Shown here: in pieces, positions 1 through 64,000 of the stretch
Position numbering within the stretch: the first letter of the stretch is position 1
How the letters are laid out: the number at the start of each line of letters is the position of its first letter
DNA from: Candidatus Yanofskybacteria bacterium
GTDB lineage: Bacteria > Patescibacteriota > Minisyncoccia > 2-02-FULL-40-12 > IGHO2-12-FULL-4
DNA: 64,000 bases
Direction of reading: 5' to 3'
NCBI GenBank assembly: GCA_016185525.1
Contig: JACPNK010000006.1
Span: 115,440 to 179,439 of the forward strand
The notes under the pieces: generated by a model
What the model was told of the DNA's origin: nothing
Database searches by the model: none
The model's input: the letters and a program-made list of their open reading frames with translations, nothing else
Position numbers and translations under genes: made by a program

Positions 1-402
1 TAGCCCGGGTGACAGGGTAGCTATATCAATAAGCAATGATCTGCGGAAACCTAACATTATCGGTTATGCTGAGGTTGGGATTGTTAAGAAGTCAATAATC
101 TATTGGTTAGGCTTTATCGACGAATTTGAGAGAGATTTAGTGGAAAACATTGGCGCTAAAACTATGGAAGGAGTTTTAGCAGATATGCAATCTGTGTATG
201 GTAGCCATGTTGGGATTCGTGATGTCATAAGTATAATAGAGTTGATTGGGCCCGAAAAAAGTAACTAGCCAGCAATGGCTTTTTTGTTTGTCTTCTGCGA
301 ATGAGGCAGTAACATCAAGGCGACGCCTTGATGTTGTTATGTCAAACTATTGCAATTTTTGTGGGAACAATGTAGGCTCTTTTTTAGTTCTCATTATTTA
401 AT

Positions 403-774
403 TTGGGAGAAAAAATGAAACCAGCTTTGCAGGCGCTTCTTATTGCACCCGACTGTTGTGTGCGGGACCAAATTGTTTGGGGAACCAAAACAGTTACGAT
501 TAGAGAGGGACACAGAGATTATAAGCTGGGCAAGGTTATGCTTTGTTGTCACTTAGAACCTTGGGCTGTAATGGCGGATATCACGGAAGTTCGACATTGT
601 TTGCTCAAAGAAGTAACAAAAGAAGAATGTTTTGATGATGGTTTTTCAAACAGAGTAGAACTTCTTCATGACTTACAAAGATTTTACCCTGATCTGACAG
701 CAAACTCACCTGTAACTGTTATAAAGTGGGCTAATGTAACGGGAACATTGGTACCGAAGCGGAATGCCTGTTGA
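403..774 (+). CDS. ASCH/PUA-like domain protein (hypothetical)
   Basis: 123-aa ORF; GTKTVTIR resembles the ASCH GxKxxExR motif; no other recognisable motif. Confidence 0.4.
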   Translation: MGEKMKPALQALLIAPDCCVRDQIVWGTKTVTIREGHRDYKLGKVMLCCHLEPWAVMADITEVRHCLLKEVTKEECFDDGFSNRVELLHDLQRFYPDLTANSPVTVIKWANVTGTLVPKRNAC

Positions 775-843
775 TAAGTTGTGGCTTTCTAGGAAACTTT
801 TGAGAGCAGAAACTCAAATCGCTAATAAAATGGCGATTTTTTT

Positions 844-945
844 GTGGTCACAATAACCAAAATCAAAAAAGTGGTTATAAACATTGCAGAGTGGTAACAA
901 TGTAGCATATAATGTAGCTATAGTGGTTAATTGTGGATAGAAGTG
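844..945 (+). promoter_or_regulatory. mraZ promoter/operator region with repeated GTGG(T/A)TA boxes
   Basis: GTGG-containing direct repeats at 844, 871, 891, 923 and 933, and TATAAT at 908-913, directly upstream of mraZ; MraZ is known to bind GTGG-type direct repeats in its own promoter. Confidence 0.45.
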
Positions 946-978
946 TTAATAACCAGCCTTAAAAGTTTATAACCCAAA

Positions 979-1413
979 ATGCTTGTCGGTGAATATACAC
1001 ATACAATTGATGCGAAAAAGAGGCTGGCGATACCTTCAAAATTAAGGAAGGAGATTGGGGATAGGGCGGTTTTGACCAGAGGTTTGGACGGCTGTTTATT
1101 TTTGTTCTCTATGAAAGAATGGGAAATTTTTGCAGAGAAGATTGGTCAACTGTCTTTTGTGCAAAGAGATACCAGAGAATTTAAAAGAATATTTTTATCA
1201 GGCGCTTCGGAAGTTGAGACGGACCAGTTGGGCAGAATCTTGATTCCGGACTACTTAAAAAATTATGCCCAGCTTGGAAAAAAAATTGTGATTGCCGGAT
1301 TATTTAACCGTTTGGAAATTTGGGATTTTGAAAAGTGGGAAGCGCACAAGAAAGGGCTTGAAAATCAGGCAGATAAAATTGCCGAGAAGATGGGGGAGAT
1401 GGGGATTATTTAG
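979..1413 (+). CDS. mraZ: transcriptional regulator MraZ
   Basis: 144 aa with tandem MraZ half-domains (DAKKRLAIP... and ...QLGRILIP) at the head of rsmH-ftsL-ftsI. Confidence 0.85.
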   Translation: MLVGEYTHTIDAKKRLAIPSKLRKEIGDRAVLTRGLDGCLFLFSMKEWEIFAEKIGQLSFVQRDTREFKRIFLSGASEVETDQLGRILIPDYLKNYAQLGKKIVIAGLFNRLEIWDFEKWEAHKKGLENQADKIAEKMGEMGII

Positions 1414-1526
1414 AATTTAAAATCCAAAGCTCAAATGACTAATGACAAATCAATGTCAAAATCCAAAATCCAAATTAAATTATTTTTTTGAGCTTTGCCA
1501 TTGGTCATTGAATTGTCATTTGGATT

Positions 1527-2429
1527 TTGTCATTAAGATTTATGGTTCATATCCCTGTTCTTTTAGATGAAGTTCTTGAATATCTTGACCCGAAACCCGG
1601 GCAGAAGTTTATTGACGCTACGATTGACGGCGGCGGGCACAGCGCGGCAATTCTGGGAAAGATTGGACCAAACGGAAAGGTTCTTGGTATTGAGATAACT
1701 CCAGAGCTATTCTCTGCCGCTAAATTAAAAATTGAAAATGAAAAATTAAAAAATTTAGTTGTTGTCAATGACAGTTATGTAAATTTAAAAAAGATAGCTG
1801 AAGAAAATAATTTTACTGGAGCGGATGGAATTTTGTTTGATTTGGGCATGTCGTCCTGGCACTTGGATCAAAGCGGCAGAGGCTTCAGTTTTCAAAAAGA
1901 CGAGATTCTGGATATGAGATTTAATAGCGAGACAGAGTTTTCTGCCTTAGAAATTGTAAATACTTTTTCAGAAAACGACTTAAAACAGATAATCAGCGAA
2001 TATGGCGAAGAAAGGTTTGCCGAGAGCATCGCTAAAAAAATCGTAGAAGCCAGAAAAATAAAAATAATAAAAACAACGCTTGAGTTGGTGGAAATCATTA
2101 AAAATTCAGTGCCGGTCTGGTATACCAACAAAAGAATCAATCCGGCAACCAAAACTTTTCAGGCTCTAAGAATAAGGGTAAACCAAGAATTGGAAAATAT
2201 TGCGAAAGGTTTGGATGGCGCTTTGGAAATATTAAAAAAAGACGGCCGAGCGGCAGTAATTTCTTTCCATGCTTTGGAAGACAGAGTCGTTAAAAATAAA
2301 TTTAAAGATTTTAAAAACAAAGGACTTGTGGAAATTTTAACTAAAAAGGCTGTGGCGCCTGAATATCCGGATGTTAAGTCCAACCCAAGAGCTAGAAGCG
2401 CAAAGTTGAGGGTTTTTAAAAAAATATGA
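1527..2429 (+). CDS. rsmH: 16S rRNA (cytosine1402-N4)-methyltransferase RsmH
   Basis: HIPVLLDEVLEYL and GGGHS SAM-binding motifs; canonical position after mraZ. Confidence 0.9.
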   Translation: MSLRFMVHIPVLLDEVLEYLDPKPGQKFIDATIDGGGHSAAILGKIGPNGKVLGIEITPELFSAAKLKIENEKLKNLVVVNDSYVNLKKIAEENNFTGADGILFDLGMSSWHLDQSGRGFSFQKDEILDMRFNSETEFSALEIVNTFSENDLKQIISEYGEERFAESIAKKIVEARKIKIIKTTLELVEIIKNSVPVWYTNKRINPATKTFQALRIRVNQELENIAKGLDGALEILKKDGRAAVISFHALEDRVVKNKFKDFKNKGLVEILTKKAVAPEYPDVKSNPRARSAKLRVFKKI

Positions 2430-2773
2430 CAAACAGGCAAAAATTGCATATAAAAGAATTGGACGGCGGTTTTGTGTTAAACGGATGTGTTTTGTTGAAC
2501 TTGGCTTTGTTGTCTTTGTTGGCGGTTCTTGTTGTTTGGTATGCTTTTTGGGCTAACTTTTTGGCTTCGCGTCAATACAAAACAAGCCAGTTTGAAATTA
2601 AGCTTTCGGGTATAACCCGTAAAAACAATGAACTGGTCGCCGAAAAATCAGAAGCAGTCAAGTTGAGCTCCCTCTTAATTTTTAGCAGTCAGTCGGGTTT
2701 GATTGAGCAAAAAAATACGGAATACGTTTTTGACAGAAGAGATGTGGCTCAAATTGAAAAATCTTTGCGCTAA
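2426..2773 (+). CDS. ftsL: cell division protein FtsL-like (single-pass membrane)
   Basis: 115 aa with one TM helix followed by a coiled-coil-like region; lies between rsmH and ftsI with start/stop overlaps. Confidence 0.45.
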   Translation: MTNRQKLHIKELDGGFVLNGCVLLNLALLSLLAVLVVWYAFWANFLASRQYKTSQFEIKLSGITRKNNELVAEKSEAVKLSSLLIFSSQSGLIEQKNTEYVFDRRDVAQIEKSLR

Positions 2774-4443
2774 TGTTGTCCCGTTGGAGAGTTAATATTT
2801 TTTTAATATCCATTTTGTTGGCATGGGGCCTGGTTTTTTACAGGCTTTTTTATTTATCGTACTTTCAACACGATGCTTTTATTAAGACGGCCGAGACGCA
2901 GTACCAGAATCAAAAAAGTAATTTGGTAAAAAGAGGAAGTATATATGTCAGCGATTTGAGCAATGGAGAGAAGGAATTGGTTGCAACTCAAAAAACTTAC
3001 GCCTTTATTTACGCTATACCGAAAGAATCAAAAGATCCGGCTTTGTCCGCCCAAAAACTGTCCGAGACGGTTGGTGTTTCCGCTGACCAGGCGCTTAAAC
3101 TGTTTGAAAAAAAAGATGACCCTTTTGAAATTGTTGAACGAAACCCAAGCGAGGCTCAACTGGATGCCGTGAGAAGTTTAAATTTTAAGGAAATAGCTAT
3201 TGGTTATGAAGAAAGAAGAGTTTATCCGAAAGGAAATTTTTTAAGCCAAGTTCTGGGTTTTCTGGGTTTTGAGGGGGATGAAAGGACGGGACAATACGGG
3301 GTGGAGTCTTTTTACAACGACTGGTTGTCGGGCAATGACTCAACCGACTCGTCTTTTTTTGGAAAGAAAAAGAGTCTGACCGCAGGCCGGGGCGATGATA
3401 TTATTCTTACGGTTGATAAAAATATCCAGCTTTTTGCGGAAGAAGAACTGGGCTATTTGATGAAAAAGTGGGATTCGGTTTCAGGTACGATCATAATTCA
3501 AGATCCCAGAGACGGTTCTATTATGGCCATGGCCGGGTCGCCAAGTTTTGATCCAAATAACTATGGCCAATACCGTTTGGAAGATTTTACCAATAAGTCA
3601 GTCCAAGAAATTTTTGAGCCGGGATCTTCTTTCAAGCCTATTACTTTAAGCGGAGCTTTGGATCAAAAAAAAATTACTCCGGAAACAACCTATTTTGATT
3701 CTGGCGAGGTGGATATAGCGGGCTATAAAATAAAAAATTTCAATGAAAAAAGTTTTGGTACGCAGACGATGAGCCAGGTGCTGGAGAAGTCTTTAAACAC
3801 GGGGGCTATGTTTGCTGAAGAAAAATTGGGGGACAAGAACTTTTTGAACTATATAATAAATTTCGGTTTTGGCCAGACATCAGGCATAGACTTGGCGGTT
3901 GAGTCCGCTGGCGACATATCAAACCTTTATTTCGGCAGAAAGATTAACTTTGCCACGGCTTCTTTCGGCCAAGGCATTGCGGTGACTCCGTTGCAGTTGA
4001 TAAATGCCTACTCTGCGTTGGCCAACGGGGGCAGGCTTTACAAGCCGTTCATAGTTAGAGAAAGAACCAAGTCCAGCGGTGAGTCAGTTAAAACTCAACC
4101 CGAACTGGTGGGTACGCCCATTTCTGAAAGAACTTCGTCACAAATCAAAGCCATGCTTGTAAAAGTTGTGGAAAACGGTTTTGATAAGGCTGTGGTGAGG
4201 GGCTATGATGTCGCCGGTAAGACCGGCACGGCCCAGATTGCCTCAAAAACCGGAGGTTACTCTGAAGAGTTTGTTCACGATATTGTCGGTTTTGCGCCGG
4301 CTTTTGATCCCAAGTTTGTGGTTTTGATAAAGTTGGAAAAGCCCAAGGGGATTAAATTTGCTTCTGACAGCCTTTCTCCCTCTTTGGGTAAAATAACCAA
4401 GTTTTTATTAAACTACTTTCAGATTCCTCCAACAAAGCAATGA
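2773..4443 (+). CDS. ftsI: penicillin-binding protein 2/3 (peptidoglycan transpeptidase FtsI)
   Basis: N-terminal TM and dimerisation domain, transpeptidase motifs (SxxK-like, SxN, KTGT = KTGTAQ); dcw context. Confidence 0.85.
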   Translation: MLSRWRVNIFLISILLAWGLVFYRLFYLSYFQHDAFIKTAETQYQNQKSNLVKRGSIYVSDLSNGEKELVATQKTYAFIYAIPKESKDPALSAQKLSETVGVSADQALKLFEKKDDPFEIVERNPSEAQLDAVRSLNFKEIAIGYEERRVYPKGNFLSQVLGFLGFEGDERTGQYGVESFYNDWLSGNDSTDSSFFGKKKSLTAGRGDDIILTVDKNIQLFAEEELGYLMKKWDSVSGTIIIQDPRDGSIMAMAGSPSFDPNNYGQYRLEDFTNKSVQEIFEPGSSFKPITLSGALDQKKITPETTYFDSGEVDIAGYKIKNFNEKSFGTQTMSQVLEKSLNTGAMFAEEKLGDKNFLNYIINFGFGQTSGIDLAVESAGDISNLYFGRKINFATASFGQGIAVTPLQLINAYSALANGGRLYKPFIVRERTKSSGESVKTQPELVGTPISERTSSQIKAMLVKVVENGFDKAVVRGYDVAGKTGTAQIASKTGGYSEEFVHDIVGFAPAFDPKFVVLIKLEKPKGIKFASDSLSPSLGKITKFLLNYFQIPPTKQ

Positions 4444-5738
4444 TGAAATATTTTCTCGCCAAAATTCTTACACTTTTGGCTTGGGCTTACGTTAAGCGTT
4501 ACAAACCGCAAGTTATTGCTATTACCGGCAATGTCGGTAAAACTTCAACCAAGGAGGCGGTTGCTGCTGTTTTGAGGGGGCACAAAAAAATTAGAGTCAG
4601 CGGCGGCAATTTAAACAATGAAATAGGGGTACCGTTGACTATTTTGGGCGACTGGGCGGAGCGCTACTATGACCAAGGCGGAACAACTGTGTTTTGGTTG
4701 AAGGTTCTCCGGAATTCGTTTTTCGGCTTGTTTGCTTATGATAAGAATTATCCGGAAGTTTTGATTATGGAATATGGAGCCGACCGTCCGGGTGATATTG
4801 CTAATTTGGCCAGAAATTTCAAACCGAATCTGGCTGTGGTTACGGCTGTCGGCGAAGTTCCCGTTCATGTTGAGTATTTTTCTGATGCAAGCGAGGTAGC
4901 CGCAGAAAAGTCAAAGTTAGTAGAGTCTCTGGCTGTGGGCGATTTTGCCGTTTTAAATTTTGATGACGAGGCAGTTTTGGGCATGAAACAAAAAACCAAA
5001 GCTAAGGTTTTGACTTTTGGCTTTGGCGAGGGAGCTGATGTTAAGATTTCTAACTTTGATTTTAGGATTGGCATTAATAACGAACCTTTGGGTGTCGGTT
5101 TTAAACTTAACCATGAAGAAAATTTTGTGCCGGTGAGGATAGAAGGAGCTTTAGGCAAGTCGCAGGCTTGGGCGGCCGGGGCAGCTACCGTTGTCGGTTT
5201 GTCTTTTGGGATGAATTTGATTTCAATCAGTCAGGCATTATCAAATTATCGGTCTGCCAACGGAAGGCTGAAAATACTCAAGGGTGTAAAAAATACTTTT
5301 ATCATAGATGACACATATAACTCTTCTCCGGCTTCCAGCCATTTGGCTTTAGAAACTCTAAAGAACCTTCCGGCCCACAGAAAAATTGCAGTTTTGGCGG
5401 ATATGTTGGAGCTGGGCCGTTATTCTGTTTCTGCCCATCAAGAGGTGGGCAACTTTGCGGCAACTTTTGCCGACCTGATTACTACTGTTGGACCGGGCGG
5501 AAAATTGATAGCGGATGCCGCCGGCAATCAAATGCCCAAGGACCGGATAATGTCTTTCGGTACCGCTGTGGAAGCCAAAATTAAGGTTCAAGAAATTTTG
5601 GAGGCAGGCGATTTAATTTTAATCAAAGGTTCGCAGGGAATGAGAATGGAAAGAATTGTTGAAGAAATTATGGCCGAACCGGAAAGAAAAAAAGAACTGC
5701 TTGTCAGGCAAAGCGAAAAATGGTTAGATAAGAAGTAG
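4440..5738 (+). CDS. murF: Mur ligase family, UDP-MurNAc-tripeptide--D-Ala-D-Ala ligase (MurF-like)
   Basis: ITGNVGKTSTKE P-loop of Mur ligases and a C-terminal Mur ligase domain; follows ftsI. Confidence 0.75.
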   Translation: MMKYFLAKILTLLAWAYVKRYKPQVIAITGNVGKTSTKEAVAAVLRGHKKIRVSGGNLNNEIGVPLTILGDWAERYYDQGGTTVFWLKVLRNSFFGLFAYDKNYPEVLIMEYGADRPGDIANLARNFKPNLAVVTAVGEVPVHVEYFSDASEVAAEKSKLVESLAVGDFAVLNFDDEAVLGMKQKTKAKVLTFGFGEGADVKISNFDFRIGINNEPLGVGFKLNHEENFVPVRIEGALGKSQAWAAGAATVVGLSFGMNLISISQALSNYRSANGRLKILKGVKNTFIIDDTYNSSPASSHLALETLKNLPAHRKIAVLADMLELGRYSVSAHQEVGNFAATFADLITTVGPGGKLIADAAGNQMPKDRIMSFGTAVEAKIKVQEILEAGDLILIKGSQGMRMERIVEEIMAEPERKKELLVRQSEKWLDKK

Positions 5739-5767
5739 TTTTTTGAAAGAGTAATAAGGAGAAATAA

Positions 5768-6130
5768 ATGCCGAGAATAGGAGAAAAGTTTGCCTTTGAT
5801 TTAACTTGGCAAGAAAAATTGGGGGTCGAGTCGGTTGCCAACAGAACAAGCTGGGAACACGAACACGAGAGAAAGGGTGACCACTACAACATAAATTGTC
5901 CTTGGTGTGGTAAAAACAATACTTATGTCACCGACGGAGTCGAGATTACTTCTCATCTTTCTCGTGTTTTTGAGAGGCCTTGTCAAATTTGCGGCAAGCT
6001 GATAATTTTTAAAGCCGAAATGGTGATTTTGGTTAAAGCAGTCAGAAAAGGGGACAAGGGTTATGTAAATGATCTTTTTGAAAGATTAAGCAAAAAACAA
6101 TTTGTTCCAGAACCTGCCGATTTGCCGTAA
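5768..6130 (+). CDS. hypothetical zinc-ribbon protein
   Basis: 120 aa with CPWCGK...CQICGK pairs; RBS AAGGAG upstream. Confidence 0.5.
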   Translation: MPRIGEKFAFDLTWQEKLGVESVANRTSWEHEHERKGDHYNINCPWCGKNNTYVTDGVEITSHLSRVFERPCQICGKLIIFKAEMVILVKAVRKGDKGYVNDLFERLSKKQFVPEPADLP

Positions 6131-6143
6131 TTTAATATTTAAC

Positions 6144-6172
6144 CCCATCGCAAAGGGGTTTTATTTTTACGG
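6144..6172 (+). terminator. rho-independent terminator
   Basis: aaccccatcgcaaaggggtt hairpin followed by ttttattttt. Confidence 0.5.
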
Positions 6173-6200
6173 AAAAATGTTAGAATCTAAAAAATAAAAT

Positions 6201-6275
6201 GGCGCCATCGTCTAGCTTGGCCTAGGACACAGGATTCTCATTCCTGGAACTGGGGTTCGAATCCCCATGGCGCTG
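6201..6275 (+). tRNA. tRNA-Glu (anticodon CTC)
   Basis: Cloverleaf with acceptor GGCGCCA/UGGCGCU, D-arm UCGUCUAG...GGACAC and T-arm GGGGUUCGAAUCCCC, all near-identical to bacterial tRNA-Glu; anticodon loop UUCUCAU; no encoded CCA. Confidence 0.85.
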
Positions 6276-6464
6276 CGACTGAACGAAGGTGAAGGAGTAC
6301 TGAGCAGAGCACTGCGAACATGCCCAAGGAGAATGGTCAGAATGAAATGACCAAGGAAGTAAGGGGATACTTTTATCTGCCTGTTTGACTTGACAAATAT
6401 TGCTGCGATGTTAATATGTGGCTAGAACTTTGTAAAACAGATCCTACAGAAAAAGGGTGTCAGA

Positions 6465-6881
6465 ATGAAATTACTCGTTGTGTTCCTGTTATTCTTTTTT
6501 ACTGCATTGTTTTTGTTTGGTGTAGAAAGAGTAGAGTATCTTGATGCGTCTGTGATGACCCCACCAAGGAAAACCTTCGAAACCGTTTTAAGAGCAACGG
6601 GTGGTAATGCTGGTTTAAATGCTGCCATTGGCGGTCTTATTATGGGTATCCCAGGTGCTATTGTTGGAGCAGCTATAACGGAAACCGGGCCATTTATTCA
6701 GGAAAAAAGATTAAAAACTTGTCAAGTTGCAGTTTTGCTTGATGATACCCAGTTATCATTAGAGCTGGATTCTGATTTTAGAAATCGCGAGAAATGTGGC
6801 ACCTTGGAAGAAGGGGATAAGGTAACTATTATTAAGGGTAGTTCCTTTCTGGGAGCTCCTAGATATGAGTTGGCGAGGTAG
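6465..6881 (+). CDS. secreted/lipoprotein-like glycine-zipper protein (hypothetical)
   Basis: Signal peptide and a GGNAGLNAAIGGLIMGIPGAIVGAAI glycine-zipper segment. Confidence 0.5.
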   Translation: MKLLVVFLLFFFTALFLFGVERVEYLDASVMTPPRKTFETVLRATGGNAGLNAAIGGLIMGIPGAIVGAAITETGPFIQEKRLKTCQVAVLLDDTQLSLELDSDFRNREKCGTLEEGDKVTIIKGSSFLGAPRYELAR

Positions 6882-7093
6882 ATTCAAAATGATCACCATG
6901 TCCCAATCGTCTTTTGGGAATAAATTATGTAAATGCCGATTAACAAATCGGCATTTTGATTACTTAAAATCGTGCTAAATTCAAAGAAAGTCGGGTTTTT
7001 AATAAAATACCCGTAGATTTGACCCAACAAAGTTTTTCTCGCCTTCGCTTGGCTCTATTGGCGCCGCCAGTTCAACTTTGTTAAAATTGTTTT

Positions 7094-7456
7094 ATGTTTA
7101 AATTCAGGTTTGCAGCCAACTTGTTGGTAGTTGCGCATTTTTTGTGGGTAGCCCTGTTGATTGGCGGGACGGTTTATGTTTTTTACAACCCATGGTATTT
7201 TTATTGGCATTTGACTATTGTAACAGCGACCTTGCTTTTAAATCTGCTTTTGGGCTACTGCCCGCTGACTTTGTGGGAAGAAAAAGTCAGGAGAAAAATC
7301 AATCCAAATTTTGATCATGACGGTTCATTTCTTGCCACCTATCTGCATAAAATTTCAGGGGTGAAAATTTCTGAAAGGCAGATGTTGGCTATAATTGCCT
7401 GGACAAAGTTTGGGGTTTATGTCGCGTCTATAACGGTTTTTTTGATAAAGAAGTGA
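7094..7456 (+). CDS. DUF2784-like small membrane protein
   Basis: 120 aa with 3-4 TM helices and a CPLT motif. Confidence 0.5.
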   Translation: MFKFRFAANLLVVAHFLWVALLIGGTVYVFYNPWYFYWHLTIVTATLLLNLLLGYCPLTLWEEKVRRKINPNFDHDGSFLATYLHKISGVKISERQMLAIIAWTKFGVYVASITVFLIKK

Positions 7457-7526
7457 TTGCAATAACTTATGCAAGCTCTTAAGTTGCTTTTTGACTTTTT
7501 AGTTGTCTTTTGTTAATATCGCATTT

Positions 7527-7844
7527 ATGTTCGCGGTAATTAAAACCGGGGGGAAGCAGTATAAGGTCGCTGAAGGCGATAAAATTTTGGTTGAGAAGCT
7601 TAATCTAGAAGCGGGCAAGGAGTTTGATTTTGAGGAGGTTTTGCTGGTAACTAATGGTAAGGCAGAAAACGCAAAAATCGGACAGCCTTTGATTGAGGGT
7701 GCCAAAGTGCATGCCAAAGTTTTAGAACAAGGCCGAGCCGACAAAAAAATTGTTTTTAAGTACCACTCAAAGACCCGCTACAAAAAGAAAAAAGGCCATC
7801 GCCAGCCTTTTACTAAAGTAGAGATCTTGAAAATTAACTCTTAA
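7527..7844 (+). CDS. rplU: 50S ribosomal protein L21
   Basis: MFAVIKTGGKQYKV... signature; the track ORF starts 24 nt upstream, and the internal ATG at 7527 fits the L21 N-terminus. Confidence 0.9.
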   Translation: MFAVIKTGGKQYKVAEGDKILVEKLNLEAGKEFDFEEVLLVTNGKAENAKIGQPLIEGAKVHAKVLEQGRADKKIVFKYHSKTRYKKKKGHRQPFTKVEILKINS

Positions 7845-7867
7845 AAAAGACGCCGGGGGCGTCTTTT
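7843..7867. terminator. bidirectional rho-independent terminator
   Basis: aaaagacgccgggggcgtctttt perfect hairpin between convergent rplU and the 7866..8867 gene. Confidence 0.7.
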
Positions 7868-8867
7868 ACATTTTTCTGAAAAATATTTTTTCAATGGCTT
7901 TGGCTATATCCAAATCAAGGACGCTATAGTCTCTGCCTGTTTTTAAAAAGGCTAGGTAAAGTTGTTCTTCTTCAGACAGCAAGTCTTTCGGTCCTAAAAG
8001 TTTTAGCATCCGGTCTTCATTATTCCAGATTGACCACGGATGTCTTTGGGTAAAAAGACCGTCTTTACCGAAAATAAATCTGTAGCTGTAAATCCAATTG
8101 CCAGCATAGCGCTGCATTAGTCTTTTTGCTCTTTGGGCTTCAAGTAATAATTTAGAGTACGCGGTAAATTTATTAAATAACTCGCTGTCTCTAGCAAAGT
8201 TGATGCGGATTGCACTCTGTACCAGCTTGCGGCATTGCGGACAGCTGACGATATGTTTTTTTATTTGTTTCTGGTCGTTGGGAGAAAATATCGGGAAAGT
8301 TCTCCATCCTTTGGCGTCTAAACACATGGGTGTCATAAACCTAGAGTTGTGTTGTAGAAAATGAAGTTGTAAAACCAACTGGCAGTGGGGACAATTTTTA
8401 TGATGTGCTGTAAGCTCCGTCTTTCTGGGCAACAATACTACTTGGTTTTTTCCGATCTCAATTGGGTTAAAGCAGTGCCTGTGGTGTTGCTTTAAGTTGT
8501 TTGTCCACTGGCTTGAGCCGTGTTTTTCACCAAGGCAGGTTCTTTCTTTAATTTCCGATGTTTCTTCTTCGCTTGGTTCCAGATAAAGAATTGGTAATAT
8601 GCGGGGCCAACTTTTGACAAGTCTTTGACAAAACTCGCAAGCGTCCAAATGGACTATTTCTGCGGCCGACAATTTCGGCCAGCATAGTTTGACTAGGTCA
8701 AAGTTAAGACATTGACTTGTTCTCTGGCAAAAATTCTTATACCCAGAATTCACAATTTTTTCTTCCAGGTCTGTTCTCAAGAGGTTGTCTGGTGAGTCAG
8801 GGTTTACACCGGAATCCTTTAACGTTTCCATGTCAAATAATGTTTCCGTGTCCAAGGGAGGCTCCAT
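7866..8867 (-). CDS. hypothetical cysteine-rich protein (multiple CxxC zinc-ribbon pairs)
   Basis: 333 aa with CPHCQ...CPQCRK and CxxxC...CEFC pairs; no family recognised. Confidence 0.5.
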   Translation of the reverse strand: MEPPLDTETLFDMETLKDSGVNPDSPDNLLRTDLEEKIVNSGYKNFCQRTSQCLNFDLVKLCWPKLSAAEIVHLDACEFCQRLVKSWPRILPILYLEPSEEETSEIKERTCLGEKHGSSQWTNNLKQHHRHCFNPIEIGKNQVVLLPRKTELTAHHKNCPHCQLVLQLHFLQHNSRFMTPMCLDAKGWRTFPIFSPNDQKQIKKHIVSCPQCRKLVQSAIRINFARDSELFNKFTAYSKLLLEAQRAKRLMQRYAGNWIYSYRFIFGKDGLFTQRHPWSIWNNEDRMLKLLGPKDLLSEEEQLYLAFLKTGRDYSVLDLDIAKAIEKIFFRKM

Positions 8868-8921
8868 TTATTTTATACTTAAAGAACGGATTTAACTCTA
8901 TTACATTTTAAAGCTCTTGTC

Positions 8922-8955
8922 AACCTTGTTGATTTGACAATCAGGTTGGTTTGAC
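8922..8955 (+). promoter_or_regulatory. sigma70-like promoter for the 8995 gene
   Basis: TTGACA, 17-nt spacer, TATAGT; several inverted ttgtcaa/ttgacaa boxes in a divergent region. Confidence 0.4.
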
Positions 8956-8994
8956 ATATAGTTAAAACTAAAGTTTTTTAAAAAGGAACAGACC

Positions 8995-9531
8995 TTGTCT
9001 ATAGAAAAAAGGAAACAAGCAGAGGAAGTTTTGTTTGATCTTTGTCGTAAATGTTCTGCTACGCCAGTTTTAGAGGTTTTGTTGGATCTCCGGGACCTAC
9101 ACAATTTTTACAAATTACCCGTTTGGCTGGAAGATGAGAATGGCTGTAATGTTTTTTCGGGTATTGTAAAAAATCTGGCTTCAAAGCCCAAGAAGCAAAG
9201 CTTTTCTATCGTTGAGGCAAATTTTTTGGCCAGCATGCTTTTGTGGCCGGAACTGCAAGAATATGCGGACAGTAATTCGCGTCTTGCAATTCTTTACGCT
9301 TTGGAAAACTCGTCTTTTCACGCTATTTTTGCGACACTGGCTCAACATATGGAGTTTCTGAGCAGTGTTTATGTAAGGGAGCCGGCTACCACTCATCGCA
9401 GTGCCGCTTTGGGCAAAGAGCTGGAAATGATCAGGAGGCTTATTCTAAAATGCGGCAGTGGCACAGAAAGTTTGGTGGCTGAAAACAGGCGGAGAGTTGA
9501 AGAAAAAAAGAAGGAAAACAAAGACACTTAA
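8995..9531 (+). CDS. hypothetical protein
   Basis: 178-aa ORF with an upstream promoter-like sequence and a downstream terminator. Confidence 0.5.
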   Translation: MSIEKRKQAEEVLFDLCRKCSATPVLEVLLDLRDLHNFYKLPVWLEDENGCNVFSGIVKNLASKPKKQSFSIVEANFLASMLLWPELQEYADSNSRLAILYALENSSFHAIFATLAQHMEFLSSVYVREPATTHRSAALGKELEMIRRLILKCGSGTESLVAENRRRVEEKKKENKDT

Positions 9532-9548
9532 GTTGAGTGTCTTTTTTT
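9519..9548. terminator. rho-independent terminator between convergent genes
   Basis: agacact..agtgtct hairpin followed by a T-run. Confidence 0.55.
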
Positions 9549-9559
9549 GTTTACCAAAC

Positions 9560-10195
9560 TCATCTTCTGTTTTTGAACGCGTTTTGAAGAGTGATGGAGT
9601 CAACGTATTCCAGATAAGAACCGCTGGACAAACCTTTGGCCAGCCGGCTGGTTTTTATTTCCATCGGTTTCAGTATTTCTTCCAAGTATAAAGCGGTCGT
9701 CTCCCCTTGGGTGTTTGGGTTGGTGGCAAGAATAATCTCTAGTTCCTTGGTTTGTCCGGCTTGCGGTGAGTTCACTGAACCGTTTGTGTTATTTATTTTG
9801 AAATTTTCAACTCGCGACAAAAGTTCTTTTATTCGCAAGCTCCTTGGGAGCAAGCCTTCAACCGGATCTATGGCTCCGCCAAGGATATGGTACAGGCCGC
9901 GGTACAAGCCTGTTTTTTCTATTGAGCCGAGATCTGTAATTTTTTCCACTACGCATATTTTGGCTTGTTCTCTTTTGGGGTCGGAGCAAATTTGACATTT
10001 TGTTTCTTCGCTAAGGTTAAAACAGTCCTGGCACAGGCTGATACCTTCTGCTAAGTCCATAAGATTTTGGGAAAATTGTTTGACTTCTGTTTTCGGCCAG
10101 CTCAAAAGCGCAACGACAATTCTGGTTGCCTGCCTTGGTCCTATGCCTTGCAGTTTGGAAAAATATTCAACAGATTTTTTAAATTTGAGGGACAC
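9560..10195 (-). CDS. recR: recombination protein RecR
   Basis: HhH (KLQGIGPRQATR), C4 zinc finger (CQDC...CQIC), Toprim and C-terminal domains. The track ORF runs to a GTG at 10276 through a palindromic repeat; an internal GTG at 10195 gives the canonical RecR N-terminal length. Confidence 0.8.
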   Translation of the reverse strand: MSLKFKKSVEYFSKLQGIGPRQATRIVVALLSWPKTEVKQFSQNLMDLAEGISLCQDCFNLSEETKCQICSDPKREQAKICVVEKITDLGSIEKTGLYRGLYHILGGAIDPVEGLLPRSLRIKELLSRVENFKINNTNGSVNSPQAGQTKELEIILATNPNTQGETTALYLEEILKPMEIKTSRLAKGLSSGSYLEYVDSITLQNAFKNRR

Positions 10196-10211
10196 AGTAA
10201 AAAAGTAACTA

Positions 10212-10288
10212 CAGATTTGCGTGTATGCCTCTTTTTTGCGTCGGACTGTCGCCGCCGAACTGCAAAAGAGGCACACACGCCAAATCTG
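10212..10288. repeat. palindromic repeat element (family 2), copy 1
   Basis: ~24-bp near-perfect inverted stems enclose a core ttgcgtcggactgtcgccgccgaactgca; a second copy lies at 29548..29629. Confidence 0.8.
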
Positions 10289-10307
10289 TTATAATTTAAG
10301 CCGTTAT

Positions 10308-11669
10308 CTATATATTACGTGCTAAATTTTTAAATGATGTGCTGTCTTCATCAAAAAACAACTCGACAATTCCAGTAGGTCCGTTTCTGTGTTTTTCAAT
10401 CATAATTTCTGCTATGCCCTTTTTTTCTGATTCTTTTTTAATCTTGTCTTCCCGATAGATCAGCAAAACCACGTCGGCGTCTTGTTCAATACTGCCGGAA
10501 GACCTTAAGTCCGATAGTTTTGGCCTTTGATCTGTGCGCATTTCTGAACTTCTTGAAAGTTGGGAAATGGCCAAGATTGGTATGTTTAGCTCTTTGGCAA
10601 GGGCTTTTAAGTTTCTGGAAATTTCGGTGATTTGCTGGACCTCGCTGTCGATTGCCCGAGTCGGACGTATGAGTTGCAGATAGTCAACTACCAGCAAGCC
10701 TAAGCCGTGTTCGGCTTGAAGCCTTCGGGTCATTGCTCTCATCTGCAATATTGTGGGCGAGGGGATGTCTTCAATAAAAATCGGCGCTTGAGCGAGACGG
10801 TCAAGCGCGGCGGCGATCTTTTCAAAGTCGTTGCCGTCGCCTTCCGAGGAAAGTTTGCCGGTTCTCAATTTCCATAAATTGATATTGGCTTCGGAGGCAA
10901 TCAAGCGGTCAACGATTTGTTCTTTGGCCATTTCTATGCTGAATATTCCTACCGGGACTTTTTCATGCAAAGCGACATGTTTTACAATATCGAGAGCCAA
11001 GCTGGTTTTACCTAAGGACGGTCTGGCGGCCAAGACAATAAGGTCTGATTTCTGCAAACCGGCAAGATAGTTATCCAGGTCATAAAATCCGGTTGAGTAG
11101 CCTCTTAACTTTCCGTCGCCTTTGTGCAGGCGGTCCATTCTTTCAAAAGCCTCTTTTATCAGGGGGCCGCCAATATGGGCAAAAGAAGGTAGGCTTGATT
11201 TTTGAGAGATTGAAAAAAGTCTTTGTTCGGCTTGGTCTAAAATGTTTTCTATCTCTTCATCTTCCTGATAACCCAAACCAATTATGTGGTGGGCGGAATC
11301 AATCAGGTCGCGCAGGATTTTTTTTCTTTCCACAATTTTTGCGTAATGGATTATGTGGGAAGCGGTAGGCACGGAGTTGATTAGTGAAGTTAAATAACCG
11401 GCGCCGCCTATAGTTTCCAACTCTCCGGCTTCTTCCAGTTTGTTGGATAAGCTTAAAAGGTCAATCGGCTGTCTTTTGTCAAAAAGTTCTGACATGGCGG
11501 AAAAAACGATCTGGTGGGCTCGGCTGTAGAAATCTTCCGGCCGCAAGAAATCAGCAATTTTATTAATCGCTTCTTTGTCAATCAGAATGGAACCTAACGT
11601 TGACCTTTCGGCTTCTATGTTTTGCGGCGGTAAAGAATCTTTGGGAATCATAGCGCTCCAATTATACAA
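10308..11669 (-). CDS. dnaB: replicative DNA helicase DnaB
   Basis: N-terminal DnaB domain plus RecA-like domain with Walker A GKT (ARPSLGKTSLAL); no intein. Confidence 0.9.
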   Translation of the reverse strand: MYNWSAMIPKDSLPPQNIEAERSTLGSILIDKEAINKIADFLRPEDFYSRAHQIVFSAMSELFDKRQPIDLLSLSNKLEEAGELETIGGAGYLTSLINSVPTASHIIHYAKIVERKKILRDLIDSAHHIIGLGYQEDEEIENILDQAEQRLFSISQKSSLPSFAHIGGPLIKEAFERMDRLHKGDGKLRGYSTGFYDLDNYLAGLQKSDLIVLAARPSLGKTSLALDIVKHVALHEKVPVGIFSIEMAKEQIVDRLIASEANINLWKLRTGKLSSEGDGNDFEKIAAALDRLAQAPIFIEDIPSPTILQMRAMTRRLQAEHGLGLLVVDYLQLIRPTRAIDSEVQQITEISRNLKALAKELNIPILAISQLSRSSEMRTDQRPKLSDLRSSGSIEQDADVVLLIYREDKIKKESEKKGIAEIMIEKHRNGPTGIVELFFDEDSTSFKNLARNI

Positions 11670-11725
11670 AAAAAATTCCCGGCAAGGAACTTTTCGGTTG
11701 ATAAGGTGTGGAAGTCTATTAAAAA

Positions 11726-13117
11726 CTATCTTGGTTTGACCAAGGGTCCATGCTCCGTGTCTTCTATTTGGTAGCCTTTTGAACTTATTTGCCGGCGCAG
11801 GTCGTCGGCTTCGGAGTAGCGCTTGTCTCGTCGCAGTTTCTCGCGCGTATCAATCATATCCAAGATCTCATTCGGGGTCTTTTTTGTTTTTCTGGGGATT
11901 ATGCCCAAAATGTTGTTGAACTCTTCAAAAAGTTTTTTTATTTTTTTGGCTGATTTTTTATCAACTTTATTTTCAGCCAACAATGGATTTAACTCTTTTA
12001 TCATTTTAAAAATAGCGGCAATGGCTTGAGGAGTGTTAAAATCGTCGTCCATAGCTTCCAAGAATTCCTTCCTTGTTTCAAGCAAGATTTCCCCTGCGCC
12101 ACTGAGAAGTTGAACTTCTAAGCGGCGGATATTTGATAATTTGCGCAGAAATTCTTCGATTCTTTGGATACCGGCCCAAGAAGATTTTATCGCTTCTTCG
12201 CGATAATCAATAGGCGAACGGTAGTGAGTGGACAAAACAAGAAAACGCAAAGCCTCTGCGGAATATTTTTTAAGAGTGTCTCTGATGGTTATAAAGTTGC
12301 CAAGAGATTTGGACATTTTCTGGCCGTTGATAGTCAGAAAACCGGTGTGGAGCCAATACTTTACAAAAGGTTTCTTGCCGGAAATTGACTCCATTTGGGC
12401 TATTTCCGCTTCGTGGTGAGGGAAAATTAAATCTCTGGCTCCGCCGTGCAGATCGTACTGCTCCCCGAAATGCTTTTCGGTAATTGCCGTGTCTTCAATG
12501 TGCCAGCCGGGCCGCCCTTCTCCCAGTTCTGTTTTCCATTTTGGTTCTCCCGGTTTTGAAAACTTCCACAAGTTAAAATCGCCCTTGTTCTTTTTATTGA
12601 CGCTTTCGTCTATGCGACTTACGGCATCTTCCGCGCTTTCGGTTGTGCGACCGGAAAGCTTGCCATATTCCGGAAATTTTTTTAAGTCAAAGTAAAAACC
12701 GTCACTAGGAATTTCGTAAGCAAAGCCTTTTTCCTTCAGCCTTTTAACTTGCGATACGATTTGTTTGATATACTTTGTCGCCGGAGCGTATTTATAGACA
12801 CTGGTAATGCCAAGCGATTTTACATCTTGGTAGTAAGCTTTTTCAAATTCTTTAGCCAGAGTCAGCGGTTCTTTGTTTTCCTGTTTGGCTTTCGCGATTA
12901 TTTTATCTTCTATGTCGGTAATGTTCTGCAGGTATTTAACCCTGTAGCCTTTGTATTTGAGGTATTTGGCGATGACGTCAAAAGAAATATAAGTACGCGC
13001 GTGGCCGATATGCGAGTAATCATAAACCGTCGGTCCGCAGACAAACATATTCACCTTTTTGCCTTGGCGCGGCACAAATTCTTCTTTTTGTCTGGTTAGA
13101 GAATTATAGATTTGCAT
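11726..13117 (-). CDS. cysS: cysteinyl-tRNA synthetase
   Basis: HIGH (HIGHARTY) and KMSKS motifs with class I CysRS architecture. Confidence 0.9.
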   Translation of the reverse strand: MQIYNSLTRQKEEFVPRQGKKVNMFVCGPTVYDYSHIGHARTYISFDVIAKYLKYKGYRVKYLQNITDIEDKIIAKAKQENKEPLTLAKEFEKAYYQDVKSLGITSVYKYAPATKYIKQIVSQVKRLKEKGFAYEIPSDGFYFDLKKFPEYGKLSGRTTESAEDAVSRIDESVNKKNKGDFNLWKFSKPGEPKWKTELGEGRPGWHIEDTAITEKHFGEQYDLHGGARDLIFPHHEAEIAQMESISGKKPFVKYWLHTGFLTINGQKMSKSLGNFITIRDTLKKYSAEALRFLVLSTHYRSPIDYREEAIKSSWAGIQRIEEFLRKLSNIRRLEVQLLSGAGEILLETRKEFLEAMDDDFNTPQAIAAIFKMIKELNPLLAENKVDKKSAKKIKKLFEEFNNILGIIPRKTKKTPNEILDMIDTREKLRRDKRYSEADDLRRQISSKGYQIEDTEHGPLVKPR

Positions 13118-13359
13118 GATTTATTATATCTCCTTTAGTTTTTTTTGGAAAACACTATAGCAACCGAGAGTGAATTTAACAGTGTATCTTCCGAACCGCT
13201 CCATTTGTTTGTTTTCCTTCTGTAAGCCACCTTATTTTAATAGACTACAACAGCCTTATTGTCAAGAAGAGATGGGTGAATTCTCACTCTAACCGCATGA
13301 CTAAAAGAGTCAAAGCGATAAGAAGAATTTTTTTCGAGTTCAATATCGGCATCGGGACG

Positions 13360-14280
13360 TCAAATCCACTTTTTCACTTTAAAAATCATCAACATAACAA
13401 AGGTTCCGACACCCATCATGCCGATCAGAATCCAAAAATCCTGCTGGTGGCCCACCAAAGGCATGTTTTCAACGTTCATGCCCCAAATTGAAGCAAAAAG
13501 AGTCAAGGGAAAGACAATGACTGAAAACATAGTTAAAACCTTCATGATGTTGGACATCTTGTTTGAAAGAATGGATGCGTTGGTTTCGTGCAGTACCAGC
13601 AGAGTTTCAGTTTGGCTTTCAATCAGGCTTATGAGCCGGCTGTTGACGGTGTGAAGCTCGTGAAAGTAGGGGGCAATGTCTTCTCCGAAAAACTCTGAAG
13701 GGTTTTCCTTGATCTCCTCCAATATTTTAACATTTGGACCAACGATTCTTTTAAAATCAATGGCTTCTCTGCGGTATAAGGAAATTTCTGAAACCAGCTC
13801 TTCTTGTTTGCCCTTGAATATTTTGTGCTCCAACTCATCAACCTTTTTGATAATGTGGTCAAGCTGGGGGAAAAGAGACCGGAAAAGGTGGGTTAAGATT
13901 TTATATAGAAGAAAGTTGGTATTGCTTTTGAAAAATTCGTCACGGAGGGGTTCTTCAACGGAGAGTTCTTTTACCAGAGTTTCAAGGGCGTCAAAGTCGT
14001 TGTATTGGAAAAAAACCAGTTCGTCTTTTGTGATAATAAAGTCAATCTCACTTGCTTTTACTTCTTTTCCGGAGCGGTCAAACTGTGGGAAGCGGACAAT
14101 CAAAAGAGTGTGGCTTTGGTAGTTTTCAACTTTGGGATGGAAGGTGGGGTGGGCCAGCTCGTCAACGACCAAAGGATGAAAATTATAGTTGCTCTTTAAA
14201 AAATCTATTTCTTTTTCTCTGGGCTTTTTAAATGCCGTCAGAGTAATATTGTTGTGGCTGATTTTTTGCATATACCACAT
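13360..14280 (-). CDS. corA: magnesium/cobalt transporter CorA
   Basis: C-terminal two TM helices with a GMN motif (WGMNVENMP). Confidence 0.85.
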   Translation of the reverse strand: MWYMQKISHNNITLTAFKKPREKEIDFLKSNYNFHPLVVDELAHPTFHPKVENYQSHTLLIVRFPQFDRSGKEVKASEIDFIITKDELVFFQYNDFDALETLVKELSVEEPLRDEFFKSNTNFLLYKILTHLFRSLFPQLDHIIKKVDELEHKIFKGKQEELVSEISLYRREAIDFKRIVGPNVKILEEIKENPSEFFGEDIAPYFHELHTVNSRLISLIESQTETLLVLHETNASILSNKMSNIMKVLTMFSVIVFPLTLFASIWGMNVENMPLVGHQQDFWILIGMMGVGTFVMLMIFKVKKWI

Positions 14281-14331
14281 TGTATCAAAAAAAAGTTAAG
14301 ACAAAAACATGGCCTGTTGTTTTATGAACAG

Positions 14332-14358
14332 TTAGCACTCTTGACACGAGAGTGCTAA
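14332..14358 (+). promoter_or_regulatory. CIRCE operator (HrcA binding site)
   Basis: TTAGCACTC-N9-GAGTGCTAA perfect inverted repeat 20 nt upstream of hrcA. Confidence 0.9.
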
Positions 14359-14377
14359 CTGCTAAAATGGAAACAAT

Positions 14378-15121
14378 ATGACGGACAGGCAGAAACAAAT
14401 TTTAGAGGAGCTGATCAGGGAGTATGTGAAAGGCGCTGAACCCGTCAGCTCTAATTTTTTGGCAGGAAAATGTGCCCGCCTGCCGGACGGGCAGGGTTTT
14501 GACTGCAGTCCAGCGACAATAAGGGCGGAGATGTTAAATTTGGAAAAGGAGGGTTTTCTTGCCCAGCCACACACTTCAGCCGGCCGTATTCCGACCGATA
14601 AGGCCTACAGATATTTTGTTGATTATCTTTTGAAGGAGAAAGAAGAGATTTTGCCGGAGAAAGATCGTAAAGCGATAGACAAAACTATTTCTTCTGCCTC
14701 GCGCGATCCGCATGCTTTAAGTTCCGGTTTGGCCAAGACTATGGCCGGTCTAACTGACGATTTTGTAATTAGCGGCATTCCTGATACGGGGGAGTTTTTC
14801 CGTGTTGGTTTTTCCAATATCTTTGAGTTGCCTGAATTTCAGGAAACAGAAGATGTGCTTGGACTGGGAAATATGTTTGATGAATTTGAAAACTATTTTG
14901 AATCATTTTTTGATAAGATAGAAAGAAATGAACTGCTCGTTTCTATAGGCAGAGAGAATCCGACCGGCGAAGTAAGCAACGAGACGGTAATTATCGCCAG
15001 CTATCCGTTGCCTATGGGTTATGAGGGCATATCGGCTGTAATCGGTCCAATGAGAATGGCTTACGACAGAAATATGGCCTTATTAAAATATGTAGCAAAA
15101 AGGATGAACCAATTAAGATAA
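14378..15121 (+). CDS. hrcA: heat-inducible transcription repressor HrcA (short form)
   Basis: N-terminus matches HrcA (EPVSS, SPATIR, EKEGFLAQPHTSAGRIPT). Confidence 0.85.
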   Translation: MTDRQKQILEELIREYVKGAEPVSSNFLAGKCARLPDGQGFDCSPATIRAEMLNLEKEGFLAQPHTSAGRIPTDKAYRYFVDYLLKEKEEILPEKDRKAIDKTISSASRDPHALSSGLAKTMAGLTDDFVISGIPDTGEFFRVGFSNIFELPEFQETEDVLGLGNMFDEFENYFESFFDKIERNELLVSIGRENPTGEVSNETVIIASYPLPMGYEGISAVIGPMRMAYDRNMALLKYVAKRMNQLR

Positions 15122-15172
15122 CTGTTACAAGTTGTAGGTTATAGGTTTTATGTCTCCCAGAAAATATAAAAA

Positions 15173-15200
15173 ACTTATAACTTATAACTTATAACTTATA
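15173..15200 (+). repeat. perfect heptanucleotide tandem repeat (acttata)x4 abutting the clpC start codon
   Basis: Four exact 7-mers end 3 nt before the ATG at 15204; degenerate inverted copies (aggttat) lie at 15137-15150. Confidence 0.9.
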
Positions 15201-15203
15201 ACA

Positions 15204-17882
15204 ATGTTGTGCGATATTTGCAAAAAAAATCAGGCAACCGGCAGAGTAACGGTCATCAAGAACGGCGCCAGAGAAGTCAAAAACATCTGCCGGCAGTGTT
15301 CGCAAAATTCTTCCGGCTTGGGCGGTTTTAACAGAGGCGGCCGGTCTTCTTCTTACGGCGGCGGTCTCAATGATATTTTTGGGGGTCTTTTGGGTGATAT
15401 ATTCGGACAAGGCGAGGGTCTTGGCGCTCAAGATTTAAATCTGCCGGGTTGGGGCGGGCAGGGACCGTCGGAGGAAAGGATAGACTTTAACGATTATCTT
15501 TCTGACGAAGCCAGTCGGGTTTTGGACAGAGCCGCAAAATTCGCCCAAGACAGTAAAAACCCGGTTGTTGATACCGAGCATCTTTTGCACAGTCTTTTGC
15601 AATCCGAGACCGTTGCTGGTATTTTGAAACAACTTAAAATTGAAACCAGGGACATAGAGAAGGAACTGAAAGAAAACATCGTTTTGGGCAAAGAAAGACC
15701 GGAAGAGCTAGAGTATTCACCGCGCTTAAAAAGGATTTTTGATCTTTCTTTGGATGAGGCCAGGGCACTTAATCATAATTATATCGGTCCGGAACACTTG
15801 GCGCTTGCTTTAGTTAAAGAAGGCGAAGGCGTGGCCAGCCAGGTTTTGAAGAAGTTTGGGTTAGTTGATGCCGGTGTTTTGAGGCAAAAAGTTATTAAAA
15901 AAGTAGGCAGGGGAAACGCGGAGAGCGTAATCAAAATGAACACTCCGACTCTGGACAAATTTTCCAGAGATCTGACCCAGCTTGCCAGAGAGGGCAAGTT
16001 GGATCCGGTTATAGGCAGGTCAAAAGAGATTGAAACAGCCGTGGAAATTTTATCCCGTAGAACAAAAAATAATCCGGTATTAATCGGTGAGCCGGGAGTG
16101 GGTAAAACAGCCATTGTTGAGGGGCTGGCGCAAAGGATTGTCGCCGGCAATGTTCCGGAGTCGTTATTCGGCAAAAGAGTGGTTGAACTGGACTTGGCGG
16201 CTATTTTATCCGGCACCCGTTTCCGAGGCGATATGGAAGAACGGTTAAAAATGATTATTGACGAAATTAAAGACAACAAAGACAAACTGGTTACTTTTAT
16301 TGACGAGATACATCTTTTGGTCGGTATAGGTTCAGGTGGGGAATCAAGCATGGATGCGGCAAATATTTTTAAACCATCTTTGGCTCGTGGCGAACTGCAC
16401 GTTATGGGGGCGACGACTTTGAAAGAGTACAAAAAATATATTGAAAAAGATCAGGCTTTGGAAAGGCGTTTCCAGCCGATTACTGTGCCGGAACCTACGG
16501 TAGAGCAGACAATAGAAATTCTTAGGGGTTTGCGCGACAGATACGAATCGCATCACCGGATTAAAATTTTAGATGAGTCTTTGGTTGCCGCCGCCGAACT
16601 TTCTAACAGGTATATCACTTCCAGATTTTTACCCGATAAGGCTATTGATTTAATGGACCAGGCGGCCGCTCGGGTCAGAATACAATCTACCGTGGAACCG
16701 GATGAAGTCAGGGGAATGGATGAAAAAATCCACTCCTTAAAAAAGGAACTGGAGGCGGTTCAGCGTTCAAAGAAAACCAAAGAATTTGAAGCGATAAAAA
16801 AGGAAATCTCCGATCTTGATAAAAAAAGAGAGAGTTCTTTTGACAAGTGGCAGGAGCAGAAAGCCAGGACAATACCGGAGGTTAACGCTAAGTCAATCGC
16901 AGAAGTGGTATCCAGGCTGACTGGCGTACCGGTCAGCGACTTAACCGAAGAGGAAAGAGAAAAACTTTTAAATCTTGAGAAAAAACTGGGCTCCAGGGTA
17001 ATTGGCCAAGGGGAAGCTATTGAAGCGGTCTCGCAGGCAATAAGGCGTTCCAGAGCGGGTCTAGGCGATCCAAACAGGCCTATTTCCTCATTCCTTTTCT
17101 TGGGGCCGACCGGAGTCGGTAAAACTGAACTTTCCCGTTCTTTGGCTTTTGTCTTGTTTGGCGATCAGGAAGCGATGATCAGACTGGACATGTCCGAATA
17201 TATGGAGAGGCACAACGTTGCTCGGCTGGTAGGCGCGCCTCCGGGGTATGTCGGCTACGAGGAAGGCGGACAACTGACCGAAGCGGTGCGCCGCCGTCCG
17301 CACTCAATAATTCTTTTGGATGAAATTGAAAAAGCACATCCGGATGTTTTTAATATTCTGCTCCAGGTTTTAGAGGATGGCCGTCTGACAGACGGTCAAG
17401 GACGTTTGGTTGATTTTTCAAATACCGTGATAATCGCCACCAGCAATATCGGTTTTGAGCTGATTCAGCACGAATTTGACAAAGAAGAAAAAAAGAGAAT
17501 GCCTTACGAAGAGTTAAGAACAAAAATTAAAGAAGAACTCAAGCATCATTTCAGGCCGGAGTTTCTTAATCGCATAGACGAAATAATTGTTTTCAGAAGT
17601 TTGTCAAAAGAACAGATAGGCCAGATTGTTAAATTACAGCTGGTTTTCCTGAAGGCCAAATTAAACCACTCCGGTTTTGGTTTGGAAGTAAGCCAGCCGG
17701 CTGTTGATGCCATTGTTGAAAAAGGTTACGACCCGCATTTTGGGGCAAGAGAACTAAGGCGGATTATTCAAAGAGAGGTTGAAAATAGGATTTCCGACAT
17801 GATACTTAAAGATAGACCCAAGAAGGGTTCGGTCGTAGATGTGGATTTTAAAAACAAAGAGTTTGTTCTATCATTGAAGTAA
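15204..17882 (+). CDS. clpC: ClpC/ClpB-type double AAA+ chaperone with N-terminal ClpX-like C4 zinc-binding domain
   Basis: N-terminal C-x2-C-x19-C-x2-C, a Gly-rich linker, two Clp_N repeats, two Walker A/B AAA modules, a short middle domain and a VGYEEGG motif. Confidence 0.85.
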   Translation: MLCDICKKNQATGRVTVIKNGAREVKNICRQCSQNSSGLGGFNRGGRSSSYGGGLNDIFGGLLGDIFGQGEGLGAQDLNLPGWGGQGPSEERIDFNDYLSDEASRVLDRAAKFAQDSKNPVVDTEHLLHSLLQSETVAGILKQLKIETRDIEKELKENIVLGKERPEELEYSPRLKRIFDLSLDEARALNHNYIGPEHLALALVKEGEGVASQVLKKFGLVDAGVLRQKVIKKVGRGNAESVIKMNTPTLDKFSRDLTQLAREGKLDPVIGRSKEIETAVEILSRRTKNNPVLIGEPGVGKTAIVEGLAQRIVAGNVPESLFGKRVVELDLAAILSGTRFRGDMEERLKMIIDEIKDNKDKLVTFIDEIHLLVGIGSGGESSMDAANIFKPSLARGELHVMGATTLKEYKKYIEKDQALERRFQPITVPEPTVEQTIEILRGLRDRYESHHRIKILDESLVAAAELSNRYITSRFLPDKAIDLMDQAAARVRIQSTVEPDEVRGMDEKIHSLKKELEAVQRSKKTKEFEAIKKEISDLDKKRESSFDKWQEQKARTIPEVNAKSIAEVVSRLTGVPVSDLTEEEREKLLNLEKKLGSRVIGQGEAIEAVSQAIRRSRAGLGDPNRPISSFLFLGPTGVGKTELSRSLAFVLFGDQEAMIRLDMSEYMERHNVARLVGAPPGYVGYEEGGQLTEAVRRRPHSIILLDEIEKAHPDVFNILLQVLEDGRLTDGQGRLVDFSNTVIIATSNIGFELIQHEFDKEEKKRMPYEELRTKIKEELKHHFRPEFLNRIDEIIVFRSLSKEQIGQIVKLQLVFLKAKLNHSGFGLEVSQPAVDAIVEKGYDPHFGARELRRIIQREVENRISDMILKDRPKKGSVVDVDFKNKEFVLSLK

Positions 17883-17904
17883 GAGTTTCCGTATATAACA
17901 CTTA

Positions 17905-18678
17905 ATGACTAAGAAAATTTTATTGGCCGGAACCACTTGCGCTCTTTCTTTATTTTTTTGGCTTAAGGCAAAACCGTGGATTGCCGATCCTCTGCGTTTT
18001 CAGGAGGTTGATGTCTGGCTTTGGCCGGTAGTTATGCTGATTGCTTACACTGCTTTGCTGGCTTTATCGCTTTTGCTTTTGCCGAAGCTTTATAAACTTC
18101 TTGCCATTTTTTTTAATCTCGCTATTTTTCTGATATTTTTTGGTGTAGATCAGGTTATTTTGGCGGGTGCTGGTTTGGCATTCTTGATTCAGTTATCGGC
18201 TGTCAAGGCGGTGCAAAACGCCGGCGAGAACTCCTTGCGCTTTAAATTTGTTCCAGCTTTAAAATCCGGAATTTCCAGACTGTTGACGAGCGTTTTTATT
18301 CTGATTTCTTTTGCTTACTTTTTAAGTCCCGGTGTTCAGGCTTCGGCGCAAAACAAGGAACTGCCGCAGGGCATAAGAAAAACCATCCAAATTGTGGTCG
18401 GCAACTACATTGGTGAAAATCTTGAAATCCAAAATCCGCGCCTGAAAGCTGAAACCAACAACTATATCATCAGCCAAGTTACAACTTTTTTACAGCCATA
18501 TTTTAAATTTTTGCCGCCCATCTTGGCTTTTGGTTTGTTTTTAATTTTGCAAGGCATAAGTGTAGTTTTTGTCTGGCTGGCGGTTCTGTTGGCTTTTATT
18601 GTTTTTTGGATTCTGAAAATGCGTGGTTTGGTTAAAATTGAAAAAAAACCAATGGAGGCCGAGATCATCAACTTTTAA
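17905..18678 (+). CDS. polytopic membrane protein (hypothetical)
   Basis: 257 aa with ~6 TM helices. Confidence 0.5.
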   Translation: MTKKILLAGTTCALSLFFWLKAKPWIADPLRFQEVDVWLWPVVMLIAYTALLALSLLLLPKLYKLLAIFFNLAIFLIFFGVDQVILAGAGLAFLIQLSAVKAVQNAGENSLRFKFVPALKSGISRLLTSVFILISFAYFLSPGVQASAQNKELPQGIRKTIQIVVGNYIGENLEIQNPRLKAETNNYIISQVTTFLQPYFKFLPPILAFGLFLILQGISVVFVWLAVLLAFIVFWILKMRGLVKIEKKPMEAEIINF

Positions 18679-18693
18679 CAGCCATATTAAATT

Positions 18694-19425
18694 ATGAATA
18701 AGGATTATTATACAATTTTAGGGATTTCATCCGGAGCCAGTCAGGAAGAAGTTCAGCGGGCTTACGAAAATATTGTTTACGACCCAAGCATGAATCATTC
18801 CAGAGAAACGATGATTGAGATTGAGGAAGCATATGCTGTTTTGTCTGAACCGGAGCTTCGTTTGCAATATGACCAGATTTATAAAATTCAGCCCAATTTG
18901 CTTAGAAATTTTGACGGTCTGGATGTTTCAAGGGCGAGCCAAAAATTTACAATGCCTCAACCGGATAAGATGCACAAGAATTTTGTCGGGTCAGACTTGA
19001 ACGGCTTGGAGGAGTCTTTAGCTGAAAATATTTTTGAAACGATACAGAACATTTTTTCTGATGTTGCCAAGTTGTCTGGAGACGGCGGACTAGCCGGATA
19101 TGCGGCAAGCCAAGCCGGAGAAGATATTATGGTTGACTTGCGCTTAAGCCCGAAAGAGGCTCTTGCAGGCGGTTATAAAGCTTTAGAATATAACTGTTAT
19201 ATAGAATGTACCGAGTGTCTTAAGTTTAAGCTGAACAAAGACTTCGAGCTATGCCCAAAGTGTAAAGGTGAAAAAAGGATTAGGGTTTTAAGAAGAGTTG
19301 AGGTCAAAATTCCGTCTAAAGTTAAAACCGGCACCTTGCTGAAAATAAAAGAAGAAGGGAGCTGCGGCCGGTCCGGTCTTTTACGCGGTGATTTGCTGGT
19401 CAAAGTGTTAGTTTCTAAGAAATGA
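18694..19425 (+). CDS. DnaJ-like protein with degenerate J-domain (no HPD) and CxxC zinc finger
   Basis: N-terminal DYYTILGIS...AY J-domain helices but YDPSMN in place of HPD; C-terminal CYIECTEC...CPKC. Confidence 0.6.
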   Translation: MNKDYYTILGISSGASQEEVQRAYENIVYDPSMNHSRETMIEIEEAYAVLSEPELRLQYDQIYKIQPNLLRNFDGLDVSRASQKFTMPQPDKMHKNFVGSDLNGLEESLAENIFETIQNIFSDVAKLSGDGGLAGYAASQAGEDIMVDLRLSPKEALAGGYKALEYNCYIECTECLKFKLNKDFELCPKCKGEKRIRVLRRVEVKIPSKVKTGTLLKIKEEGSCGRSGLLRGDLLVKVLVSKK

Positions 19426-19997
19426 ACAACTTTTTTACAAAGGTTCTTTTGGGATTGAATGATTTTTCCAAAAATTTGATGGGCGGTTTTAGTTTGGAAA
19501 AGTTTAATATGGATGTTCTGGTTGCTTTATTTTTATTGGTGGTAATTTTTCTTGTTGCCTTCAGTCTGGGGAAAACTAAAATTCTACTGGCCATAGTCAG
19601 CACTTACATTGCTTTATTTTTGCTGGCTATCTTTCCGTTTGTTTTTCAGATTGAAAAATTTTTTGGCGATTGGTTCGGCTTGTCGGCTGTTTTTTGGACG
19701 CGCCTGTCCGTCTTTGTTTTGTTTTTCGCTGTTTCACTGGCGATTTTAAACAAGTCCATTTTAAAACCAAGGATGTCAATGCAGGAATCTTCGCCGTTTT
19801 CCATTTTGTTTTTAAGCATTCTTGAGTCAGGCTTTTTGGTCAGCGCACTCATGGCATTCTCGGATTCTGCCAGCCAATCCAAACTCGGCCTTTCACCTTG
19901 GCTTCTGGCTTACTTCGGCACCCCGACTTCCCAATTTATCTGGGCGGTTTTGCCGTTGCTGGCGTTGGTATTTTTGAGAAGAAAGAAGGCGGTGTAA
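19422..19997 (+). CDS. membrane protein (hypothetical)
   Basis: 191 aa with 5 TM helices. Confidence 0.5.
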   Translation: MNNFFTKVLLGLNDFSKNLMGGFSLEKFNMDVLVALFLLVVIFLVAFSLGKTKILLAIVSTYIALFLLAIFPFVFQIEKFFGDWFGLSAVFWTRLSVFVLFFAVSLAILNKSILKPRMSMQESSPFSILFLSILESGFLVSALMAFSDSASQSKLGLSPWLLAYFGTPTSQFIWAVLPLLALVFLRRKKAV

Positions 19998-19998
19998 A

Positions 19999-20580
19999 AT
20001 GAACAAAAAAGTTTACATAATTCATGGGTGGGATGGCAGCCCGAAAGAGCCGATGTTGCAATGGCTCAAGGTTTCGCTGGAAGAAAAAGGCTACGAAGTT
20101 TTTGTTCCGGAAATGCCGGAGCCGGCAGTACCTAAAATTGAAAGTTGGGTCGGTAAGTTAAAAGATGTTGTGATACCTGAAAAGGAAACTATTTTTATCG
20201 GCCACAGTATCGGTTGTCAGGCTGTTTTGCGCTATTTGGAAATGTTGAACGAAAATATAAAAATTGCTGGCTTAGTCTTGATTGCTCCTTGGATGGAACT
20301 GGACAGGCAGACGCTAGAAGAAGAGGGGCAAGAAGTGGTAGAGGTGGCTAAACCGTGGATGGAAACTCCTATTGATTTTCAAAAAGTAAAAGCTCGTGTT
20401 GGAAAGGTTGTGGCAATTTTTTCTGACAATGACCCGTTTGTGCCTCTTAGCCAAAAAGACTTATTTGAAAAAGAGCTTGGCGCGGAAATTATAATTGAAA
20501 ACGACAAAGGACACTTTACGGTAAGCGACGGTGTTGACAACCTGCCATCCGCCTTGAAAGCGGTGACTGAATTGTATTAG
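19999..20580 (+). CDS. serine hydrolase, RBBP9/YdeN family alpha/beta hydrolase
   Basis: VYIIHGW, GHSIG nucleophile elbow and ~190-aa length are typical of PF06821. Confidence 0.7.
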   Translation: MNKKVYIIHGWDGSPKEPMLQWLKVSLEEKGYEVFVPEMPEPAVPKIESWVGKLKDVVIPEKETIFIGHSIGCQAVLRYLEMLNENIKIAGLVLIAPWMELDRQTLEEEGQEVVEVAKPWMETPIDFQKVKARVGKVVAIFSDNDPFVPLSQKDLFEKELGAEIIIENDKGHFTVSDGVDNLPSALKAVTELY

Positions 20581-20587
20581 TCCTACC

Positions 20588-20626
20588 ATCAAGGTTGAAC
20601 CTTGATTTATAAGGCGTCGCCTTGAT
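20588..20626. repeat. two adjacent palindromes of the caagg-N-ccttg family
   Basis: atcaaggttgaaccttgat then aaggcgtcgcctt; further copies at 314..332 and 21165..21182. Confidence 0.8.
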
Positions 20627-20801
20627 ATTTCAATTTGTCGATCCTTATTCACCTTGGCAAAGAGGTACTAACGAAAATACCAACAGGCTTATCCGAATTT
20701 GAAATTAAAAAAGCCGAGATTAGACTTAATTCTCGGCTCAGATAGAGGTTAAACCTCTATCATAAAAGGGGTGGAGTTCTAAAGAAATTTCACAATCTTA
20801 G

Positions 20802-21080
20802 TTAGTCGTACGAGCCGTCATGGAAAGAGTAACCACAACAGAGGCAAAGCGCTATAAAAGCAATTACAGCCTCAGTCTTTTTTCTTCCACACTTCACACA
20901 CTGCCACGCCTGTACTTCTTTATACCGTGCCATCGGACTTCCACAATGATAACTTGTCCAATAATTTTTCTGGCCGAATACTCCCGGATTAGGTTTAAGT
21001 TGTTTCTCACCGATAATCTTCCACTCTGGTTCGTGGTTACGACATTGACCATGTAAACACTCAGAATTGTATTGGTTCAT
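20802..21080 (-). CDS. small cysteine-rich protein with C-terminal TM helix (hypothetical)
   Basis: 92-aa ORF in a ~1-kb mostly non-coding island, flanked by caaggcgtcgccttg palindromes. Confidence 0.45.
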   Translation of the reverse strand: MNQYNSECLHGQCRNHEPEWKIIGEKQLKPNPGVFGQKNYWTSYHCGSPMARYKEVQAWQCVKCGRKKTEAVIAFIALCLCCGYSFHDGSYD

Positions 21081-21515
21081 AGCAATCTCCTTTTTCGGGT
21101 GCTAATTTATATAGTACACAAAAATCAAAATAAAGTCAATCAAACTGCAATGGCTTAAGGTATGTCAAGGCGTCGCCTTGATATTTCAGCTTTTTCCGGT
21201 GTGGGGCTTTTTTATTGCAAAATTATGTCTTGGTGCCGAGCTTGGTTGAGGTTTGGTCACTTTCCGTCGAATATGGCTGAGCAAAGACAAATAAACGAAA
21301 ACTTTAGAAATCAAGGCCGGTAATAAAAAATTGGTGGGATGGTTTCGACCGGTACCAATTTTTTGTCGGCTTGATGATAAAGTTGAGTATTATTTGTTTG
21401 CGAGGTCCATCTCGTAAGGAAAGTGATCAGACCGAAACTTTAAAAATCTACCCTTTATTAACTCTCTCCGCCCCGAACAAATTGCCTTGCAATTTAACGG
21501 GGTAAATATACTCTC

Positions 21516-22088
21516 CTATTTTTTCTCTACACGCTCAACGTAGTTTCCGTTTTGTGTGTTTAGTCTGATAATATCGCCTTCGTTGATGAAGAGGGGGACG
21601 TTGATGATGGCGCCGGTTTCTAGTTTAACTTGCTTGACTCCGCCTTGAGCGGTATCGCCACGGATTGCCGGAGGAGCTTCTATAACTTTAAAATCCATTT
21701 TTACGGGCAATTCAATGTTGATTATTTTTTGATTGAACAAGATGGCCTTTGTTACAGTATTGGCTTTGAGAAATTTTACAGCATCACCGATGAGCTCTTG
21801 GCTTAATTGAAATCTTTTGCCCGGATCATTTTCATGGCAAAACCAGTACTCTTCCCGGTGGTTGTATAGAAATTTTACATTTTGATACTCAATATCGGCT
21901 TCTTCAAAAACGTCAGATTGCTGGAAATTTCTTTCATAAAGTTTGCCGTTGAGCATGTTTTTCATTTTGGTTTGCATAACCGGTCTTCTTTGCTGCATCT
22001 TAAGATGATGCGTTTCAAGCACCGCATAAGGCTGGCCTTCGTAAATAAAAAAGACTCCGGGTTTTAAGTCATTCATGCCTATTGACAT
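21516..22088 (-). CDS. efp: elongation factor P
   Basis: KPG at the N-terminus and three OB-like domains typical of EF-P. Confidence 0.9.
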   Translation of the reverse strand: MSIGMNDLKPGVFFIYEGQPYAVLETHHLKMQQRRPVMQTKMKNMLNGKLYERNFQQSDVFEEADIEYQNVKFLYNHREEYWFCHENDPGKRFQLSQELIGDAVKFLKANTVTKAILFNQKIINIELPVKMDFKVIEAPPAIRGDTAQGGVKQVKLETGAIINVPLFINEGDIIRLNTQNGNYVERVEKK

Positions 22089-22246
22089 AGAGATATTTTA
22101 ACAATTTAAACCGTCTTTTCAACTTGACAAGTTGCTTTTAATCTACCATTATCTTGATGGCGTTTTGAACTTTTATAACTGAACAGGAGGGTAAAGTTGA
22201 AAAAGAATGAGGCTCTGCTTGTCATAGATGTTGACCGAAAAATAAA

Positions 22247-22272
22247 TTAACCCTACACCATGTGGTGTAGGG
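22247..22272. terminator. rho-independent terminator (mur operon end)
   Basis: aaccctacaccatgtggtgtagggtt 12-bp stem with flanking T/A runs. Confidence 0.65.
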
Positions 22273-22278
22273 TTGTTT

Positions 22279-23628
22279 TTAAACAGTTTCTACTTTTGCT
22301 CCGAGGGCGGAAAGTTTTTCAGGCAGTTTTTGGTAGCCTCTTTCCACAATTTCAAAATTTTGAATTATGCTTTCGCCTTCGGCGCAGAGTCCGGCAAGGA
22401 CAAGGCCGACACCATTGCGCAGGTCGGGACTTAACTGGGTTCTGCCTCTAAGCGGCGTCGGACCTTTTACCAGCAGGCCTCGGTTGCCGAGAATCTTGAT
22501 GTCGGCTCCCATATTGTTTAGGGCATTGGCCAAGTTTATCAAACGGCCGTTATACATGTAGTCAATAAATTCCAACTCTCCCTTGCGTTGCGTGGCAAGC
22601 ACAAGAAACAGAGGCAAGGCGTCGGTCGGCAGTCCATACCACGGCTCGGCTTTTATTTCTTTAAGCGCCGGACTGATAGCCGGAGGAAATTCAAAAACTT
22701 TTTTGCCCCAGATTAGCCAATCGTAGCTGTTTGTGCGTTCGGCAAAGTAACTGAAGACTCCCATTTGGTCCAGGTACTTTTTTATCAGTTCAAGCTCTTT
22801 GGGGTAAATGTTTTTAACAATAACGTTGCTTTTGGCAACAGCCGCGGCTACCGCGAAAGTCAGGGCTTCAATATAGTCCGGCTCAATTTTTGCCGCTAGC
22901 GGCCAAGCGGGGTTTTCTCCAAGTTTGCCGGCGTGGACAGTCAACAAGTTGCTTTCCTGTCCTGAAATTTTTGCCCCCATAAGTTCCAAAAGATAGCACA
23001 AAGTCTGTATATGCGGCTCACAAGCGGCATTTTTGATTATCAGGTGGTTGTTTAAGCTGCCAGCGGCAAAAAGAAGAATATTTTCTGTTGCCGTAACTGA
23101 AGTTTCCTTAAGCCACAATTCTTTCACTTCATCACTTTCCTCAAGCCGGTTTCTTTCCAGACAGGTAAAGCCGTCATCGGTATTTTTGATTTTTATTCCT
23201 AATTCTTTGAAAGCATCAAGGTGCGTGTCAATTGGTCTGGGCCCAATTTTACAGCCTCCGGGTTGGGGCAATAAAACCCTATCATATAATCTCAATAACG
23301 GACCGACCAAAAGTATTGAGGCCCGCAGTTTTCTGGCTTCTTCCATCGGAATCCTGATTTCTTTGTCTCCGGGGCCTCCGAGCCGCGTTGAATCGGCTTT
23401 GATTAGCAGAACGCCCGGTTTAGTCCGGTTTATTTCAAGTCCAAGATTTCTAAGCATTTCAATAAAAACCCGCACATCTCTTATGTCCGGTATGTTTGCC
23501 AGTTCCATTGTCTGATCCGGTTCCAAAAGCAGGCTTGCCGCCAAACAAGGCAAAGCGGAATTTTTGTTTCCGCTTACGGCAATTTCTCCCGACAACTCCG
23601 TTTTTCCTGTGATTTTTAGATTACTCAT
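22279..23628 (-). CDS. murA: UDP-N-acetylglucosamine 1-carboxyvinyltransferase MurA
   Basis: 449 aa with GNKNSALP and MurA/EPSP-synthase fold signatures. Confidence 0.9.
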   Translation of the reverse strand: MSNLKITGKTELSGEIAVSGNKNSALPCLAASLLLEPDQTMELANIPDIRDVRVFIEMLRNLGLEINRTKPGVLLIKADSTRLGGPGDKEIRIPMEEARKLRASILLVGPLLRLYDRVLLPQPGGCKIGPRPIDTHLDAFKELGIKIKNTDDGFTCLERNRLEESDEVKELWLKETSVTATENILLFAAGSLNNHLIIKNAACEPHIQTLCYLLELMGAKISGQESNLLTVHAGKLGENPAWPLAAKIEPDYIEALTFAVAAAVAKSNVIVKNIYPKELELIKKYLDQMGVFSYFAERTNSYDWLIWGKKVFEFPPAISPALKEIKAEPWYGLPTDALPLFLVLATQRKGELEFIDYMYNGRLINLANALNNMGADIKILGNRGLLVKGPTPLRGRTQLSPDLRNGVGLVLAGLCAEGESIIQNFEIVERGYQKLPEKLSALGAKVETV

Positions 23629-24653
23629 TTTAAACTCCTTGTTGTCTCCTGTTCAAAACCCAGAAAGAAAATTTCCGGTTCCAGCAGAATTTCAAAAAGC
23701 TCAAAAACTGTTCCATGGACTTTTGCCATCAACGACAAAACATCTGATGCCGTAGCTTTTTTCTCGGGGTTGATTATAAAGTTGGCATGTTTGGTTGAAA
23801 CTTCCGCTCCGCCTATCCGCAGTCCTTTTAGACCGGCAAGCTCAATGATTTGTCCTGCCAAGGCGCAACCTTCCGGATTTTTGAAAACACAGCCGGAGCT
23901 TGGCAAGTCCAGCGGCTGGGACTCTTTTCTCTGCCTTAAAAGTTCTTCGGCGTATTTTTCAATTTCTTCTTTATTGTCGCGCTTGAGGATAACTTCAACC
24001 AGAAATATAACCTCTTTGTGGGATAAAGTCTGGAAAAGAGAAAGGTCGTATCCGAACTGTAAGTCTTTTTGCTTGTAACAGTTTTCCTTCAGCAAGTTAT
24101 CTAGAGGAAAGGGAATAGTCCAAACTTTGGTGACAAAACTGCCAAAAAGCTGGTCTCTTTTGAAGTGGGCGTTGTTGTAAACCGCTCCACCGACTGTGCC
24201 GGGCAAGCCGAGAAAAGGTTCTAGGCCGGTCAGTCCGAGATTCATAGAAAATTTAACAAGCTTTTGCATCGGACATCCGGCGGCAACTTGGATAGTTACC
24301 GGATCACTGCCATGATAAGGAGTTGAGGATAGAATACTGTTAGTATCCAAGCGCAAAACCAGACCCGGCAAACCTTTATCCGAAACAAGCACATTTGACC
24401 CGCCGCCTAATACGGTAAACAGTATTTTTTCGTCGGTGCAGAACTTCAAGACATTTTTCAAAGGCTGTGTGTTTCGGCTGTCCGTGTAGGTCAGAAAAGA
24501 TTCTGCCGGTCCGCCAATTTTGAAATAGGTGTGCTGACTTAATGGTTCATCAAACTTGATATTCGGCGCCAGTTTTAAAAGTTCTTTTTTCTGTTCTTCG
24601 GTAAGCAATTTAAACCTCTTTTTTCCGTTCCGTATTGCGCTTAAAAGTAACAC
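23625..24653 (-). CDS. murB: UDP-N-acetylenolpyruvoylglucosamine reductase MurB
   Basis: FAD-binding domain (YFKIGGPAE) and MurB C-terminal domain; stop/start overlap with murA. Confidence 0.85.
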   Translation of the reverse strand: MLLLSAIRNGKKRFKLLTEEQKKELLKLAPNIKFDEPLSQHTYFKIGGPAESFLTYTDSRNTQPLKNVLKFCTDEKILFTVLGGGSNVLVSDKGLPGLVLRLDTNSILSSTPYHGSDPVTIQVAAGCPMQKLVKFSMNLGLTGLEPFLGLPGTVGGAVYNNAHFKRDQLFGSFVTKVWTIPFPLDNLLKENCYKQKDLQFGYDLSLFQTLSHKEVIFLVEVILKRDNKEEIEKYAEELLRQRKESQPLDLPSSGCVFKNPEGCALAGQIIELAGLKGLRIGGAEVSTKHANFIINPEKKATASDVLSLMAKVHGTVFELFEILLEPEIFFLGFEQETTRSLK

Positions 24654-24710
24654 TAATTAACCGGGTTATCAACCCCGATTAATTATAGATTATGCATTGT
24701 ATAATTTATG

Positions 24711-25469
24711 CTAATCTTTTTTAAAAATCAAAGAGATAAAGAATATAGAGGCACTGACTAGAACTACTAGCGGGCCGGGCGAAAACTTGATGATTGAGGC
24801 GAAGTATATTCCAACAACAGAACTGACTAAACCTATAAAAGCGCTGAAACCGGCATAGTTTGATAAGTTATGACTCAAATTTTTAGAAGCGGCGGCCGGT
24901 ATAATTACAAGAGCGCCCATAAGCAGAGTGCCGACAACTTTAATGCCTAAAGCTACGATCAGAGCGACAATTAACAGAAATATAAAATCTATTCTTTTTG
25001 TTTTAACACCGACTGACTTTGCCAAGTCGTCCGATATGGTGCCAAGCACCAGTTTGTTATAAATCCGGTGAACAACAATAATAGCTGTTAAAGAAAGGGT
25101 GATAGCTGTAAATACATCTAAAGCAGAAGTTTTGGAAATATCTCCGAATAAGGCTTCAAGAAGTTCCGGTTCGGGGGTGATAATCAATCCAATGGCTAAG
25201 CTTAAGGTAAAGAAAATACCGACAAGGGTTTCTGTTGAGAGTTTGGTTTTGTTTTCTATCAGCCAGATGAAAACGATACTGGTAAACAAAGCGGCAAAGG
25301 CGCCCAAGAACGGGTTGAAATGAAAGAGCAGTCCCAAAGCCAAACCGGGCAGGGCAACGTGTGATAAAGCGTCGCCGACCAGGGACATCTTTCTTAGCAC
25401 CATCAGGGAACCTAAATATCCGGAGGCCAGTCCGACAAAAGCGCCGACAATGAGAGAAAAGATAGGCAT
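24711..25469 (-). CDS. znuB: ABC-3 family metal (Zn/Mn) transporter permease
   Basis: 252 aa with 7-8 TM helices and ABC-3 signature; adjacent to the ATPase. Confidence 0.75.
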   Translation of the reverse strand: MPIFSLIVGAFVGLASGYLGSLMVLRKMSLVGDALSHVALPGLALGLLFHFNPFLGAFAALFTSIVFIWLIENKTKLSTETLVGIFFTLSLAIGLIITPEPELLEALFGDISKTSALDVFTAITLSLTAIIVVHRIYNKLVLGTISDDLAKSVGVKTKRIDFIFLLIVALIVALGIKVVGTLLMGALVIIPAAASKNLSHNLSNYAGFSAFIGLVSSVVGIYFASIIKFSPGPLVVLVSASIFFISLIFKKD

Positions 25470-25610
25470 AAAAATTAATCTAATTTCTAATTAACCTAAT
25501 TGACCTAAACAATACCCAACTGCCAAGTTCCAAAAAGGTTTTAGTTGTTGGTCATTGTGGATTTGGGATTTATTTAGAATAATTAGAGCAATTAGAAATT
25601 AGAAATTTCT
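25470..25610. repeat. AT-rich repeated intergenic element (copy 1) with aattaga/ctaatt motifs
   Basis: Shares a 14-nt identical block (aattaacctaatt) and caattagaa motifs with 27270..27402. Confidence 0.7.
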
Positions 25611-26321
25611 TTAATGTTCATGACTATAAAACTTGGCTTCTCCACCGTATAATTTACTTAAACTTGCCGGGTCTAAAACCGTATGCGGTTCGCCGAAGCA
25701 AATCATTTCTTTGTTCAGGCACATTACCTTGTCGGCGTAGTGGTAAACAATATTGAGGTCGTGCGATATTAGGACAAGAGCAAGCTTGTTTTGTGTTTGC
25801 AGTTTGTGCAGGAGATTATAGATTGTTTCCTCGCCTCCGACGTCAATTCCGGAAGTGGGCTCGTCAAAAAGCAAGATGTCCGGCTTATTGATGATTGCCC
25901 AGGCTATCATAACTCTCTGGAACTGACCACCTGACAAAGCGCCCAGTTTTTTACTTAAAACGTGGCGATGCAGATGTTCTTCGTCGCCGGTAATGCCTAC
26001 CGAGTTAAGCGCCTCATTTATCGTTTGCTTTGATTTGGTTTTAAAGCCGAAAAAGTCACCTACGCTTATAGGAAAATGGGCATCAACAAAAAGTTTTTGA
26101 GGCACGTAACCGATTTTTATATTTTTTGCCCACTTAACGTTACCGGAGTAGGGAATAAAGTCCAAAATAGCTCTAAATAAGACCGACTTACCAGAACCAT
26201 TTGGGCCGACAATTGCCACGGCTTCTCCTTTTTTAACTTCAAAACTGATGTCGTGGAAGACATTAAAATCACCAAACGAAACGGAAAGGTTCCCAACTTC
26301 AAGTATTTTATCACTATCCAT
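25611..26321 (-). CDS. znuC: ABC transporter ATP-binding protein (ZnuC-like)
   Basis: Walker A GPNGSGKS, signature LSGGQ, Walker B LLFDEP. Confidence 0.85.
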   Translation of the reverse strand: MDSDKILEVGNLSVSFGDFNVFHDISFEVKKGEAVAIVGPNGSGKSVLFRAILDFIPYSGNVKWAKNIKIGYVPQKLFVDAHFPISVGDFFGFKTKSKQTINEALNSVGITGDEEHLHRHVLSKKLGALSGGQFQRVMIAWAIINKPDILLFDEPTSGIDVGGEETIYNLLHKLQTQNKLALVLISHDLNIVYHYADKVMCLNKEMICFGEPHTVLDPASLSKLYGGEAKFYSHEH

Positions 26322-26339
26322 GTTTATAGTTTATCAAAA

Positions 26340-27269
26340 TTAGACTTTTTCCAAAAGTCTACCGTAACCGTTTATAAACTCTTTGGTGTTTAGCACTTTT
26401 CCTCCTTCAAGCTGGAGTTTTAACAGCTCTAAATAATCCTTAGCGCAAGGCATAATCAAAAGACCGTTTTTTTGATAAATTTTTCCACTTAGAAGTTCTC
26501 CACTTAGAAGTTCAACTTCTAAGTGACTTTTATGAATTTTGCAGTCAATAATTTTTAATATTTTATTTTGCCACTTAAACCATATTCCCGGCCATTTGTG
26601 AAAGGCGCGAAATTGGTTGTAAATTTCTTCGGCTGTTTTGTGCCAGTTTATTTTGCCGTCTTCTTTGGTAATAATTTTAGTGAAGGTGGCTTGCGACTCG
26701 TCTTGCGGTTGAGGTGTGGTTTTTCCACTAAGATATTTCGGTAATAACTTAAGTAATAAGCCAGCACCCTTTTTCACCAGACGCATTTTTAGGTCATAGT
26801 ATTTGTCATCCGGCGCGATTGGTTCTTGTTCCATTCCTAAGACGGGTCCGTGGTCAACTTTTTCGTCCAGCACAAAGACCGTTACGCCGGTCTCTTTTTC
26901 GCCGTTAAGCAGGGCGTACTGGATGGGGGACGGGCCGCGGTATTTCGGTAACAGCGAACCGTGGATATTGAGTAAACCATGTTTCGGTAGGTGCAAAAAC
27001 CGTTCAGGAATAATTTTTCCGTAATCTACAACAATTCCGACTGTGGATTGTTTGGCAATTTCTTCAATGCGAGCCAAAGACGGGTCATCTTTTTTAAAAT
27101 TTTCCGGCTGAAGCACTTCAATATTGTGAGATAGGGCTAACTGCTCGGCGGGTGTTGCCGTTTGGCTGTCCGGCGCGGTTACCACAGCCACAACAGTATA
27201 GTCAGCTTGAATCAGCGCTTCCAATACGGGCGTGGCAAAATCCGAAGTGCCAAAGAAAATAGTTTTCAT
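26340..27269 (-). CDS. fmt: methionyl-tRNA formyltransferase
   Basis: N-terminal formyltransferase domain (IFFGTSDFA, HGSLLPKYRG) and C-terminal domain; downstream of def. Confidence 0.9.
   Translation of the reverse strand: MKTIFFGTSDFATPVLEALIQADYTVVAVVTAPDSQTATPAEQLALSHNIEVLQPENFKKDDPSLARIEEIAKQSTVGIVVDYGKIIPERFLHLPKHGLLNIHGSLLPKYRGPSPIQYALLNGEKETGVTVFVLDEKVDHGPVLGMEQEPIAPDDKYYDLKMRLVKKGAGLLLKLLPKYLSGKTTPQPQDESQATFTKIITKEDGKINWHKTAEEIYNQFRAFHKWPGIWFKWQNKILKIIDCKIHKSHLEVELLSGELLSGKIYQKNGLLIMPCAKDYLELLKLQLEGGKVLNTKEFINGYGRLLEKV
26486..26525. repeat. REP-like palindrome (RAYT-associated family) in-frame inside fmt
   Basis: 25-bp perfect palindrome cacttagaagttcaacttctaagtg plus adjacent half-site direct repeat ccacttagaagtt; encodes LEVELLSGELLSGK. 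Confidence 0.85.
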
Positions 27270-27402
27270 AAATTAACCTAATTATTCTAATTTTTAATTT
27301 TTCTAATCAATTTCTAATATTTAATACTCTCAATTCCCAAAAAATTCTAGAAATTAGATTTTGGTTTGTTGTGGTTTGATTAGGTTAATTAGTGTAATTA
27401 GA
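27270..27402. repeat. AT-rich repeated intergenic element (copy 2)
   Basis: Homologous to 25470..25610, same orientation, between def and fmt. Confidence 0.7.
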
Positions 27403-27864
27403 TCAATTAGAATAATTTTTACTGACTTTTTCTTTTATCAAGACTCCGTTTAAGTGGTCAGTTTCGTGCTGAAGCACTCTTGCCAGGAAACCCCTGGCTT
27501 TTATTTTTATTTTGTTGCCGTTTTCGTCCAGTGCTTTTATTTTTATTTTTTTAGCTCTTGCAACAGATGCAAAATATTCCGGCAGAGAGAGACATCCTTC
27601 TTCCATTTCGGTTTTATCTTTTGAGTATTCGGTAATTTCCGGATTGATGTAAGCATCTGGCACTTTATTTTCTTCCGCCAGTTTTTTATCAATAACAAAA
27701 ATTGCCAAGTTTTGGCCGACTTGATTTGCCGCCAAGCCGACGCCAAGCGACTCAACCATCTGCTTTTTCATATTCGAAATCAACCCTCGTATTTCCGGAG
27801 TTATCTCCTTGACTTCTTTTAGTTTTTGTGATAGTATTTTACTTGGATGTTTTACAATTTGCAT
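27403..27864 (-). CDS. def: peptide deformylase
   Basis: GVGLAANQ, EGCLS and HETDH motifs. Confidence 0.9.
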   Translation of the reverse strand: MQIVKHPSKILSQKLKEVKEITPEIRGLISNMKKQMVESLGVGLAANQVGQNLAIFVIDKKLAEENKVPDAYINPEITEYSKDKTEMEEGCLSLPEYFASVARAKKIKIKALDENGNKIKIKARGFLARVLQHETDHLNGVLIKEKVSKNYSN

Positions 27865-27888
27865 ATCGCATTAGGATGGGAGGTATTT

Positions 27889-28083
27889 ATGGGTTTTTTT
27901 ACTTTATTCCTTTATATTTTGGGCATTGCTTTTATTTTTGGTGTGGGGGGCTTTATTTTTGAAAAAAATCAAGGTTTTACAAATAGAGAGGCAATACAAA
28001 CCTTCTCTGGTGTATTTTGGGCTGCCTTATTTTTGCTTTGTTTTGTGCTACTTGTGTCCTTTCTGTGTTCTTATTTTATTTGA
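27889..28083 (+). CDS. small two-TM membrane protein (hypothetical)
   Basis: GGGAGG RBS 6 nt upstream of the ATG at 27889; the track ORF starts earlier at 27847 and overlaps the def start. Confidence 0.35.
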   Translation: MGFFTLFLYILGIAFIFGVGGFIFEKNQGFTNREAIQTFSGVFWAALFLLCFVLLVSFLCSYFI

Positions 28084-28101
28084 TTTTCCGTTCCTAATTC
28101 A

Positions 28102-29967
28102 CTAAACAACTTCTATTTGCCATCCGCTTGGCACTAAGCGTAACAACTCGTTGCGCCGCGCCCCGTAGTGAGCCGAAGGTTCTACTATGGGGTTTTTTAC
28201 TACTTTTAAAACAATTTCTTGCGTATGTAGTCCTTTTTCTTTTAATCCTGCATTTGGTCCGATAATTTCAATTTCTTTCCCATAATTCTTAATTCCTAAT
28301 TCATGATTCAACCTTTCTCTTACTATTTCCGCCTCTCTTTCCGCTGTTCTCGAATCTTGGTGGCGGAAGATTAATTTAATAAGTTCGGCAAATGGGGGAT
28401 AGCTGAATTCTTTTCTAGCCTCAAGCTCTTCTTCGTAAAAACTTTTAAAGTCTTGGCTTAAAATTGTTTTTACCACTCTTGCGTCGGAATCGTAGCCTTG
28501 GATTAAGGTTTTTTCTGTCATTTGAGACAAAATAAAAACTATTCTTAAGGCTTCTTCTTCTGTTCCAAAATCAACAAAATTTAGTAAAGATTCTAAGTTT
28601 AATATACCAACTAAATCGGCTTTTAGCAAGCGCTGATAGCTCAATATTTTTTGTGTTGTCAGCAGGATTGCCGGTCCCGGATTTTTAAATTGGTCTATAA
28701 TTTTTTCTTCCTCTTTTTGCGGAGTGTCGCTGCTTAAGGCCAGTATTTTTGGCGAAGTTATATTCTGGTCTTTGAAAAACTTTACCAACTTTTCCTCGGC
28801 TTTTTCTATGCCCAAGCCCTTATATTCCAAAACTGATTTGTTGCAGTTGGGGCAGACATTTAATGTTGGCTGTATGTTTTGACAGTGATGACATTTTAAA
28901 ATTGTTTTAGGTTTTAAGTTATAAGTTGTAAGTTTAAAGGCAGTCAGGTTTCGATCGCAGTTTGGACATCGGGGAATATAGCCGCAGTTTTGGCACAGAA
29001 GATACGGGGCATAGCCTTTGCGCGGTACGAATATTATAATTTTGTTTTTTTGCTGTACCGCCGATTTCAGTTGCTCTTTAAGTTCAGCGCTGAAAATTGA
29101 AAAATTGGTATTTTTAATTTCACCGACCATGTTGGCGAATGAGATATCAACTTTTGTTTTTTGGGGCAATGTCTCTTCTCCAAATTCAAAATATGTTTCT
29201 ACTTTCGGCAAAGAATCGTTTATGATTAATTTGGCTCCGTATTCTTTGGCGGTTCGTCTGGCCAAAATGCCGGTATCGTATTTGGGGGTGTAGTCGGAAC
29301 GGTAGGCGATATTTGACTCGGCTTCCACAATTATTTCTTTGAGGTTGTTAAAAGGCAAAAACAAAGCGACTCTGGTGCCGACTATTGTTTTTATTTCTCC
29401 GTTTTTAACTCTTTGCCAAATATCAAAATATTCTTTGGTTGGAGTACTGCTTGAAAGAAAAACGGGATTTTCTTTTTTGTATTTCTCCAAGAAGTGTTCG
29501 GCCATTATTTTTTCGGGAGTTAAAATAAGTTTTTGTCCTTGGTTACTGAGGTCTGGCGAGTATGCCTCTTCTTTGCGTCGGACTTGTCGCCGACGAACTG
29601 CAGAAGAGGCATACTCGCCAGACCTCTTAAGCAAAAATGCCGGTAACATGGCTTTAACGCACAAACCCAGTGGCGCAAAATATTTTACCGAGAGCCACAA
29701 AGCGATATTTAGCTGATGTTGGTTGAGAACAGGCTGTTCTTTTAGAATTTTGCCTATTGGTTTCAGCTCAAAATCAGCCTCTTTTTTAAGCTTGATTTTT
29801 AACTCCGCCAGACTTTTTGAAGCCAACACGACTGCGGTTATCTTTCTTTTTCTTATCTCAACTTCAACCAAAGCGCCTGCTGGTAGCTTTTCTTCATAAA
29901 AATAACTCAAGATCTGGTCCTGATTTCTGGGAATTGCGGTTAGGGGGATAACCTCAAGAATATACAT
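28102..29967 (-). CDS. priA: primosomal protein N' (PriA) with degenerate helicase motifs
   Basis: N-terminal 3'-DNA-binding domain, a Cys-rich zinc-binding insert (CQNCGY, CPNCD, CHHCQ, CPNC) and a C-terminal domain. Walker A reads SSSTPTKE and DEAH reads EAES, so both are degenerate. Carries two in-frame repeat insertions. Confidence 0.75.
   Translation of the reverse strand: MYILEVIPLTAIPRNQDQILSYFYEEKLPAGALVEVEIRKRKITAVVLASKSLAELKIKLKKEADFELKPIGKILKEQPVLNQHQLNIALWLSVKYFAPLGLCVKAMLPAFLLKRSGEYASSAVRRRQVRRKEEAYSPDLSNQGQKLILTPEKIMAEHFLEKYKKENPVFLSSSTPTKEYFDIWQRVKNGEIKTIVGTRVALFLPFNNLKEIIVEAESNIAYRSDYTPKYDTGILARRTAKEYGAKLIINDSLPKVETYFEFGEETLPQKTKVDISFANMVGEIKNTNFSIFSAELKEQLKSAVQQKNKIIIFVPRKGYAPYLLCQNCGYIPRCPNCDRNLTAFKLTTYNLKPKTILKCHHCQNIQPTLNVCPNCNKSVLEYKGLGIEKAEEKLVKFFKDQNITSPKILALSSDTPQKEEEKIIDQFKNPGPAILLTTQKILSYQRLLKADLVGILNLESLLNFVDFGTEEEALRIVFILSQMTEKTLIQGYDSDARVVKTILSQDFKSFYEEELEARKEFSYPPFAELIKLIFRHQDSRTAEREAEIVRERLNHELGIKNYGKEIEIIGPNAGLKEKGLHTQEIVLKVVKNPIVEPSAHYGARRNELLRLVPSGWQIEVV
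28909..28940. repeat. gttttaagttataagtt dispersed repeat (family 3) in-frame in priA
   Basis: 17 of 17 nt identical to 50151..50167; degenerate agttata heptamers; encodes KLTTYNLKPKT. Confidence 0.75.
29548..29629. repeat. palindromic repeat element (family 2), copy 2, in-frame in priA
   Basis: Perfect 24-bp inverted stems (gaggtctggcgagtatgcctcttc / gaagaggcatactcgccagacctc) enclose the same core as 10212..10288. Confidence 0.85.
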
Positions 29968-30008
29968 AAGTTGATGAGGTCATGATAACACAAAAGCCCA
30001 TAGCGGGC

Positions 30009-30668
30009 TTAAGGAAGAGCTTGAAGGGCGGATATTCTCTCTTTTGCCATTCTTGTTAACTCTCTGCTTTTTGGAGGGTTTTCATTTAATACTTTTTTCA
30101 AAAATTCTATATAGCCTTTTTTGTCAGTTGCTGTTACCGCGAAGGAGTCCGCAAGTTTATCTTCTTCAAAGTATATCTTTAAATTTAAGTTTTTAAAAAA
30201 CGGGTTTATGTGGGATAAGGTAAGGGATTTTTTAAGTTTGCTTCTGAAAGAACGTTTTATGTGTCCTATTTCGTGGCAAATTGCATATTCAACATTTTTT
30301 GAGTCCATTTTTTCTAAAAAATCTTTTGATATGAAGATGGAGGATTGAGATTTGTTTAGTGCGGTATGCAGTGTGAATATTGAATAATCTTCCACCTCTT
30401 CCGGTACAAGAAAGGGGGAAACTATAAAATTGTAACCGGAAAATACGTATATTTTTATATTGGGGGACAAGTTGTATTTTTTTGTTATGCCGGTTAAAAA
30501 CTCCCTAATCGGACCGTTTTTAATTTCTCTTATTTTGTGAATTTCTGAACTGGAAATAAAATTTTTTATTGCTGTTTTTGACCCCATTTCTAAGGAAACA
30601 AATACGGACATTTGCATTGCAAGCAAAATCATAAATAAAAAAGCAAGTATCAGCAGCAAAATAATCAT
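30009..30668 (-). CDS. membrane-anchored zinc metalloprotease (HExxH, M48/M56-like)
   Basis: N-terminal TM helix and a HEIGH motif. Confidence 0.55.
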   Translation of the reverse strand: MIILLLILAFLFMILLAMQMSVFVSLEMGSKTAIKNFISSSEIHKIREIKNGPIREFLTGITKKYNLSPNIKIYVFSGYNFIVSPFLVPEEVEDYSIFTLHTALNKSQSSIFISKDFLEKMDSKNVEYAICHEIGHIKRSFRSKLKKSLTLSHINPFFKNLNLKIYFEEDKLADSFAVTATDKKGYIEFLKKVLNENPPKSRELTRMAKERISALQALP

Positions 30669-30739
30669 AGGCTTACCTTTCTTTTTTCAAAGTCCTATCC
30701 TATCTTACAAAGTAGCAAATAATGTGTTAAAGTTCCAAT

Positions 30740-32173
30740 ATGACTAAAGTTAGAAAGCCTGAAATCAGAGTGCGGGTTGCTCCGTCGCCGACGGGGAATT
30801 TGCACATTGGCAATGCTCGTACCGCGCTTTTCAATTGGCTTTTTGCCAAGCACCACACCGGCAAGCTTATCTTGCGTATAGAGGATACTGACTTGGAAAG
30901 GTCAAGTTTGGAATTTGAAAAAAATATTTTAAACGGCCTTGAATGGCTTGGTTTGAAATGGGATGAATTTTACAAACAAAGTGAACGGCTGGACAGATAC
31001 GAAAAACATCTGAAGAAACTTTTAGAAGAAAAAAAAGCTTTTTGGTGTTACCACTCAAAGGAAGAACTGGAAGCGGAAAAGAAAGAACAAACACAAAAAA
31101 AAGAAGCGCCAAGGCATATTTGTGAACACAAATACATGAATCACGAATCAGGAATTATGAATCAAGGAGCGGGGATAATCAGATTAAAAGTGGATGAGAA
31201 CTCCCACAGAACAGTTCGTTTTGAAGATATAATTCGCGGCCATGTTGAATTTGAACAGCGGGTGATAGGGGACTTGAGCTTGGCAAAAGATTTGCGCACC
31301 CCTTTGTATAATTTTGCTGTGGTGGTGGATGACCACGAAATGAAAATTAGCCATGTAATTAGAGGCGAAGACCATATTGCCAACACGCCCAAACAAATTT
31401 TGATTGCCGAAGCTTTGGGAGTGTCTTTGCCGCAGTTTGCGCATCTCCCCCTGATTTTAGGAGAAGACCGTTCCAAACTTTCCAAAAGGCACGGGGCGGT
31501 TAATTTTGACGAGTATATAGGAGCCGGTTACTTGCCGGAGGCCTTAGTTAATTTTTTGAGTTTGCTGGGCTGGAGTTCTAAAGACGGCAGAGAAATTTTG
31601 ACCAAAAATGAAATTATAGAGCAGTTCAGTCTGGAAAAAGTTCACAAATCAGGAGCAATTTTTGACGTTAAAAAACTTAATTGGATTAACTCGCAGTATA
31701 TAAAACAGTTTAATGACGAAGGGTTGACAAGTTTAGTTATGCCTTTTATTGAAAAGTATTTTGGCAAACAAGACAAAGTTTTTGTTTTAAAACTGGCACC
31801 CGTTTTTAGAGAAAGGCTTGAGTATTTGGATCAAGTCAAAGAATTTAAATATTTTTTTGGCGAGCCGGAATACGAAGCGGATATACTGGTATGGAAAAAA
31901 TCAGACAAAGAAAAAACGCACAAAGCTTTGGAGTCTGTGCTTGAGATTTTGAGCAGCAACTTAGAGTGGGAAATTTTTGATGAGAAATATATCCGTTCCG
32001 AACTGGACAAGTTGGCGGAAGAAAAGTTCGGCGGGGACAGGGGAGCGGTCTATTGGCCTTTGCGCGTGGCTTTGACCGGAGAAAAGTTTTCCCCCGATCC
32101 GGTAGAAATTGCCAGAATTATTGGCAAAGAAAAAACTCTTAACCGAATCCAAGTTGCTCTCAAAAAACCTTAA
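30740..32173 (+). CDS. gltX: glutamyl-tRNA synthetase
   Basis: HIGN (class I HIGH) and KLSKR motifs with GluRS architecture. Confidence 0.9.
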   Translation: MTKVRKPEIRVRVAPSPTGNLHIGNARTALFNWLFAKHHTGKLILRIEDTDLERSSLEFEKNILNGLEWLGLKWDEFYKQSERLDRYEKHLKKLLEEKKAFWCYHSKEELEAEKKEQTQKKEAPRHICEHKYMNHESGIMNQGAGIIRLKVDENSHRTVRFEDIIRGHVEFEQRVIGDLSLAKDLRTPLYNFAVVVDDHEMKISHVIRGEDHIANTPKQILIAEALGVSLPQFAHLPLILGEDRSKLSKRHGAVNFDEYIGAGYLPEALVNFLSLLGWSSKDGREILTKNEIIEQFSLEKVHKSGAIFDVKKLNWINSQYIKQFNDEGLTSLVMPFIEKYFGKQDKVFVLKLAPVFRERLEYLDQVKEFKYFFGEPEYEADILVWKKSDKEKTHKALESVLEILSSNLEWEIFDEKYIRSELDKLAEEKFGGDRGAVYWPLRVALTGEKFSPDPVEIARIIGKEKTLNRIQVALKKP

Positions 32174-32176
32174 ACT

Positions 32177-33451
32177 TTGATGAAAAGTTACAGTTTTAAA
32201 ATTTTTCTTTTGTCCTTTTTTCTGCTTTTTGTTTTTTCGTTTGTTTCTGCCGCCGAAGATATCAATCAGAAAATCTTGGATTTAAGGAAACAAGTTGAAG
32301 AGCTGGAAAAAAAGTCCGAAGAATACAGGAGTGTGGTAAATAGCAAGCAGAAAGAAGCCCAGAGCCTTAAAAGGGAAATTGACATTTTGAATAACCAGAT
32401 TTACAAGCTTGAGACGCAGATCAAGATAACTGACAGTAAAATCAATGTCGCGCGATTTACGATTACCGATTTGCGGGATAAGATTTTTGACCGGCAAGAG
32501 ACAATTAACAACAAAAAAGAAGTCATAGCCTCTCTTATCAATCTTTTTTACAAAAAAGACCAGGAAGACATTGTTGACATAGTGGTAAAGAACAAACGTC
32601 TCTCGGACTTCATTGACCAGATTAAACAGGCGGACAACTTAAATAAAAGTTTGCTGGCCACTGTTACTGTTTTGAAAAACGAAAAGGAAGCTTTGGAGGG
32701 TGAAAAAAACGAGTTGGAGGCGCAAAAACAAGAACTGGAAAGTTTGAATGACACCCAGAAAAATAAGCAGAATTCTTTGGACCTAACCAAAGACGGTAAA
32801 GACAGCTTGCTGGTAAGGACGAAGGGCCAAGAAGCGGCCTATCGTGAGTTGTTGGAAGAAACAGAAAGAAAACAAGCAGAATTTTTCGCCGAATTAAAAA
32901 ACTTGGAAACGCAGGCGGTGCAGTCTGGAGCGTTTATCGTGCATGTTACGGCTGACTCGGTCCCGCCTCGGGGCACAAAATTTTTAAAGTGGCCTTATGA
33001 CGACCATGTTCTCACTCAAAGCTATGGCTATACGACTTTTGCGCGGAGCCGGCGCAAACCCTATGGCGGAGACATACACAACGGTATTGACTTGGCTAGC
33101 GGCTGTGGGACGGCCATAAAGGCGGCGGCGGCGGGCGCGGTACTTGCCAGCGGTTTTAACGACGGATTTGGCAACTGGGTGGCTGTCAGGCACGAAAATA
33201 ACATAGTTACTGTTTATGCCCATATGCGAGATCCTTCTGGTCTTGCCAACGGTACGGCGGTTACCGTCAGTTCAATACTTGGTTACGAAGGCAACACGGG
33301 CAGTGTTTTCAGTGTCCGCACCGGTCCATGTGCCGGCTCGCACCTGCATTTGAGCGTTTATAAAGACTTTTTCACCTACATTAACGACAAAAACGGCCAG
33401 CTTTATTTTAACTACTCCAAGGGGGCTTTGAACCCGCTTGACTATTTGTAG
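32177..33451 (+). CDS. M23/LytM peptidase with N-terminal coiled coil (EnvC-like murein hydrolase)
   Basis: Signal/TM, a long coiled coil and a C-terminal HxxxD...HLH LytM domain (HNGIDLA). Confidence 0.75.
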   Translation: MMKSYSFKIFLLSFFLLFVFSFVSAAEDINQKILDLRKQVEELEKKSEEYRSVVNSKQKEAQSLKREIDILNNQIYKLETQIKITDSKINVARFTITDLRDKIFDRQETINNKKEVIASLINLFYKKDQEDIVDIVVKNKRLSDFIDQIKQADNLNKSLLATVTVLKNEKEALEGEKNELEAQKQELESLNDTQKNKQNSLDLTKDGKDSLLVRTKGQEAAYRELLEETERKQAEFFAELKNLETQAVQSGAFIVHVTADSVPPRGTKFLKWPYDDHVLTQSYGYTTFARSRRKPYGGDIHNGIDLASGCGTAIKAAAAGAVLASGFNDGFGNWVAVRHENNIVTVYAHMRDPSGLANGTAVTVSSILGYEGNTGSVFSVRTGPCAGSHLHLSVYKDFFTYINDKNGQLYFNYSKGALNPLDYL

Positions 33452-33500
33452 TTTTTCTGATACTCTTTTTTCAGTTTGATTTTGAAAATGAGGAGAAACT

Positions 33501-33809
33501 ATGTCGAGTTTTGTATTTCGTTGCACGACGAGAGGCAGCCATACTTTTTTGGAGTTTAATACTCCGGTGAAAATATTTGACTCTGTTAGCGGAGCACGCT
33601 TAATTCTGGAGGAATTACTTGACTTTGAGAAACAAAATCCGGACATGCATATTGTTGGTTGGAAACCGGAAACACACATGGCCACAAATACTAGATTTGG
33701 CATTCTCACCCCTGTTTGTTTTGGAATTTGGATTGACCATGAGCCAAGAGAAAAGGAACCTGAAGACTGTGACTTTGATGCTCTTGAAAGGGCACTAGGA
33801 CAAGATTGA
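33501..33809 (+). CDS. hypothetical small protein, paralog A (WIDHE family)
   Basis: 102 aa, ~35% identical to the 34750..35055 product; shared motifs IL..L..FE.QN, WIDHE and ALxQD. Confidence 0.6.
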   Translation: MSSFVFRCTTRGSHTFLEFNTPVKIFDSVSGARLILEELLDFEKQNPDMHIVGWKPETHMATNTRFGILTPVCFGIWIDHEPREKEPEDCDFDALERALGQD

Positions 33810-33833
33810 ACCCGCGTTTCGCGGGTTTTTTTT
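33808..33833 (+). terminator. rho-independent terminator
   Basis: aacccgcgtttcgcgggtt hairpin plus a T-run; near-identical to 35054..35078. Confidence 0.8.
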
Positions 33834-33847
33834 ATTTCTTAAAAATC

Positions 33848-33883
33848 TACTGAGAAGCTACTGAGAAGTTGAACTTATCAGTA
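33848..33883. repeat. REP palindrome with half-site direct repeat, 5' flank of the RAYT gene
   Basis: tactgagaag x2 half-sites, then the 25-bp palindrome tactgagaagttgaacttatcagta. Confidence 0.85.
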
Positions 33884-33905
33884 GAACATGTTAAATTTCT
33901 GAAAT

Positions 33906-34550
33906 ATGCATAAAGAATATTTTACCAATGGGGAATTTTACCATGTGTATAATCGCGGAAACAATAAGCGAAAAATTTTTTTGGATCAAAGAGACTTTAA
34001 AAGATTTTTTCAAAGCATACGGGAATTCAATTCGGAAGAACCGATTGGTAGTATATATCTTAATTCTTTTAAGGACGCCTCGCTTAGAAGTTCAACTTCT
34101 AAGTTAGTTGATTTTGTTTGTTTTTGTTTAAATCCAAATCATTATCATTTTATTCTCAAGCAACTAAAAGAAAGGGGTATTGAAAAGTTTTTACATAGAC
34201 TTGGCACGGGTTATACTAAATATTTTAATGAAAAACATAAATGCAGTGGCTCTCTTTTTCAGGGCAGGTATAAAGCGATACACTTAAACTCTAATGAATA
34301 CCTACTACATCTTAGTGCCTATGTGAATTTAAATTATGAAGTTCACCAACTGAGAAGTTCAACTTATCAGTGTGATTATAAATCTAGTTGGGCAGAATAT
34401 CAAAACAACTTGGTAGAAAGTATATGTAATAAAGACATTGTACTTTCTCAGTTTAGAAACTTTGATAAGTATAGGGAATTTGCAGTTAATGCTATTCAAA
34501 TAAGTAGGACCAAAAAAGATATGGAAAAGTTGTTATTGGAAGAGGTCTGA
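33906..34550 (+). CDS. REP-associated tyrosine transposase (RAYT; IS200-like HuH Y1 transposase, TnpA_REP)
   Basis: YHVYNRGNNKRKIF N-terminus, HuH motif NHYHFIL, GRYKA and Y..N C-terminal tyrosine region are typical of COG1943 RAYTs; the gene is flanked by inverted REPs. Confidence 0.8.
   Translation: MHKEYFTNGEFYHVYNRGNNKRKIFLDQRDFKRFFQSIREFNSEEPIGSIYLNSFKDASLRSSTSKLVDFVCFCLNPNHYHFILKQLKERGIEKFLHRLGTGYTKYFNEKHKCSGSLFQGRYKAIHLNSNEYLLHLSAYVNLNYEVHQLRSSTYQCDYKSSWAEYQNNLVESICNKDIVLSQFRNFDKYREFAVNAIQISRTKKDMEKLLLEEV
34083..34103. repeat. REP palindrome inside the RAYT coding sequence, copy 1 (in-frame)
   Basis: cttagaagttcaacttctaag encoding LRSSTSK. Confidence 0.85.
34350..34370. repeat. REP palindrome inside the RAYT coding sequence, copy 2 (in-frame)
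   Basis: ctgagaagttcaacttatcag encoding LRSSTYQ. Confidence 0.8.
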
Positions 34551-34557
34551 CTCTGAT

Positions 34558-34645
34558 CACTGATAAGTCACTGATAAGTTGAACTTCTCAGTAAAAACTT
34601 CTCAGTAAAAACTTCTCAGTAAACTTCTCAGTAAATTTCTCAGTA
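34558..34645. repeat. REP palindrome plus tandem half-site array, 3' flank of the RAYT gene
   Basis: cactgataagt x2, palindrome cactgataagttgaacttctcagta (inverted relative to the 5' REP), then (aa)aacttctcagta x4 tandem. Confidence 0.9.
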
Positions 34646-34749
34646 AAAGGTTTCGAACTATTACGCGGCAGTGCATCGTGTATTTGACTACTTGCAGGAT
34701 ATCTGCTAGGGTCGATTTGCTTTTTAATAATTAGTGAAAGGATAGAAAA

Positions 34750-35055
34750 ATGTCTCGTACGTCTCACATGTCTCATGTTTTCAAGAAAATACACAAGGGT
34801 GGTCGTTCGTTTTTCATGCTAACTGGCAGTAATAATATGGAGGCAGTAGGCAGGAAAATTTTAGATGTTCTTAGCGAATTTGAAGATCAAAATCTAGGCA
34901 AAAAGATAACAAACTGGAGGGCTAATATAAGGTATGTTACCGATGTGGAACCACCTTTCTTTTCTTGTGCTCTTTGGGTTGACCACGAGTCGTGTTGGTT
35001 AAGAGATAAGCCTCCGTCAACAAGCGAACTTGATAACGCTCTAGACCAAGATTAA
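34750..35055 (+). CDS. hypothetical small protein, paralog B (WVDHE family)
   Basis: 101 aa homologous to 33501..33809; RBS AAAGGA upstream. Confidence 0.6.
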   Translation: MSRTSHMSHVFKKIHKGGRSFFMLTGSNNMEAVGRKILDVLSEFEDQNLGKKITNWRANIRYVTDVEPPFFSCALWVDHESCWLRDKPPSTSELDNALDQD

Positions 35056-35078
35056 ACCCGCATTTTGCGGGTTTTTTT
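35054..35078 (+). terminator. rho-independent terminator
   Basis: aaacccgcattttgcgggttt plus a T-run. Confidence 0.8.
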
Positions 35079-35134
35079 ATTTTTTCTAGACATAAACCGA
35101 GCTTGTCTCGGTTTATGGTCTTTAGAAAACAATA

Positions 35135-35270
35135 ACCCCACCTTAATTTTGCCTTTTATGTTTTTAAAGATAAATTTGGCTTGGAAAATGCTAGAAGCGC
35201 AGAGGCCGAATAGGCCCGAGCGTAAGCGAGTGCGCTTCCGTGGTTTTATGGGCAAAATTAAGGTTGGGGT
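35135..35270 (+). ncRNA. candidate structured RNA or cis-regulatory leader upstream of ndh
   Basis: Long-range closing stem accccaccttaattttgcc / ggcaaaattaaggttggggt (19 bp) encloses nested helices gaagcgca/tgcgcttc and ggccgaataggcc; a separate hairpin lies at 35092..35116. Confidence 0.35.
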
Positions 35271-35299
35271 AAACAAGGTTTTTATGTTAAAATTAAAAC

Positions 35300-36547
35300 A
35301 TGGTCAACATCTTAATTATCGGCGGGGGATTTGGGGGAGTCAGGACTGCTTTGGACTTGAACAAGAAGTTGTCGTCTGAAGAGGCGTCAATTACTCTTGT
35401 TGACAGAAATAACTATCATCTGTTTTTGCCGTCGCTTTACGAAGTGGCATCATCTTTCGGTTTGGATTTAAACAAAGAGGAGATAAGGCTTAAAAAAACT
35501 ATTGCAATTCCTTTTGGCGAGATTTTTGAGGACACAAAAGTCAACTTTGTTCAAGCAGAAATCGTCAGCGTAGATTTGAATAAGAAAGAGGTACGGTCAA
35601 AAGGAGAAAAATTTTTTAGATACGATTATCTGGTTTTAGCTTTAGGGGCGGAGACGGAAACTTTTGGCACGGCTGGAGTCGTAGAATATGCTTACAAGTT
35701 CAAAAGCGTGGAGGAAGCTGTTTTTCTTAATAAAAAAATAAATGAGAAATACAAAGAGGCTGAAAGGGGTCAGCGTCCGCTACCTGTTAGATTTATTGTT
35801 GTCGGCGCGGGCTTTAACGGCATAGAACTTGCCGGAGAACTGGCATGCTGTACCAAAAAAATAGCGGAAGTTTGCAAGCTAAAAAATAAATGTACAGAGA
35901 TTAAGCTGGTTGAAGCGGCGCCCCAAATATTGCCCATGGTTTATGACAAAGAAAGGGCGATGATTCGTAAGAGACTGGAAAGGTTGGGGGTTGAGGTTTT
36001 GGAGAATTCTCCAATTGAACAGGTCGGGCCCGATTTTGTTCAAATTAAGAATGGTCCAAGGCTGAACGCTGATTTTATAATCTGGACCGCCGGTATACGG
36101 GCTTCTTCATTTTTAAAAAATATTTCCGGTTTAAAATTAGATGAAAGAGGAAAAATGACTGTTAACGAATTTATGCAGTCGTCAGACAGGCCGGAAGTTT
36201 TTGGGGTGGGGGACAGCGCTGTGTTTTTGGACCCAGCCACCAAAAAACCGGTTCCAGCGTTGGCTTACGTGGCGGTTGACCAAGGAAAAGTTGTTGCGGA
36301 AAATATCTTAAGAGTTTTAAAAAATAAAAGACCGCAAGAATACAGGCCATTCTATAATGTCTGGATAGCTCCGGTAGGAGGCAAGTTTGCCGTGGCGCGT
36401 TTGGGTAAGAATTTTACCGTTTCAGGGTTCTGGGGCTGGGTTTTGAGAGAACTGGTTGATTTCAGGTATATGTACTCAATCTTGCCGTTTTCAAAAGCTG
36501 TATCGCTAATGTCAGAGAATGTGGCGGTATTTACAAAAAACGACTAA
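35300..36547 (+). CDS. ndh: type II NADH dehydrogenase / FAD-dependent pyridine nucleotide-disulfide oxidoreductase
   Basis: GGGFGG and a second GAGFNG Rossmann motif; NDH-2 length. Confidence 0.75.
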   Translation: MVNILIIGGGFGGVRTALDLNKKLSSEEASITLVDRNNYHLFLPSLYEVASSFGLDLNKEEIRLKKTIAIPFGEIFEDTKVNFVQAEIVSVDLNKKEVRSKGEKFFRYDYLVLALGAETETFGTAGVVEYAYKFKSVEEAVFLNKKINEKYKEAERGQRPLPVRFIVVGAGFNGIELAGELACCTKKIAEVCKLKNKCTEIKLVEAAPQILPMVYDKERAMIRKRLERLGVEVLENSPIEQVGPDFVQIKNGPRLNADFIIWTAGIRASSFLKNISGLKLDERGKMTVNEFMQSSDRPEVFGVGDSAVFLDPATKKPVPALAYVAVDQGKVVAENILRVLKNKRPQEYRPFYNVWIAPVGGKFAVARLGKNFTVSGFWGWVLRELVDFRYMYSILPFSKAVSLMSENVAVFTKND

Positions 36548-36656
36548 TACACACTAAATAGGGGATAGTGTCAAGTAGACATAATCTTGGCACCTGTGGA
36601 TAACTTACTTGACACAACTTTATTAAGGTTGTCAAATAATAATATGGAAGGAGGGG

Positions 36657-37118
36657 ATGCGGGTCTTGAAAAACAATAACTACGGATTTGTAAATTCTAA
36701 ATTTAAAATTTTTTATTTAGTTTTTGTTTTATCAATATTATGTTTCTCTGCTGTTCCGGCCCGGGGCTACCCTATTGACGGCGCTGAAAATGCCGATAGC
36801 TATTCAAATTTTGGTCTTGAACAGGCCCGCAAGGTTAGTGGTTCGGTTAATGAGCTAATCAGATCTCTGCTTGGTCCTAGTTTTTCTTCTCTTACCTCGG
36901 TTGATGTTAACAAGAGTTTTGGTCCTGACCTTAATAAGCTTATACCCGGCGGTACGGGTTTAAGCTTTGATGATTTTATCAATATCAAGAGTTTTTCTAC
37001 TGACGACATATCGGGCAGTATTAAAGCAGTCGCCGTTCTTTTTATAAAGTTGATTGTTACGACTCTGTCAGTTACATCAGAAATTCTTAAACTGGTTTTA
37101 AGCCTGTTAACTCAATGA
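36657..37118 (+). CDS. secreted hypothetical protein
   Basis: Signal peptide and GGAGGG RBS. Confidence 0.5.
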   Translation: MRVLKNNNYGFVNSKFKIFYLVFVLSILCFSAVPARGYPIDGAENADSYSNFGLEQARKVSGSVNELIRSLLGPSFSSLTSVDVNKSFGPDLNKLIPGGTGLSFDDFINIKSFSTDDISGSIKAVAVLFIKLIVTTLSVTSEILKLVLSLLTQ

Positions 37119-37127
37119 TAGCCGAAT

Positions 37128-37177
37128 TATTCGGCTATCATGTCGCACAAGTGTGAATGTGCGACCCATGTTGTGTG
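37128..37177. terminator. tandem hairpins between convergent genes
   Basis: gatagccgaattattcggctatc and gtcgcacaagtgtgaatgtgcgac. Confidence 0.5.
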
Positions 37178-37180
37178 ACG

Positions 37181-37726
37181 TCATTTTCTGTTCTGGTTCC
37201 CCCATTTGAAAGGTTTTTCTCTTTGTGATTTATAAAACATCATTCTGTTTCTGATTTCTTGAAGTTTTTTGTGGTCAAGGCCGTTCATTTCTTTTTTTGT
37301 AAATCCTCTCTGGCCTTTTGTAACATTTAAACCCTCTCTTCTGTTTTTGTTTACTATTTTAACCGCGCAGCTCCATAGTTGGAAGTCAATCCCCTTTTTT
37401 GCGTAGAGTTTATGTCTTTTAAAAAATGGTATAATTTTTTCTACTAGATCTTTCGGATTTTGGACCGAGAATCTAACCTGATTCTGTTTTTTTATTATAA
37501 CGACCGACCCACAGCCAAAAGTTTCTTTGATTAAGTTTAATATGTTAAAATCGTCAGATCTTAAAACAATGGCAAATTCAGTATTCCAGTAAAAATACTC
37601 TCGGAATTTTTTATTGTTCTTATTTTGTTTTTTATCCCTTCTAAATTTAAGAGCAAAACAACCCTCCCCGTCTACAAAGCCAGCTATGTAATTGCCAGGC
37701 AACTTAGCGACTGTATTTTTATCCAT
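37181..37726 (-). CDS. free-standing LAGLIDADG homing endonuclease
   Basis: LAGLIDADG motif (YIAGFVDGEGCF) 12 aa after the internal Met; the track ORF extends to 37792; ~181 aa, the single-motif homodimeric class. Confidence 0.8.
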   Translation of the reverse strand: MDKNTVAKLPGNYIAGFVDGEGCFALKFRRDKKQNKNNKKFREYFYWNTEFAIVLRSDDFNILNLIKETFGCGSVVIIKKQNQVRFSVQNPKDLVEKIIPFFKRHKLYAKKGIDFQLWSCAVKIVNKNRREGLNVTKGQRGFTKKEMNGLDHKKLQEIRNRMMFYKSQREKPFKWGNQNRK

Positions 37727-37824
37727 ATTATAAATTATACTACAATCACATTGCGTCGCACAAAAGTTTAAAACGAAGGTTATCAACAGCAACCAAAAAG
37801 TAAAAAACTCCTTTGGTTAGGAGT

Positions 37825-39519
37825 CTACAATTCGTCAATTAATTTTTTAAATTTTTCTATAATTTCTTTTTTTCTGGGTTTAAGCGTCGGAGTTAAGATT
37901 AAATCTGTTTGGCTGCTTAAAATCGCTATGTTGCCTATTTTCATTAATCCCTTCCCTATCGCCCCGGTTTTGGACTTTAGAGTTTCGTGAAGTTTCGCAA
38001 GACCTTTTTTGTCAGAGGGTCTGTTGTTTAAAAAAATGAGAGCAATTTGATACGGTTTGTTTTTTCCACATATGACAACTTCTGCTTGGGGGTCAACGTC
38101 TCTTATTTTGTCCTTAACTTCTTGCTCCAGTTTCTGGATGCTTTCTCCTGTCACGTACTCCCCTTGTGCCGTTTTGTAGCCTTCGCCGATTCTTCCTGTT
38201 ATAGATATGGTTTTGTTTGAAAAGTTAAACTTTCCAGTGTCTTCAGTATGATAGAGCCGTTCTCGCAACGGTTCTTCCGTGGGCGGATGGGTTTGGTAAA
38301 TTTTTTCTTCAAAATGGTTTTCATTGGCTTTTGGGTTGTTGTAGTAGCCGAGCATGACGGCTTTTCCTGTTACCACGATTTCTTTGCTGAAAGGTTCAAG
38401 AAAAACTTGGTTTGTGTTTCCTATAACCGCACCGTTCAAGAGTAGCGGTCCGGCCGTTTCCGTTTGGCCGTAAATGTCCATTATGTTTAGACCAAGTTTG
38501 CGGAAAAAATTAATCTCGTGGCGGCTTATTTCCGATCCGGCGCTGATTGCGATTCTTGTATGATCTAGGCCGAGCTCTTGTTTAATTTTGTCTTTAAGAA
38601 AATAAATCGGGACTAATCCGGCTAACTTACCGGCAAGTTTTAGTTTTTCTTTGACTCCGGTCTCAATGTTTATCCAAACTTTGGGTACGCCCAAAAAAGC
38701 GGTTGGCCTTACCCTTTTGAGTATTGACGTAAATTTTTCTTTCAGTTTTTCCCTGTCGGTTGAAAATTCGGTAAAGTATACCGTATATCCTCCGATTAAC
38801 TGGCCAAAAAAAGAGGCAATAAGTTCAGAAATGTGTCCCAATGTCATATAAGATAAAACTCTATCTTCGGGACCAATTTGCAAGGCTTTAATTACAGCCT
38901 TGGTTCTGTCTAAGATATTTTCATGCGACAGCATCACTCCCTTTGGTCCGCCGGTGGTGCCGGAAGTGTAGGGCATTATCAGTAGGCGGTTTGGGTTGCG
39001 GACTTTGTCATTGTGGTAAAGCCTTTTAACCCCTTTGTTTTTGCATATCTTTTTTCCCAATGCCAGTAACTGTTCAACTGTTATTGTGGTGTGGCCATTT
39101 TCTTTGTATTCATCTGCCAAACACTCACTGATGAGAGTAATTTTAGGTTGGCAATGGTCTAAGATGGCCTTGACTTTGTCAGGCTCTTTTAAAAGCATGG
39201 GGTGTATCGGCACGGGTACCCCCCCTGCCATAATAATTCCCAGAATAGTGAAAAAAGATTCCGGCAGATTTACCGGTACTATGGCGACAAAGTTTTCTTT
39301 TTCTGATTTTGACGGGTCAACTAAATTTAAGTCTTGCAAAGCGATTGCCGCTGAAAATGCGTGACAGTGCAAGTAATCTTCCCAAGAGTATTTTTCTTTA
39401 GTGCCGTCTTTTTTAAGCAAGACCAAGGCCGGTAACTGATGACCTTTTCTTCTTAATTCTTCTTCCTTTTCAAAGAGAGTAGTAATAATATCTGCCACTT
39501 TCCCGTCCCCTATTTTCAA
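37825..39519 (-). CDS. AMP-dependent synthetase/ligase (long-chain fatty acid--CoA ligase-like)
   Basis: AMP-binding motif YTSGTTGGPKGV and an acyl-activating fold. Confidence 0.8.
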   Translation of the reverse strand: MKIGDGKVADIITTLFEKEEELRRKGHQLPALVLLKKDGTKEKYSWEDYLHCHAFSAAIALQDLNLVDPSKSEKENFVAIVPVNLPESFFTILGIIMAGGVPVPIHPMLLKEPDKVKAILDHCQPKITLISECLADEYKENGHTTITVEQLLALGKKICKNKGVKRLYHNDKVRNPNRLLIMPYTSGTTGGPKGVMLSHENILDRTKAVIKALQIGPEDRVLSYMTLGHISELIASFFGQLIGGYTVYFTEFSTDREKLKEKFTSILKRVRPTAFLGVPKVWINIETGVKEKLKLAGKLAGLVPIYFLKDKIKQELGLDHTRIAISAGSEISRHEINFFRKLGLNIMDIYGQTETAGPLLLNGAVIGNTNQVFLEPFSKEIVVTGKAVMLGYYNNPKANENHFEEKIYQTHPPTEEPLRERLYHTEDTGKFNFSNKTISITGRIGEGYKTAQGEYVTGESIQKLEQEVKDKIRDVDPQAEVVICGKNKPYQIALIFLNNRPSDKKGLAKLHETLKSKTGAIGKGLMKIGNIAILSSQTDLILTPTLKPRKKEIIEKFKKLIDEL

Positions 39520-39599
39520 AGTTCTTTAGTTTGAATACTAAAACCTTTTTTACATTATGTCAATGAAGAAAAAAACTTAAACTGATATATAATACTTTT

Positions 39600-40340
39600 A
39601 TGTTTTATCGGACTCTTGAAGAATTTAAAAACGCTTCCGGCTACACGGTCGGAAGTGTTTGGTATCCGCGGGTTACGGCGATTGTCGGAATGAAAGCCAA
39701 ACCGGGGCTTTATAAGTTTTATGCTGAACAGGAAAGTTTTGAAGCCGGGGAAGCGGTAAAAGCCAAGTCAGCCGAGGAGGGCACTCTTACTCATGATACT
39801 GTCGAGGCAATCCTACGAGGTGAGTCCCCTGTTATCCCAGAAACTATCAAGCCGGTAATTGAAGCTTTTTTTAATTTTTTAAACAGTAATAAAGTGGAAG
39901 CCAAACTTATTGAGGAAAGGCTGATAAGCAACAAATATCGCTATTCCGGCACGATGGACGTTTTGGCGGAAATCAACGGCCGGCTTGGGGTTTTAGACGT
40001 CAAAACCTCTTATTCAATTTTCAGGGATTACGGCATCCAAACCTCGGCTTACGTGGAAGCTCTTAACGAAAGAAAAAATTTGCCGGAACTTACTCGTTGG
40101 ATTTTGCGCCTTGACCAGAGCCAGAAATGCCTGAAATGTCCGGCTGTTTTGCGGACAAAGGGCGGCAATATAAAAGTCAGAGGAGAAAAAAACTTTTGCA
40201 ATCACGAATGGAGCGAGATGATCGGCGAGGCTGAATTGAAGGAACTGCCGCCATACCAAAAAGATTTCAACGCCTTTCTTGCCTGCAAAACTCTCTGGGA
40301 ATGGGAAAATGAGTTTTGGCTAAGCCGGATTAACTATTAA
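39600..40340 (+). CDS. PD-(D/E)XK nuclease superfamily protein (RecB/Cas4-like fold), cysteine-containing C-terminus
   Basis: GTMDVL...LDVKTS matches the D...(D/E)xK core; four C-terminal cysteines (CLKC...C...C). Confidence 0.45.
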   Translation: MFYRTLEEFKNASGYTVGSVWYPRVTAIVGMKAKPGLYKFYAEQESFEAGEAVKAKSAEEGTLTHDTVEAILRGESPVIPETIKPVIEAFFNFLNSNKVEAKLIEERLISNKYRYSGTMDVLAEINGRLGVLDVKTSYSIFRDYGIQTSAYVEALNERKNLPELTRWILRLDQSQKCLKCPAVLRTKGGNIKVRGEKNFCNHEWSEMIGEAELKELPPYQKDFNAFLACKTLWEWENEFWLSRINY

Positions 40341-40383
40341 TGTAAGGCCTACTATAGAGGCTAAGCCTCTATAGTAGGGAAAC

Positions 40384-40770
40384 CTATTTTTTGCAGTTGG
40401 ATGCGAGAGTCAGTCCGGCGGCGAGGGCGGCGGCTTCGGTGGGGAAAGTGATTTTGTTTTTGTCGGATATCTTACTGGCTCCCGCACACCAAGAAAAGTG
40501 ATACTTATTTGAATTTTTTGAAGCTGTTACACTGAAATCTGCTTTGTTAGAATTTGTGGATGCTGTTTGGGAGTTTTTGGTTTGGTCGGAACTTTGGACG
40601 AAAATTTCTCCTAAAGACGCTTCTCTAATTTCAATTCTGGCCCCTCCCCTATTTTTTAGGGCTAAAATTTTTCCGCTTTGAAAAGAAACAACCGTGATTA
40701 AAATTATCACGGCTGACAAAACAATATCAGATTGATGCTCTTTTGTTTTTTCCAGGAGTCTAGACCACAT
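40384..40770 (-). CDS. membrane-anchored hypothetical protein with C-terminal Cys motif
   Basis: 128 aa with an N-terminal TM helix; C-terminal YHFSWC...EAAALAAG...C resembles an Ada-like metal-binding motif. Confidence 0.35.
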   Translation of the reverse strand: MWSRLLEKTKEHQSDIVLSAVIILITVVSFQSGKILALKNRGGARIEIREASLGEIFVQSSDQTKNSQTASTNSNKADFSVTASKNSNKYHFSWCAGASKISDKNKITFPTEAAALAAGLTLASNCKK

Positions 40771-41032
40771 TCACGATTTTGACTAAGCGCCTATTGCCGT
40801 CATATTTTACGAGTTTTTTGGTAATAAACTGGACCTTACCGCTTTTTACGGCGTAAACCGTGTCGTCTTTGCCGATTTTTGCTCCGCTTCCGGCGATAAA
40901 TTTTGTGCCTCTTTGTCTGACAATAATATCGCCGGCTTTGGCAGATTGTCCGCCAGACAATTTTAAGCCCAAATATTTGGGTTGCGAATCTCTGCCTAGT
41001 TTAGTTGTCCCGACAGCTTTTGTATGTGCCAT
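40760..41032 (-). CDS. rpmA: 50S ribosomal protein L27
   Basis: MAHTKAVGTTKLGRDS signature. Confidence 0.9.
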   Translation of the reverse strand: MAHTKAVGTTKLGRDSQPKYLGLKLSGGQSAKAGDIIVRQRGTKFIAGSGAKIGKDDTVYAVKSGKVQFITKKLVKYDGNRRLVKIVNVV

Positions 41033-41239
41033 TTTTGTTAGCGAGCATAGCGAGCTTTACAAAAATGAGCACCCCGCTCAAATTTTGCTTTTGCTATTCT
41101 CGGATAACTTAGTTATAAATTATACGCCATTAGATTACTTGCAGTTTGCGAGTGCCGAATAGGCACAAACCTTAAGGGCGCAGCAAACTGCTGTGAGCTA
41201 TCCAGCAAAATTTGGGCTGGGGTTGCCACGTCTTAAATC

Positions 41240-41692
41240 TTATTCTGCTTCTTTTTTAACTTCAAATTTTAAGTTTGTCTTTATATCGTATCCCAAGTCA
41301 ACTTCTGTTTCATATAATCCTATTTTTTTGATTAATCCGTCTAACGGAATTGATTCGGGTTCAATTGCAAATCCAGCCTTTTTTAGCGCTGAAGAAATCT
41401 CAACAGCGTTAACACCATCATAAAGAGTGCCTTCTTCGTTTGTTACCCTTTCAATTACCAGCATAAAAGACTTAATTTTTTCGGCTAGTTGACCGGTCAA
41501 CTCTTTGTCTTTTTCTATTGCCAAAAGCCTCTTTTGTTTTAAGTCCTCAACGGCTTTCATGGCGGTTTTGTTTGCTAAAACAGCCAGTTTTCTTGGCAAT
41601 AAAAAATTACGGGCATACCCGTCGGCCACATTTTTTACATCTCCAACTTGGGCAACATTTTTTATATTTTGTAAGAAAACTACGCGTGCCAT
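41240..41692 (-). CDS. rplI: 50S ribosomal protein L9
   Basis: GDVKNVADGYARNFLLPRKLA N-domain signature; the internal ATG at 41692 gives 150 aa. Confidence 0.85.
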   Translation of the reverse strand: MARVVFLQNIKNVAQVGDVKNVADGYARNFLLPRKLAVLANKTAMKAVEDLKQKRLLAIEKDKELTGQLAEKIKSFMLVIERVTNEEGTLYDGVNAVEISSALKKAGFAIEPESIPLDGLIKKIGLYETEVDLGYDIKTNLKFEVKKEAE

Positions 41693-41732
41693 ATTAAAAA
41701 AGAGTCTAACAAAATCAGGCTTTGTTGTCAAA

Positions 41733-41765
41733 AAAATACCCGAGGTTTTAATCCTCGGGGTTGTT
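41733..41765 (-). terminator. rho-independent terminator
   Basis: cccgaggattaaaacctcggg plus a T-run on the minus strand. Confidence 0.6.
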
Positions 41766-41778
41766 TTATTAAACTCTT

Positions 41779-42099
41779 TTAACGTGAAGCTGCAAGCATC
41801 GGGCGATAAAATTTTCTTATGTTATAAATCATGCCCTTAATTTTGTTTTTAGAATGAGGGCAGTAAGTCATGTCGCAGAGTTTCTGTTGTTCGTCGTCAG
41901 GGTTAAAAAAGCCTGATATTTTGAATACCCCGTTACTTTTTCCTACAGAGAACCCTTTTACGGAGACGCTGACTATGAGAGGTCCCACAGTTTCTCCGTA
42001 AACTTCAAAGTCGTATCTGTAGCCAGAATCGAATCCTGTCGGTCCAGCGTTTATATAAAGAACTTCATTTTCCGGTATTTCTACTTTTGTTTTTGCCAC
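41779..42099 (-). CDS. hypothetical protein
   Basis: 106-aa ORF with a downstream terminator. Confidence 0.5.
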   Translation of the reverse strand: MAKTKVEIPENEVLYINAGPTGFDSGYRYDFEVYGETVGPLIVSVSVKGFSVGKSNGVFKISGFFNPDDEQQKLCDMTYCPHSKNKIKGMIYNIRKFYRPMLAASR

Positions 42100-42175
42100 T
42101 TTTTTCTCCTTTGCGACTTAACATATAGTAACAAAGTATCATGCAATTGTCAAATGCAAATTTAAATAACAAGAA

Positions 42176-43408
42176 CTACCTGATAATCTCCAAGGCTTTT
42201 TCCAGTTGAGGATCTTTGAGGGGGTCTTTTTCTGTTTCTTCCGCATCTTTTTTGACTTCGTAGTCCGGCTTAATGCCGTTATCGCTGATAGATATTCCGC
42301 TTGGGGTGAACCATTTGGCAATGGTGATTTTAAGTGTTGATTTTTTGTTTCCAGATAAAAACTCTACAAGCTCCTGAACCGAACCCTTGCCAAAAGATGT
42401 TTCGCCCACAATCTTGATTCCTCTATTGTCTCTTAACGCTCCGGCCAGGATTTCAGATGCCGAAGCTGATCCCTTGTTGATGATAATAATCATGGGGTAT
42501 TTTTTAAGCTGTCCATTCTTTGCTGTTTTTAAGATCGTCTCTGTTTTGTCGGCAAATTTTTCGCTGACTACGGTCTGGTTGGGATCTAAGAACCAGCCGG
42601 CAATGTTTACCGCTGAATCCAAAATCCCGCCGGGGTTATTTCTTAGGTCCAGAACTATTTTTTCGGCTTTTGACGCCAAAATTTCTTTAGCCACTCTGGC
42701 AAAGTCTGCGTCAATGTTTCTGTTGAAGGTGAGGAGTTGAATGTGGGCAACATTGTCTTCCAGAAGCTTCCAGTCTATTGTCGGTATTTTTATTTCTTCC
42801 CTGATTAGATTGAATTCTTTCGGATCTTTGTCTCCGTTTCTCTGAACAGTTAGTTTAACGCTTGTTCCCTTTTTTCCTCGGATTTGGGTGACGGCTTCGT
42901 CTATGGTTAAACCGCCGGCATCTTTGTCATTGATTTTTATTATTATGTCCCCTGCCAATATGCCTGCTTTGTAAGCGGGAGTGTCTTTTATGGGCGCAAT
43001 AACGGTCAGAAGATTTTTTCTCATACCTATTTCTATCCCAACCCCGCCGAAAGAGCCGTTAATCTGTTCCTCAAATTTTTTACTTTCTTCCGGTTTAAGG
43101 AAAACGGTGTAAGGGTCGCCCAAAGAGTTTACCATGCCTTCTATGGCGCCATAGACTAAGTTTCTTTTGTCCTGCAGTTTTTCCTGGTCAACAAATTTTT
43201 CCTCAAGTTTGTTAAGGGCCGTCCAAAATAGTCCGAAGTCAATTGATACCGGCTGGCCGAGATCTTTATTGTCTATCTGCGTGATTATTTGGTCTACGGC
43301 GCTGTCATTCTTGAATTTTTCAAACTTTATACCGCCATAAAAACTTCCGCCAAGAAGCAAGACCAGCAGAATCAAAAGAGTTATTTTGTTATTTATTTTC
43401 TGAAGCAT
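42176..43408 (-). CDS. ctpA: carboxyl-terminal processing protease (S41, PDZ-containing)
   Basis: N-terminal TM, PDZ domain, and S41 catalytic Ser/Lys region (GSASASEI...K). Confidence 0.8.
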   Translation of the reverse strand: MLQKINNKITLLILLVLLLGGSFYGGIKFEKFKNDSAVDQIITQIDNKDLGQPVSIDFGLFWTALNKLEEKFVDQEKLQDKRNLVYGAIEGMVNSLGDPYTVFLKPEESKKFEEQINGSFGGVGIEIGMRKNLLTVIAPIKDTPAYKAGILAGDIIIKINDKDAGGLTIDEAVTQIRGKKGTSVKLTVQRNGDKDPKEFNLIREEIKIPTIDWKLLEDNVAHIQLLTFNRNIDADFARVAKEILASKAEKIVLDLRNNPGGILDSAVNIAGWFLDPNQTVVSEKFADKTETILKTAKNGQLKKYPMIIIINKGSASASEILAGALRDNRGIKIVGETSFGKGSVQELVEFLSGNKKSTLKITIAKWFTPSGISISDNGIKPDYEVKKDAEETEKDPLKDPQLEKALEIIR

Positions 43409-44222
43409 AGTTCAGCAGGGTTTGACCGGAACGGTATTTCAGACCGTGTTTTAAGAAATATTTAATGGCGCTTTCTATGTGCCATCTGGCCTCTCTTCTT
43501 ATGAAAACATCCAAAAAATCAAAACCGGCGCGCGATTGTCTTATATGATAATGAAGCATTACTGCGTCCGGCAGATAGGCAACTTTATAACCATTCTCCC
43601 AGAATCTTTTTGCCCAGTCAACGTCTTCAAAATACAACCTGAACCTTTCGTCCATTATGCCCACCTTTTCCAGGGCCTTTCGGGTGGTCATAAGCGCCGA
43701 ACCCATTACCCAGTCAGGTTGGGTTTTAGACTCAAGTTTTAAATTAAAGTCCGCCAACCTTTTTTTTGCAAAAGGCATTTTTCCCAAGAAAGTCCGGCGA
43801 TAGACAATTGTCATTGGACGATAAAATTTGAATTTTGAGTTTTGGGTTTGGCCGTTAAAGTTTAGAAGTTTTGGTCCCAGAAGGCCGATGTCCGGATTTT
43901 TGTCTAAGTGGTTGGACATTTTTTTGACTGAATCGGATGCGATTATTATATCCGGATTGAGTATCAGCACATGTCTGCCTTTGGAATTTTTCAGGCCATA
44001 ATTTACTCCGGCGGCATAACCTACGTTTTTTATGAGCGGCAAATAATTAGTCCAAGGGAATTTTTCTCTCAAAATTTCCCCGGTTTCCGTTTGGGCTTCA
44101 GAGTCAACAACAATCGTTTCAAATTCGTTTATCTGTCCTAAAAGATGCTTTTGGATTGAGTTAAGACAGAGTTTTAAGAGTTCGGGGCTTTTGTGATGGA
44201 CTATTATAATTGAAAGATTCAT
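43389..44222 (-). CDS. family 2 glycosyltransferase
   Basis: LSIIIVHHKS...DSE (DxD-like) GT-A N-terminus. Confidence 0.75.
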   Translation of the reverse strand: MNLSIIIVHHKSPELLKLCLNSIQKHLLGQINEFETIVVDSEAQTETGEILREKFPWTNYLPLIKNVGYAAGVNYGLKNSKGRHVLILNPDIIIASDSVKKMSNHLDKNPDIGLLGPKLLNFNGQTQNSKFKFYRPMTIVYRRTFLGKMPFAKKRLADFNLKLESKTQPDWVMGSALMTTRKALEKVGIMDERFRLYFEDVDWAKRFWENGYKVAYLPDAVMLHYHIRQSRAGFDFLDVFIRREARWHIESAIKYFLKHGLKYRSGQTLLNYASENK

Positions 44223-44226
44223 GGCT

Positions 44227-45267
44227 TTAGTTTTGTTTGAAATAATTCCTAATCAAGTTCCAGTCATTGTTTTTGGGCAAAAGAACATAAGCGTTGTTTT
44301 GAGCGGTTTCATAAAGCAAGTTTTCGGTGGTTATCGTCTTGGTTTGCAGTTTTTCTGCGGAGTTAAAAGTGAGAGCAAGCTGGAGAATGTTTTTTGTGTC
44401 CCAGATATTAAAGTCTGTGGAGATGTTATTTTTCAAACTGTTGGCCAGAGAAGTTATTTTAACCGGATTACTTAAGATTCCCAGACTTAGAGCCTTTTTT
44501 TTGACAGCCAAAATTATTTCTTGCTGTCTCCTTGAGCGGTCAAAGTCGTTTGTGCTGTAGCGCGATCTGGCATAGTAAAGAGCCGTCTGGCCGTCTAGGT
44601 GGTTTTCTCCGGCGGACAGACTAAACTCATAGCCCCACTGCGACTTTTCTTCAAAAGGTTTTTCTAAGACAATATCTATACCGTCCAGAGCATCAACTAT
44701 TTCTTTAAATCCTTGGAAGTCAAAGACTACTATTTTATCAATAAAAATCCCGCTTATTCTTGAAAAGGAATTTTTTGCAAAATTGGTTTTGTCTTTCTTG
44801 GACAGACCTCTTTCGTAAATCTCGTTTGCTTTTCCTTTAAAAAGGCCCGGCAGGTCAATGTAGAGATCTCTGGGTATTGAAGTTAAGGAAGCTTTTTTGC
44901 TTTCGTCACGAAAGCTGAAAAGCATGATGCTGTCGGTCAAAAGTCCCCCGTCCGGGTCATCAACGCCTCTTATGCCAAGAATTAAAACGTTCAATCTTCC
45001 GGCTTCTTCTTCTGGCATCGGAAAATTTTTGTTCAACTCCTCTTGCTGATTAACTTCCTCACCCTTTTTTGAGGTTAAAAGCGCGCTTGCCCTTTTTAAC
45101 CAGGAAGACTGTTTTTCTATGATTATAGTGCTTGATTTGTCAAAAAGTAGCAGTAAACCGAGGAGTAATAATATGATTAAGGCCAAACTCAAACCAAAAC
45201 GTTTTTTGCTTGACGATTTTTCGTTGAAGTCACTTTGTTGAAAACTTGTCTGGTTCATATAAACCAT
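44227..45267 (-). CDS. LytR-CpsA-Psr (LCP) family cell-envelope polymer transferase
   Basis: N-terminal TM; LNVLILGIRGVDD...LTDSIMLF LCP core. Confidence 0.75.
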   Translation of the reverse strand: MVYMNQTSFQQSDFNEKSSSKKRFGLSLALIILLLLGLLLLFDKSSTIIIEKQSSWLKRASALLTSKKGEEVNQQEELNKNFPMPEEEAGRLNVLILGIRGVDDPDGGLLTDSIMLFSFRDESKKASLTSIPRDLYIDLPGLFKGKANEIYERGLSKKDKTNFAKNSFSRISGIFIDKIVVFDFQGFKEIVDALDGIDIVLEKPFEEKSQWGYEFSLSAGENHLDGQTALYYARSRYSTNDFDRSRRQQEIILAVKKKALSLGILSNPVKITSLANSLKNNISTDFNIWDTKNILQLALTFNSAEKLQTKTITTENLLYETAQNNAYVLLPKNNDWNLIRNYFKQN

Positions 45268-46316
45268 TTTGCCATTTGTTCGGGACCAACTTCGGCTTTA
45301 AGCATAATTTCTTTTCTTTTTTTGAACATTTTGGGTGTCAGACTGATTAATTTTGGTATCTCAAGCAAAACAGAAGGTTCAAACAAAACAGCATAACCCA
45401 ACTCCTGAATTTCCCTTCTTAAGATCCGGGGTAAATTTTGTAAAACATTAATCCAGTAATCATTTTTTAATCTGGCTAATCTCTTGTTTCTCCAGTCCAA
45501 TCTTTTTTTGAGGGCGGGTATTTTTTTTCTCTCGCCCGTTCTTTTAAAATAGTCGAGCCAGCTTTTACTCACGCCTTTAGTGGTGGAACGGTCGTGGTAC
45601 ATAATAACGGGCGGGCTATAAATTTGTTTCCAGCCAAACAAACGCATGCGCCAGACTAAGTCAATATCGTCCCCGTACCAAAACATATCATGATCTACGA
45701 TTTCACCTGTAATCACGGAATCTTCAAGAGCTTCTCTGCGGAAAATGGGCGCGGCGCCCTCAACTCCAAAAACCTCCATTTCTTTGTCGTATTGTCCATT
45801 GTCCAATTCCCCATGCCCAAGATTTATAATTTTTCTTGAGCGGAAAATGCCAAATCCTACCGTATCAATGATTTTTTCTTGTAACTCCGGCCGGAATGTT
45901 TGGGTCTGCAGTTTGTTAATGTCGTATTGATAGATTTTAGCTTGCAGAGCTCCTATTCTTTCATCTTTTTCCATGACTACCACAGACTTTTCCACCGTGT
46001 CCGGCGCAAACAGAACGTCAACGGAAAGAGCTATAATATACTTTCCGTACGAATAATCTAAGGCTTTTTCCTGACCGCCCCACATCCCATAATTAATTTT
46101 GTTTTCAATAAAGTTAGTCATTTGCCATTTGCCATTTGCCATTTGCCATTCGCGGATTATTTCTTTTGTTTTGTCTGTTGAGCCGTTGTCAAAAATATTT
46201 ATCTCTAAATTGCTGTAAGTTTGGTTTTTCACGGCATCCAAACAATACTGGATATACTTTTCTCCATTTAAAACCACCAAGTTTATTGTAACCAGTGGAC
46301 TTGACATAAAACACAT
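45255..46316 (-). CDS. family 2 glycosyltransferase carrying an internal heptanucleotide repeat tract
   Basis: GT-A fold (VVLNGEKY, DNGSTD); contains (atttgcc)x4 encoding WQMANGKWQMTN. Confidence 0.75.
   Translation of the reverse strand: MCFMSSPLVTINLVVLNGEKYIQYCLDAVKNQTYSNLEINIFDNGSTDKTKEIIREWQMANGKWQMTNFIENKINYGMWGGQEKALDYSYGKYIIALSVDVLFAPDTVEKSVVVMEKDERIGALQAKIYQYDINKLQTQTFRPELQEKIIDTVGFGIFRSRKIINLGHGELDNGQYDKEMEVFGVEGAAPIFRREALEDSVITGEIVDHDMFWYGDDIDLVWRMRLFGWKQIYSPPVIMYHDRSTTKGVSKSWLDYFKRTGERKKIPALKKRLDWRNKRLARLKNDYWINVLQNLPRILRREIQELGYAVLFEPSVLLEIPKLISLTPKMFKKRKEIMLKAEVGPEQMAKWFI
46120..46154. repeat. perfect heptanucleotide tandem repeat (atttgcc)x4 plus one degenerate unit inside the GT2 CDS
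   Basis: Read directly from the sequence, 46120..46147 perfect and 46148..46154 attcgcg. Confidence 0.95.
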
Positions 46317-46364
46317 TTTATAATAACATATTTTACTAGAACTCTTTAAAATAAGGAAAAAGAA

Positions 46365-46694
46365 ATGTCCAGTATAAAAAGAAATTTGACGGAGGCACAG
46401 TTTTTGGCCTCATTGGCGGAAGCCGGCTCTTGGGTTGGCGGTATTCCGTTTGTTTTTGATCCTAAATCAGAAAGCGTAAGCAGGTTTTTGGAAAGACTTA
46501 GGCTTATGGGACTGTCCGCAAGTCCCGAAGAAGTTACGAAAGCAGTCTCAAAATTCTTTGAAGAAAAAGAAAAATGGGGTATTTCTCTTGTCAGGTTAGA
46601 TAAACTGATTGGCGGCCGATTTGAAGTCGGCTTAAATCCTGACAATATGGCGATAGATTTTTCCGCCTTGACTTCAAAGAGGCGAACTTTTTAA
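46365..46694 (+). CDS. hypothetical small protein
   Basis: AAGGAAAAAG RBS, terminator hairpin immediately downstream (46714..46738); preferred over the antisense ORF 46346..46645. Confidence 0.45.
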   Translation: MSSIKRNLTEAQFLASLAEAGSWVGGIPFVFDPKSESVSRFLERLRLMGLSASPEEVTKAVSKFFEEKEKWGISLVRLDKLIGGRFEVGLNPDNMAIDFSALTSKRRTF

Positions 46695-46704
46695 ATACCG
46701 AACA

Positions 46705-48285
46705 CTAGTAAGCGCCTTCAAATTTTGAAGGCTTTTTTAATGACAAAATTATAGCCGAATTCACGGCAAATATTAAAAATGCCCGTTCGTCAAAAAGCGC
46801 GGCATCGGTTAAAGAATAGAACAAAACCCAAATCGTGTAAAGAACAAAAGAGGCGCTGTAAACTTTATTGAAGATGTTGGTATTGCTCCAAAAAACAGCC
46901 AGCCCGCTTTTTAGTATTAATAAAAGAGTGCCTAAAACGGCCACTAATCCCAAAATTCCAATTTCGGCTGCTATTGTAAGATATAAGTTGTGGGCGGAAG
47001 ATCCGGCTTTGGCATATTCGGTTTCCTGTGACAAAACGACAGGATAGTTGCCTATTCCCACTCCCAACAAAGGTTTTTTGATAATTGAAGCAACCGAAGC
47101 TTTCCATATGGCTATGCGACCATTGTTTGACGTTTCTTCTAGGTCCAGTATTGAGCGTATTCGTTTAGCCAAGATTTCACTGCCGGTTTTTTTAATTTGG
47201 AATTGGTCTGAACCAAAAATTGGATAGGCCACCGAAAAAAGCATTGGGAACAAAACAAAAAACAGAGAAATGTATTTAAGAATATTTTTGTCAGATATAC
47301 TTTTGGAGAGTTTCAGTAAAAAAGGCAGTGTTACTATCGGTCCGAGAACTGCCAACCAGATTCCTCTGGTTCCGCTCAAGATGACCAGTAGAAAAAAAAT
47401 CGGTATTAGAATAACCAGCAAGGAAGCCCTGGTCTTAATCAGTTTTTTGAGTTGGGAAATCTGTCCGGTTTGAAAAACTTTTGTGAGGGAAAAGGCCAGA
47501 AGAGAGGGTATCGCCAGAAGCAAGAATATTGGAAAAGAATGCGAGTCGGGCAGGGTTGAAAAAATCCGCAAAGAAAGCTGGGGGCCGAAATAAGCAAACC
47601 AAGTATTTGCTTCTTGGGCCGTTTGCGACCAGGCAGAACCATAAAATCCCAGCTGGACCGAACCGGCCCAAAAGTCCATGAACTCATAAATTGAAACCAT
47701 GTAGGCGCTGATTAATTGCGCAACCGCAACAACAGCAACGATGACTCCGGAAAGTAAAATGTTTTTGACTAAATTTCTGGTTGTTTCCGGCTTTTTACGG
47801 ACCAAATCGTAAATGACAAAACCAATGAGGCTTAAGTTTGTAAAATATATTATTCTCTTTATCCCGCTGACTAAATCGTCGGCCGCTATCAGAGAGAATA
47901 AAGAAAACACTAAAACGACAAGGGCGAAGAAAGACAGCTGGTATTCCTGAAAATTGATGTTAAACGCCACCTCCCCGGAGAGTTTTTTTATTTGAACCAG
48001 TTTTTTTTCAGCAAAAAACCACTTTAAAAAAATAAGGCCTGAAGCAATCCGCCAGATATTAAAAGAGTCGAAGTATGGCGTTAAAGGAATTGCCACGAAA
48101 ATCGGCACGGATCTGACAAAAAAAGCGGTTGCTGTTTCCAGATCAGCCCACAAAACAAAAAAACCGGTCAAAATGGCAAGACCCAATATCGTATTTCTGG
48201 GAATTACTCCAAAGGCAACCAAAAAAACAACTACGACCTCAATTAAAAAAACTATATTGACGGGTTTTTTCAGCGTATTGAACAT
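46705..48285 (-). CDS. O-antigen ligase/polymerase-like polytopic membrane protein (Wzy_C family)
   Basis: 526 aa with >10 TM helices and a large periplasmic loop, within a glycosyltransferase cluster. Confidence 0.6.
   Translation of the reverse strand: MFNTLKKPVNIVFLIEVVVVFLVAFGVIPRNTILGLAILTGFFVLWADLETATAFFVRSVPIFVAIPLTPYFDSFNIWRIASGLIFLKWFFAEKKLVQIKKLSGEVAFNINFQEYQLSFFALVVLVFSLFSLIAADDLVSGIKRIIYFTNLSLIGFVIYDLVRKKPETTRNLVKNILLSGVIVAVVAVAQLISAYMVSIYEFMDFWAGSVQLGFYGSAWSQTAQEANTWFAYFGPQLSLRIFSTLPDSHSFPIFLLLAIPSLLAFSLTKVFQTGQISQLKKLIKTRASLLVILIPIFFLLVILSGTRGIWLAVLGPIVTLPFLLKLSKSISDKNILKYISLFFVLFPMLFSVAYPIFGSDQFQIKKTGSEILAKRIRSILDLEETSNNGRIAIWKASVASIIKKPLLGVGIGNYPVVLSQETEYAKAGSSAHNLYLTIAAEIGILGLVAVLGTLLLILKSGLAVFWSNTNIFNKVYSASFVLYTIWVLFYSLTDAALFDERAFLIFAVNSAIILSLKKPSKFEGAY
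46714..46738 (+). terminator. rho-independent terminator
   Basis: gccttcaaattttgaaggc plus tttttt; overlaps the 3' codons of the convergent minus-strand gene. Confidence 0.6.
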
Positions 48286-49397
48286 AGTTCTTTGAAGATT
48301 TGTATCAGTTTTTCAGTATGTTTTTCCCAGTTGAATTTTGATGTTATTCGCGGACTGTTCAGAATAACTTCTTCCATTTTCTGTCTGTTGTTTAACGCCC
48401 GTTCTATTGCCGACGCTATCTGCTGCGGGTCGGTCTCGTCTTGGACGAAAAAAGCGCTGCCTTCGTAAATTTCTTTGTTCAAATCGTTATTCTTAACCAG
48501 AGGCGGTGTGCCCAAGGCGAGAGCTTCAAGCGGAGGCAGTCCCATGGCTTCGGAGGTGGAAAGGTAAATAAACAGCTTGGCTCCGGCAATTAAAAATTTC
48601 AAATCTTCATCTTTGTCTATATAATCATAATGCATAACCCGCTGACCGCCTAATCTTTTATTGGTTTCTTGAATAAGACTTTTTAAAATCGGCGGATTGT
48701 ATTTGTCTTGGCCGACCAAAATTAGTTTCAGGTCTGGAAATTTATCCGCAAGTATTTCAAAAGCTTGAATTGTTTCTTTGGCTCTTCTGCGGGGTAAGGC
48801 TTGGCCGACATAGAGTAAATAGGTTCTAAGTTTTAGGTTATAGGTTATAGGCTTATTTGGTTGGTCTATGCCGAGATAATTCACCATTATTCTTTCGGGG
48901 GGGATTTTGAAGAGTTGAGAAATTTCTTTTTTGGCGGATTCAGTGAAAGTTGTGATTTTGGTGGCTCTTTTTGCCGCCCAGTTGCTGAAAAGCAGATAAC
49001 TTATGCGGTACTTCCAGGGATGGGTGCCGAATTTATATTCGTAGTAAACATCGTTGGTTAAAACCACTAAAGACTTACCCAAGAAAAAAAGAGGCAGCAT
49101 AAAACCGGGGAAAAAGGTTGCGTTAATTTTGTCGCGCAGGCAAGCCAAAGGCAAAAGAACGTGAAAGAATATATTATAAGATGGGCGCAGAAAAGGCAGT
49201 TTTAAAACCTTTTTTACGAAGATCGGATTGTTGAGATAGGGGTCGTCCGGGACGAACCCTTTGAAGTATAAGTAAAATTTGAACTCTTTTGCGAGTTCAG
49301 ATTTTTTTGATATCTCTTCCAGTATCTTTGATAAATGTCTGCCTATCCCCCATCTTTTATTTTCCAAATTGTGGCACTCTATGGCAATTTTATACAT
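48270..49397 (-). CDS. family 4 (GT1-fold) glycosyltransferase
   Basis: C-terminal EAMGLPPLEALALGTPPL GT-B signature; the track ORF runs to 49490, and the internal Met at 49397 avoids overlap. Confidence 0.75.
   Translation of the reverse strand: MYKIAIECHNLENKRWGIGRHLSKILEEISKKSELAKEFKFYLYFKGFVPDDPYLNNPIFVKKVLKLPFLRPSYNIFFHVLLPLACLRDKINATFFPGFMLPLFFLGKSLVVLTNDVYYEYKFGTHPWKYRISYLLFSNWAAKRATKITTFTESAKKEISQLFKIPPERIMVNYLGIDQPNKPITYNLKLRTYLLYVGQALPRRRAKETIQAFEILADKFPDLKLILVGQDKYNPPILKSLIQETNKRLGGQRVMHYDYIDKDEDLKFLIAGAKLFIYLSTSEAMGLPPLEALALGTPPLVKNNDLNKEIYEGSAFFVQDETDPQQIASAIERALNNRQKMEEVILNSPRITSKFNWEKHTEKLIQIFKELCSIR
48828..48856. repeat. family 3 repeat (agttttaggttataggttatagg) in-frame in the GT4 gene
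   Basis: Encodes KPITYNLKLRTY. Confidence 0.7.
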
Positions 49398-49440
49398 AAG
49401 TCGTTGTGGAATTAGAGGAGCTATCGCTACATAATTTTGG

Positions 49441-50397
49441 TTATTTTGGAACAATCGCTCCGAATTTATTTTTATAAAAATCCAACACACCTTCTATGAT
49501 GGCATCGGCGGCGGGTGCTTTAGACGGCATAACAAACATTTTAACCAAATTTTTCAAAACGATATAACCTGACCAGAAAATCAAAAAAGGCTTAACTGTC
49601 CAAGGCGCGTTTAAGCTGTTGAATATCAGGGCGTTTCTCGAGTGGTAGCGTAAAACAATAGGCGAACCGAGTTTTTTTGTGGTTGCGGAAACTTTGTGGT
49701 GGACTATGGCTTCCGGGACAATTTTCAGCTCATAGCCGGCTAACTGGGCTCTTATATTTAAATCCGCATCCTCAAAATACAGAAAATAAATTTCGTCAAA
49801 ACCTTTGATTTTTTCCAGCACCTCTTTTTTAACTAGCATAGCCGCGCCGATTACATATTCTTTTGGTTTAAGGTATTTTTCGGCTGGTGGTGTGCTGGAA
49901 TGAGTTAGCTCTGTTTTCAGCCAAGAGATTTTACCAAAGTAAGCTGTTTTCTGGCCTTCTTTGATTGCTGGTCCGATTATGCCGACTGTTGGGTCGGTCT
50001 CTGCTGCGGCGATCAGTTTTTTTAAAACATCCGGCTCAACCACGGTGTCGTTGTTTAAAATAAAAATACAATCGGCTCCTTTTTCTAGGGCATATTTTAT
50101 ACCAACATTGTTTCCGCCGGCGTAGCCCAGGTTGGAGGGGTTTGTTATAAGTTTTAAGTTATAAGTTTTAGGATTAACTTGACTTTCTGTATAACTTTTG
50201 ATATTATTAACTTCAGCTTCGTTTGAAGCGTTGTCCACTACGACAATTCTAAAGTTTGGATAATCTAGTTCTTTTAAAGATTCCAAACACTCCAAGGTGT
50301 CTTGGGAGTTGTTGTATTGGAGAACGATTATGAAAACAGAAGGAGGAAACATGATTGGTGCTGTTTTATTTATTTTTGTTTGCATTATTTTGCTCAA
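49441..50397 (-). CDS. family 2 glycosyltransferase
   Basis: FIIVLQYNNSQDT...VVVDNAS GT-A signature. Confidence 0.75.
   Translation of the reverse strand: MSKIMQTKINKTAPIMFPPSVFIIVLQYNNSQDTLECLESLKELDYPNFRIVVVDNASNEAEVNNIKSYTESQVNPKTYNLKLITNPSNLGYAGGNNVGIKYALEKGADCIFILNNDTVVEPDVLKKLIAAAETDPTVGIIGPAIKEGQKTAYFGKISWLKTELTHSSTPPAEKYLKPKEYVIGAAMLVKKEVLEKIKGFDEIYFLYFEDADLNIRAQLAGYELKIVPEAIVHHKVSATTKKLGSPIVLRYHSRNALIFNSLNAPWTVKPFLIFWSGYIVLKNLVKMFVMPSKAPAADAIIEGVLDFYKNKFGAIVPK
50144..50173. repeat. family 3 repeat (gttataagttttaagttataagttttagg) in-frame in the GT2 gene
   Basis: Encodes NPKTYNLKLITN. Confidence 0.75.
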
Positions 50398-50432
50398 GAT
50401 TCTTTCGATTTTTGAAGACCTATCTTAACTAC

Positions 50433-52901
50433 TTAGTTCTTGTGAAAGACAAAATTCTTTATTTCTTCCTTAAATCTCTGCCGAGAAAATTTCTCGGCAG
50501 AGATTTTTATTTCTTCCGGATGGTAACTTTCATAATTTTCATTCAATCTTCTGACTCCATCAGCTAAAACTGCCGGATGCGGGTCTTCAAAAAACTCGCC
50601 ATTTATGCCCTCTTCAATATACTCCAAAGCCCCGCCTCTTTTCAAAGCTAAAACCGGTTTGCCAAATTGCATGGCCTCAAGAGGTGTTAAGCCAAAGTCT
50701 TCTTCTTGGGGCATAATAAAAGCTTTTGCGCCTTGGTAGTATTTTATCAAATCTTCGTCCGAAACCTCTCCCGCCATTTTTATCATTTTTTTGTTTTCAA
50801 TCATAGACTTCAATTTTTTATACTCCGGCCCACTGCCCACTATCACCAAAGGCAGTTCAAGTTTGTTGAAGGCTCGTATGGCAATATCAATATTTTTGTG
50901 AGGAAACAAGCGAGAGACGATTAAGAAATAATCTTTAAGACTTGAGTCACAGTGCTTCGCACTTTCGCAGAAAGTGCCTGGCTCTTGACAAGACGAGCCG
51001 CTTTGCGCGATGAGAAAATCTCGCTGGGATTTTCGAAGGTCCGAAGAAGTACTGTGATGAAAGTCTTGTGTGGGCGGATAAATTACTATTGAATCGCGGT
51101 TATAGTATTTCTTAATCCTCTGCTGAACATTTTTTGAAATAGCGATAAATTCGTCAACTCTGTCTGCCGCGCTTCTGTCCCAAATCCTCAAAAAATGCTG
51201 AAGTATGCTTATTCTGAAATTTTGCGTTTTTCGTTTTTCGCTTTGCGTTTGGTACTCCTTGTTCCAATCCCACAAAAATCTTGTCGGGCTGTAGCAATAG
51301 CAAATATGCCTGGTTTTGGGTTTTAAAATCAGGCCTTTAGAGAAAGCTATGGAAGAAGATATGACCAGGTCGTATTGACTCAAATCAAAAGACTCGGCCG
51401 CAACAGGCAAGAGGGGCAAAAAAAGTTTGTGGTTTACGAATTTCAGTTTGTAAAGTTTTTGTAAAAAAGAGCTCTTAATCTTTGCTTCCGGCAAGAATTT
51501 GTCGGTAAATTTTTTGTTATAAAAAAAAGTGTAAATCGGCGCTTCCGGGAACATTTCATGCAAAACTTTCAGCACTCTTTCCGCTCCACCCAAACTCAAA
51601 ATCCAATCGTGGACAAGGGCTATTTTTTTGTTTTTTTCTGAATTTGCCGGCATAATTTTGGGTTCAATATTGTTGCTTTGACCAGCTTGTTTCCCCTGAA
51701 ATGTTTTTATAACCAGGTACATGTACAGTAGTGTTATTGGCAAAGATTTGCCTGCAATCATCAGGCTTCTAAGGACTTCTGTATTATTTTTGTGCCAAAA
51801 AAAGTATAAGGTTGGAGAGGCTAAAAGCAGCCATATCGTAAAAATGAAGATTTTTTCTTTTCGACTGACGCTAAGCAAGAAAGTAAGAGCAACTATGGGC
51901 GCAAGAAAAGCCAAGAGGCTCTCCCAGACTTCTTTATAGAAAATAAAGGGGGAAAGCGCCAGAAGCAAGGGGAAATAAAGTTCTGACTTTGAATTGTTAT
52001 TCTTAAATAAGTAAACGATCGGAACGATGCTGGCGATGGAGACCAAAACAATCCCCAGGACTTTATACAGAATGTAATGTTTATCGTAAAAAAGTTCTCC
52101 AACGAAAGCCGGTAGTCCGAAGTTATCAATGTAGTGAACTTGCCAGCCGATACGTTCTTTGTCTGTAAGGAATCCGAATGCCTTTTTGGCGGAAGCAATA
52201 AAGCTGTCTGATGGCGGATCTTTAAAATAAATAAGGTAAAGTATGGTAAACGCGGCAATTCCTAAAAAATAAAATATGGCTTTATAGTTTTTTTTCTTGA
52301 AATAGTAAAAAATTCCAAATATAAAGATAGGTTTTGTTATTATGCTGCTCAACCAACCGAAAACTGAAACTCCGTTTTTTTTAGAAACTACGCCCCAGAA
52401 GAAAATTAAAAAAAACAAACCGGCCAAAGAGTTGTACTGTCCCATTCTCCAATCAGATTGGTAGCTCCAAAAAATCCAGTAAAGTCCGACAGATAAAATT
52501 ATTTGCCAAGCATCTTTTTTTAAAGTTAACCCAATTTTTGTTATAAAAACTAACCCAAAAATTAGAATCGCAGCCTGAAGAAGGATGACATAATAGCGAT
52601 AAAATGTTTCAAAGGAAACCTTCTCTGTTAGAGGACTTGCCAGAATTGGCAGAATCGGCAAGTATTTCCAAGGAAAATAGTCGTTTGTGAACAGAGTTTC
52701 TTGAGCGCTTTGGCCGTAAATAAAATTACCACTTCCAAAATTTTTGCCGGCTTGGTACAAAGATTGGAAGTCCTCACCAATGGCTGCGCATAAGGTATAT
52801 CCAAGGTCCGAACAAGAAAACTGCCAAAACTGGAGAATGCTTAGAAGGTACAGTGTGGAAATTACGGCTATGATTAGAAATATTTTTCTAGAATCGGTCA
52901 T
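50433..52901 (-). CDS. fusion protein with N-terminal polytopic membrane domain and C-terminal GT4 glycosyltransferase, carrying a GC-rich in-frame insertion
   Basis: ~400-aa multi-TM N-terminus; C-terminal GT-B motifs (ALVHDWI...EDFGLTPLEAM); the linker between YPP and KDYFL is ~30 aa longer than expected. Confidence 0.7.
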   Translation of the reverse strand: MTDSRKIFLIIAVISTLYLLSILQFWQFSCSDLGYTLCAAIGEDFQSLYQAGKNFGSGNFIYGQSAQETLFTNDYFPWKYLPILPILASPLTEKVSFETFYRYYVILLQAAILIFGLVFITKIGLTLKKDAWQIILSVGLYWIFWSYQSDWRMGQYNSLAGLFFLIFFWGVVSKKNGVSVFGWLSSIITKPIFIFGIFYYFKKKNYKAIFYFLGIAAFTILYLIYFKDPPSDSFIASAKKAFGFLTDKERIGWQVHYIDNFGLPAFVGELFYDKHYILYKVLGIVLVSIASIVPIVYLFKNNNSKSELYFPLLLALSPFIFYKEVWESLLAFLAPIVALTFLLSVSRKEKIFIFTIWLLLASPTLYFFWHKNNTEVLRSLMIAGKSLPITLLYMYLVIKTFQGKQAGQSNNIEPKIMPANSEKNKKIALVHDWILSLGGAERVLKVLHEMFPEAPIYTFFYNKKFTDKFLPEAKIKSSFLQKLYKLKFVNHKLFLPLLPVAAESFDLSQYDLVISSSIAFSKGLILKPKTRHICYCYSPTRFLWDWNKEYQTQSEKRKTQNFRISILQHFLRIWDRSAADRVDEFIAISKNVQQRIKKYYNRDSIVIYPPTQDFHHSTSSDLRKSQRDFLIAQSGSSCQEPGTFCESAKHCDSSLKDYFLIVSRLFPHKNIDIAIRAFNKLELPLVIVGSGPEYKKLKSMIENKKMIKMAGEVSDEDLIKYYQGAKAFIMPQEEDFGLTPLEAMQFGKPVLALKRGGALEYIEEGINGEFFEDPHPAVLADGVRRLNENYESYHPEEIKISAEKFSRQRFKEEIKNFVFHKN
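50945..51060. repeat. GC-rich in-frame insertion with internal palindromes in the GT4 domain
   Basis: Local GC is clearly higher than the flanks; gcactttcgcagaaagtgc palindrome; encodes HHSTSSDLRKSQRDFLIAQSGSSCQEPGTFCESAKHCDSS. Confidence 0.6.
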
Positions 52902-52915
52902 TTTGAAACCGATAG

Positions 52916-53923
52916 TTATCTTTTGGTCATGATGTTTCTCTTGTAAACATCAAGATTGTTTAACACAACACCGGTGCCTTTTGAGACGCAGAGCAGTGGG
53001 TCGTCAGCTATGCGGCAGACTACGCCGGTGACTTTGGTTACCAAGGTGTCTATGTTTTTTAGCAATGCTCCTCCGCCGGAAATTACGATGCCTTTGTCAA
53101 CGATGTCAGAACATAACTCCGGAGGCGTGTCCTGCAGGACAGTTTTAATGGTCTGGACTATTTCTCTTAACTGTTCTTGCATTGCTTCGGTGATTTCGTT
53201 TGAGCTGATTTCCACGGTTTTCGGATAACCGGAAGTCAAGTCTCTGCCTCTGACATTTATTTTTTCTTCAGCGCTTTGCTTAACAGCGCTGCCTATGGCT
53301 ATTTTAATTAATTCAGCTGTTCTGTCGCCGATTGCCAAGCTGTGCCTCTTTTTTATGTAATCAACTATTGCTTCGTCAATCCTGTTGCCACCCACCCTGG
53401 CAGACGCGGCATTGACTATGCCGCCAAGGCTGATAATCGCCACTTCGGTAGTGCCGCCGCCGATATTTAATATCATGTTGCCGGAGGAGCTGTTTATGGA
53501 GATTTTGGCTCCGATGGCGGCCAAAACAGGTTCTTTAACCAGATAAGCCGCTTTGGCGCCGGCATTGATGGTTGCTTCAATAACCGCCCGTCTTTCGGTA
53601 GAGGTAATGCCTGCCGGCACCGAGATTAAAACTTCAGGCTTAACTAAGCCTATCTTGCCGACTGCTTTTTTAATGAAGTATCTCAACATGGCTTCAGTGA
53701 CCCTGTAGTCGGCAATAACCCCGTCTTTTAGGGGTCTGGAGACGACGATACTGTCGGGGGCCCGGCCTATCATTTCCTTGGCTTCGTTGCCTACAGCAAT
53801 GATTTTGTTGTCAAGAACTGAAATAGAAACAACTGACGGTTCGTTTACAATGATGCCCTTTTTGGGCAAAAAAACCAGTGTGTTGGTTGTGCCCAAATCA
53901 ATACCGATTTTCTTTACAAACAT
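52916..53923 (-). CDS. mreB: rod shape-determining protein MreB
   Basis: IGIDLGTTNT actin-fold phosphate-1 motif and MreB length. Confidence 0.9.
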   Translation of the reverse strand: MFVKKIGIDLGTTNTLVFLPKKGIIVNEPSVVSISVLDNKIIAVGNEAKEMIGRAPDSIVVSRPLKDGVIADYRVTEAMLRYFIKKAVGKIGLVKPEVLISVPAGITSTERRAVIEATINAGAKAAYLVKEPVLAAIGAKISINSSSGNMILNIGGGTTEVAIISLGGIVNAASARVGGNRIDEAIVDYIKKRHSLAIGDRTAELIKIAIGSAVKQSAEEKINVRGRDLTSGYPKTVEISSNEITEAMQEQLREIVQTIKTVLQDTPPELCSDIVDKGIVISGGGALLKNIDTLVTKVTGVVCRIADDPLLCVSKGTGVVLNNLDVYKRNIMTKR

Positions 53924-53997
53924 ACAAGTCAGCCTATATATTATTTAGCCTTTAAACAATCTTTACAAAGATAGTTTTTTAGTTCATAATAGGTTAA

Positions 53998-54834
53998 ATG
54001 ACACGAAAAACCAGAAAACTTATTTTTTATCTCTCTGTACTTGTCTTTCTTTTGATGGGCACACTGATTCTTTCCTTTGCTTTTGGTTTTAGATATGACT
54101 TTCAAAATAACAGATTGATCAAGACGGGTTCCATAGTTATAAAAACAAATGTGTCTGCTAAAATCTATGTTGACGACAAGCTTGAGGGCGAAACCTCTTT
54201 TTTCAGCGGCACTTTCTCAAAAAAGAACCTTCTGCCCGGCAAATACAGTTTAAAGATACAAAAAAACGGCTACCAAACTTGGCAGAAGTCCGTAATGGTG
54301 GAAGAAGGCCTCATTTCTTACTTCGGGAATGTGTTTCTGCCGTTAAACGAACCGAAAGAAGAAACTCTTGCTTCCAGGGAAATTCTGGACGAGTATTTGG
54401 AGTCTTTAAAATTAAAAGTAGAGGTTCCCGCTATTTTCGATTTACCCGAAAAAGGGGTAGTTGGTTTTTCTGTTTTTTCCGGCGAGTCGGCCGTTGTTTG
54501 GGCAACCAACCATGAGATTTGGATTTTGTGGAGTAGAAATACGGACTACCAGCCAATAAGAAAAGCCGGTGAAAAAGAACTGGTTACCAGACTTTCCGGA
54601 AATATTAAAAGTGTTTATTGGCACAAAAGCGGGGGTTATGTGTTTCTTCGTCTTGGGACCAAGTTTATAATGCTGGAAACGGATGTGCGTGGCGGGGTCA
54701 ACACATACACCCTCTATGACAATCTGGGGGTTAAAGATATTGTCTGGTACGACTCCGGTCTTGATAAAATTTTCAAATACCAAAACAGCAACCTGCCTAC
54801 CGGTCAGGCAGGCTTGTTTGCCGTTGATTTGTAA
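53998..54834 (+). CDS. PEGA domain-containing membrane protein
   Basis: N-terminal TM; KIYVDDKLEGET...PGKYSLKIQKNGY PEGA motif. Confidence 0.6.
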   Translation: MTRKTRKLIFYLSVLVFLLMGTLILSFAFGFRYDFQNNRLIKTGSIVIKTNVSAKIYVDDKLEGETSFFSGTFSKKNLLPGKYSLKIQKNGYQTWQKSVMVEEGLISYFGNVFLPLNEPKEETLASREILDEYLESLKLKVEVPAIFDLPEKGVVGFSVFSGESAVVWATNHEIWILWSRNTDYQPIRKAGEKELVTRLSGNIKSVYWHKSGGYVFLRLGTKFIMLETDVRGGVNTYTLYDNLGVKDIVWYDSGLDKIFKYQNSNLPTGQAGLFAVDL

Positions 54835-54846
54835 AGATTTGTTTAT

Positions 54847-55020
54847 ACTATCGTTTCGCCCAATGTGGCGTCGTCAAGACAATGACTCGCCAAGCCTAGC
54901 ATTGTCTTGACTCTTTAAAACCTAGCGGTTTTAATATTTCCACCTTGGGGGAACACCCAGTTCCCCCATCGCCCCCTCTGCTCCGCAGTGGGCTCACTAT
55001 CGTTTCGCCCACTGCGGAGC
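54847..55020. repeat. duplicated rpsI 3'-end fragment bracketing a hairpin-rich GC-rich segment
   Basis: actatcgtttcgccca(a/c)tg at 54847..54870 and 54996..55020; internal hairpins gtcaagacaatg/cattgtcttgac, gggggaac/gttccccc and gctccgcagtgggc/gcccactgcggagc. Confidence 0.7.
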
Positions 55021-55506
55021 TTTTCTGGCTTTCTTTAAGCCGTATTTGCGTCTCTCTTTTTCTCTGGGGTCTCTTGTCAGGTAACCTGACTTTTTGAGTT
55101 TCTTGGCAAAATTGGCGTCAAACAAAACCAACGCTCTTGATAAGCCGTGGCGTATAGCTTCCGCTTGTCCTCTGATTCCGCCGCCGGAGACTTTGACGGT
55201 GGCTTTGAAACGATTTACTGATTTGAGCTTTTTAAGCGGCGAGTCCGCTAAATTTTTTAATTCTTCGTTCCCTTGAAAATAGGATAAGTAATCTTTACCG
55301 TTCACCGTGATTAGAGCGTTGTCTTCCCCGCTGTTTTCGTCGCTGGCCTTTTTTGTATAAATCCTAACCCTGGCAGTCGCGTTTTTCCTCCGGCCGACAG
55401 TTGCGTAATATTTTTCTTCAGTTTTCACAGCCTCTTCTTTTACCGGTTCTGTTTTTTCCGGAGCCGGTTTTGCTTTTTTTGTTGTTTTTGTTTTTGTTGC
55501 AGCCAT
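54997..55506 (-). CDS. rpsI: 30S ribosomal protein S9 (with Lys-rich N-terminal extension)
   Basis: C-terminal ...[17 protein letters not shown]. Confidence 0.9.
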
Positions 55507-55841
55507 TAGTTTATGATAAGATTTTTAATTATCTTGCTTCGCATTTTGTTTTTTGGCAACATTCTGTAGACTGCTGATTTGAAAACTTTTGCTGGATTCT
55601 TGTAAAATTCTTCTCCCAGTTTTCTGGTTTTCATGCCTCCCGGAAAACCCGAATAATGAAAATATTTTTTTTGCGCTTCTTTTTTGCCGGAAAAGGATAG
55701 TTGTTTTATATTTTCTATAACAACTTTTTCTTCTGGGGCAATGTTGGGTTCGAAATCGGCTTTATTTTTGCCTCTCAAAAGCACGGCAACTTCAGTTGCT
55801 AAACGCCCGAATATTTTATTTGCCGCGTCAAGCTTTTGCAT
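55506..55841 (-). CDS. rplM: 50S ribosomal protein L13 (short)
   Basis: Position upstream of rpsI and L13-like N-terminus. Confidence 0.75.
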
Positions 55842-55849
55842 GATAAGTG

Positions 55850-56200
55850 TTATTTTATAAACTCTATAATAGCCATAGGCGAACCGTCGCTTTTGCGGGG
55901 AGCCAGTTTGGTTATTTTGGTGTAACCTCCTCCTCTGGACTGGTATCTGGGTCCCAAGATTTCCAGGATTTTTTTAGCCGTTTTTTTGTTTGTAAGCGAT
56001 ACCAACTGTCTAAGTTTTGACAAGCCTTTTTGTTTGCCTTTTGTGATCAACTTTTCAACGACAGGCCTCAAGCTTTTCGCTTTGGTTTCAGTTGTAACTA
56101 TTCTCTCACGCTGAATTAGAGACTCGGCGAGTCCTTGGATGAGGGCAGATCTTTGTTTTTTGGTTCTGCCGAAAATTTTACCTTTTTTTCTATGCTTCAT
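55850..56200 (-). CDS. rplQ: 50S ribosomal protein L17
   Basis: MKHRKKGKIFGRTKKQRSALIQGL signature. Confidence 0.9.
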   Translation of the reverse strand: MKHRKKGKIFGRTKKQRSALIQGLAESLIQRERIVTTETKAKSLRPVVEKLITKGKQKGLSKLRQLVSLTNKKTAKKILEILGPRYQSRGGGYTKITKLAPRKSDGSPMAIIEFIK

Positions 56201-56203
56201 GGC

Positions 56204-56974
56204 CTATTTTTTCTTTTTGGTTTTTGACGATTTTTTCTTGCTGTTTTCGCTGTCCTCGGTTTCCTGACCGCTGATATTTTCTTCGGATTCTTCTCCCAGC
56301 GCTTGTTTTACGACTGAAAGCTGTTCCAGTAAAATATTCACGGATCTAATAAGAGCGTTTTTGGGGTTAATAGTACCATCGGTTTCTATTTCAAGCAGTA
56401 TCTTGTTGTAGTCGGTTCTCTGGCCTACTCTGATATTTTCTACAGTAAAATTAACATTTCTTACCGGGGAAAATATTGCGTCAATAGCGAGAGTCCCGAC
56501 TGAAATTTTTTCTTTTTGTCTTTGTTCCACCGGCACATATCCGATTCCCCTTTCTACCGTGAATTCTATTTCTAGCTCCGATTTTTTGTCTGTCAAAGTC
56601 GCTATGTGTTGGTTTTTGTTCGTTATCTCAATACTGCTGTCGGTTTTTATGTCTTTTGCGGTAACCTCTCTTTCTCCGCCGGCTTTTAGTTGTAGAGTAA
56701 CAGGTTCGTCTGAAAATGATTTTAGGCGTATTTTTTTAACGTTCATTAAAATCTCAATCACATTTTCCATAACCCCGTCAATCGTTGAAAATTCATGGCT
56801 GACTCCTTTGATTTTTACCGTTGTAATGGCGGAGCCTTCTATGGACGAAAGCAGGGTTCTTCTGAGAGCGTTTCCCAGAGTCACGCCATAGCCCGGATAA
56901 AGAGGTGAAATTTCAAACAAAGCCTGGTGGCCGTCTTCTTTTATAGCTATTATTTTTTCTGGCAGCTGTATCAT
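56204..56974 (-). CDS. rpoA: DNA-directed RNA polymerase subunit alpha lacking the C-terminal (alpha-CTD) domain
   Basis: NTD motifs (GYGVTLGNALRR); ends in an acidic/lysine tail with no HhH alpha-CTD. Confidence 0.85.
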   Translation of the reverse strand: MIQLPEKIIAIKEDGHQALFEISPLYPGYGVTLGNALRRTLLSSIEGSAITTVKIKGVSHEFSTIDGVMENVIEILMNVKKIRLKSFSDEPVTLQLKAGGEREVTAKDIKTDSSIEITNKNQHIATLTDKKSELEIEFTVERGIGYVPVEQRQKEKISVGTLAIDAIFSPVRNVNFTVENIRVGQRTDYNKILLEIETDGTINPKNALIRSVNILLEQLSVVKQALGEESEENISGQETEDSENSKKKSSKTKKKK

Positions 56975-57045
56975 ATTTTTTAGTCTTTAGCATCATTTTA
57001 CAGTGATTAGCTGTAAAATCATCAGCTAGAAAACTATGTTAAATT

Positions 57046-57681
57046 TTATCTTGAATAAAATTCAATTATAGACTGGATGTCGCTTAACTCCAATCCGCTG
57101 TCGCTGATTTCTGGTAATTTTTCAATCGTGGCGATTAGATTGCTTTTGTCCACATTTATCCAAATTGGACTTTCATGCTTTGGCAGCCAATCTTGAACTA
57201 AAGAAGAAAAATACTTTGTTTTCTTGCTGCCTTCTCTGATGCTAATTTTGTCTCCTTTCTCCACTTTGTAGGACGGTATGTTATTTTTTGAACCATTTAC
57301 GGTTATGTGCCCGTGGCTTACGAGCTGTCTGGCTTGATCTCGCGACTGAGCCAAACCTATTTTATAAACAACATTGTCTAAGCGCTGTTCCAGTCTTCTT
57401 ACCAGCAGATTGCTGGTTTCTTTTTTTGACTGAATAGCTTCTTTTACATACGTTTTAAATTGCTTTTCAAGAAGTCTGTAAGTGTGTTTTATCTTTTGTT
57501 TTGAATTCAGTTGTGAGCCGTATTCAGACAGTTTTCTGAATTTAGATTTACCATGCATTCCGGGCGGGTAAGGTTTTTTGACCATGGCAGATTTGGGCGA
57601 AAGAGAACGCTCTCCTTTCAAAAAGAGTTTTACTCCGATTCTTCTTTCTATTTTTTCTCTTGGTCCAGTGTAGCGTGCCAT
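57046..57681 (-). CDS. rpsD: 30S ribosomal protein S4
   Basis: MARYTGPREKIERR N-terminus and S4 domain; the internal ATG at 57681 fits better than the track start at 57759. Confidence 0.9.
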   Translation of the reverse strand: MARYTGPREKIERRIGVKLFLKGERSLSPKSAMVKKPYPPGMHGKSKFRKLSEYGSQLNSKQKIKHTYRLLEKQFKTYVKEAIQSKKETSNLLVRRLEQRLDNVVYKIGLAQSRDQARQLVSHGHITVNGSKNNIPSYKVEKGDKISIREGSKKTKYFSSLVQDWLPKHESPIWINVDKSNLIATIEKLPEISDSGLELSDIQSIIEFYSR

Positions 57682-57789
57682 GCTAGATTTTCTCAACGAA
57701 GCAAGCAATTTTGATTGCGCCGCTGAGTTGTTAGAATATCTTGAACTTGTTACCGGCAATTTTTCACTTTGTTCAAATTGCCGACAAGC

Positions 57790-58233
57790 TTATACTCTCC
57801 TTGGTTTTGGCGGCCTTACTCCGTTGTGCGGGAGCGGTGTGTTGTCAACCAAGGCATTTATATTCAAACCGGTACCTGCTAATCCGCGTATTGCCGCTTC
57901 TCTCCCCGGGCCTATGCCTCTGACAGCTATTGAAATTTCAGAAAGTCCGTATTTTTTGGCTTTTTCAAGGACGTCCCTTGCAACCTGTGTGGCGGCGTAA
58001 GGCGTTGACTTTCTGGCTCCTTTAAAACCCAAAGAACCGGCGGATGACCAAGCAATTACTTCTCCTTTAGTATCGGCGATGGAGACAATTGTATTGTTAT
58101 AAGATGAAAAAATAGAAGCTATGCCTTTAAGAACTTGTCTTTTTTGGCTTTTTTTAACCGCCAAATCGGCTGACTTTTGGTCAGCAGTTTCCTTGACAGC
58201 TTCTGCTTTTGTAATTATTCGTTTTTTTCCCAT
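57790..58233 (-). CDS. rpsK: 30S ribosomal protein S11
   Basis: S11 signature (GIASIFSSYNNTIVSIAD). Confidence 0.9.
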   Translation of the reverse strand: MGKKRIITKAEAVKETADQKSADLAVKKSQKRQVLKGIASIFSSYNNTIVSIADTKGEVIAWSSAGSLGFKGARKSTPYAATQVARDVLEKAKKYGLSEISIAVRGIGPGREAAIRGLAGTGLNINALVDNTPLPHNGVRPPKPRRV

Positions 58234-58277
58234 GTTTTAAATTTTTTGTGATTGCGGGTAATTTCGGGCTTGGGACG

Positions 58278-58664
58278 CTAAGTTTTCTCCGCTGACGACT
58301 TTCTTCCGGAGCCCATAGTTTTTCTTACGTTGCCTCTGGTTGTTCTGGAATTTGTTTTTGTCCGTCCATGAATCGGCAGTCTTCTGGCATGGCGCGTGCC
58401 GTGCCAAGAGCCTATCTCTTTTAGTCTTTGAATATTTCTGGCGACATCTCTTTTGAGTTCCCCGCCGACCTTGAAGTTTTTATCAATAATATTCTGAATT
58501 TTGTTTATTTCTTCGGCGGTCAGATCCTTGCTTTTTTTGTCCGGAGATATGCCTGCTGATTTTAAGACCAATTTGCTTGAAAAGTGACCTATGCCAAAAA
58601 CGTAAGTTAATGCTATTTCTATTCTTTTATTGTCCGGTATGACTATACCTGAAATTCTGGCCAT
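58278..58664 (-). CDS. rpsM: 30S ribosomal protein S13
   Basis: MARISGIVIPDNKR signature. Confidence 0.9.
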   Translation of the reverse strand: MARISGIVIPDNKRIEIALTYVFGIGHFSSKLVLKSAGISPDKKSKDLTAEEINKIQNIIDKNFKVGGELKRDVARNIQRLKEIGSWHGTRHARRLPIHGRTKTNSRTTRGNVRKTMGSGRKSSAEKT

Positions 58665-58665
58665 A

Positions 58666-58779
58666 TTATCCTTGCCTTTGTTTGTGCTTCTTTGTTTTGC
58701 AGATGCAATAAATTACACCGCTTCTTTTAACGATTTTACAATTTCTGCACATCTTTTTTACTGAAGCCCTGACTTTCAT
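58666..58779 (-). CDS. rpmJ: 50S ribosomal protein L36 (not in the ORF track)
   Basis: Manual translation of the minus strand gives [37 protein letters not shown]; its ATG overlaps the infA stop by 1 nt. Confidence 0.9.
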
Positions 58780-59036
58780 TAATTTCTAAAAATTATTCTT
58801 CCTCTATCATCGGTTTCACTGCTCAACTCTACGGTTACTCTGTCGCCCAGCATGACTTTTATGTAGTTTAAACGCATTTTACCGGATAGGTAAGCCAAAA
58901 TTTCCCGGTTGTCGCTAAGCCTAACCTTAAACGTGGTATCGGGTAATGCTTCAACTACAACACCCTCTTTTTTCAGTTTTTTATCTTTTTCTGACAAAGA
59001 AAAATTAACGAGCCTTAGCTCTTTAGCTATTGCCAA
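58779..59036 (-). CDS. infA: translation initiation factor IF-1
   Basis: S1-like OB fold with [21 protein letters not shown] motif. Confidence 0.85.
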
Positions 59037-59092
59037 GAGATTTGCGAATCTTAGCAGATTGGGTATCGAAAGTCAACCGGCTGGGACAGGTT

Positions 59093-60952
59093 TCAGTAGG
59101 ACAGTTTTAATTGAATGTTATTTTTGTTTTTTGGAATACTACGGACCCAGAAAGGAGATAAAACCACTTTGCCTGATTCTACTTCGGATATGCCCATTAA
59201 GTATTCCTGGATTTTGTTTTTTTTCATGCCCAGCATTTCTTTTATCATTTTTTCTTCATCAATTTTTACCGCAATTTCGCCTTTTGCCGATATTTTCAAA
59301 GACAGTGTTTTTTTGTCCAAATCAAGCTTGGGTTCGGAGTAAGTTTTTTCCAGCGTATTTTCCAACAGCAAATACCGTCCGTTTTTGTTTGAAGAGGCGT
59401 CTATAAGACCCGTGATATCAGCTTCCTGAAAGCCAATTGTTTTTGCTTCAGCAATAGCGACAACGGCAAAACCCTCGGCTGCATTATCTATTTCCGCTGT
59501 GGATTTAAGAGAAACAACCTGATTGATTACCGGTTCTGCGATTTTGAGGCCGTTGGTTTTTGCTTTTAAATTTTCCAGAGACTTAGCCAGGGCTTCTTTG
59601 GTAACTTGATCTTTTGCGTCGTTAAAATCTTTTTCAGTGACCACTTTGGTTAAGCCGACTATGCCACCGGTCATCGGTTTGCTGGATTCAGCGTGGAAGC
59701 CATCAAATTTAGGAGTACCCTTGAAACCAGGAATCGTGAATTGGTCGGCGTTTATATTGTATTCTTGGCCGGGCTTATCAGCTATGACTTCTACGGTAAT
59801 AGTTCCGGGCACTGATTTGCCATTAACCAGTTTGGCGCCGGGTACGGTGATCGGTCTTGGCGTTCTGAATACCAGGCCCTTTGAAGACTCAAATCGGGTG
59901 GTTGCCACCAAAGCTTGTGGTTCGGAGTTAATGTTGTTAAATACCGTGATCTCACCTCTGGCCTTTCGGGCAACTTCTTTTTCACCTGTGGCAATAAAAT
60001 CTTTGGAAACTTCGGCACTGTAAGATAAAAGTTGGCCGACTATTTTTTTAGCGGCAAAGTCTGTCTGCGGGTAATTGCTAGAGATGGATACAGTGGTATC
60101 AAAGTCTATTTTTTCTTTTTGGGGTTGTATGATAATTTTGGCGCTGCCAAGGAATAAGAACAAAACAACGAAAAGCATGATAACCCCGGAAAGTATAAAA
60201 ATTAAACCAGTTCTCTTGTGAAGTTTTTCTTTTTTTATGGGGTTGATGTTGTCCCAGAAATTTTTGACGGATTTGATTCTTCCGTCCCTGGCGTTTTGGT
60301 CCCTTTTTAACCAAATGCTTTCCAGATTGTCTAAACTTTCCGAGGGCAAGTCTTTTCTTATGTGCGGGTTTGTTGAAGTTCGGCCGTCTCTTTTTATTTT
60401 AATTGGATTCTGCTCGCTTGGCTTGCGGATGTCAGACATTTTATAAGATTTGTACTTAGCCATGGCCAAATCGGCAAGACTGTCATCTTCCTTTTCCTCA
60501 ATCAAGTCTTCGCTGGGGTATTCGCCGGTGTCTGCGTCCGGGTGGTAGTCTTTTTCTTCCGAATCATCTTCTTCTATTAAACCGGCGTTTTCCTGATTCT
60601 CTATCTCTTCAATTTTAGGCAGTTCCGGAGAGATATCTGGGAGCAAGTCTTCCTCGGCGTTGTTTTCTGTGTCTTTTTCTTGATCTTGATCGTCGTCTTG
60701 GTCAACCAGAAGACGGAATCCGTATTTGGGGGCAAAGCTTTTGGCTGATTCATCTGCAGTCATGAGGGTGATCTTTTTTTGTGACGATTGCATCTCTGCG
60801 GCTAAGCTTGCAAAGTGGTTTTCGTTTCTGGTAATCTTGCTGTTTTTGGGTAAAATAAAAATCACCTCTTCAGCTTCGGTTTTCTTAAACTCGTTAAAAA
60901 TATCCTCAAAGCTGTCGTTTTTGAGAATATTTATAATTTTGGTTGAACCCAT
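59093..60952 (-). CDS. large single-pass membrane protein with acidic N-terminal region (hypothetical)
   Basis: Track ORF runs to 61042; the internal ATG at 60952 is preceded by a TATATAAT-like box and avoids overlap with the upstream gene. Confidence 0.5.
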   Translation of the reverse strand: MGSTKIINILKNDSFEDIFNEFKKTEAEEVIFILPKNSKITRNENHFASLAAEMQSSQKKITLMTADESAKSFAPKYGFRLLVDQDDDQDQEKDTENNAEEDLLPDISPELPKIEEIENQENAGLIEEDDSEEKDYHPDADTGEYPSEDLIEEKEDDSLADLAMAKYKSYKMSDIRKPSEQNPIKIKRDGRTSTNPHIRKDLPSESLDNLESIWLKRDQNARDGRIKSVKNFWDNINPIKKEKLHKRTGLIFILSGVIMLFVVLFLFLGSAKIIIQPQKEKIDFDTTVSISSNYPQTDFAAKKIVGQLLSYSAEVSKDFIATGEKEVARKARGEITVFNNINSEPQALVATTRFESSKGLVFRTPRPITVPGAKLVNGKSVPGTITVEVIADKPGQEYNINADQFTIPGFKGTPKFDGFHAESSKPMTGGIVGLTKVVTEKDFNDAKDQVTKEALAKSLENLKAKTNGLKIAEPVINQVVSLKSTAEIDNAAEGFAVVAIAEAKTIGFQEADITGLIDASSNKNGRYLLLENTLEKTYSEPKLDLDKKTLSLKISAKGEIAVKIDEEKMIKEMLGMKKNKIQEYLMGISEVESGKVVLSPFWVRSIPKNKNNIQLKLSY

Positions 60953-60985
60953 AGGACTATTATATAGTGTTTTGGAGAAAATAAA

Positions 60986-61016
60986 AAAACAACTGTCAAC
61001 AGACAGTTGTTTTGCT
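60986..61016 (-). terminator. rho-independent terminator
   Basis: aacaactgtc/gacagttgtt hairpin plus a T-run on the minus strand. Confidence 0.6.
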
Positions 61017-61017
61017 T

Positions 61018-61272
61018 TTAAGCTTCGCATACCTTTACGCATTCATAGCCGTCAAATGCGTATGCGGTGCAAGTTGGGACGATAAAGTCGATTTCATTCC
61101 CGTTGTCTAGCATCACAATTTTTTTAGCCGTTAAGAGGTGTGGGCCGGAGTTTCTTTCCGCTACGTATAGATCCCCTATCTGGATTTTTCCTTCATCCAT
61201 CTTGAGCTTAATACCCTCAATGTCGATAGTTTCTCCTCTCCGGAGAGCGTTCAATGTTTGGTACCCTCTCAT
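61018..61272 (-). CDS. hypothetical small protein (84 aa)
   Basis: Tightly packed three-gene operon with its own promoter and terminator. Confidence 0.5.
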   Translation of the reverse strand: MRGYQTLNALRRGETIDIEGIKLKMDEGKIQIGDLYVAERNSGPHLLTAKKIVMLDNGNEIDFIVPTCTAYAFDGYECVKVCEA

Positions 61273-61289
61273 TTTAAATTTCCTCCTTT

Positions 61290-61679
61290 CTACTTTTTAA
61301 AGTTGGCCAATTCGGTCAGAACTTCTTGCAGACTTTTTTCGTCGTCTTCTTTTGTGCGATAAATTCTTTTTGCCAGTTCAAAGAGTTGAAAGCTGGGTTC
61401 ATCCAGTAACACCGAACCTTGATGATGTTTGACGATAAACAGTTCAACAACAGTCATCAAGGCGGTTAGTTTTCTCTTGTCTACTTCTTCAACTTCTTCG
61501 ACTTCGTCCTTAAAAGCAAAGCCCCAATCTTCGGTAAGGCCTAAATTTCCCAAATCTAAATAATACCCGTTACTAACTTGCATTTTAACTTCAAAAATCA
61601 TACCTTTTTCAACTTTTTTTGGAGCTATTCTTTGCCTCAGTCTTGTTGTAAAAAGTTCTTTTAGCACCCTAACTCTCAT
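61290..61679 (-). CDS. hypothetical protein (129 aa, acidic central segment)
   Basis: 4-nt overlap with the upstream gene. Confidence 0.5.
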   Translation of the reverse strand: MRVRVLKELFTTRLRQRIAPKKVEKGMIFEVKMQVSNGYYLDLGNLGLTEDWGFAFKDEVEEVEEVDKRKLTALMTVVELFIVKHHQGSVLLDEPSFQLFELAKRIYRTKEDDEKSLQEVLTELANFKK

Positions 61680-61882
61680 TTTTGTTCTTTTCCTTTCCTT
61701 TCTTGTCGCCGTTCTTGGCAGACTTTTGTGTCGGCGCAGGTTTGTCCGCAGCCATCCACATAACCGACTCTCTGATCAACTGGGGTGCTGAATAACACCG
61801 GCGGTTCGGCTTTTTCCGAACACAAAACGCATATTTCAAAACCATCCGGAGTCACGTTTTTAGTTCCCTTTGGAATTAGCAT
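61676..61882 (-). CDS. hypothetical small Cys-containing protein (68 aa)
   Basis: CxxC...CxxxC...C pattern; first gene of the small operon. Confidence 0.45.
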   Translation of the reverse strand: MLIPKGTKNVTPDGFEICVLCSEKAEPPVLFSTPVDQRVGYVDGCGQTCADTKVCQERRQERKGKEQK

Positions 61883-61924
61883 TGTTAAAGTCCTTTTTCT
61901 TACAAGTCTTTACTTTTGACATAT

Positions 61925-61955
61925 TAACATTAACCCCGCTTCTAGTCAAGGTTGA
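61925..61955 (-). promoter_or_regulatory. sigma70-like promoter of the small-protein operon
   Basis: Minus strand reads TTGACT, 17-nt spacer, TAATAT; contains a caaggttgaac repeat fragment. Confidence 0.4.
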
Positions 61956-62020
61956 ACTTGTCTAAATTAAAAGACCCTTTTTGGGTCGTAAAATTTATGC
62001 TTCTTTATTTTGTTTTATTC

Positions 62021-62230
62021 TTATTCTGTGGACTGACTCAGCCATATGTCTTGGATATCGTTTTCAGAAAAAGAATGACTTTCTGGGACGACTATTTGTT
62101 CGCAGTTGACTACTGTAAGCCCACGAACAATAGTCCCATTTTTTAAGTACACATCAACGATTTGATATCCCATTCCTGTTTCTGGCAATCCAGCCAGTTT
62201 GTCAACCCACTTTTGGCTTAAGAAAAGCAT
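62021..62230 (-). CDS. hypothetical small protein (69 aa)
   Basis: ORF between alaS and the small operon with a downstream gaccc/gggtc terminator; overlaps the antisense ORF 61952..62146, so the coding strand is ambiguous. Confidence 0.35.
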   Translation of the reverse strand: MLFLSQKWVDKLAGLPETGMGYQIVDVYLKNGTIVRGLTVVNCEQIVVPESHSFSENDIQDIWLSQSTE

Positions 62231-62293
62231 CGCTCACTCCTTTTTAAGAACCGTTCTTATTATAAAAAAACTCTTGATTTTGTCAAACAATAA

Positions 62294-63997
62294 CTATTGC
62301 TCTAAAACTATTGCTCTAATTCTTCTAATCCCTGCCCCGATGGCTTCTTCTTTTTTGATTGAGAATTTGCCGATTTCGCCGGTGTGCGAAACGTGCGGGC
62401 CGCCGCAGAGTTCTTTTGAAAAATCGCCGACAGAGTAGACATTAACTTTTGGTGGATATTTTAACTTGAAAAAACTTAAGGCGCCGGTTTTGAGAGCTTC
62501 TTCATAAGGCATTTCTTCTTTGGTTACCGGTAAGTCCTTTTTTATAACCTCATTTACTAAATCCTCCACTTTTTTAATTTCTTCATTTGTTAGTTTTCTT
62601 GGAAAAGTAAAATCAAAACGCAATCTTTCGGCTGTAATATCTGAACCTACCTGTTTAACTTCATTTCCCAAAATTTTTCTTAACGCGGTGTGCAAGAGGT
62701 GCGTGGCGGTGTGCAGGCGGGTCGCCTTTTTTAATTCTTGTTCGTTTCCCGCTCTCAACTTCCCGGTGTCTAAAAGCAAACCATGTCCGCCGAATTTTTT
62801 TTCCGCTCCGGCGCGAGATAGTTCTTGATGCTTTTTAAATTCTTCGTCAAATTTTTCGCGGGTTAATTTTTCCGATTTTTTTTCTCCCAGTTCTTTTATA
62901 ATTTCATAAGGCAGGCCGTAACTTTCGTAAAGTTTGAAAGCGGATTGAGCATCAATTTTGTCCAATTTCTGAAGTTCTTTTAAGCCATGACTCAAAGTTT
63001 TCTCAAACTTTTCTTTTTCGGAGTCAAAGATGTTGATTATTAAGCCAGCATTAAGGTTTGGATAATGCTGGCCGTAAATTTCAGCAATTTTGGCAAAGAT
63101 GTCATGCATTAGTGTTAAATCTGCTTTGGCAATAAAATTGTGGGTGATAATCCGCCGCATTAACCGGCGCAAAATATAACCCTGTTCTTTATTTGACGGC
63201 TGTACTTCATCGCTTATCAAAAAAGCTATGGCTCGGCTGTGGTCGGCAATAACTCTTTTAACTTTTTCTTCAAGCTCAAGCGGGGCAAGTTTTAAAATCG
63301 GTTCAAGCAAATCCGTTTCAAAAATATTTTTTTTGTTTTGAATGACTGTGGACAGACGGTCTAGACCCATGCCTGTGTCTACTCCGGAAGTTTTTAATTT
63401 TTCTAACTTTCCGTCAGGGTGGCAGTAGTATTCGTTGAAAACTAAATTCCAGACTTCTACTCCGTTTACAAAAATCTCGCTTGTCGGGCCGCATGGGCCT
63501 TCGTTGCCTGTCGGACCCCAAAAGTTGTCTTCTCGTCCCATTTTTTTTATTTCAATTCCCGGCGCGACTGATTTCCATATTTTTTCCGATTCCTCGTCGG
63601 CCGGTATATCTTTCTCTCCTTCAAACACCGAAACATAGTCAATTTCTAGTTTCAATTCTTTGGTTAAAAATTCGTAAGCGTATTCTATCGCTTCTTTTTT
63701 CCAATATCCGCCAAAAGAAAAGTTTCCTAACATCTCAAAAAAAGTAAGATGGCTTTTATCGCCGACCTCGTCAATATCGGAAGTTCTCATTGCTTTTTGG
63801 ATTGAGGCAGTATTAAGAGAACCAAAGTCTTTCATAGCGTCGGCTTGGCCGGTGTAATAGGGCTTGAATTGCTGCATGCCGGCAGTAGTAAAAAGTACCG
63901 AGGGGTCGTCGGGCAAAAGTGAAGAAGAGGGCACTATTTTGTGTCCCCTTTTTTCAAAAAAATCTAAGAACTTATGACGAATTTCTTGATGGGTCAT
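62294..63997 (-). CDS. alaS: alanyl-tRNA synthetase, compact form (catalytic, tRNA-recognition and editing domains; no C-Ala domain)
   Basis: N-terminus FTTAGMQQFKP, editing-domain HxxxH (HTATHLLH) and CGGPHV motifs; 567 aa. Confidence 0.85.
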   Translation of the reverse strand: MTHQEIRHKFLDFFEKRGHKIVPSSSLLPDDPSVLFTTAGMQQFKPYYTGQADAMKDFGSLNTASIQKAMRTSDIDEVGDKSHLTFFEMLGNFSFGGYWKKEAIEYAYEFLTKELKLEIDYVSVFEGEKDIPADEESEKIWKSVAPGIEIKKMGREDNFWGPTGNEGPCGPTSEIFVNGVEVWNLVFNEYYCHPDGKLEKLKTSGVDTGMGLDRLSTVIQNKKNIFETDLLEPILKLAPLELEEKVKRVIADHSRAIAFLISDEVQPSNKEQGYILRRLMRRIITHNFIAKADLTLMHDIFAKIAEIYGQHYPNLNAGLIINIFDSEKEKFEKTLSHGLKELQKLDKIDAQSAFKLYESYGLPYEIIKELGEKKSEKLTREKFDEEFKKHQELSRAGAEKKFGGHGLLLDTGKLRAGNEQELKKATRLHTATHLLHTALRKILGNEVKQVGSDITAERLRFDFTFPRKLTNEEIKKVEDLVNEVIKKDLPVTKEEMPYEEALKTGALSFFKLKYPPKVNVYSVGDFSKELCGGPHVSHTGEIGKFSIKKEEAIGAGIRRIRAIVLEQ

Positions 63998-64000
63998 CTT

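Follow-up and report, generated by a model that had tools for sequence, protein, structure and literature searches.

The question raised by this locus is whether a priA gene whose product departs from the helicase consensus and which carries in-frame repeats still encodes a replication restart protein, and of what kind. The gene lies in a stretch of 64,000 nucleotides (here called the window) from Candidatus Yanofskybacteria, where it was singled out in an earlier note made from the sequence alone.

Identity and domain organization of the window PriA

The open reading frame at 28102-29967 is intact on the minus strand and encodes 621 amino acids, and its product is identical to a protein deposited at NCBI as primosomal protein N' from a Candidatus Yanofskybacteria MAG. 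The curated equivalog HMM TIGR00595 (priA) matched it with 254 bits, above the trusted cutoff of 230.35, and the PRK05580 and PRK14873 subfamily models scored well under their own cutoffs. A phmmer comparison with PriA chains in the PDB gave an E value of 3e-40. Furthermore, the AF2 model of the protein (pLDDT 86.2, pTM 0.84) was of low confidence only at residues 59-66, at the repeat-encoded linker (115-142), and at residues 595-598. Its best Foldseek match was E. coli PriA (8fak_H; E 3.7e-42, TM 0.80), and the matches in places 2 to 9 were PriA chains too. The following parts were delineated:

28102..29967, minus strand: priA orthologue, predicted motor-less PriA (pseudohelicase), 621 aa; ORF, profile and structure matches
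29641..29937, minus strand: 3' DNA-binding domain (3'BD), aa 11-109; PF17764, E 1.4e-15
29158..29538, minus strand: RecA-like lobe 1 remnant, aa 144-270; alignments and DSSP of the model
28483..28818, minus strand: RecA-like lobe 2, C-terminal part, aa 384-495
28105..28482, minus strand: C-terminal domain (CTD), aa 496-621; weak PF18074, confident fold

The model shows the overall PriA fold, with a pair of RecA-like lobes, the second of which is interrupted by a cysteine-rich region, and with the CTD; lobe 1 is modeled without its first strand, P-loop, and helix, and the remnant begins at the motif Ia strand (LILTPE), with the β1/P-loop/α1 unit missing. Retention of the N-terminal 3' DNA-binding domain, as proposed earlier from the sequence, was borne out by PF17764 (residues 11-109, 57 bits against a cutoff of 22.7). 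In the CTD, the PF18074 match was weak (19.3 bits, under the cutoff); the AF2 fold of this domain is confident, and it belongs to the overall structural match with PriA. Canonical PriA proteins of E. coli and K. pneumoniae (4NL4, 6DGD, 8FAK) have this fold in common with the window protein, including a two-zinc cysteine-rich region within lobe 2, whereas the window protein is about 110 residues shorter and has no winged-helix (WH) domain, no β1/P-loop/α1, and no catalytic motifs. Altogether, the window gene is the PriA orthologue of a Parcubacteria (Candidatus Yanofskybacteria) genome and has probably turned into a pseudohelicase.

Loss of the helicase motifs

Residues 11-121 of the window protein align to residues 27-126 of K. 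pneumoniae PriA (KpPriA), and residues 144 onward align to KpPriA 261 onward (E. coli 247 onward). Approximately 135 residues, comprising the WH domain and β1/P-loop/α1 of lobe 1, are swapped for a linker of about 25 to 30 residues. The WH domain, which in the E. coli type stands between the 3'BD and the helicase core, is also missing from the short canonical PriAs P0045, P0057, and P0078 of the Candidate Phyla Radiation (CPR) and is thus not universal. Two short stretches required reassessment:

29431..29454, minus strand: SSSTPTKE, aa 172-179, not a P-loop; alignment to K. pneumoniae PriA
29314..29328, minus strand: motif II remnant VEAES, aa 214-218 (canonical IDEEH); alignments

SSSTPTKE had been put forward as a degenerate Walker A motif. 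The alignment rules this out, as the string pairs with "HSGLNDSER" of K. pneumoniae PriA, downstream of motif Ia, and the segment in which the P-loop should lie is deleted. The degenerate motif II, given earlier as EAES, was recognized correctly: VEAES aligns with IDEEH of K. pneumoniae PriA. Motif III reads NDSLP instead of the canonical GSATP; the motif V remnant is TTQKILSYQR, in which KGxD is gone; and the motif VI remnant is LSQMTEK, compared to the canonical QxxGRxGR, with the arginine fingers gone. An intact GKT or DEAH elsewhere in the protein would have spoken against the proposed motor loss, and a search of the whole window protein for a GK[TS] or DE[EA]H string found none. SF2 motifs I, II, III, V, and VI, which ATPase/helicase competence requires, are therefore lacking, in agreement with the earlier prediction of an ATPase/helicase-dead protein. 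Judged from its sequence, the window PriA is predicted to have lost all that ATP binding and hydrolysis need. Proteins of this kind are called "replication restart helicase" by annotation pipelines because TIGR00595 passes its cutoff, and this name overstates the activity.

It is conceivable in principle that the protein is an NTPase after all, through a non-canonical site or through the P-loop of a partner acting in trans. E. coli PriA has been suggested to possess an additional, weaker nucleotide site, which was never located (PMC5778457), and what is left of both lobes shows strong conservation. Nonetheless, with five motifs absent, the β1/P-loop/α1 unit physically missing, and zero GK[ST] or DE[EA]H strings in the protein, we consider this highly improbable.

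Cysteine-rich region and aromatic-rich loop

Two further parts were compared with characterized PriA, with the E. coli residues of the aromatic-rich loop (ARL) taken from a published account (PMC5175346):

28843..28995, minus strand: cysteine-rich region, four CxxC pairs, aa 325-375
29278..29304, minus strand: ARL equivalent YRSDYTPKY; alignment invariants

A retained Cys4 zinc insert had been described at this locus. The cysteine-rich insert is indeed present, but it contains eight cysteines in four CxxC pairs (C325/328, C334/337, C359/362, and C372/375), corresponding to two zinc sites rather than to one Cys4 site; the Pfam Zn_ribbon_PriA match is weak. Exactly four CxxC pairs were found in 141 of 144 representative relatives. 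Moreover, in 37 clade members down to 30% identity, the eight cysteines were invariant or at least 90% conserved, and the 3'BD residues were likewise invariant or nearly so. In the ARL, Y230 is the counterpart of E. coli Y335 and is nearly invariant in the clade. The position of E. coli W333 is occupied by an invariant proline, P228, and contacts at the fork junction may therefore differ from those of E. coli PriA.

A clade of motor-less PriA proteins

The earlier note had called for a look at other CPR PriA proteins, and the same degeneracy was found there. Of the 188 relatives in a MAFFT alignment, a sample skewed to the best matches of a profile made from dead sequences, 162 had none of motifs I, II, and VI, while 18 proteins were canonical and 8 were intermediate (for example, GDASSGKT/DEEH/QAVGRINR). 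The Walker A columns were deleted in 28, whereas some members, P0019 among them, still have a degenerate P-loop segment. The 162 motif-less proteins are mostly representatives of separate 50%-identity clusters, and the named members of the clade come from Yanofskybacteria, Falkowbacteria, and Parcubacteria and Patescibacteria group bacteria.

In a neighbor-joining tree, all 162 dead proteins and 6 intermediates formed one clade, whose neighbors were short canonical CPR PriAs and in which the partly degenerate proteins were basal. Bootstrap support was moderate: the common ancestor of the dead proteins left out every canonical one in 24 of 35 replicates and took in at most 3 canonical ones in 31 of 35. 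Basal, partly degenerate proteins next to canonical CPR neighbors are what is expected if an orthologue decayed in place. Thus, from the sequences, motor loss appears to be old and clade-wide and was apparently stepwise. The arginines of motif VI may have been lost first, then the P-loop, then DEEH, with physical deletion of the P-loop unit coming last. In the literature on PriA in the CPR, Patescibacteria, and Parcubacteria, we found no description of a motor-less clade.

Selection and conservation of the locus

Full-length intact priA orthologues were present in eight independent assemblies. As had been suggested earlier, dN/dS was estimated across related genomes; among the 28 pairs of 8 orthologues it was 0.07-0.175, an approximate range since dS is saturated at 0.9-2.6, and pN was 0.12-0.19 versus a pS of 0.54-0.73. 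Per-domain dN/dS, approximate for the same reason, was 0.083-0.174, both degenerate RecA-like lobes included (3'BD, 0.083; lobe 1 remnant, 0.093; C-terminal part of lobe 2, 0.124). The linker was the sole near-neutral part, with a pN of 0.57. These values indicate purifying selection, and by this sequence measure the motor-less PriA is under strong constraint; fast evolution is confined to three small repeat-bearing loops. The gene order, M23 peptidase-gltX and then divergently priA-def-fmt-ABC, was kept at 35-74% identity.

These data bear on the earlier suggestion that the gene either evolves rapidly or is a non-functional relic whose frame stays open by chance. A decaying pseudogene would account for the loss of all the ATPase motifs, the deletion of one segment, and the occurrence of three repeat or indel sites in a single gene. 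However, the low dN/dS overall and in each domain, the intact orthologues in eight independent assemblies, the motif-less form shared by 162 of 188 relatives, the synteny down to 35% identity, the invariant cysteines and 3'BD residues, and the confident model fold all contradict it, and we regard a relic as most improbable.

Motor-dead PriA proteins elsewhere and the role proposed for the window protein

Conservation together with loss of the motifs makes a DNA-binding scaffold the most likely nature of the protein, and the best reading, by analogy with known PriA proteins, is that it acts in primosome assembly alone. The PriA helicase motifs have been described as conserved across bacteria, with Deinococcus as the sole named exception (PMC5778457). 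PriA of D. radiodurans shows neither ATPase nor helicase activity and retains binding to ssDNA, to forks, and to DnaB (PMC4504706). This pseudohelicase (Lopper, Boone & Morrow 2015) is a natural orthologue with non-consensus motifs I and II that was read as a restart scaffold, which is the same logic as applied here (PMC4504706). The departure in the window protein far exceeds the K-to-R change of Deinococcus-Thermus PriA, whose motifs are recognizable (GKT to GRT; PMC4504706), whereas motifs I, II, III, V, and VI of the window protein are not; deletion of the P-loop segment, found in the Yanofskybacteria subclade, also sets it apart from the Deinococcus-Thermus proteins. The CPR lineage belongs to the Parcubacteria/Patescibacteria and is known from sequence and model, while the Deinococcus protein is known from purified-protein assays. 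Because the neighbors in the tree, which was built without Deinococcus sequences, are canonical CPR PriAs, the sequences suggest that motor loss in the CPR was apparently independent of that in Deinococcus. This suggests that the window PriA is a more extreme, independently derived relative of the known pseudohelicase type.

[quoted passage not shown] With K230R/A/D (priA300), a motor-dead protein assembles the primosome and supports restart, so that the scaffold role needs no ATP (PMC5778457). Unlike the window PriA, priA300 is an engineered single substitution in a complete 732-aa protein that has the WH domain and acts through PriB, DnaT, and DnaC; the PriA-PriC route in E. coli still requires helicase activity (PMC5778457).

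The window protein has kept the PriA fold and the parts that recognize DNA and partners, namely, the 3'BD, the greater part of each RecA-like lobe, some of the ARL, the two-zinc region, and the CTD. From the precedents, its 3'BD would bind the nascent leading strand at its 3' end, and the protein may engage abandoned forks or D-loops without ATP. It could then serve as a landing platform from which DnaB, whose cognate gene lies at 10308-11669 of the window, is brought onto the lagging-strand template, directly or via an adaptor, with any unwinding required being left to other enzymes.

A different possibility is that a PriA-derived protein has taken on a new role outside restart, in binding DNA structures or in regulation, and that restart depends on a canonical PriA or on another system elsewhere in the genome. 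Motor loss far beyond that of any characterized PriA and loss of the W333 equivalent favor this possibility, as does the fact that the view of the genome covers 64 kb only. On the other hand, the priA-def-fmt position is conserved throughout the clade; conservation is highest in the modules that are specific to restart in E. coli (3'BD, cysteine-rich region, and CTD); and the nearest proteins in the tree are canonical short CPR PriAs, with partly degenerate ones basal. We therefore hold a new role to be unlikely and favor the restart scaffold, for which the priA-def-fmt synteny and the purifying selection give indirect support.

If the scaffold reading is correct, these proteins would add to the Deinococcus case another natural clade of pseudohelicases, far larger and more extreme, and scaffolding would be the indispensable core of PriA function. 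They would also offer a natural minimal PriA, without WH, P-loop, or catalytic motifs, for dissecting ATP-independent fork recognition and DnaB recruitment, and they would raise the question of how lagging-strand ssDNA is exposed at gapless forks in ultra-small CPR cells.

In-frame repeats in priA

The earlier observation that priA carries in-frame members of two repeat families was confirmed, with a 25-nt inverted repeat and a period-7 array that are both far beyond chance. Three sites vary in the gene:

29548..29626, no strand assigned: hairpin element, 79 nt, in frame, encoding RSGEYASSAVRRRQVRRKEEAYSPDL (aa 115-140)
28898..28939, no strand assigned: heptamer array (AACTTAN on the coding strand), in frame; TRF period 7, 5.1 copies
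28159..28203, minus strand: third variable indel site, VVKNPIVEPSAHYGA, aa 589-603; orthologue alignment

The third site is unique to the window genome among the aligned orthologues. As a third hairpin repeat it was rejected, with a fold z of -0.04 and no further copy in the window. The heptamer array (period-7 repeat at 28904-28939) adds 7 aa inside LTTYNLKPKTI; the loop that it lengthens belongs to the cysteine-rich region and separates the second zinc-ligand pair from the third. The insert is missing in five of seven close orthologues, other heptamers stand there in L005 and L008, and related arrays lie at 15124-15202, 48819-48856, and 50144-50170.

The hairpin element consists of perfect 25-nt arms and a conserved 29-nt loop (chance expectation, 0.00 matches). 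Its predicted RNA fold reaches -63.4 kcal/mol (z -11.8), and covariance model R1 scored it at 101.6 bits on the plus strand, antisense to priA. The linker that it encodes is disordered (model pLDDT below 50 for residues 115-142) and stands where the WH domain and the P-loop segment were lost. The family comprises 15 distinct copies in the window and the fetched Parcubacteria/Paceibacterota loci, two of them in the window, with fold energies of -45 to -63 kcal/mol (z -7.8 to -11.8). Four of the priA orthologues (the window, L001, L005, and L009) carry the element in frame, as do two unrelated genes, an IleRS-like one whose ORF spans 1147 aa (L034) and one for a glycosyltransferase (L033). These genes stay intact, and the remaining copies are intergenic. 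The loop and inner stem are conserved, and the outer arms vary between copies yet remain complementary, with 21 of 31 pairs changed on both sides. One orthologue carries the loop in reverse orientation, and the hairpin site is variable among priA orthologues.

Scanning the window with the covariance model, with filters off, returned only the two known copies, the rest being generic hairpins of at most 21 bits. No Rfam family matched the element at the gathering threshold in the window or at E≤1 in five loci, and visual inspection of the alignment of 15 copies showed no direct duplications at their flanks. Matches to the loop pattern outside the CPR (Acidobacteriota, Pseudomonas, Streptomyces, and others) had no arms and were attributed to chance in GC-rich DNA. 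Orthologues L003, L006, and L008 have the 13-nt palindrome AAGGTCSGACCTT in their linker; it is absent from the window.

The source is a MAG and repeats are typical break points, so a chimeric or collapsed assembly might have produced the deletion and the repeat junctions. Against such an artefact, independent samples and assemblers (JGI, ENA, NCBI, and Logan) yielded proteins of the same layout, Walker A deletion included, within a conserved neighborhood, and the hairpin occupies the same site in four orthologues at 72-74% amino-acid identity to the window protein. An artefact is thus scarcely credible.

The small repeats sit harmlessly in three loops of the protein. They are probably selfish passengers, a multi-copy hairpin and an expanded heptamer array, that stand in frame in insertion-tolerant surface or disordered loops, one of these loops being a putative scar of the P-loop deletion. 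The hairpin may represent a kind of element whose loop is invariant and whose arms vary while staying complementary, and which is readable in either orientation and able to flip in place. A joint reading, to which we give a little less than even credence, is that the motor-less protein is the sole PriA of a large monophyletic part of the Parcubacteria/Patescibacteria; that ATP-independent restart would be the rule there, after stepwise decay; and that the scar and the tolerant loops of essential genes were colonized by this hairpin, of a kind not described before.

Rickettsia palindromic elements (RPEs; Ogata et al. 2000) are, as summarized in a later account, multi-copy palindromic elements found in intergenic DNA and in frame in unrelated housekeeping genes that are left intact (PMC10969869). 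The hairpin family resembles them in being multi-copy and in frame in priA, in the IleRS-like gene, and in the glycosyltransferase gene, and it is shorter, at about 79 nt versus about 150 bp (PMC10969869). Unlike RPEs as described there, the hairpin is conserved in its loop and inner stem, and it resides in a CPR lineage that is free-living or epibiotic. The repeats may thus be a CPR counterpart to the RPEs, and comparison of orthologues that do and do not carry them can map insertion-tolerant loops.

A PriA homologue without helicase motifs

The 621-codon ORF at 28102-29967 (minus strand) encodes a PriA homologue; it is uninterrupted, as an earlier sequence-only note had placed it, and its product is a 100% match to an NCBI "primosomal protein N'" from a Candidatus Yanofskybacteria MAG (183-kb contig). 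The assignment rests on concordant searches. Pfam detected the PriA 3' DNA-binding domain (3'BD) at residues 11-109 (E 1.4e-15), bearing out the note, together with part of Helicase_C and, weakly, the PriA_C and PriA zinc-ribbon families. TIGR00595, the NCBIfam equivalog for "replication restart helicase PriA," scored 254 bits against a cutoff of 230, and the only PDB sequences matched by phmmer were PriA chains (E ~3e-40). An AlphaFold2 model computed with 37 clade members as input (mean pLDDT, 86.2; pTM, 0.84) retrieved E. coli PriA 8fak_H as the top Foldseek PDB match (E 3.7e-42, TM 0.80), followed by 6dcr, 4nl4, 6dgd, and 4nl8, the best matches all being PriA. The cysteine-rich insert is also present, but the note's four-cysteine zinc site understated it: four CxxC pairs give eight ligands and two zinc sites.

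To locate the motor motifs, we aligned the protein with K. pneumoniae PriA (Kp) and E. coli PriA. Residues 11-121 align to Kp 27-126 and residues 144-558 to Kp 261-676, while in the 8fak alignment the match starts with residue 145 on residue 247. In these alignments, ~135 residues of full-length PriA have no counterpart: the winged-helix domain and, in RecA-like lobe 1, the first strand, P-loop, and helix, K230 included, are replaced by a linker of ~25-30 residues. The stretch SSSTPTKE (aa 172-179), previously taken for a degenerate Walker A, was misassigned, as it aligns to Kp HSGLNDSER, well C-terminal to motif Ia. The reported decay of motif II was confirmed, with VEAES on Kp IDEEH. In the multiple alignment, motif III reads NDSLP versus canonical GSATP, motif V reads TTQKILSYQR versus GTQMxxKGxD, and motif VI reads LSQMTEK versus QxxGRxGR. 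The note had allowed that an intact GKT/DEAH might lie elsewhere; neither a GK[ST] nor a DE[EA]H string occurs anywhere in the 621 residues. As this motor-less protein passes the trusted cutoff of TIGR00595, pipelines based on that model can label it a replication restart helicase.

A motor-less clade in Parcubacteria

A homology search returned a block of PriA-like proteins of 595 to 661 aa, 28-76% identical to the query and covering it end to end; none has a DEAD/ResIII Pfam match, a Walker A, or DEEH. A profile of 37 motor-less proteins was then searched against 1.8 billion cluster representatives, and the best 150 matches all scored >498 bits. In an alignment of 188 sequences, the columns of three motifs were scored: Walker A GKT, DExH, and the motif VI arginines. 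In this sample, which is enriched for matches to the motor-less profile, 162/188 lacked all three motifs, 18 were canonical in all three, and 8 were intermediate, some with motif VI damaged but motifs I and II kept (GDASSGKT/DEEH/QAVGRINR) and others DEEH only. The Walker A columns are deleted in 28 sequences, those of the window protein and of the seven proteins nearest to it among them; the other motor-less proteins carry a degenerate stretch there, e.g., IKFARTKNLLNHYKLYEPLI versus LLHGVTGSGKTEVYIQLA.

In a neighbor-joining tree, the 162 motor-less proteins and 6 intermediates formed one clade with no canonical member. The intermediates were basal, and the nearest neighbors of the clade were short canonical PriAs of the Candidate Phyla Radiation (CPR), one of them from Torokbacteria. 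Among 35 bootstrap replicates, the ancestor of all motor-less proteins excluded every canonical sequence in 24 and included at most three in 31. Few clusters carry taxon names; the named members are Yanofskybacteria, Falkowbacteria, Parcubacteria-group, and Patescibacteria-group bacteria. The neighbor-joining tree, with its moderate support, suggests that the motor was lost once, long ago, and apparently stepwise, within Parcubacteria.

Purifying selection and conserved gene order

The earlier note had offered, as one reading, a nonfunctional relic kept open by chance. To evaluate selection, the window gene and the DNA of seven priA orthologues from independent assemblies (69-74% identity) were compared in all pairs by the Nei-Gojobori method. 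Pairwise dN was 0.13-0.22, dS was 0.9-2.6 (saturated), and dN/dS was 0.07-0.175, with raw pN of 0.12-0.19 versus pS of 0.54-0.73. Only the linker was near neutral (pN 0.57).

dN/dS by domain of the PriA homologue
3'BD: 0.083
Lobe 1 remnant: 0.093
Lobe 2, two parts: 0.106 and 0.124
Cysteine-rich region: 0.084
C-terminal domain: 0.174

The gene order, M23 peptidase and gltX and then divergent priA-def-fmt-ABC transporter, recurs unchanged in relatives whose PriA is 35-36% identical; priA-def-fmt is a common bacterial arrangement. Because dN/dS is low in every domain and the neighborhood is kept to this depth, we rejected the relic reading. Judged from these comparisons, the protein appears to be a conserved, functional PriA orthologue whose gene sits where it usually does, next to def and fmt. 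The window covers 64 kb of the genome, and a second priA could lie outside it.

The priA-def interval holds a 78-aa hydrophobic ORF on the opposite strand (27847-28083, plus strand), probably with two transmembrane helices as judged by eye from its translation. Opposite-strand genes of 69 to 77 aa occupy this position in four related loci (L005, L006, L007, and L041), and one of 48 aa does so in L008. Grouped by position and size, they may represent a conserved small membrane protein.

Proposed function

The PriA fold, 3'BD, two-zinc region, and C-terminal domain are kept under purifying selection and the equivalog score is that of the family, while every nucleotide-binding and hydrolysis motif is gone. 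E. coli PriA K230R has no ATPase, helicase, or translocase activity and yet sustains restart both in vivo and in vitro, helicase activity being required only for the PriA-PriC route (PMC5778457). In Deinococcus radiodurans, PriA is naturally a pseudohelicase and retains binding to single-stranded DNA, forks, and DnaB (PMC4504706), and Deinococcus is named in a review as the exception to PriA helicase conservation (PMC5778457). By analogy, the window protein most likely works as a PriA pseudohelicase, a known kind with one characterized lineage (Deinococcus-Thermus). It differs in degree, since all motifs are missing and the P-loop unit is deleted whereas Deinococcus has only a K-to-R change; it also differs in lineage (Parcubacteria) and, apparently, in having an independent origin. 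Our literature search found no paper describing a motor-less PriA clade.

The fork junction is contacted by an aromatic-rich loop after motif II (PMC5175346); in the clade, the equivalent of Y335 (Y230) is nearly invariant, and at the W333 position a proline is invariant. We propose that the protein would need no ATP to bind the fork junction and the nascent leading strand's 3' end and would serve as a platform for placing DnaB, directly or via an adaptor. Forks whose nascent lagging strand must be unwound would be processed by other enzymes or would not be restarted by this route.

A hairpin element within priA

Both in-frame repeats reported in priA are real. The first, at 29548-29626, is a perfect 25-nt inverted repeat with a 29-nt loop (no such match in 100 shuffles; RNA fold, -63.4 kcal/mol, z -11.8). 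It encodes RSGEYASSAVRRRQVRRKEEAYSPDL (aa 115-140), which coincides exactly with the low-confidence linker of the model and with the P-loop deletion site. A second window copy lies between dnaB and recR (10211-10289). A GTDB scan with the loop pattern recovered complete elements from several Parcubacteria/Paceibacterota genomes, one Yanofskybacteria MAG alone having five; matches in GC-rich non-CPR genomes had no arms and were taken to be chance. Intergenic copies predominate, and some others lie in frame (priA, an IleRS-like ORF, and a glycosyltransferase).

We compared 15 distinct copies. The family is present at the two window sites and in loci L001, L003, L005, L009, L010, L012, L015, L021, L023-L025, L033, and L034. 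Loop and inner stem do not vary, CCTCTTTTTTGCGTCGGACT(N)GTCGCCGNCGAACTGCAAAAGAGG; the outer arms vary between copies, yet the two arms of any one copy still complement each other. Of the cells, 86.5% pair versus 72% in shuffles (0/500 shuffles reached 86.5%) and 41-49% when the partner was slid, and 21/31 pairs change on both sides. No Rfam family matches the element. On this evidence, the ~79-nt hairpin family of Parcubacteria/Paceibacterota appears to be an undescribed element. Like Rickettsia palindromic elements (PMC10969869), it inserts in frame into housekeeping genes; unlike them, it has an invariant loop and variable complementary arms.

Relative to priA, the element is antisense in L001, L009, and the window, whereas the loop is sense in L005; both orientations are open in frame, without stops. 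Because L005:2342-2420 has arms nearly identical to those of the window copy and a reversed 29-nt loop, the comparison suggests that the loop was inverted in place rather than inserted a second time. At the same linker site, L007 has almost nothing, and L003, L006, and L008 have a 13-nt palindrome, AAGGTCSGACCTT (peptide RSDL), in one or two units; this palindrome is absent from the 64-kb window.

Heptamer arrays and other repeats

The second priA repeat is a period-7 array, AACTTAN (28898-28939, 5.1 units), which adds seven residues between cysteine pairs 2 and 3. It is missing in 5/7 close orthologues; in L005 and L008, different heptamers account for an insertion of seven residues at this position. 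The gene has a third variable site (28159-28203), close to the C terminus, which does not score as a significant hairpin. All three sites fall in low-confidence or surface loops of the model, and we read the repeats as tolerated passengers rather than signs of gene decay.

Related in-frame arrays (48819-48856 and 50144-50170) occur in two adjacent glycosyltransferase genes:
48270-49490, minus strand, glycosyltransferase ORF with heptamer array
49441-50397, minus strand, glycosyltransferase ORF with heptamer array

In all three intragenic arrays, the one in priA included, the reading is TYNLK. Because TAA would occur in each frame of a perfect (AACTTAT)n array, arrays within genes have to be imperfect. 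In L033, a copy of the 79-nt hairpin element (L033:244-322) lies in the orthologue of the glycosyltransferase with the array at ~48819-48856, at the same loop (…NYLGVDQ|insert|LYVGQ…). This appears to be one insertion-tolerant site holding different repeats in different genomes.

A related inverted heptamer pair (15124-15150, GTTATAG type, and 15172-15202, AACTTAT x4.4) occupies the space between an ORF ending at 15121, hrcA-like by reading its translation, and a Clp ATPase gene whose ATG is at 15204; a role as hairpin terminator or operator is conceivable. A third repeat family, the palindrome CACTTAGAAGTTGAACTTCTAAGTG, is in frame at 26484-26529 in fmt (26340-27269, minus strand), where the encoded peptide, HLEVELLSGELLSG, falls in a loop of methionyl-tRNA formyltransferase that varies; the palindrome recurs at 12098-12128 and, clustered in both direct and inverted orientation, at 33847-34648. 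Another local family, of intergenic 9-mer arrays and inverted repeats (CTAATTAAC / TAATTAGAA), flanks fmt and def at 25479-25603, 27278-27307, and 27360-27417.

Follow-up and report, generated by a model that had tools for sequence, protein, structure and literature searches.

The window, that is, the whole stretch of 64,000 nucleotides analysed here, comes from a MAG of Candidatus Yanofskybacteria, a CPR bacterium, and all of its features described below lie on the + strand. A coiled-coil M23 peptidase gene (32177..33451, Pfam Peptidase_M23) is followed, after a region of less than 2 kb, by a Pyr_redox_2 (NDH-2-like) oxidoreductase gene (35300..36547, Pfam). Between the two lie two small genes, A (HYX21_03520, 33501..33809, 102 aa) and B (HYX21_03530, 34750..35055, 101 aa), both belonging to an uncharacterised small-protein family of which B is the most divergent member. 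The protein of A ends in the type-1 tail CDFDALERALGQD and that of B in the type-2 tail SELDNALDQD. The two genes are separated by a RAYT-like Y1 (HUH) transposase ORF of 214 aa (33906..34550, Pfam Y1_Tnp).

A sequence-only reading of the window had taken A and B for paralogs of ~100 aa, and this is confirmed. Both ORFs are present, pairwise BLASTP aligns their products with 29% identity at E 5e-9 (30% amino-acid identity in the family alignment), and the motifs IL..L..FE.QN, W[IV]DHE and AL.QD are found in both alike. In the six-frame translation of the 64-kb window the family profile matches A (E 1e-33) and B (E 5e-27) only.

A hairpin of the form AACCCGC-5nt-GCGGGTT with a T-run adjoins the stop codons of both genes. 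The terminator of unit A (33808..33836) reads GAACCCGCG-TTT-CGCGGGTTT, then a T-run, and overlaps the A stop codon. In unit B (35054..35116) the terminator AAACCCGC-ATTTT-GCGGGTTT with its T-run (35054-35081) precedes a second, perfect 11-bp hairpin, CATAAACCGAG / CTCGGTTTATG. The loops differ, being GTTTC in A and ATTTT in B. Folding of the RNA gives -16.3 kcal/mol (z -4.2) for A and -13.6 kcal/mol (z -4.7) for B, and the two rank as the strongest terminator-like sites within the surrounding 20 kb. The pattern ACCCGC-loop-GCGGGT occurs in the 64 kb at these two sites only, with a chance expectation of 0.25, so that the near-identical terminators reported after each ORF are indeed there and nowhere else in the window. 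An Rfam search of the locus returned sub-threshold terminator look-alikes only. In an integron cassette, an attC site of 57-141 bp follows the ORF, an integrase lies nearby and the cassette is usually promoterless. We rejected an attC assignment, since a stem of 7-9 bp with a T-run is typical of a terminator, the cassettes have their own putative promoter and no integrase adjoins the locus.

Each gene is part of a larger unit of ~395 nt (unit A, 33438..33836; unit B, 34684..35081), and the spacer between the units consists of the RAYT-like element and 36 nt. A TTGACTAYTTGYAG block, corresponding to the 3' end of M23, opens both units. In unit A this left arm (33438..33466) comprises TTGACT, formed by the last Leu-Asp-Tyr codons of M23, a 17-nt spacer with the M23 stop codon, and TACTCT. 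The left arm of unit B (34684..34712, TTGACTACTTGCAGGATATCTGCTAGGGT) consists of a leftover piece of the M23 3' end and the intergenic sequence following it. In it the stop codon TAG has become CAG, and it also forms a putative TTGACT-17-TAGGGT promoter. TTGACT stands among the final M23 codons in every locus. The TTGACT-17-TAnnnT layout is also seen in seven related loci (L001, L003, L006, L008, L013, L014 and L015), with the hexamers TAAAAT, TATTAT, TACTAT and TAAGAT across loci in the place of the window's TACTCT, and then an RBS and the cassette. We infer that this layout is the putative promoter of the cassette; a consensus promoter scan did not list the TTGACT-17-TACTCT of unit A. The left arm of unit B aligns locally to the M23-stop region of every related locus, with shuffle p 0.003-0.16 (at most 0.04 in 6 of 11). 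The M23 remnant is short (14-29 nt), and part of it could owe its conservation to service as a -35 box and not to descent.

The tandem layout with a transposase exactly between the units, and the 80% identity of A and B over the 3'-terminal 55 nt, are what would be expected of a recent duplication of A, arising spontaneously or through a RAYT and its palindromes, with the near-identical terminators as the residue of the repeat. The bodies of the genes contradict this. When codon-aligned, they share 43% of nucleotides (37% at third positions) and 30% of amino acids, and their synonymous divergence, pS 0.79, is saturated. The nearest relatives of A in the family alignment are P0002 (67%), P0004 and P0006 (53% each), and those of B are P0009 (38%) and P0008 (36%), all from other genomes; the tails, too, are each nearer to a foreign gene than to one another. 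Thus, A and B show neither the mutual closest relationship nor the low synonymous divergence of a recent tandem pair. Moreover, the palindromes do not lie at the ends of the duplicated units and the terminator hairpin is family-wide. We regard a recent duplication as hardly credible; A and B are paralogs, each nearer to foreign genes than to its neighbour, and not a fresh duplication. The alignment of the two units with their terminators, which had been proposed as a means of dating the duplication, was run, but because the bodies are saturated and the terminators are family-wide it is impossible to date the duplication from it. Between A and P0002 dN/dS is 0.20, so that purifying selection acts on the gene within a lineage.

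The similar 3' ends find their counterparts in other genomes. A CCGC...GCGG stem lies 0-6 nt from the stop codon of the family gene in 8 of 9 other genomes. Since the stop-abutting hairpin is family-wide, the similar terminators of A and B mark a 3' module and not the age of a duplication. The tail, terminator and downstream hairpin of B are ~91% identical to L013 over ~88 nt, where the flanking proteins of L013 share only ~62% identity with those of the window. The tail of A is ~87% identical to that of L006, and the M23 of L006 is 64% identical to the window's. L015 and L010 have another terminator variant in common, yet their cassettes are 40% identical. The 3' modules of the slot units thus form a mosaic across genomes. 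Gene conversion between A and B in this genome would also account for a 3' end that is 80% identical where the rest stands at ~43%. However, the tail types of A and B differ (CDFDALERALGQD versus SELDNALDQD), both 3' ends find the better matches in other genomes given above, and the two loops are not identical. In addition, the synonymous codons of the ALGQD tail vary between loci, which indicates that the tail is conserved at the protein level. We consider such a conversion very unlikely.

The ORF between A and B carries a Y1/HUH domain with the IS200-type catalytic centre at the level of Pfam (28 bits, E 2.6e-6; cut-off 23), and its translation shows an HUH-like segment, NPNHYHFIL, as well as YVNLNY. 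It also has the inverted flanking palindromic repeats of a RAYT. The left end of the element (33849..33886) consists of a half-arm and the palindrome ACTGAGAAGTTGAACTTATCAGT, with a single-stranded DNA hairpin z of -2.7. The right end (34559..34647) has a 38-nt repeat whose palindrome runs in the opposite sense, and then five tandem right-arm copies (AAACTTCTCAGTAAA, period 12-14). The 38-nt end repeats (33849-33886 and 34559-34596) are 84% identical and each contains a palindrome of 22-24 nt; the inverted palindromes (33859-33882 and 34570-34593) are 96% complementary. Two further copies lie in frame inside the transposase ORF (34083-34104 and 34350-34371). Altogether the 64 kb hold six palindrome sites, four of them at the transposase gene, where 0 are expected by chance; the gene itself is present in one copy in the window.

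The same ORF reaches only 28.2 bits against the NCBIfam REP_Tyr_transpos equivalog (NF047646), whose cut-off is 80, and thus falls short of the RAYT model. The closest relative, L015, lacks the gene at this slot, so that the gene is not syntenic. No PDB sequence matches to the protein were obtained at E<=1, and no relatives were found in viral contigs. By exact-sequence look-up the identical protein occurs in short-read assemblies of the same organism only, and their contigs break within the tandem half-palindromes of the right end. Hence, we call the element RAYT-like: the transposase domain, the inverted palindromes and the extra copies in the window fit the RAYT pattern, whereas the equivalog score and the synteny do not. 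The sequence-only reading, which had placed a REPtron exactly between the paralogs, was right in that a Y1_Tnp ORF with inverted palindromes lies in the junction, while the RAYT assignment itself missed the equivalog cut-off (28 versus 80 bits).

Two histories had been offered for this arrangement. For a tandem duplication whose junction was colonised by a RAYT, the paralogy, the tandem units with the common TTGACTAYTTGYAG block and the RAYT-like element in the junction hold, but a recent date does not, given bodies at 43% identity and pS 0.79. A duplication mediated by RAYT and REP sequences fails on the same saturation and because the repeated units have their boundaries elsewhere than at the palindromes. 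Nothing indicates that the RAYT-like element caused the A/B duplication.

An M23 gene followed by a gene of the family is found in 10 related haplotypes (L001, L003, L006, L008, L010, L017, L013, L014, L015 and L016), and M23 is kept in every one of these slots. The oxidoreductase gene is syntenic in L006, L010, L013, L014 and L015. In the five haplotypes with both sides visible, Pyr_redox_2 comes after the slot and GltX upstream of M23, as in the window. The comparison covers the ~10 related haplotypes available, many of them short contigs; a metagenome scan for further slots gave three loci only. The version of the family gene differs from one related genome to the next. Neither a RAYT nor two intact cassettes occur in any of the 10, and there is no haplotype among them with A and B adjacent without a RAYT, or with a RAYT alone. 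Of the suggestion that the WIDHE family might be followed into other CPR genomes together with RAYTs, the first part is thus borne out by the 10 haplotypes, but not the association with RAYTs.

Against L015, the nucleotides of the window are 87-97% identical as far as the M23 stop codon; identity falls to 35-50% in the slot and returns to 80-100% at the start of Pyr_redox_2. The divergence within the slot takes in the non-coding DNA as well. The flanking genes have dS ~0.6 and dN 0.03-0.06, and the cassettes pS 0.74-0.91 and dN 0.52-0.66. There is no visible recombination breakpoint in the M23 gene of the window relative to L015. A diversity-generating retroelement was rejected, since the whole slot with its non-coding DNA diverges and there is no pair of template and variable repeats. 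The last 84 aa of M23 and the cassettes are uncoupled, with identities of 96/44, 94/38, 98/40 and 95/49 percent in the pairs compared.

The clearest case is the pair L001 and L008, whose flanks are 90% identical upstream and 98% identical downstream (175 nt) while the cassette bodies share 46% of nucleotides and 41% of amino acids. The cassette of L001 is P0002, the closest to A, and that of L008 is P0009, the closest to B. Near-identical flanks around divergent cassettes indicate that a single slot is occupied either by an A-like or by a B-like gene, and that recombination exchanges the two. Because the nearest relative of B is only 38% identical, the term 'alleles' for A and B rests on the L001/L008 pair and not on orthologues of B. 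We considered P0002 as a deletion product of A and B, with the L001 gene made of an A body and a B tail, and dropped this, since the type-2 tail is the majority type and the L001 loop matches L008 and not B. The comparison of haplotypes argues that the content of the slot is replaced by recombination between lineages, and that the slot is a hypervariable single-gene slot not described before.

Hence, we suggest, with a probability of about 0.6, that A and B are two versions, long diverged, of a single small gene with its own transcription, residing in a recombination-replaced slot between the M23 and NDH-2-like genes of Yanofskybacteria-type CPR bacteria, that the second unit was added in this genome, and that B is likely the original resident. 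A slot unit would be composed of the left arm (the last codons of M23 with the putative -35 box), the variable body, the WIDHEP block with the tail, and the stop-abutting hairpin terminator. Homologous recombination at the conserved arms would allow lineages to exchange bodies. Here, an entire second unit would have been added and the first one not replaced. B would keep the ancestral right flank and the stranded remnant of the M23 3' end, if the direction of displacement is read correctly. A would have been placed beside the intact M23, with an anatomy as in displaced 'orphan' CDI/Rhs cassettes. The RAYT-like element in the joint may have come with the added DNA, been inserted later, or given homology for unequal exchange.

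Two of the related haplotypes also have additional DNA in the slot. L010 and L017 carry an insert of ~540 nt between M23 and the cassette, which includes a 100-aa reverse-strand ORF; both have a duplicated 33-nt M23 3' end and then a palindrome of the same type as the window's, which offers an independent parallel to the M23 remnant upstream of B. L010 contains an intact cassette and a gutted second one, of which a promoter, an RBS, TTGGAAATATAA and a terminator are left. This second cassette of L010 would also suit an old tandem duplication in situ, which gave rise to the A-type and the B-type, with most lineages losing one copy by deletion between the repeated arms, and with both copies kept here and the RAYT-like element inserted later in the spacer. 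The like architecture and length of the two units (~395 nt) and the presence of the direct repeats that such deletions require agree with it as well. However, two intact copies are found in 0 of 5 complete related slots, and the entire slot, not the gene alone, is non-homologous between genomes with ~93% identical flanks. Furthermore, the coding body of unit B is much less conserved than its non-coding parts, namely the M23 remnant and the 3' module, a contrast that one would not expect of an ancient duplicate that evolved in situ. We consider an old duplication in situ possible but rather unlikely, and prefer the addition of a second unit to a replaceable slot.

With regard to the proteins, sequence searches of Pfam, NCBIfam, PHROG, PADLOC and PDB gave no match for A or B, in agreement with the earlier description of the family as uncharacterised, and Foldseek against PDB and BFVD gave nothing significant. 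A word-indexed search with A or B found almost no relatives, unlike an exhaustive profile search, which returned 45 cluster representatives at E<=1e-3 and 11 at E<=1e-10. Eleven of the 45 representatives are full length with the C-terminal tail. The family has two architectures. Proteins of the first are 93-121 aa long, without a signal peptide, and consist of a domain with the consensus G-N-H/R-S...IL..L..FE..NP.L.V..W...G[LI]W[IV]DHEP, then a linker (9 to ~45 residues), and lastly a C-terminus, [SD][ED]LDNALGQD, that hardly varies. Those of the second, from other phyla, have an N-terminal signal or lipoprotein sequence and end right after WIDHEP. The CPR members are without signal peptides, as judged from their N-termini by eye. 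The gene neighbourhoods of the distant signal-peptide-bearing members, when compared, had none in common. The type-2 tail is the majority type across the family. B retains 9 of the 10 nearly invariant family positions and has Arg for the His of GNH, a recurrent variant present in 7 of 45 members. This weakens the case for a metal-binding site formed by GNH and DHE, as His is Arg in those 7 of 45 and, in 15 of 45, Lys or Arg stands in place of Glu.

The AlphaFold (AF2) models of A (pLDDT 89.8) and B (pLDDT 85.7) are alike, with a beta-beta-alpha-beta-beta fold and a short C-terminal helix. A variable domain, a linker of varying length and an invariant C-terminal helix suggest, with low confidence, a recognition domain tethered to a docking or capping peptide. 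The family, its conserved tail and its CPR setting are new, and the family is rare and uncharacterised. As a more speculative and rather improbable extension, the family might be a polymorphic specificity determinant of CPR bacteria, acting, e.g., in self/non-self discrimination, immunity, anti-phage defence or host interaction. Its variable domain would be exchanged as a cassette via built-in homology arms (the M23 3' end with the promoter as the left arm; WIDHEP, tail and terminator as the right arm), the LDNALGQD helix would dock a conserved partner, and the two-cassette state would represent an allele that is stored or has been displaced.

The genomes of CPR bacteria are tiny, with few recognised mobile elements and a great number of small genes that lack annotation. 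A gene swapped between lineages amid conserved neighbours is the usual signature of conflict or recognition genes, and our best guess, held with low confidence, is that the protein plays a role in recognition or conflict. The locus is a gene-sized slot in which a compact, confidently folded, unclassified protein is swapped while its neighbours stay >90% identical, and the family with its conserved tail is a concrete candidate for work on diversifying pressure in CPR episymbionts. It also serves as a warning that near-identical terminators and a transposase between paralogues alone do not indicate a recent or transposase-driven duplication.

The closest comparison for the two-cassette state is with CDI and Rhs systems. 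There, orphan cdiA-CT/cdiI and rhs-CT modules are still homologous to the gene upstream, form tandem arrays of divergent modules and have transposase genes interspersed (PMC4927057), and CDI/Rhs modules are replaced through recombination between strains (PMC4927057). Like these orphan cassettes, the divergent modules of the window stand in tandem with a transposase between them, and unit B keeps a fragment of the M23 3' end (34684-34712). Unlike in CDI/Rhs, however, neither a toxin domain nor an immunity pair is evident in the window locus, no more than 14-29 nt of the upstream gene is retained, every cassette comes with a putative promoter of its own, and the host is a CPR bacterium. The upstream M23 gene is conserved and, unlike the upstream toxin domain of a polymorphic toxin, does not vary together with the cassette: the M23 C-terminus is 94-98% identical where the cassettes are 38-44% identical. 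A pairing of an M23 toxin with a small immunity protein is unsupported on this ground, and the CPR members of the family have no signal peptides.

RAYTs and IS200 have a common catalytic centre (PMC5581495). As in RAYT/REP (REPIN) and IS200/IS605 systems, the Y1 HUH-like ORF here is flanked by hairpin palindromes of opposite sense, with copies elsewhere in the genome. It is unlike RAYT/REP in that its score is far under the equivalog cut-off, the closest relative has no syntenic copy, and the palindromes are found also inside coding sequences, the transposase ORF included.

The slot itself resembles replacement hotspots in the sharp fall from >90% to random-level identity at the borders of two conserved genes, and in having alternative contents between near-identical flanks. 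It differs from them in that the slot normally holds one ~300 bp gene of one family and not assorted cargo, and in that its cassettes have common internal homology arms (the WIDHEP block, the tail and the terminator). The phenomenon thus belongs to known kinds, namely the replacement hotspot, displaced cassettes and RAYT/REP.

Members of the small-protein family to which cassettes A and B belong are also found outside the Yanofskybacteria group, and distant ones among these (L004 5845-6213; P0013, P0016, P0018, P0021, and P0026) carry lipoprotein-type signal peptides, with a Cys following the hydrophobic stretch. The conserved C-terminal tail is missing in the same members. The family domain is therefore employed within the cell as well as outside it.

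In related loci, a module about 110 nt long is conserved on the 3′ side of several cassettes (L010 5340-5460; L001 440-555; L008 400-500; L017 1340-1440). Its components are TTGACA-17-TATACT or TAGTGT, a hairpin, and AAAAAGGAGATAA. The module is a putative driver of the downstream genes, which differ between the loci. Nothing but TTGGAAATATAA and a terminator of the family type comes after it in L010, an arrangement that looks like a deleted second cassette.

In the window, a segment of about 140 nt (35133-35271) lies between the terminator of B and the NDH-2-like gene. It is bounded at both ends by 21-nt inverted repeats, which are 90% complementary, and its predicted fold is a long closed stem (z −2.6). 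The segment is missing at the equivalent position in the related loci L006, L013, and L015, matches no Rfam family, and occurs only once in the window. It could represent either an insertion of the MITE type or a structured leader.

Two further observations concern the neighboring genes. The M23 peptidase of the window, L010, and L015 has an extra segment, SVFSVRTGPCAG, beside the catalytic HLH (33300-33335, just upstream of the HxH motif), in place of which the enzyme of other relatives has a shorter NATG. Two genes downstream of the slot there is a free-standing ORF of 203 aa (37181-37792, minus strand) with a LAGLIDADG_1 homing-endonuclease domain, as annotated in the identical Logan contig L026.

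Directly 3′ of the right-end repeat of the RAYT-like element, five copies of the palindrome right arm (AAACTTCTCAGTAAA) form a tandem array with a period of 12-14 nt (34581-34647), and all short-read contigs of the same organism start or end inside it. The RAYT-flanking palindrome has further in-frame copies within coding sequences at four sites of the window. Two of them are located in the RAYT-like ORF itself (34083-34104, aa 60-67; 34350-34371, aa 149-156). The other two, 12102-12122 and 26503-26523, lie in the genes for cysteinyl-tRNA synthetase (aa 332-339, where the catalytic domain is followed by the DALR domain) and methionyl-tRNA formyltransferase (aa 249-256). This placement recalls the in-frame Rickettsia palindromic elements.

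Follow-up and report, generated by a model that had tools for sequence, protein, structure and literature searches.

Why RAYTs (REP-associated tyrosine transposases) persist as single-copy genes, and what they do, are questions of long standing, and work on them has been carried out mainly in proteobacteria with hundreds of REPs. Here we address them with a locus from Candidatus Yanofskybacteria, a CPR bacterium. A first-pass annotation of the DNA had described this locus as a complete REPtron in a CPR-like genome, that is, a RAYT gene bracketed by inverted REP palindromes and by half-site arrays. We asked whether the gene encodes an enzyme of this kind and what its palindromes may be doing. 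The window, as used below, is the whole 64,000-nt stretch of DNA that was analysed.

The gene encodes a predicted Y1 HUH enzyme

33906..34550, plus strand: RAYT-like Y1 HUH gene, 214 aa, with the HuH motif (H79-Y80-H81) at 34140-34148 and a catalytic-type tyrosine (Y139) at 34320-34322

The open reading frame carries YHVYNRGN near its N-terminus, N78-H79-Y80-H81, and Y139 within AYVNLN. In a profile search, residues 63-141 matched the Pfam family PF01797 (Y1_Tnp; 28 bits, cut-off 23, E = 2.6e-6), and in an alignment of 28 homologs H79, H81 and Y139 were invariant. The AlphaFold2 (AF2) model of the protein (pLDDT 82, pTM 0.82) found as its top Foldseek match 4er8_A, the E. coli TnpAREP with a REP hairpin (E = 3e-6, TM 0.64), followed by the TnpA proteins of ISDra2 and IS608; 2xo6 and 2vjv were also matched. 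A profile search of PDB sequences gave no relative at E <= 0.01, so that the link to the TnpAREP structures comes from fold comparison only. The annotated Y1 HUH transposase was thus borne out, and structure prediction, proposed as a check, recovered both the HUH fold and the tyrosine. The proposed profile search gave a divided answer: Y1_Tnp was found above its cut-off, whereas the RAYT equivalog NF047646 (NCBIfam REP_Tyr_transpos) scored 28.2 bits, below its cut-off of 80. Taken together, these data support the prediction of a RAYT/TnpAREP-like Y1 HUH enzyme.

The tyrosine motif of the window protein is YVNLNY. Its asparagine is kept in the family and the next position varies (Y, D, N, P or T); the class-2 motif is Y---NP (PMC6006769). 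Other signatures are NPNHYHF, LFQGRYK, AYVNLN and KSSW, and no Pfam HTH or DnaA_C domain was detected in the window protein. The family is large, with more than 3200 homologs that are widespread in reduced Patescibacteria genomes and typically 50-65% identical; among the at least 120 homologs listed, lengths range from 203 to 337 aa.

Palindromes lie around and inside the gene

33849..33859, plus strand: partial left half-site ACTGAGAAGCT, an 11-nt duplication directly upstream of the 5' palindrome
33858..33884, unstranded: 5' palindrome CTACTGAGAAGTTGAACTTATCAGTAG, with a 23-nt core ACTGAGAAGTTGAACTTATCAGT at 33860-33882 and its centre 35 nt before the ATG
34082..34104, unstranded: internal palindrome 1 GCTTAGAAGTTCAACTTCTAAGT, perfect at 34083-34103, in frame as LRSSTSK (aa ~60-66)
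34349..34371, unstranded: internal palindrome 2 ACTGAGAAGTTCAACTTATCAGT, exact reverse complement of the 3' copy, in frame as LRSSTYQ (aa ~148-154)
34559..34569, plus strand: 11-nt duplicated part of a left half-site, ACTGATAAGTC, ahead of the 3' palindrome
34570..34592, unstranded: 3' palindrome ACTGATAAGTTGAACTTCTCAGT, beginning 20 nt past the stop codon
34593..34645, plus strand: four tandem right half-sites AACTTCTCAGTA(AA), period 12-14 nt, the last degenerate

The open reading frame with its motifs, the flanking palindromes and the half-sites were all found where the first-pass annotation had placed them. As it had claimed, inverted palindromes bracket the HUH gene: one imperfect palindrome stands at 33860-33882 and, in inverted form, at 34570-34592. 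It had missed the two copies inside the gene, as well as two further copies in cysS and fmt (see below). The 5' palindrome has a G.A mismatch at core positions 7/19, and folding it as ssDNA gave -8.1 kcal/mol (z = -5.7). The same mismatch is present in the 5', internal-2 and 3' copies, in both orientations, suggesting that these three are copies of one another, and the palindrome copies of the window are hybrids of half-site variants. The right half-site units (34596-34606, 34610-34620, 34622-34632 and 34634-34644, the last with one mismatch) each begin at the first base past the dyad centre. In the window, the core AGAAGTTSAACTT gave 12 strand-matches (6 sites) against 0.5 expected (~0.25 sites), and four of the six copies are at the HUH gene. 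The half-site pattern matched 17 times against 2.48 expected, a count reached in 0 of 100 shuffles.

Internal palindrome 1 corresponds to a loop ahead of the strand leading to the HuH motif, in a region of low AF2 confidence (residues 57-59 below 50; mean of 57 for block 51-60), and internal palindrome 2 directly follows the tyrosine helix (pLDDT below 50 at residues 149-156). The idea that the LGxxxSK peptides are kept for protein function was rejected, because these loops are of low confidence and variable length; moreover, the sequence is unrelated where the palindrome is absent, and the match to the non-coding flank copies is at the DNA level. A recent tandem duplication around the module was also rejected, the two flanking small genes being just 29% identical. 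A permissive Rfam search returned sub-threshold chance matches only, all at terminators or flanks, indicating that no known RNA family explains the palindromes. Six independent Logan contigs carry the same gene and palindromes, which are therefore not assembly artefacts; all of these contigs end within the half-site array, 61 nt past the stop codon.

A four-site module recurs across Patescibacteria

We surveyed 82 homologous loci of other Patescibacteria. Palindromes occupied fixed positions, centred 26 nt before the ATG, at aa ~63, at aa ~155 and 14 nt past the stop codon, and at least two copies of the locus's own palindrome were found at these positions in 74 of the 82 loci. Occupancy was 67/72 for the 5' site, 52/74 for internal 1, 46/74 for internal 2 and 55/71 for the 3' site; all four were filled in 20 of 69 loci. 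This fixed module, made up of a promoter copy, two in-frame internal copies that fall in protein surface loops and a copy past the stop codon, is the defining feature of the family and is conserved in the sampled relatives.

The palindrome itself differs from locus to locus. Identity was 0.97 within a locus and 0.67 between loci, 49 distinct inner sequences occurred in 74 loci, and arm identity tracked protein identity (0 of 999 Mantel permutations reached the observed value). Two loci (L080 and L077) hold two divergent paralogs each, and each paralog has its own palindrome in the same layout, while syntenic orthologs (L083, L087, L088, L089 and L098) carry differing palindromes at the same chromosomal place. 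These results show that the palindrome is specific to the genome and to the paralog and co-diverges with the protein.

We considered whether the palindromes belong elsewhere, for instance to a different DNA-binding protein, to a motif related to uptake or restriction, or to hairpins at transcript ends, so that the link to the HUH gene would be positional only. In line with this, the window has further families of small intergenic palindromes that have no HUH gene close by, and the same 15-nt core is clustered in unrelated Chloroflexota. The concentration of the palindrome at the HUH gene and its change with that gene, both between genomes and between paralogs of one genome, make this explanation extremely improbable; moreover, the neighbouring genes vary, leaving no other linked candidate.

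The same survey bears on an autonomous insertion sequence, an IS200/IS605-like unit of ~790 bp from the 5' to the 3' palindrome that moves whole with subterminal hairpins. The hairpins expected of such a unit, at set short distances from either end of the gene, are observed, the neighbour genes differ between many loci, and contigs often break at the unit ends. Against this, there is one gene copy in the 64-kb window and one in 80 of the 82 loci (up to 20 kb), and the two double cases are divergent paralogs; sublineages keep their synteny while their palindromes change; protein divergence follows that of the host lineage (~50-77% identity); and the tyrosine motif is Y...N (class 2) rather than the IS200 Y...Q. 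A phage search gave no matches, and a phage origin was rejected; relatives on plasmids are distant, at 24-28% identity, and the four-palindrome layout is missing from the three inspected. We regard an autonomous insertion sequence as very unlikely. The HUH gene appears to be inherited largely vertically and is single-copy in all but two sampled loci.

The internal copies bracket exactly the catalytic core, which raises the thought of a structural switch: each site being self-complementary, exchange between them by recombination or by the HUH enzyme would excise or invert the 267-bp segment with HuH and Tyr, and exchange between the flank copies the whole gene, turning it off and on. From relative to relative, the loop at each position freely changes its orientation, and the hybrid window copies would also fit. 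Template switching, however, yields loop flips of short hairpins without an enzyme, and no inverted or deleted form was seen in the 82 loci or in the at least 120 listed homologs, both being sets selected for intact matches. Because four copies are present in 20 of 69 loci only and many loci lack one internal copy, such a switch cannot be essential, and we attach very little probability to it.

Finer features of the copies limit how they could have arisen. Stem extensions are position-specific (CCAC..GTGG at the 5' copy, CAAC..GTTG at the internal copies), suggesting an upper limit of 23 nt for any copied unit. At one internal site of L059, as at internal copy 1 of the window, the palindrome is perfect but different, suggesting that selection for palindromy at each site operates too. 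The usual hairpin foot is (C)CACTTGG or CAACTTGG; the guide tetranucleotide GT[AG]G is absent from the 5' foot of these palindromes, and the GTAG at the end of the window 5' copy is part of the 3'-side stem. Left half-site duplications similar to those of the window occur in relatives. The half-site arrays, which the annotation had included in the architecture, are real at the window locus and recur in relatives, but they are not universal (14 of 74 loci).

Dispersed copies lie in housekeeping genes

12101..12123, unstranded: dispersed palindrome in cysS (11726..13117, minus strand), in frame as RLEVQLLSG
26487..26524, unstranded: dispersed palindrome and extra half-site in fmt (26340..27269, minus strand), in frame as HLEVELLSGELLSG

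The annotation had expected the palindrome to occur beyond the gene locus, which it does, in cysS and fmt and in relatives. The abundant extragenic dispersal of REPs was not seen: the window has two such copies in 63 kb, both within housekeeping genes, and in relatives 15 extra copies were found in 617 kb (~1 per 41 kb, against ~0.01 copies expected), 10 of them in open reading frames. The extra copies are thus sparse, and most are in-frame inserts in loops of ordinary genes that tolerate them. The cysS copy lies in a loop that is length-variable relative to solved CysRS structures. In fmt, the palindrome is at 26502 and the extra half-site is a 15-nt, 5-codon duplication; both fall in a hypervariable loop, and the sequence is missing from the closest ortholog (79% identity), in which this stretch is shorter by 5 aa. 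These data show that dispersed palindrome inserts shape loops of the essential proteins CysRS and Fmt in CPR genomes. Such inserts also break short-read assemblies at their loci.

At least four dispersed copies are present in the related MAG JACOZX01. A scan of a genome collection from which the source genome is absent returned 31 stretches against ~35 chance matches expected. Two groups stood out: a set of clusters from Chloroflexota, and five stretches of one Yanofskybacteria relative, of which two represent a single copy where contig ends overlap.

The 5' palindrome and a putative promoter overlap

33869..33897, plus strand: putative promoter, TTGAAC at 33869-33874, a 17-nt spacer and TAAATT at 33892-33897, a weak match (8/12)

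A -35-like TTGAAC lies in the centre of the 5' palindrome, and a -10-like TAAATT lies 8 nt before the ATG. This geometry would imply a leaderless or near-leaderless mRNA. A consensus promoter scan made no call for the window's own promoter, and the assignment follows from the geometry of the family: the modal layout in relatives is palindrome, 2 nt, a TATAAT-like box, 6 nt and ATG, and a box scoring at least 5/6 at 4-12 nt before the ATG was found in 41 of 63 RAYT genes compared with 117 of 433 control open reading frames.

A promoter copy raises the possibility that the palindromes are simply operators, dsDNA sites for a dimer of the encoded protein, which would have lost transposition and become a binding-only autoregulator. 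The main operator would be in the promoter, with auxiliary ones in and after the gene (e.g., for looping); copies in other genes would be chance or a small regulon, and the likeness of copies would come from binding selection and not from copying. The 5' copy sits exactly in the -35/spacer region with fixed geometry in most loci, half-sites are 10-11 bp and include iteron-like tandem ones, copy number is very low, palindromes are paralog-specific, and a perfect but different palindrome is kept at some internal sites; all of these are as this explanation predicts. However, the catalytic His-u-His and Tyr are invariant family-wide, which is unexpected if the protein only binds, and known Y1 enzymes bind ssDNA hairpins (4er8, 2vjv). 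The mismatch shared by three window copies in both orientations and the new lineage-specific copies in cysS and fmt both argue for physical copying. We therefore consider a pure operator system rather unlikely.

A probable domesticated transposase and its cognate hairpins

Comparison of sequences, models and known enzymes suggests that the window protein is probably a domesticated ssDNA endonuclease-transposase, a Y1 HUH enzyme of RAYT/TnpAREP type that would co-evolve with its few cognate hairpins and would be autoregulated through the promoter copy. Like E. coli TnpAREP and IS608 TnpA, the enzyme would recognise the palindrome folded as an ssDNA hairpin and would cut and rejoin DNA beside or within it. 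Such events could copy or replace hairpins, so that the copies of a genome would stay alike and new ones would occasionally be seeded; in gene-dense genomes, new copies might survive only if in frame. The half-site duplications at the flanks may be by-products of hairpin processing or of slippage at hairpins. Protein bound to the promoter copy, which supplies the putative -35/spacer, could exert negative feedback on its own transcription, and the post-stop copy may act as a transcript-end hairpin.

Several observations were counted against a domesticated RAYT. Copy number is far under that of classical REPs, GT[AG]G is lacking and the score is below the RAYT cut-off. The motifs NHYH, FQG, YVNLN and SSW resemble those of subclass 2.1, and the promoter match in the window is weak (8/12). 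The copied unit of at most 23 nt and the perfect but different palindromes at some internal sites were counted in the same way.

A bolder proposal, which we judge unlikely, is a self-editing, self-regulating unit. The enzyme would keep rewriting short hairpin cassettes at fixed addresses, two of them in its own open reading frame, swapping half-hairpins by HUH cut-and-rejoin at or near the dyad, and could also remove the catalytic core that lies between the internal copies, or put it back. Such editing would account for palindromes that are hybrids of half-sites, for the half-site arrays, and for copies that all change in concert in syntenic orthologs. If true, bacteria would have a new way of homogenising short sequence tracts independently of homology, and the module would be kept in the sampled reduced Patescibacteria genomes because it is useful to the host.

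Whatever the enzyme does, this Patescibacteria family keeps its catalytic residues together with a handful of cognate hairpins at defined addresses. For comparative work it offers a compact system, in which the sites are fixed and number four, 74 loci supply 49 natural specificity variants, and paralog pairs carry differing hairpins in one genome. Such a system could be used for questions of hairpin recognition, protein-DNA co-evolution, autoregulation and copy likeness.

Comparison with known systems

The closest comparison is with the E. coli TnpAREP (RAYT, YafM; subclass 2.2 in Quentin et al. 2018, PMC6006769; 4er8) and its REPtron. Both have a single-domain Y1 HUH fold, a gene of low copy number bracketed by inverted, genome-specific hairpin repeats, and a repeat that co-evolves with the gene. 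In contrast, the Yanofskybacteria protein is 12% identical in sequence to TnpAREP and falls under the NCBIfam RAYT cut-off, and the Patescibacteria palindromes lack the 5'-foot GT[AG]G and have AT-rich or mixed stems. Their number would be tens per genome (extrapolated) and not hundreds, and they are mostly intragenic; flank copies are at fixed distances, with the 5' one inside the promoter, and two are in the open reading frame. The label of a complete REPtron is therefore right in part: the enzyme type and the inverted bracketing agree with it, whereas the repeats are sparse and mostly within genes, the GTAG tag is absent and the RAYT score is too low.

In-gene REPs as such are already known from TnpAY1 subclass 2.4 (Bertels group 4; Cyanobacteria and Bacteroidetes), where REPs are in frame in peripheral loops of tnpAREP, with flanking copies in addition (PMC6006769), and the Patescibacteria genes share this arrangement. 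The insertions of subclass 2.4 vary in place and length and generally lie between HuH and Tyr, and its REPs are long or 'double-foot' and GTAG-tagged (PMC6006769), whereas the Patescibacteria family has two fixed sites, before HuH and after Tyr, that are kept identical to the flanks. The motifs also place the family outside subclass 2.4 (FQ, NHYH and YVNLN in Patescibacteria; WQ, NH[IFV]H and YIxNNP in subclass 2.4). A by-eye comparison with Table 1 of PMC6006769, not with its profiles, finds likeness to subclass 2.1/TIRYT in NH[YF]H, FQ, Y[IV]xLN (Y[IV]HLNP in the table) and the SS(W) tail, and the 'TIRtrons' (Di Nocera et al. 2013, PMC3733652) likewise have flanking inverted repeats in low copy number, some of them self-complementary. 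The proteins of subclass 2.1 are longer, however, with HTH or DnaA_C-like tails that the window protein lacks by Pfam; no REP-like hairpins were found for that subclass (PMC6006769) and its flanking TIRs carry GGGGWSAS, whereas the Patescibacteria flanks are hairpin palindromes, and three classic-looking distant plasmid homologs lack the four-site layout.

The IS200/IS605 TnpA proteins (IS608, ISDra2) share the HUH/Tyr fold, subterminal hairpins near both ends and a small single-gene unit. The window protein differs in having Y---N and not Y---Q, in being 60 aa longer and in lacking multiple identical copies; the left and right hairpins of IS200/IS605 are different, whereas the Patescibacteria gene has the same palindrome at both ends and inside.

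In the literature, searches combining RAYT or REP with CPR or Patescibacteria turned up no account of the four-site family. REPs within other genes have precedents (PMC6006769, PMC3733652). Like these intragenic REPs (PMC3733652) and the Rickettsia palindromic elements (RPE), the dispersed copies are short palindromes in frame in housekeeping genes, including tRNA synthetases, of a reduced genome; RPEs are longer and have no known cognate HUH gene, whereas the Yanofskybacteria inserts span 21-38 nt and belong with a linked HUH gene. The four-site layout, with a differing palindrome in each genome and recurring in the sampled Patescibacteria relatives, is a variant of a known RAYT-type system.

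A RAYT-type gene with four copies of its palindrome

The first-pass annotation had described a RAYT-like ORF (33906..34550, + strand, 214 aa) with surrounding repeats, and our analysis confirmed and extended this description; the source organism is a Candidatus Yanofskybacteria MAG. The encoded protein matched Pfam Y1_Tnp with 28 bits (gathering score, 23) and the NCBIfam RAYT equivalog model weakly (28 bits; cut-off, 80), and a PDB sequence search with a 28-homolog profile gave no match. The best Foldseek match of its AlphaFold model (pLDDT 82, pTM 0.82) was 4er8, the E. coli TnpAREP with a REP hairpin (E = 3e-6), followed by the TnpA proteins of ISDra2 and IS608. Residues H79, H81 and Y139 were invariant across the homolog alignment, and pLDDT fell below 50 in only two segments, residues 57-59 and 149-156, both at palindrome-encoded peptides. 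The NHYH, FQG, YVNLN and KSSW signatures of the protein are like those of TnpAY1 subclass 2.1, for which Quentin et al. 2018 report no REPs (PMC6006769).

The palindrome core, AGAAGTTSAACTT, was found at six sites in the window, where about 0.25 were expected. The copies flanking the gene were as previously described, but the significance of the other four (two in the ORF, one each in cysS and fmt) had been missed.

Palindromes in the window
12101-12123, cysS palindrome, in frame, encodes RLEVQLLSG
26487-26524, fmt palindrome, in frame, encodes HLEVELLSGELLSG; carries a 15-nt half-site duplication
33860-33882, 5' palindrome ACTGAGAAGTTGAACTTATCAGT, preceded by an 11-nt partial half-site
34082-34104, internal palindrome 1, full copy within the ORF, encodes LRSSTSK
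34349-34371, internal palindrome 2, full copy within the ORF, encodes LRSSTYQ
34570-34592, 3' palindrome ACTGATAAGTTGAACTTCTCAGT, with an 11-nt partial half-site before it and four tandem right half-sites after it, the last ending at 34644

The half-site ACTGAKAAGTT, with at most one mismatch, occurred 17 times in the window (2.5 expected). Half-sites are of three kinds, ACTGAGAAGTT (A), ACTGATAAGTT (B) and ACTTAGAAGTT (C). In these terms the 5' copy reads A-G-B', internal copy 2 reads A-C-B', and the 3' copy, which is internal copy 2 reverse-complemented exactly, reads B-G-A'. Because these three have a single G.A / T.C mismatch in common, they are mutual copies rather than independent palindromes. 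Loop flips between hairpin copies, such as the central G or C here, can come from enzyme-free template switching. Internal copy 1, like the fmt copy, is a perfect palindrome of C type. As single-stranded DNA, the window copies folded with -4 to -9.4 kcal/mol.

Dispersed copies

Outside the module, that is, the gene with its four palindromes, we counted 15 copies of a locus's own palindrome in 617 kb of flanking DNA (about 1 per 41 kb), whereas about 0.01 were expected; 10 of the 15 fell within ORFs 100 aa or longer. In the window, 63 kb gave two dispersed copies, each of them intragenic. The fmt copy sits in a hypervariable loop, where the closest ortholog (79% identical), which has no copy, is 5 aa shorter, and the cysS copy sits in a loop of variable length among solved CysRS structures. 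In a related Yanofskybacteria MAG the perfect A-type palindrome is dispersed in four or more copies, including intergenic ones, and contigs end at one copy. These data suggest that the repeat is mobile or copied, but at low copy number.

In a relative's locus, the HUH gene has directly upstream of it a giant ORF (L005:1-9897), called at 3910 aa and with hits to intein, NYN and Ig-like domains, which holds an in-frame copy of its own genome's palindrome at 9275-9297. In another Yanofskybacteria MAG, JACPNJ01 (L020:745-790), two adjacent in-frame palindromes in one ORF encode HLEVELLKLRSSTSKW, so the repeat is read there in both of its frames, side by side. Short-read contigs repeatedly stopped at or just past palindromes (L001-L004, L006, L007, L023, L036), and all four Logan contigs of the window locus (L001-L004) end 61 nt past the stop codon, within the half-site array. 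The palindromes therefore break up assemblies of these genomes.

A four-site layout in relatives

More than 3200 homologs were found, almost exclusively in Patescibacteria and typically about 55-65% identical; a search of phage records found none, and the four-palindrome layout was absent from three distant plasmid homologs of other phyla. The protein alignment shows conservation of both palindrome positions, with the two peptides of any one protein covarying (LGGETSK/LGGETSK, LGDSVSK/LGDSVSK, LGSSTPK/LGSSTPK).

With our own scripts we surveyed the DNA of 82 loci, two from relatives and 80 from metagenomes, and 74 contained at least two copies of their own palindrome, most commonly of the form ACTTGG-NNNN-loop-NNNN-CCAAGT. 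Positions were fixed, centered at -26 from the ATG, at aa ~63, at aa ~155 and at +14 past the stop codon, with the 3' copy starting 1-20 nt past the stop. Occupancy of the 5', first internal, second internal and 3' sites was 67/72, 52/74, 46/74 and 55/71, respectively, and all four were filled in 20 of the 69 loci with both flanks available. Extra half-sites adjoined the flank copies in 14/74 loci. At the 5' flank they are left copies and lie upstream of the palindrome, at the 3' flank they are right copies and lie downstream of it; the longest array is that of the window.

The 5' layout of most loci was palindrome, 2 nt, TATAAT-like box, 6 nt, ATG. Such a box (at least 5/6) lay 4-12 nt before the ATG in 41/63 RAYT genes versus 117/433 control ORFs. 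Because the left arm TTGGNN is 17 nt upstream of the box in this geometry, the palindrome would fill the -35/spacer region of a leaderless-mRNA promoter. The window has a shifted version of this arrangement (TTGAAC at the palindrome center, 17 nt, TAAATT, 8 nt, ATG); this putative promoter matches the consensus weakly, and a consensus scan of the window did not call it. Among ordinary ORFs (controls, L039-L118), 27% have a TATAAT-like box of at least 5 of 6 that ends 4-12 nt before the first ATG, which may be a sign that leaderless transcripts are frequent in these Patescibacteria genomes.

Palindrome specificity

Palindrome copies were 97% alike within loci, a figure somewhat inflated by the group definition, with 63% of them identical, and 67% alike between loci; the inner sequence took 49 distinct forms in the 74 loci. 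Arm identity correlated with protein identity calculated without the palindrome-encoded loops (r = 0.28, reached by 0/999 permutations). Two loci carry a second, divergent HUH paralog 3.5 kb downstream of the first (L080, 6515-7183; L077, 4073-4654), and the palindrome differs between paralogs. The L080 paralog has CGAAGGTTTAACCTTCG at its stop codon and also within the gene, around aa 58, plus a related palindrome, TTACAAAGGTTTAACCTTTGTTA, centered at -24, so that the usual promoter-proximal, in-gene and end-of-gene positions are occupied; that of the L077 paralog, TGACCTAAAC..GTTTAGGTCA, was found on both flanks only, at -86 and +4. Syntenic orthologs (L083, L087, L088, L089, L098) have differing palindromes at the same chromosomal place, suggesting that the module is passed on at a constant location, with concerted change among its copies.

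Other palindromes and neighboring genes

Two small paralogous genes, 29% identical, flank the module (33501-33809, 102 aa; 34750-35055, 101 aa). Neither matched Pfam or NCBIfam, and both end in near-identical GC-stem/T-run terminators (33808-33828, 35054-35074). Two further small palindrome families are intergenic: TCAAGG-N5-CCTTGA has three window copies (315-331, 20589-20605, 21165-21181; 0.08 expected), two being loop-flipped versions of each other, and a half-site near 20612-20626, and TAGAGG-N5-CCTCTA has two (20743-20759, 40355-40371; 0.03 expected). No second HUH gene was found in the window.

The 15-nt core AGAAGTT[C/G]AACTTCT also occurs as doublets and triplets, at several places, in MAGs of unrelated Chloroflexota (Ardenticatenales, Promineifilaceae, BC3.16; stretches L008, L011, L012, L015, L021, L022, L027, L030, L032, L034, L038), for example at L012:3016-3070 and at L030:5360-5395 and 6459-6492. 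Neighboring units are separated by 3-4 nt and their centers alternate between C and G, an arrangement that resembles BIME clusters. The HUH family of the window has no homolog within these 8-kb Chloroflexota stretches.

Comparison with known systems

Our results fit a RAYT-type system, with a single-copy HUH enzyme and, linked to it, a genome- and paralog-specific hairpin repeat that is copied in either orientation and from time to time seeded at other places. Any copied unit is at most 23 nt long, because stem extensions are position-specific, and selection for palindromy at each site acts as well, because at some sites the palindrome differs yet is perfect. We infer that the enzyme may bind, cleave and copy the palindromes and may regulate its own expression. 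In the literature on RAYT/REP in CPR/Patescibacteria, we found no description of this Patescibacteria family. The conserved four-site module is valuable mainly because it offers a compact setting in which to study RAYT function and the co-evolution of protein and hairpin.

Intragenic REPs are already known, tRNA synthetase genes included (PMC3733652), and in subclass 2.4 in-frame REPs occur within tnpAREP genes, at places that vary within the HuH-Tyr interval (PMC6006769). The earlier reading of the locus as a complete REPtron is partly supported; the system departs from a classical REPtron in its low copy number, its mostly intragenic dispersed copies and its lack of a GTAG tag, and also in its fixed flank distances, its promoter-embedded copy and its two fixed in-frame internal copies.
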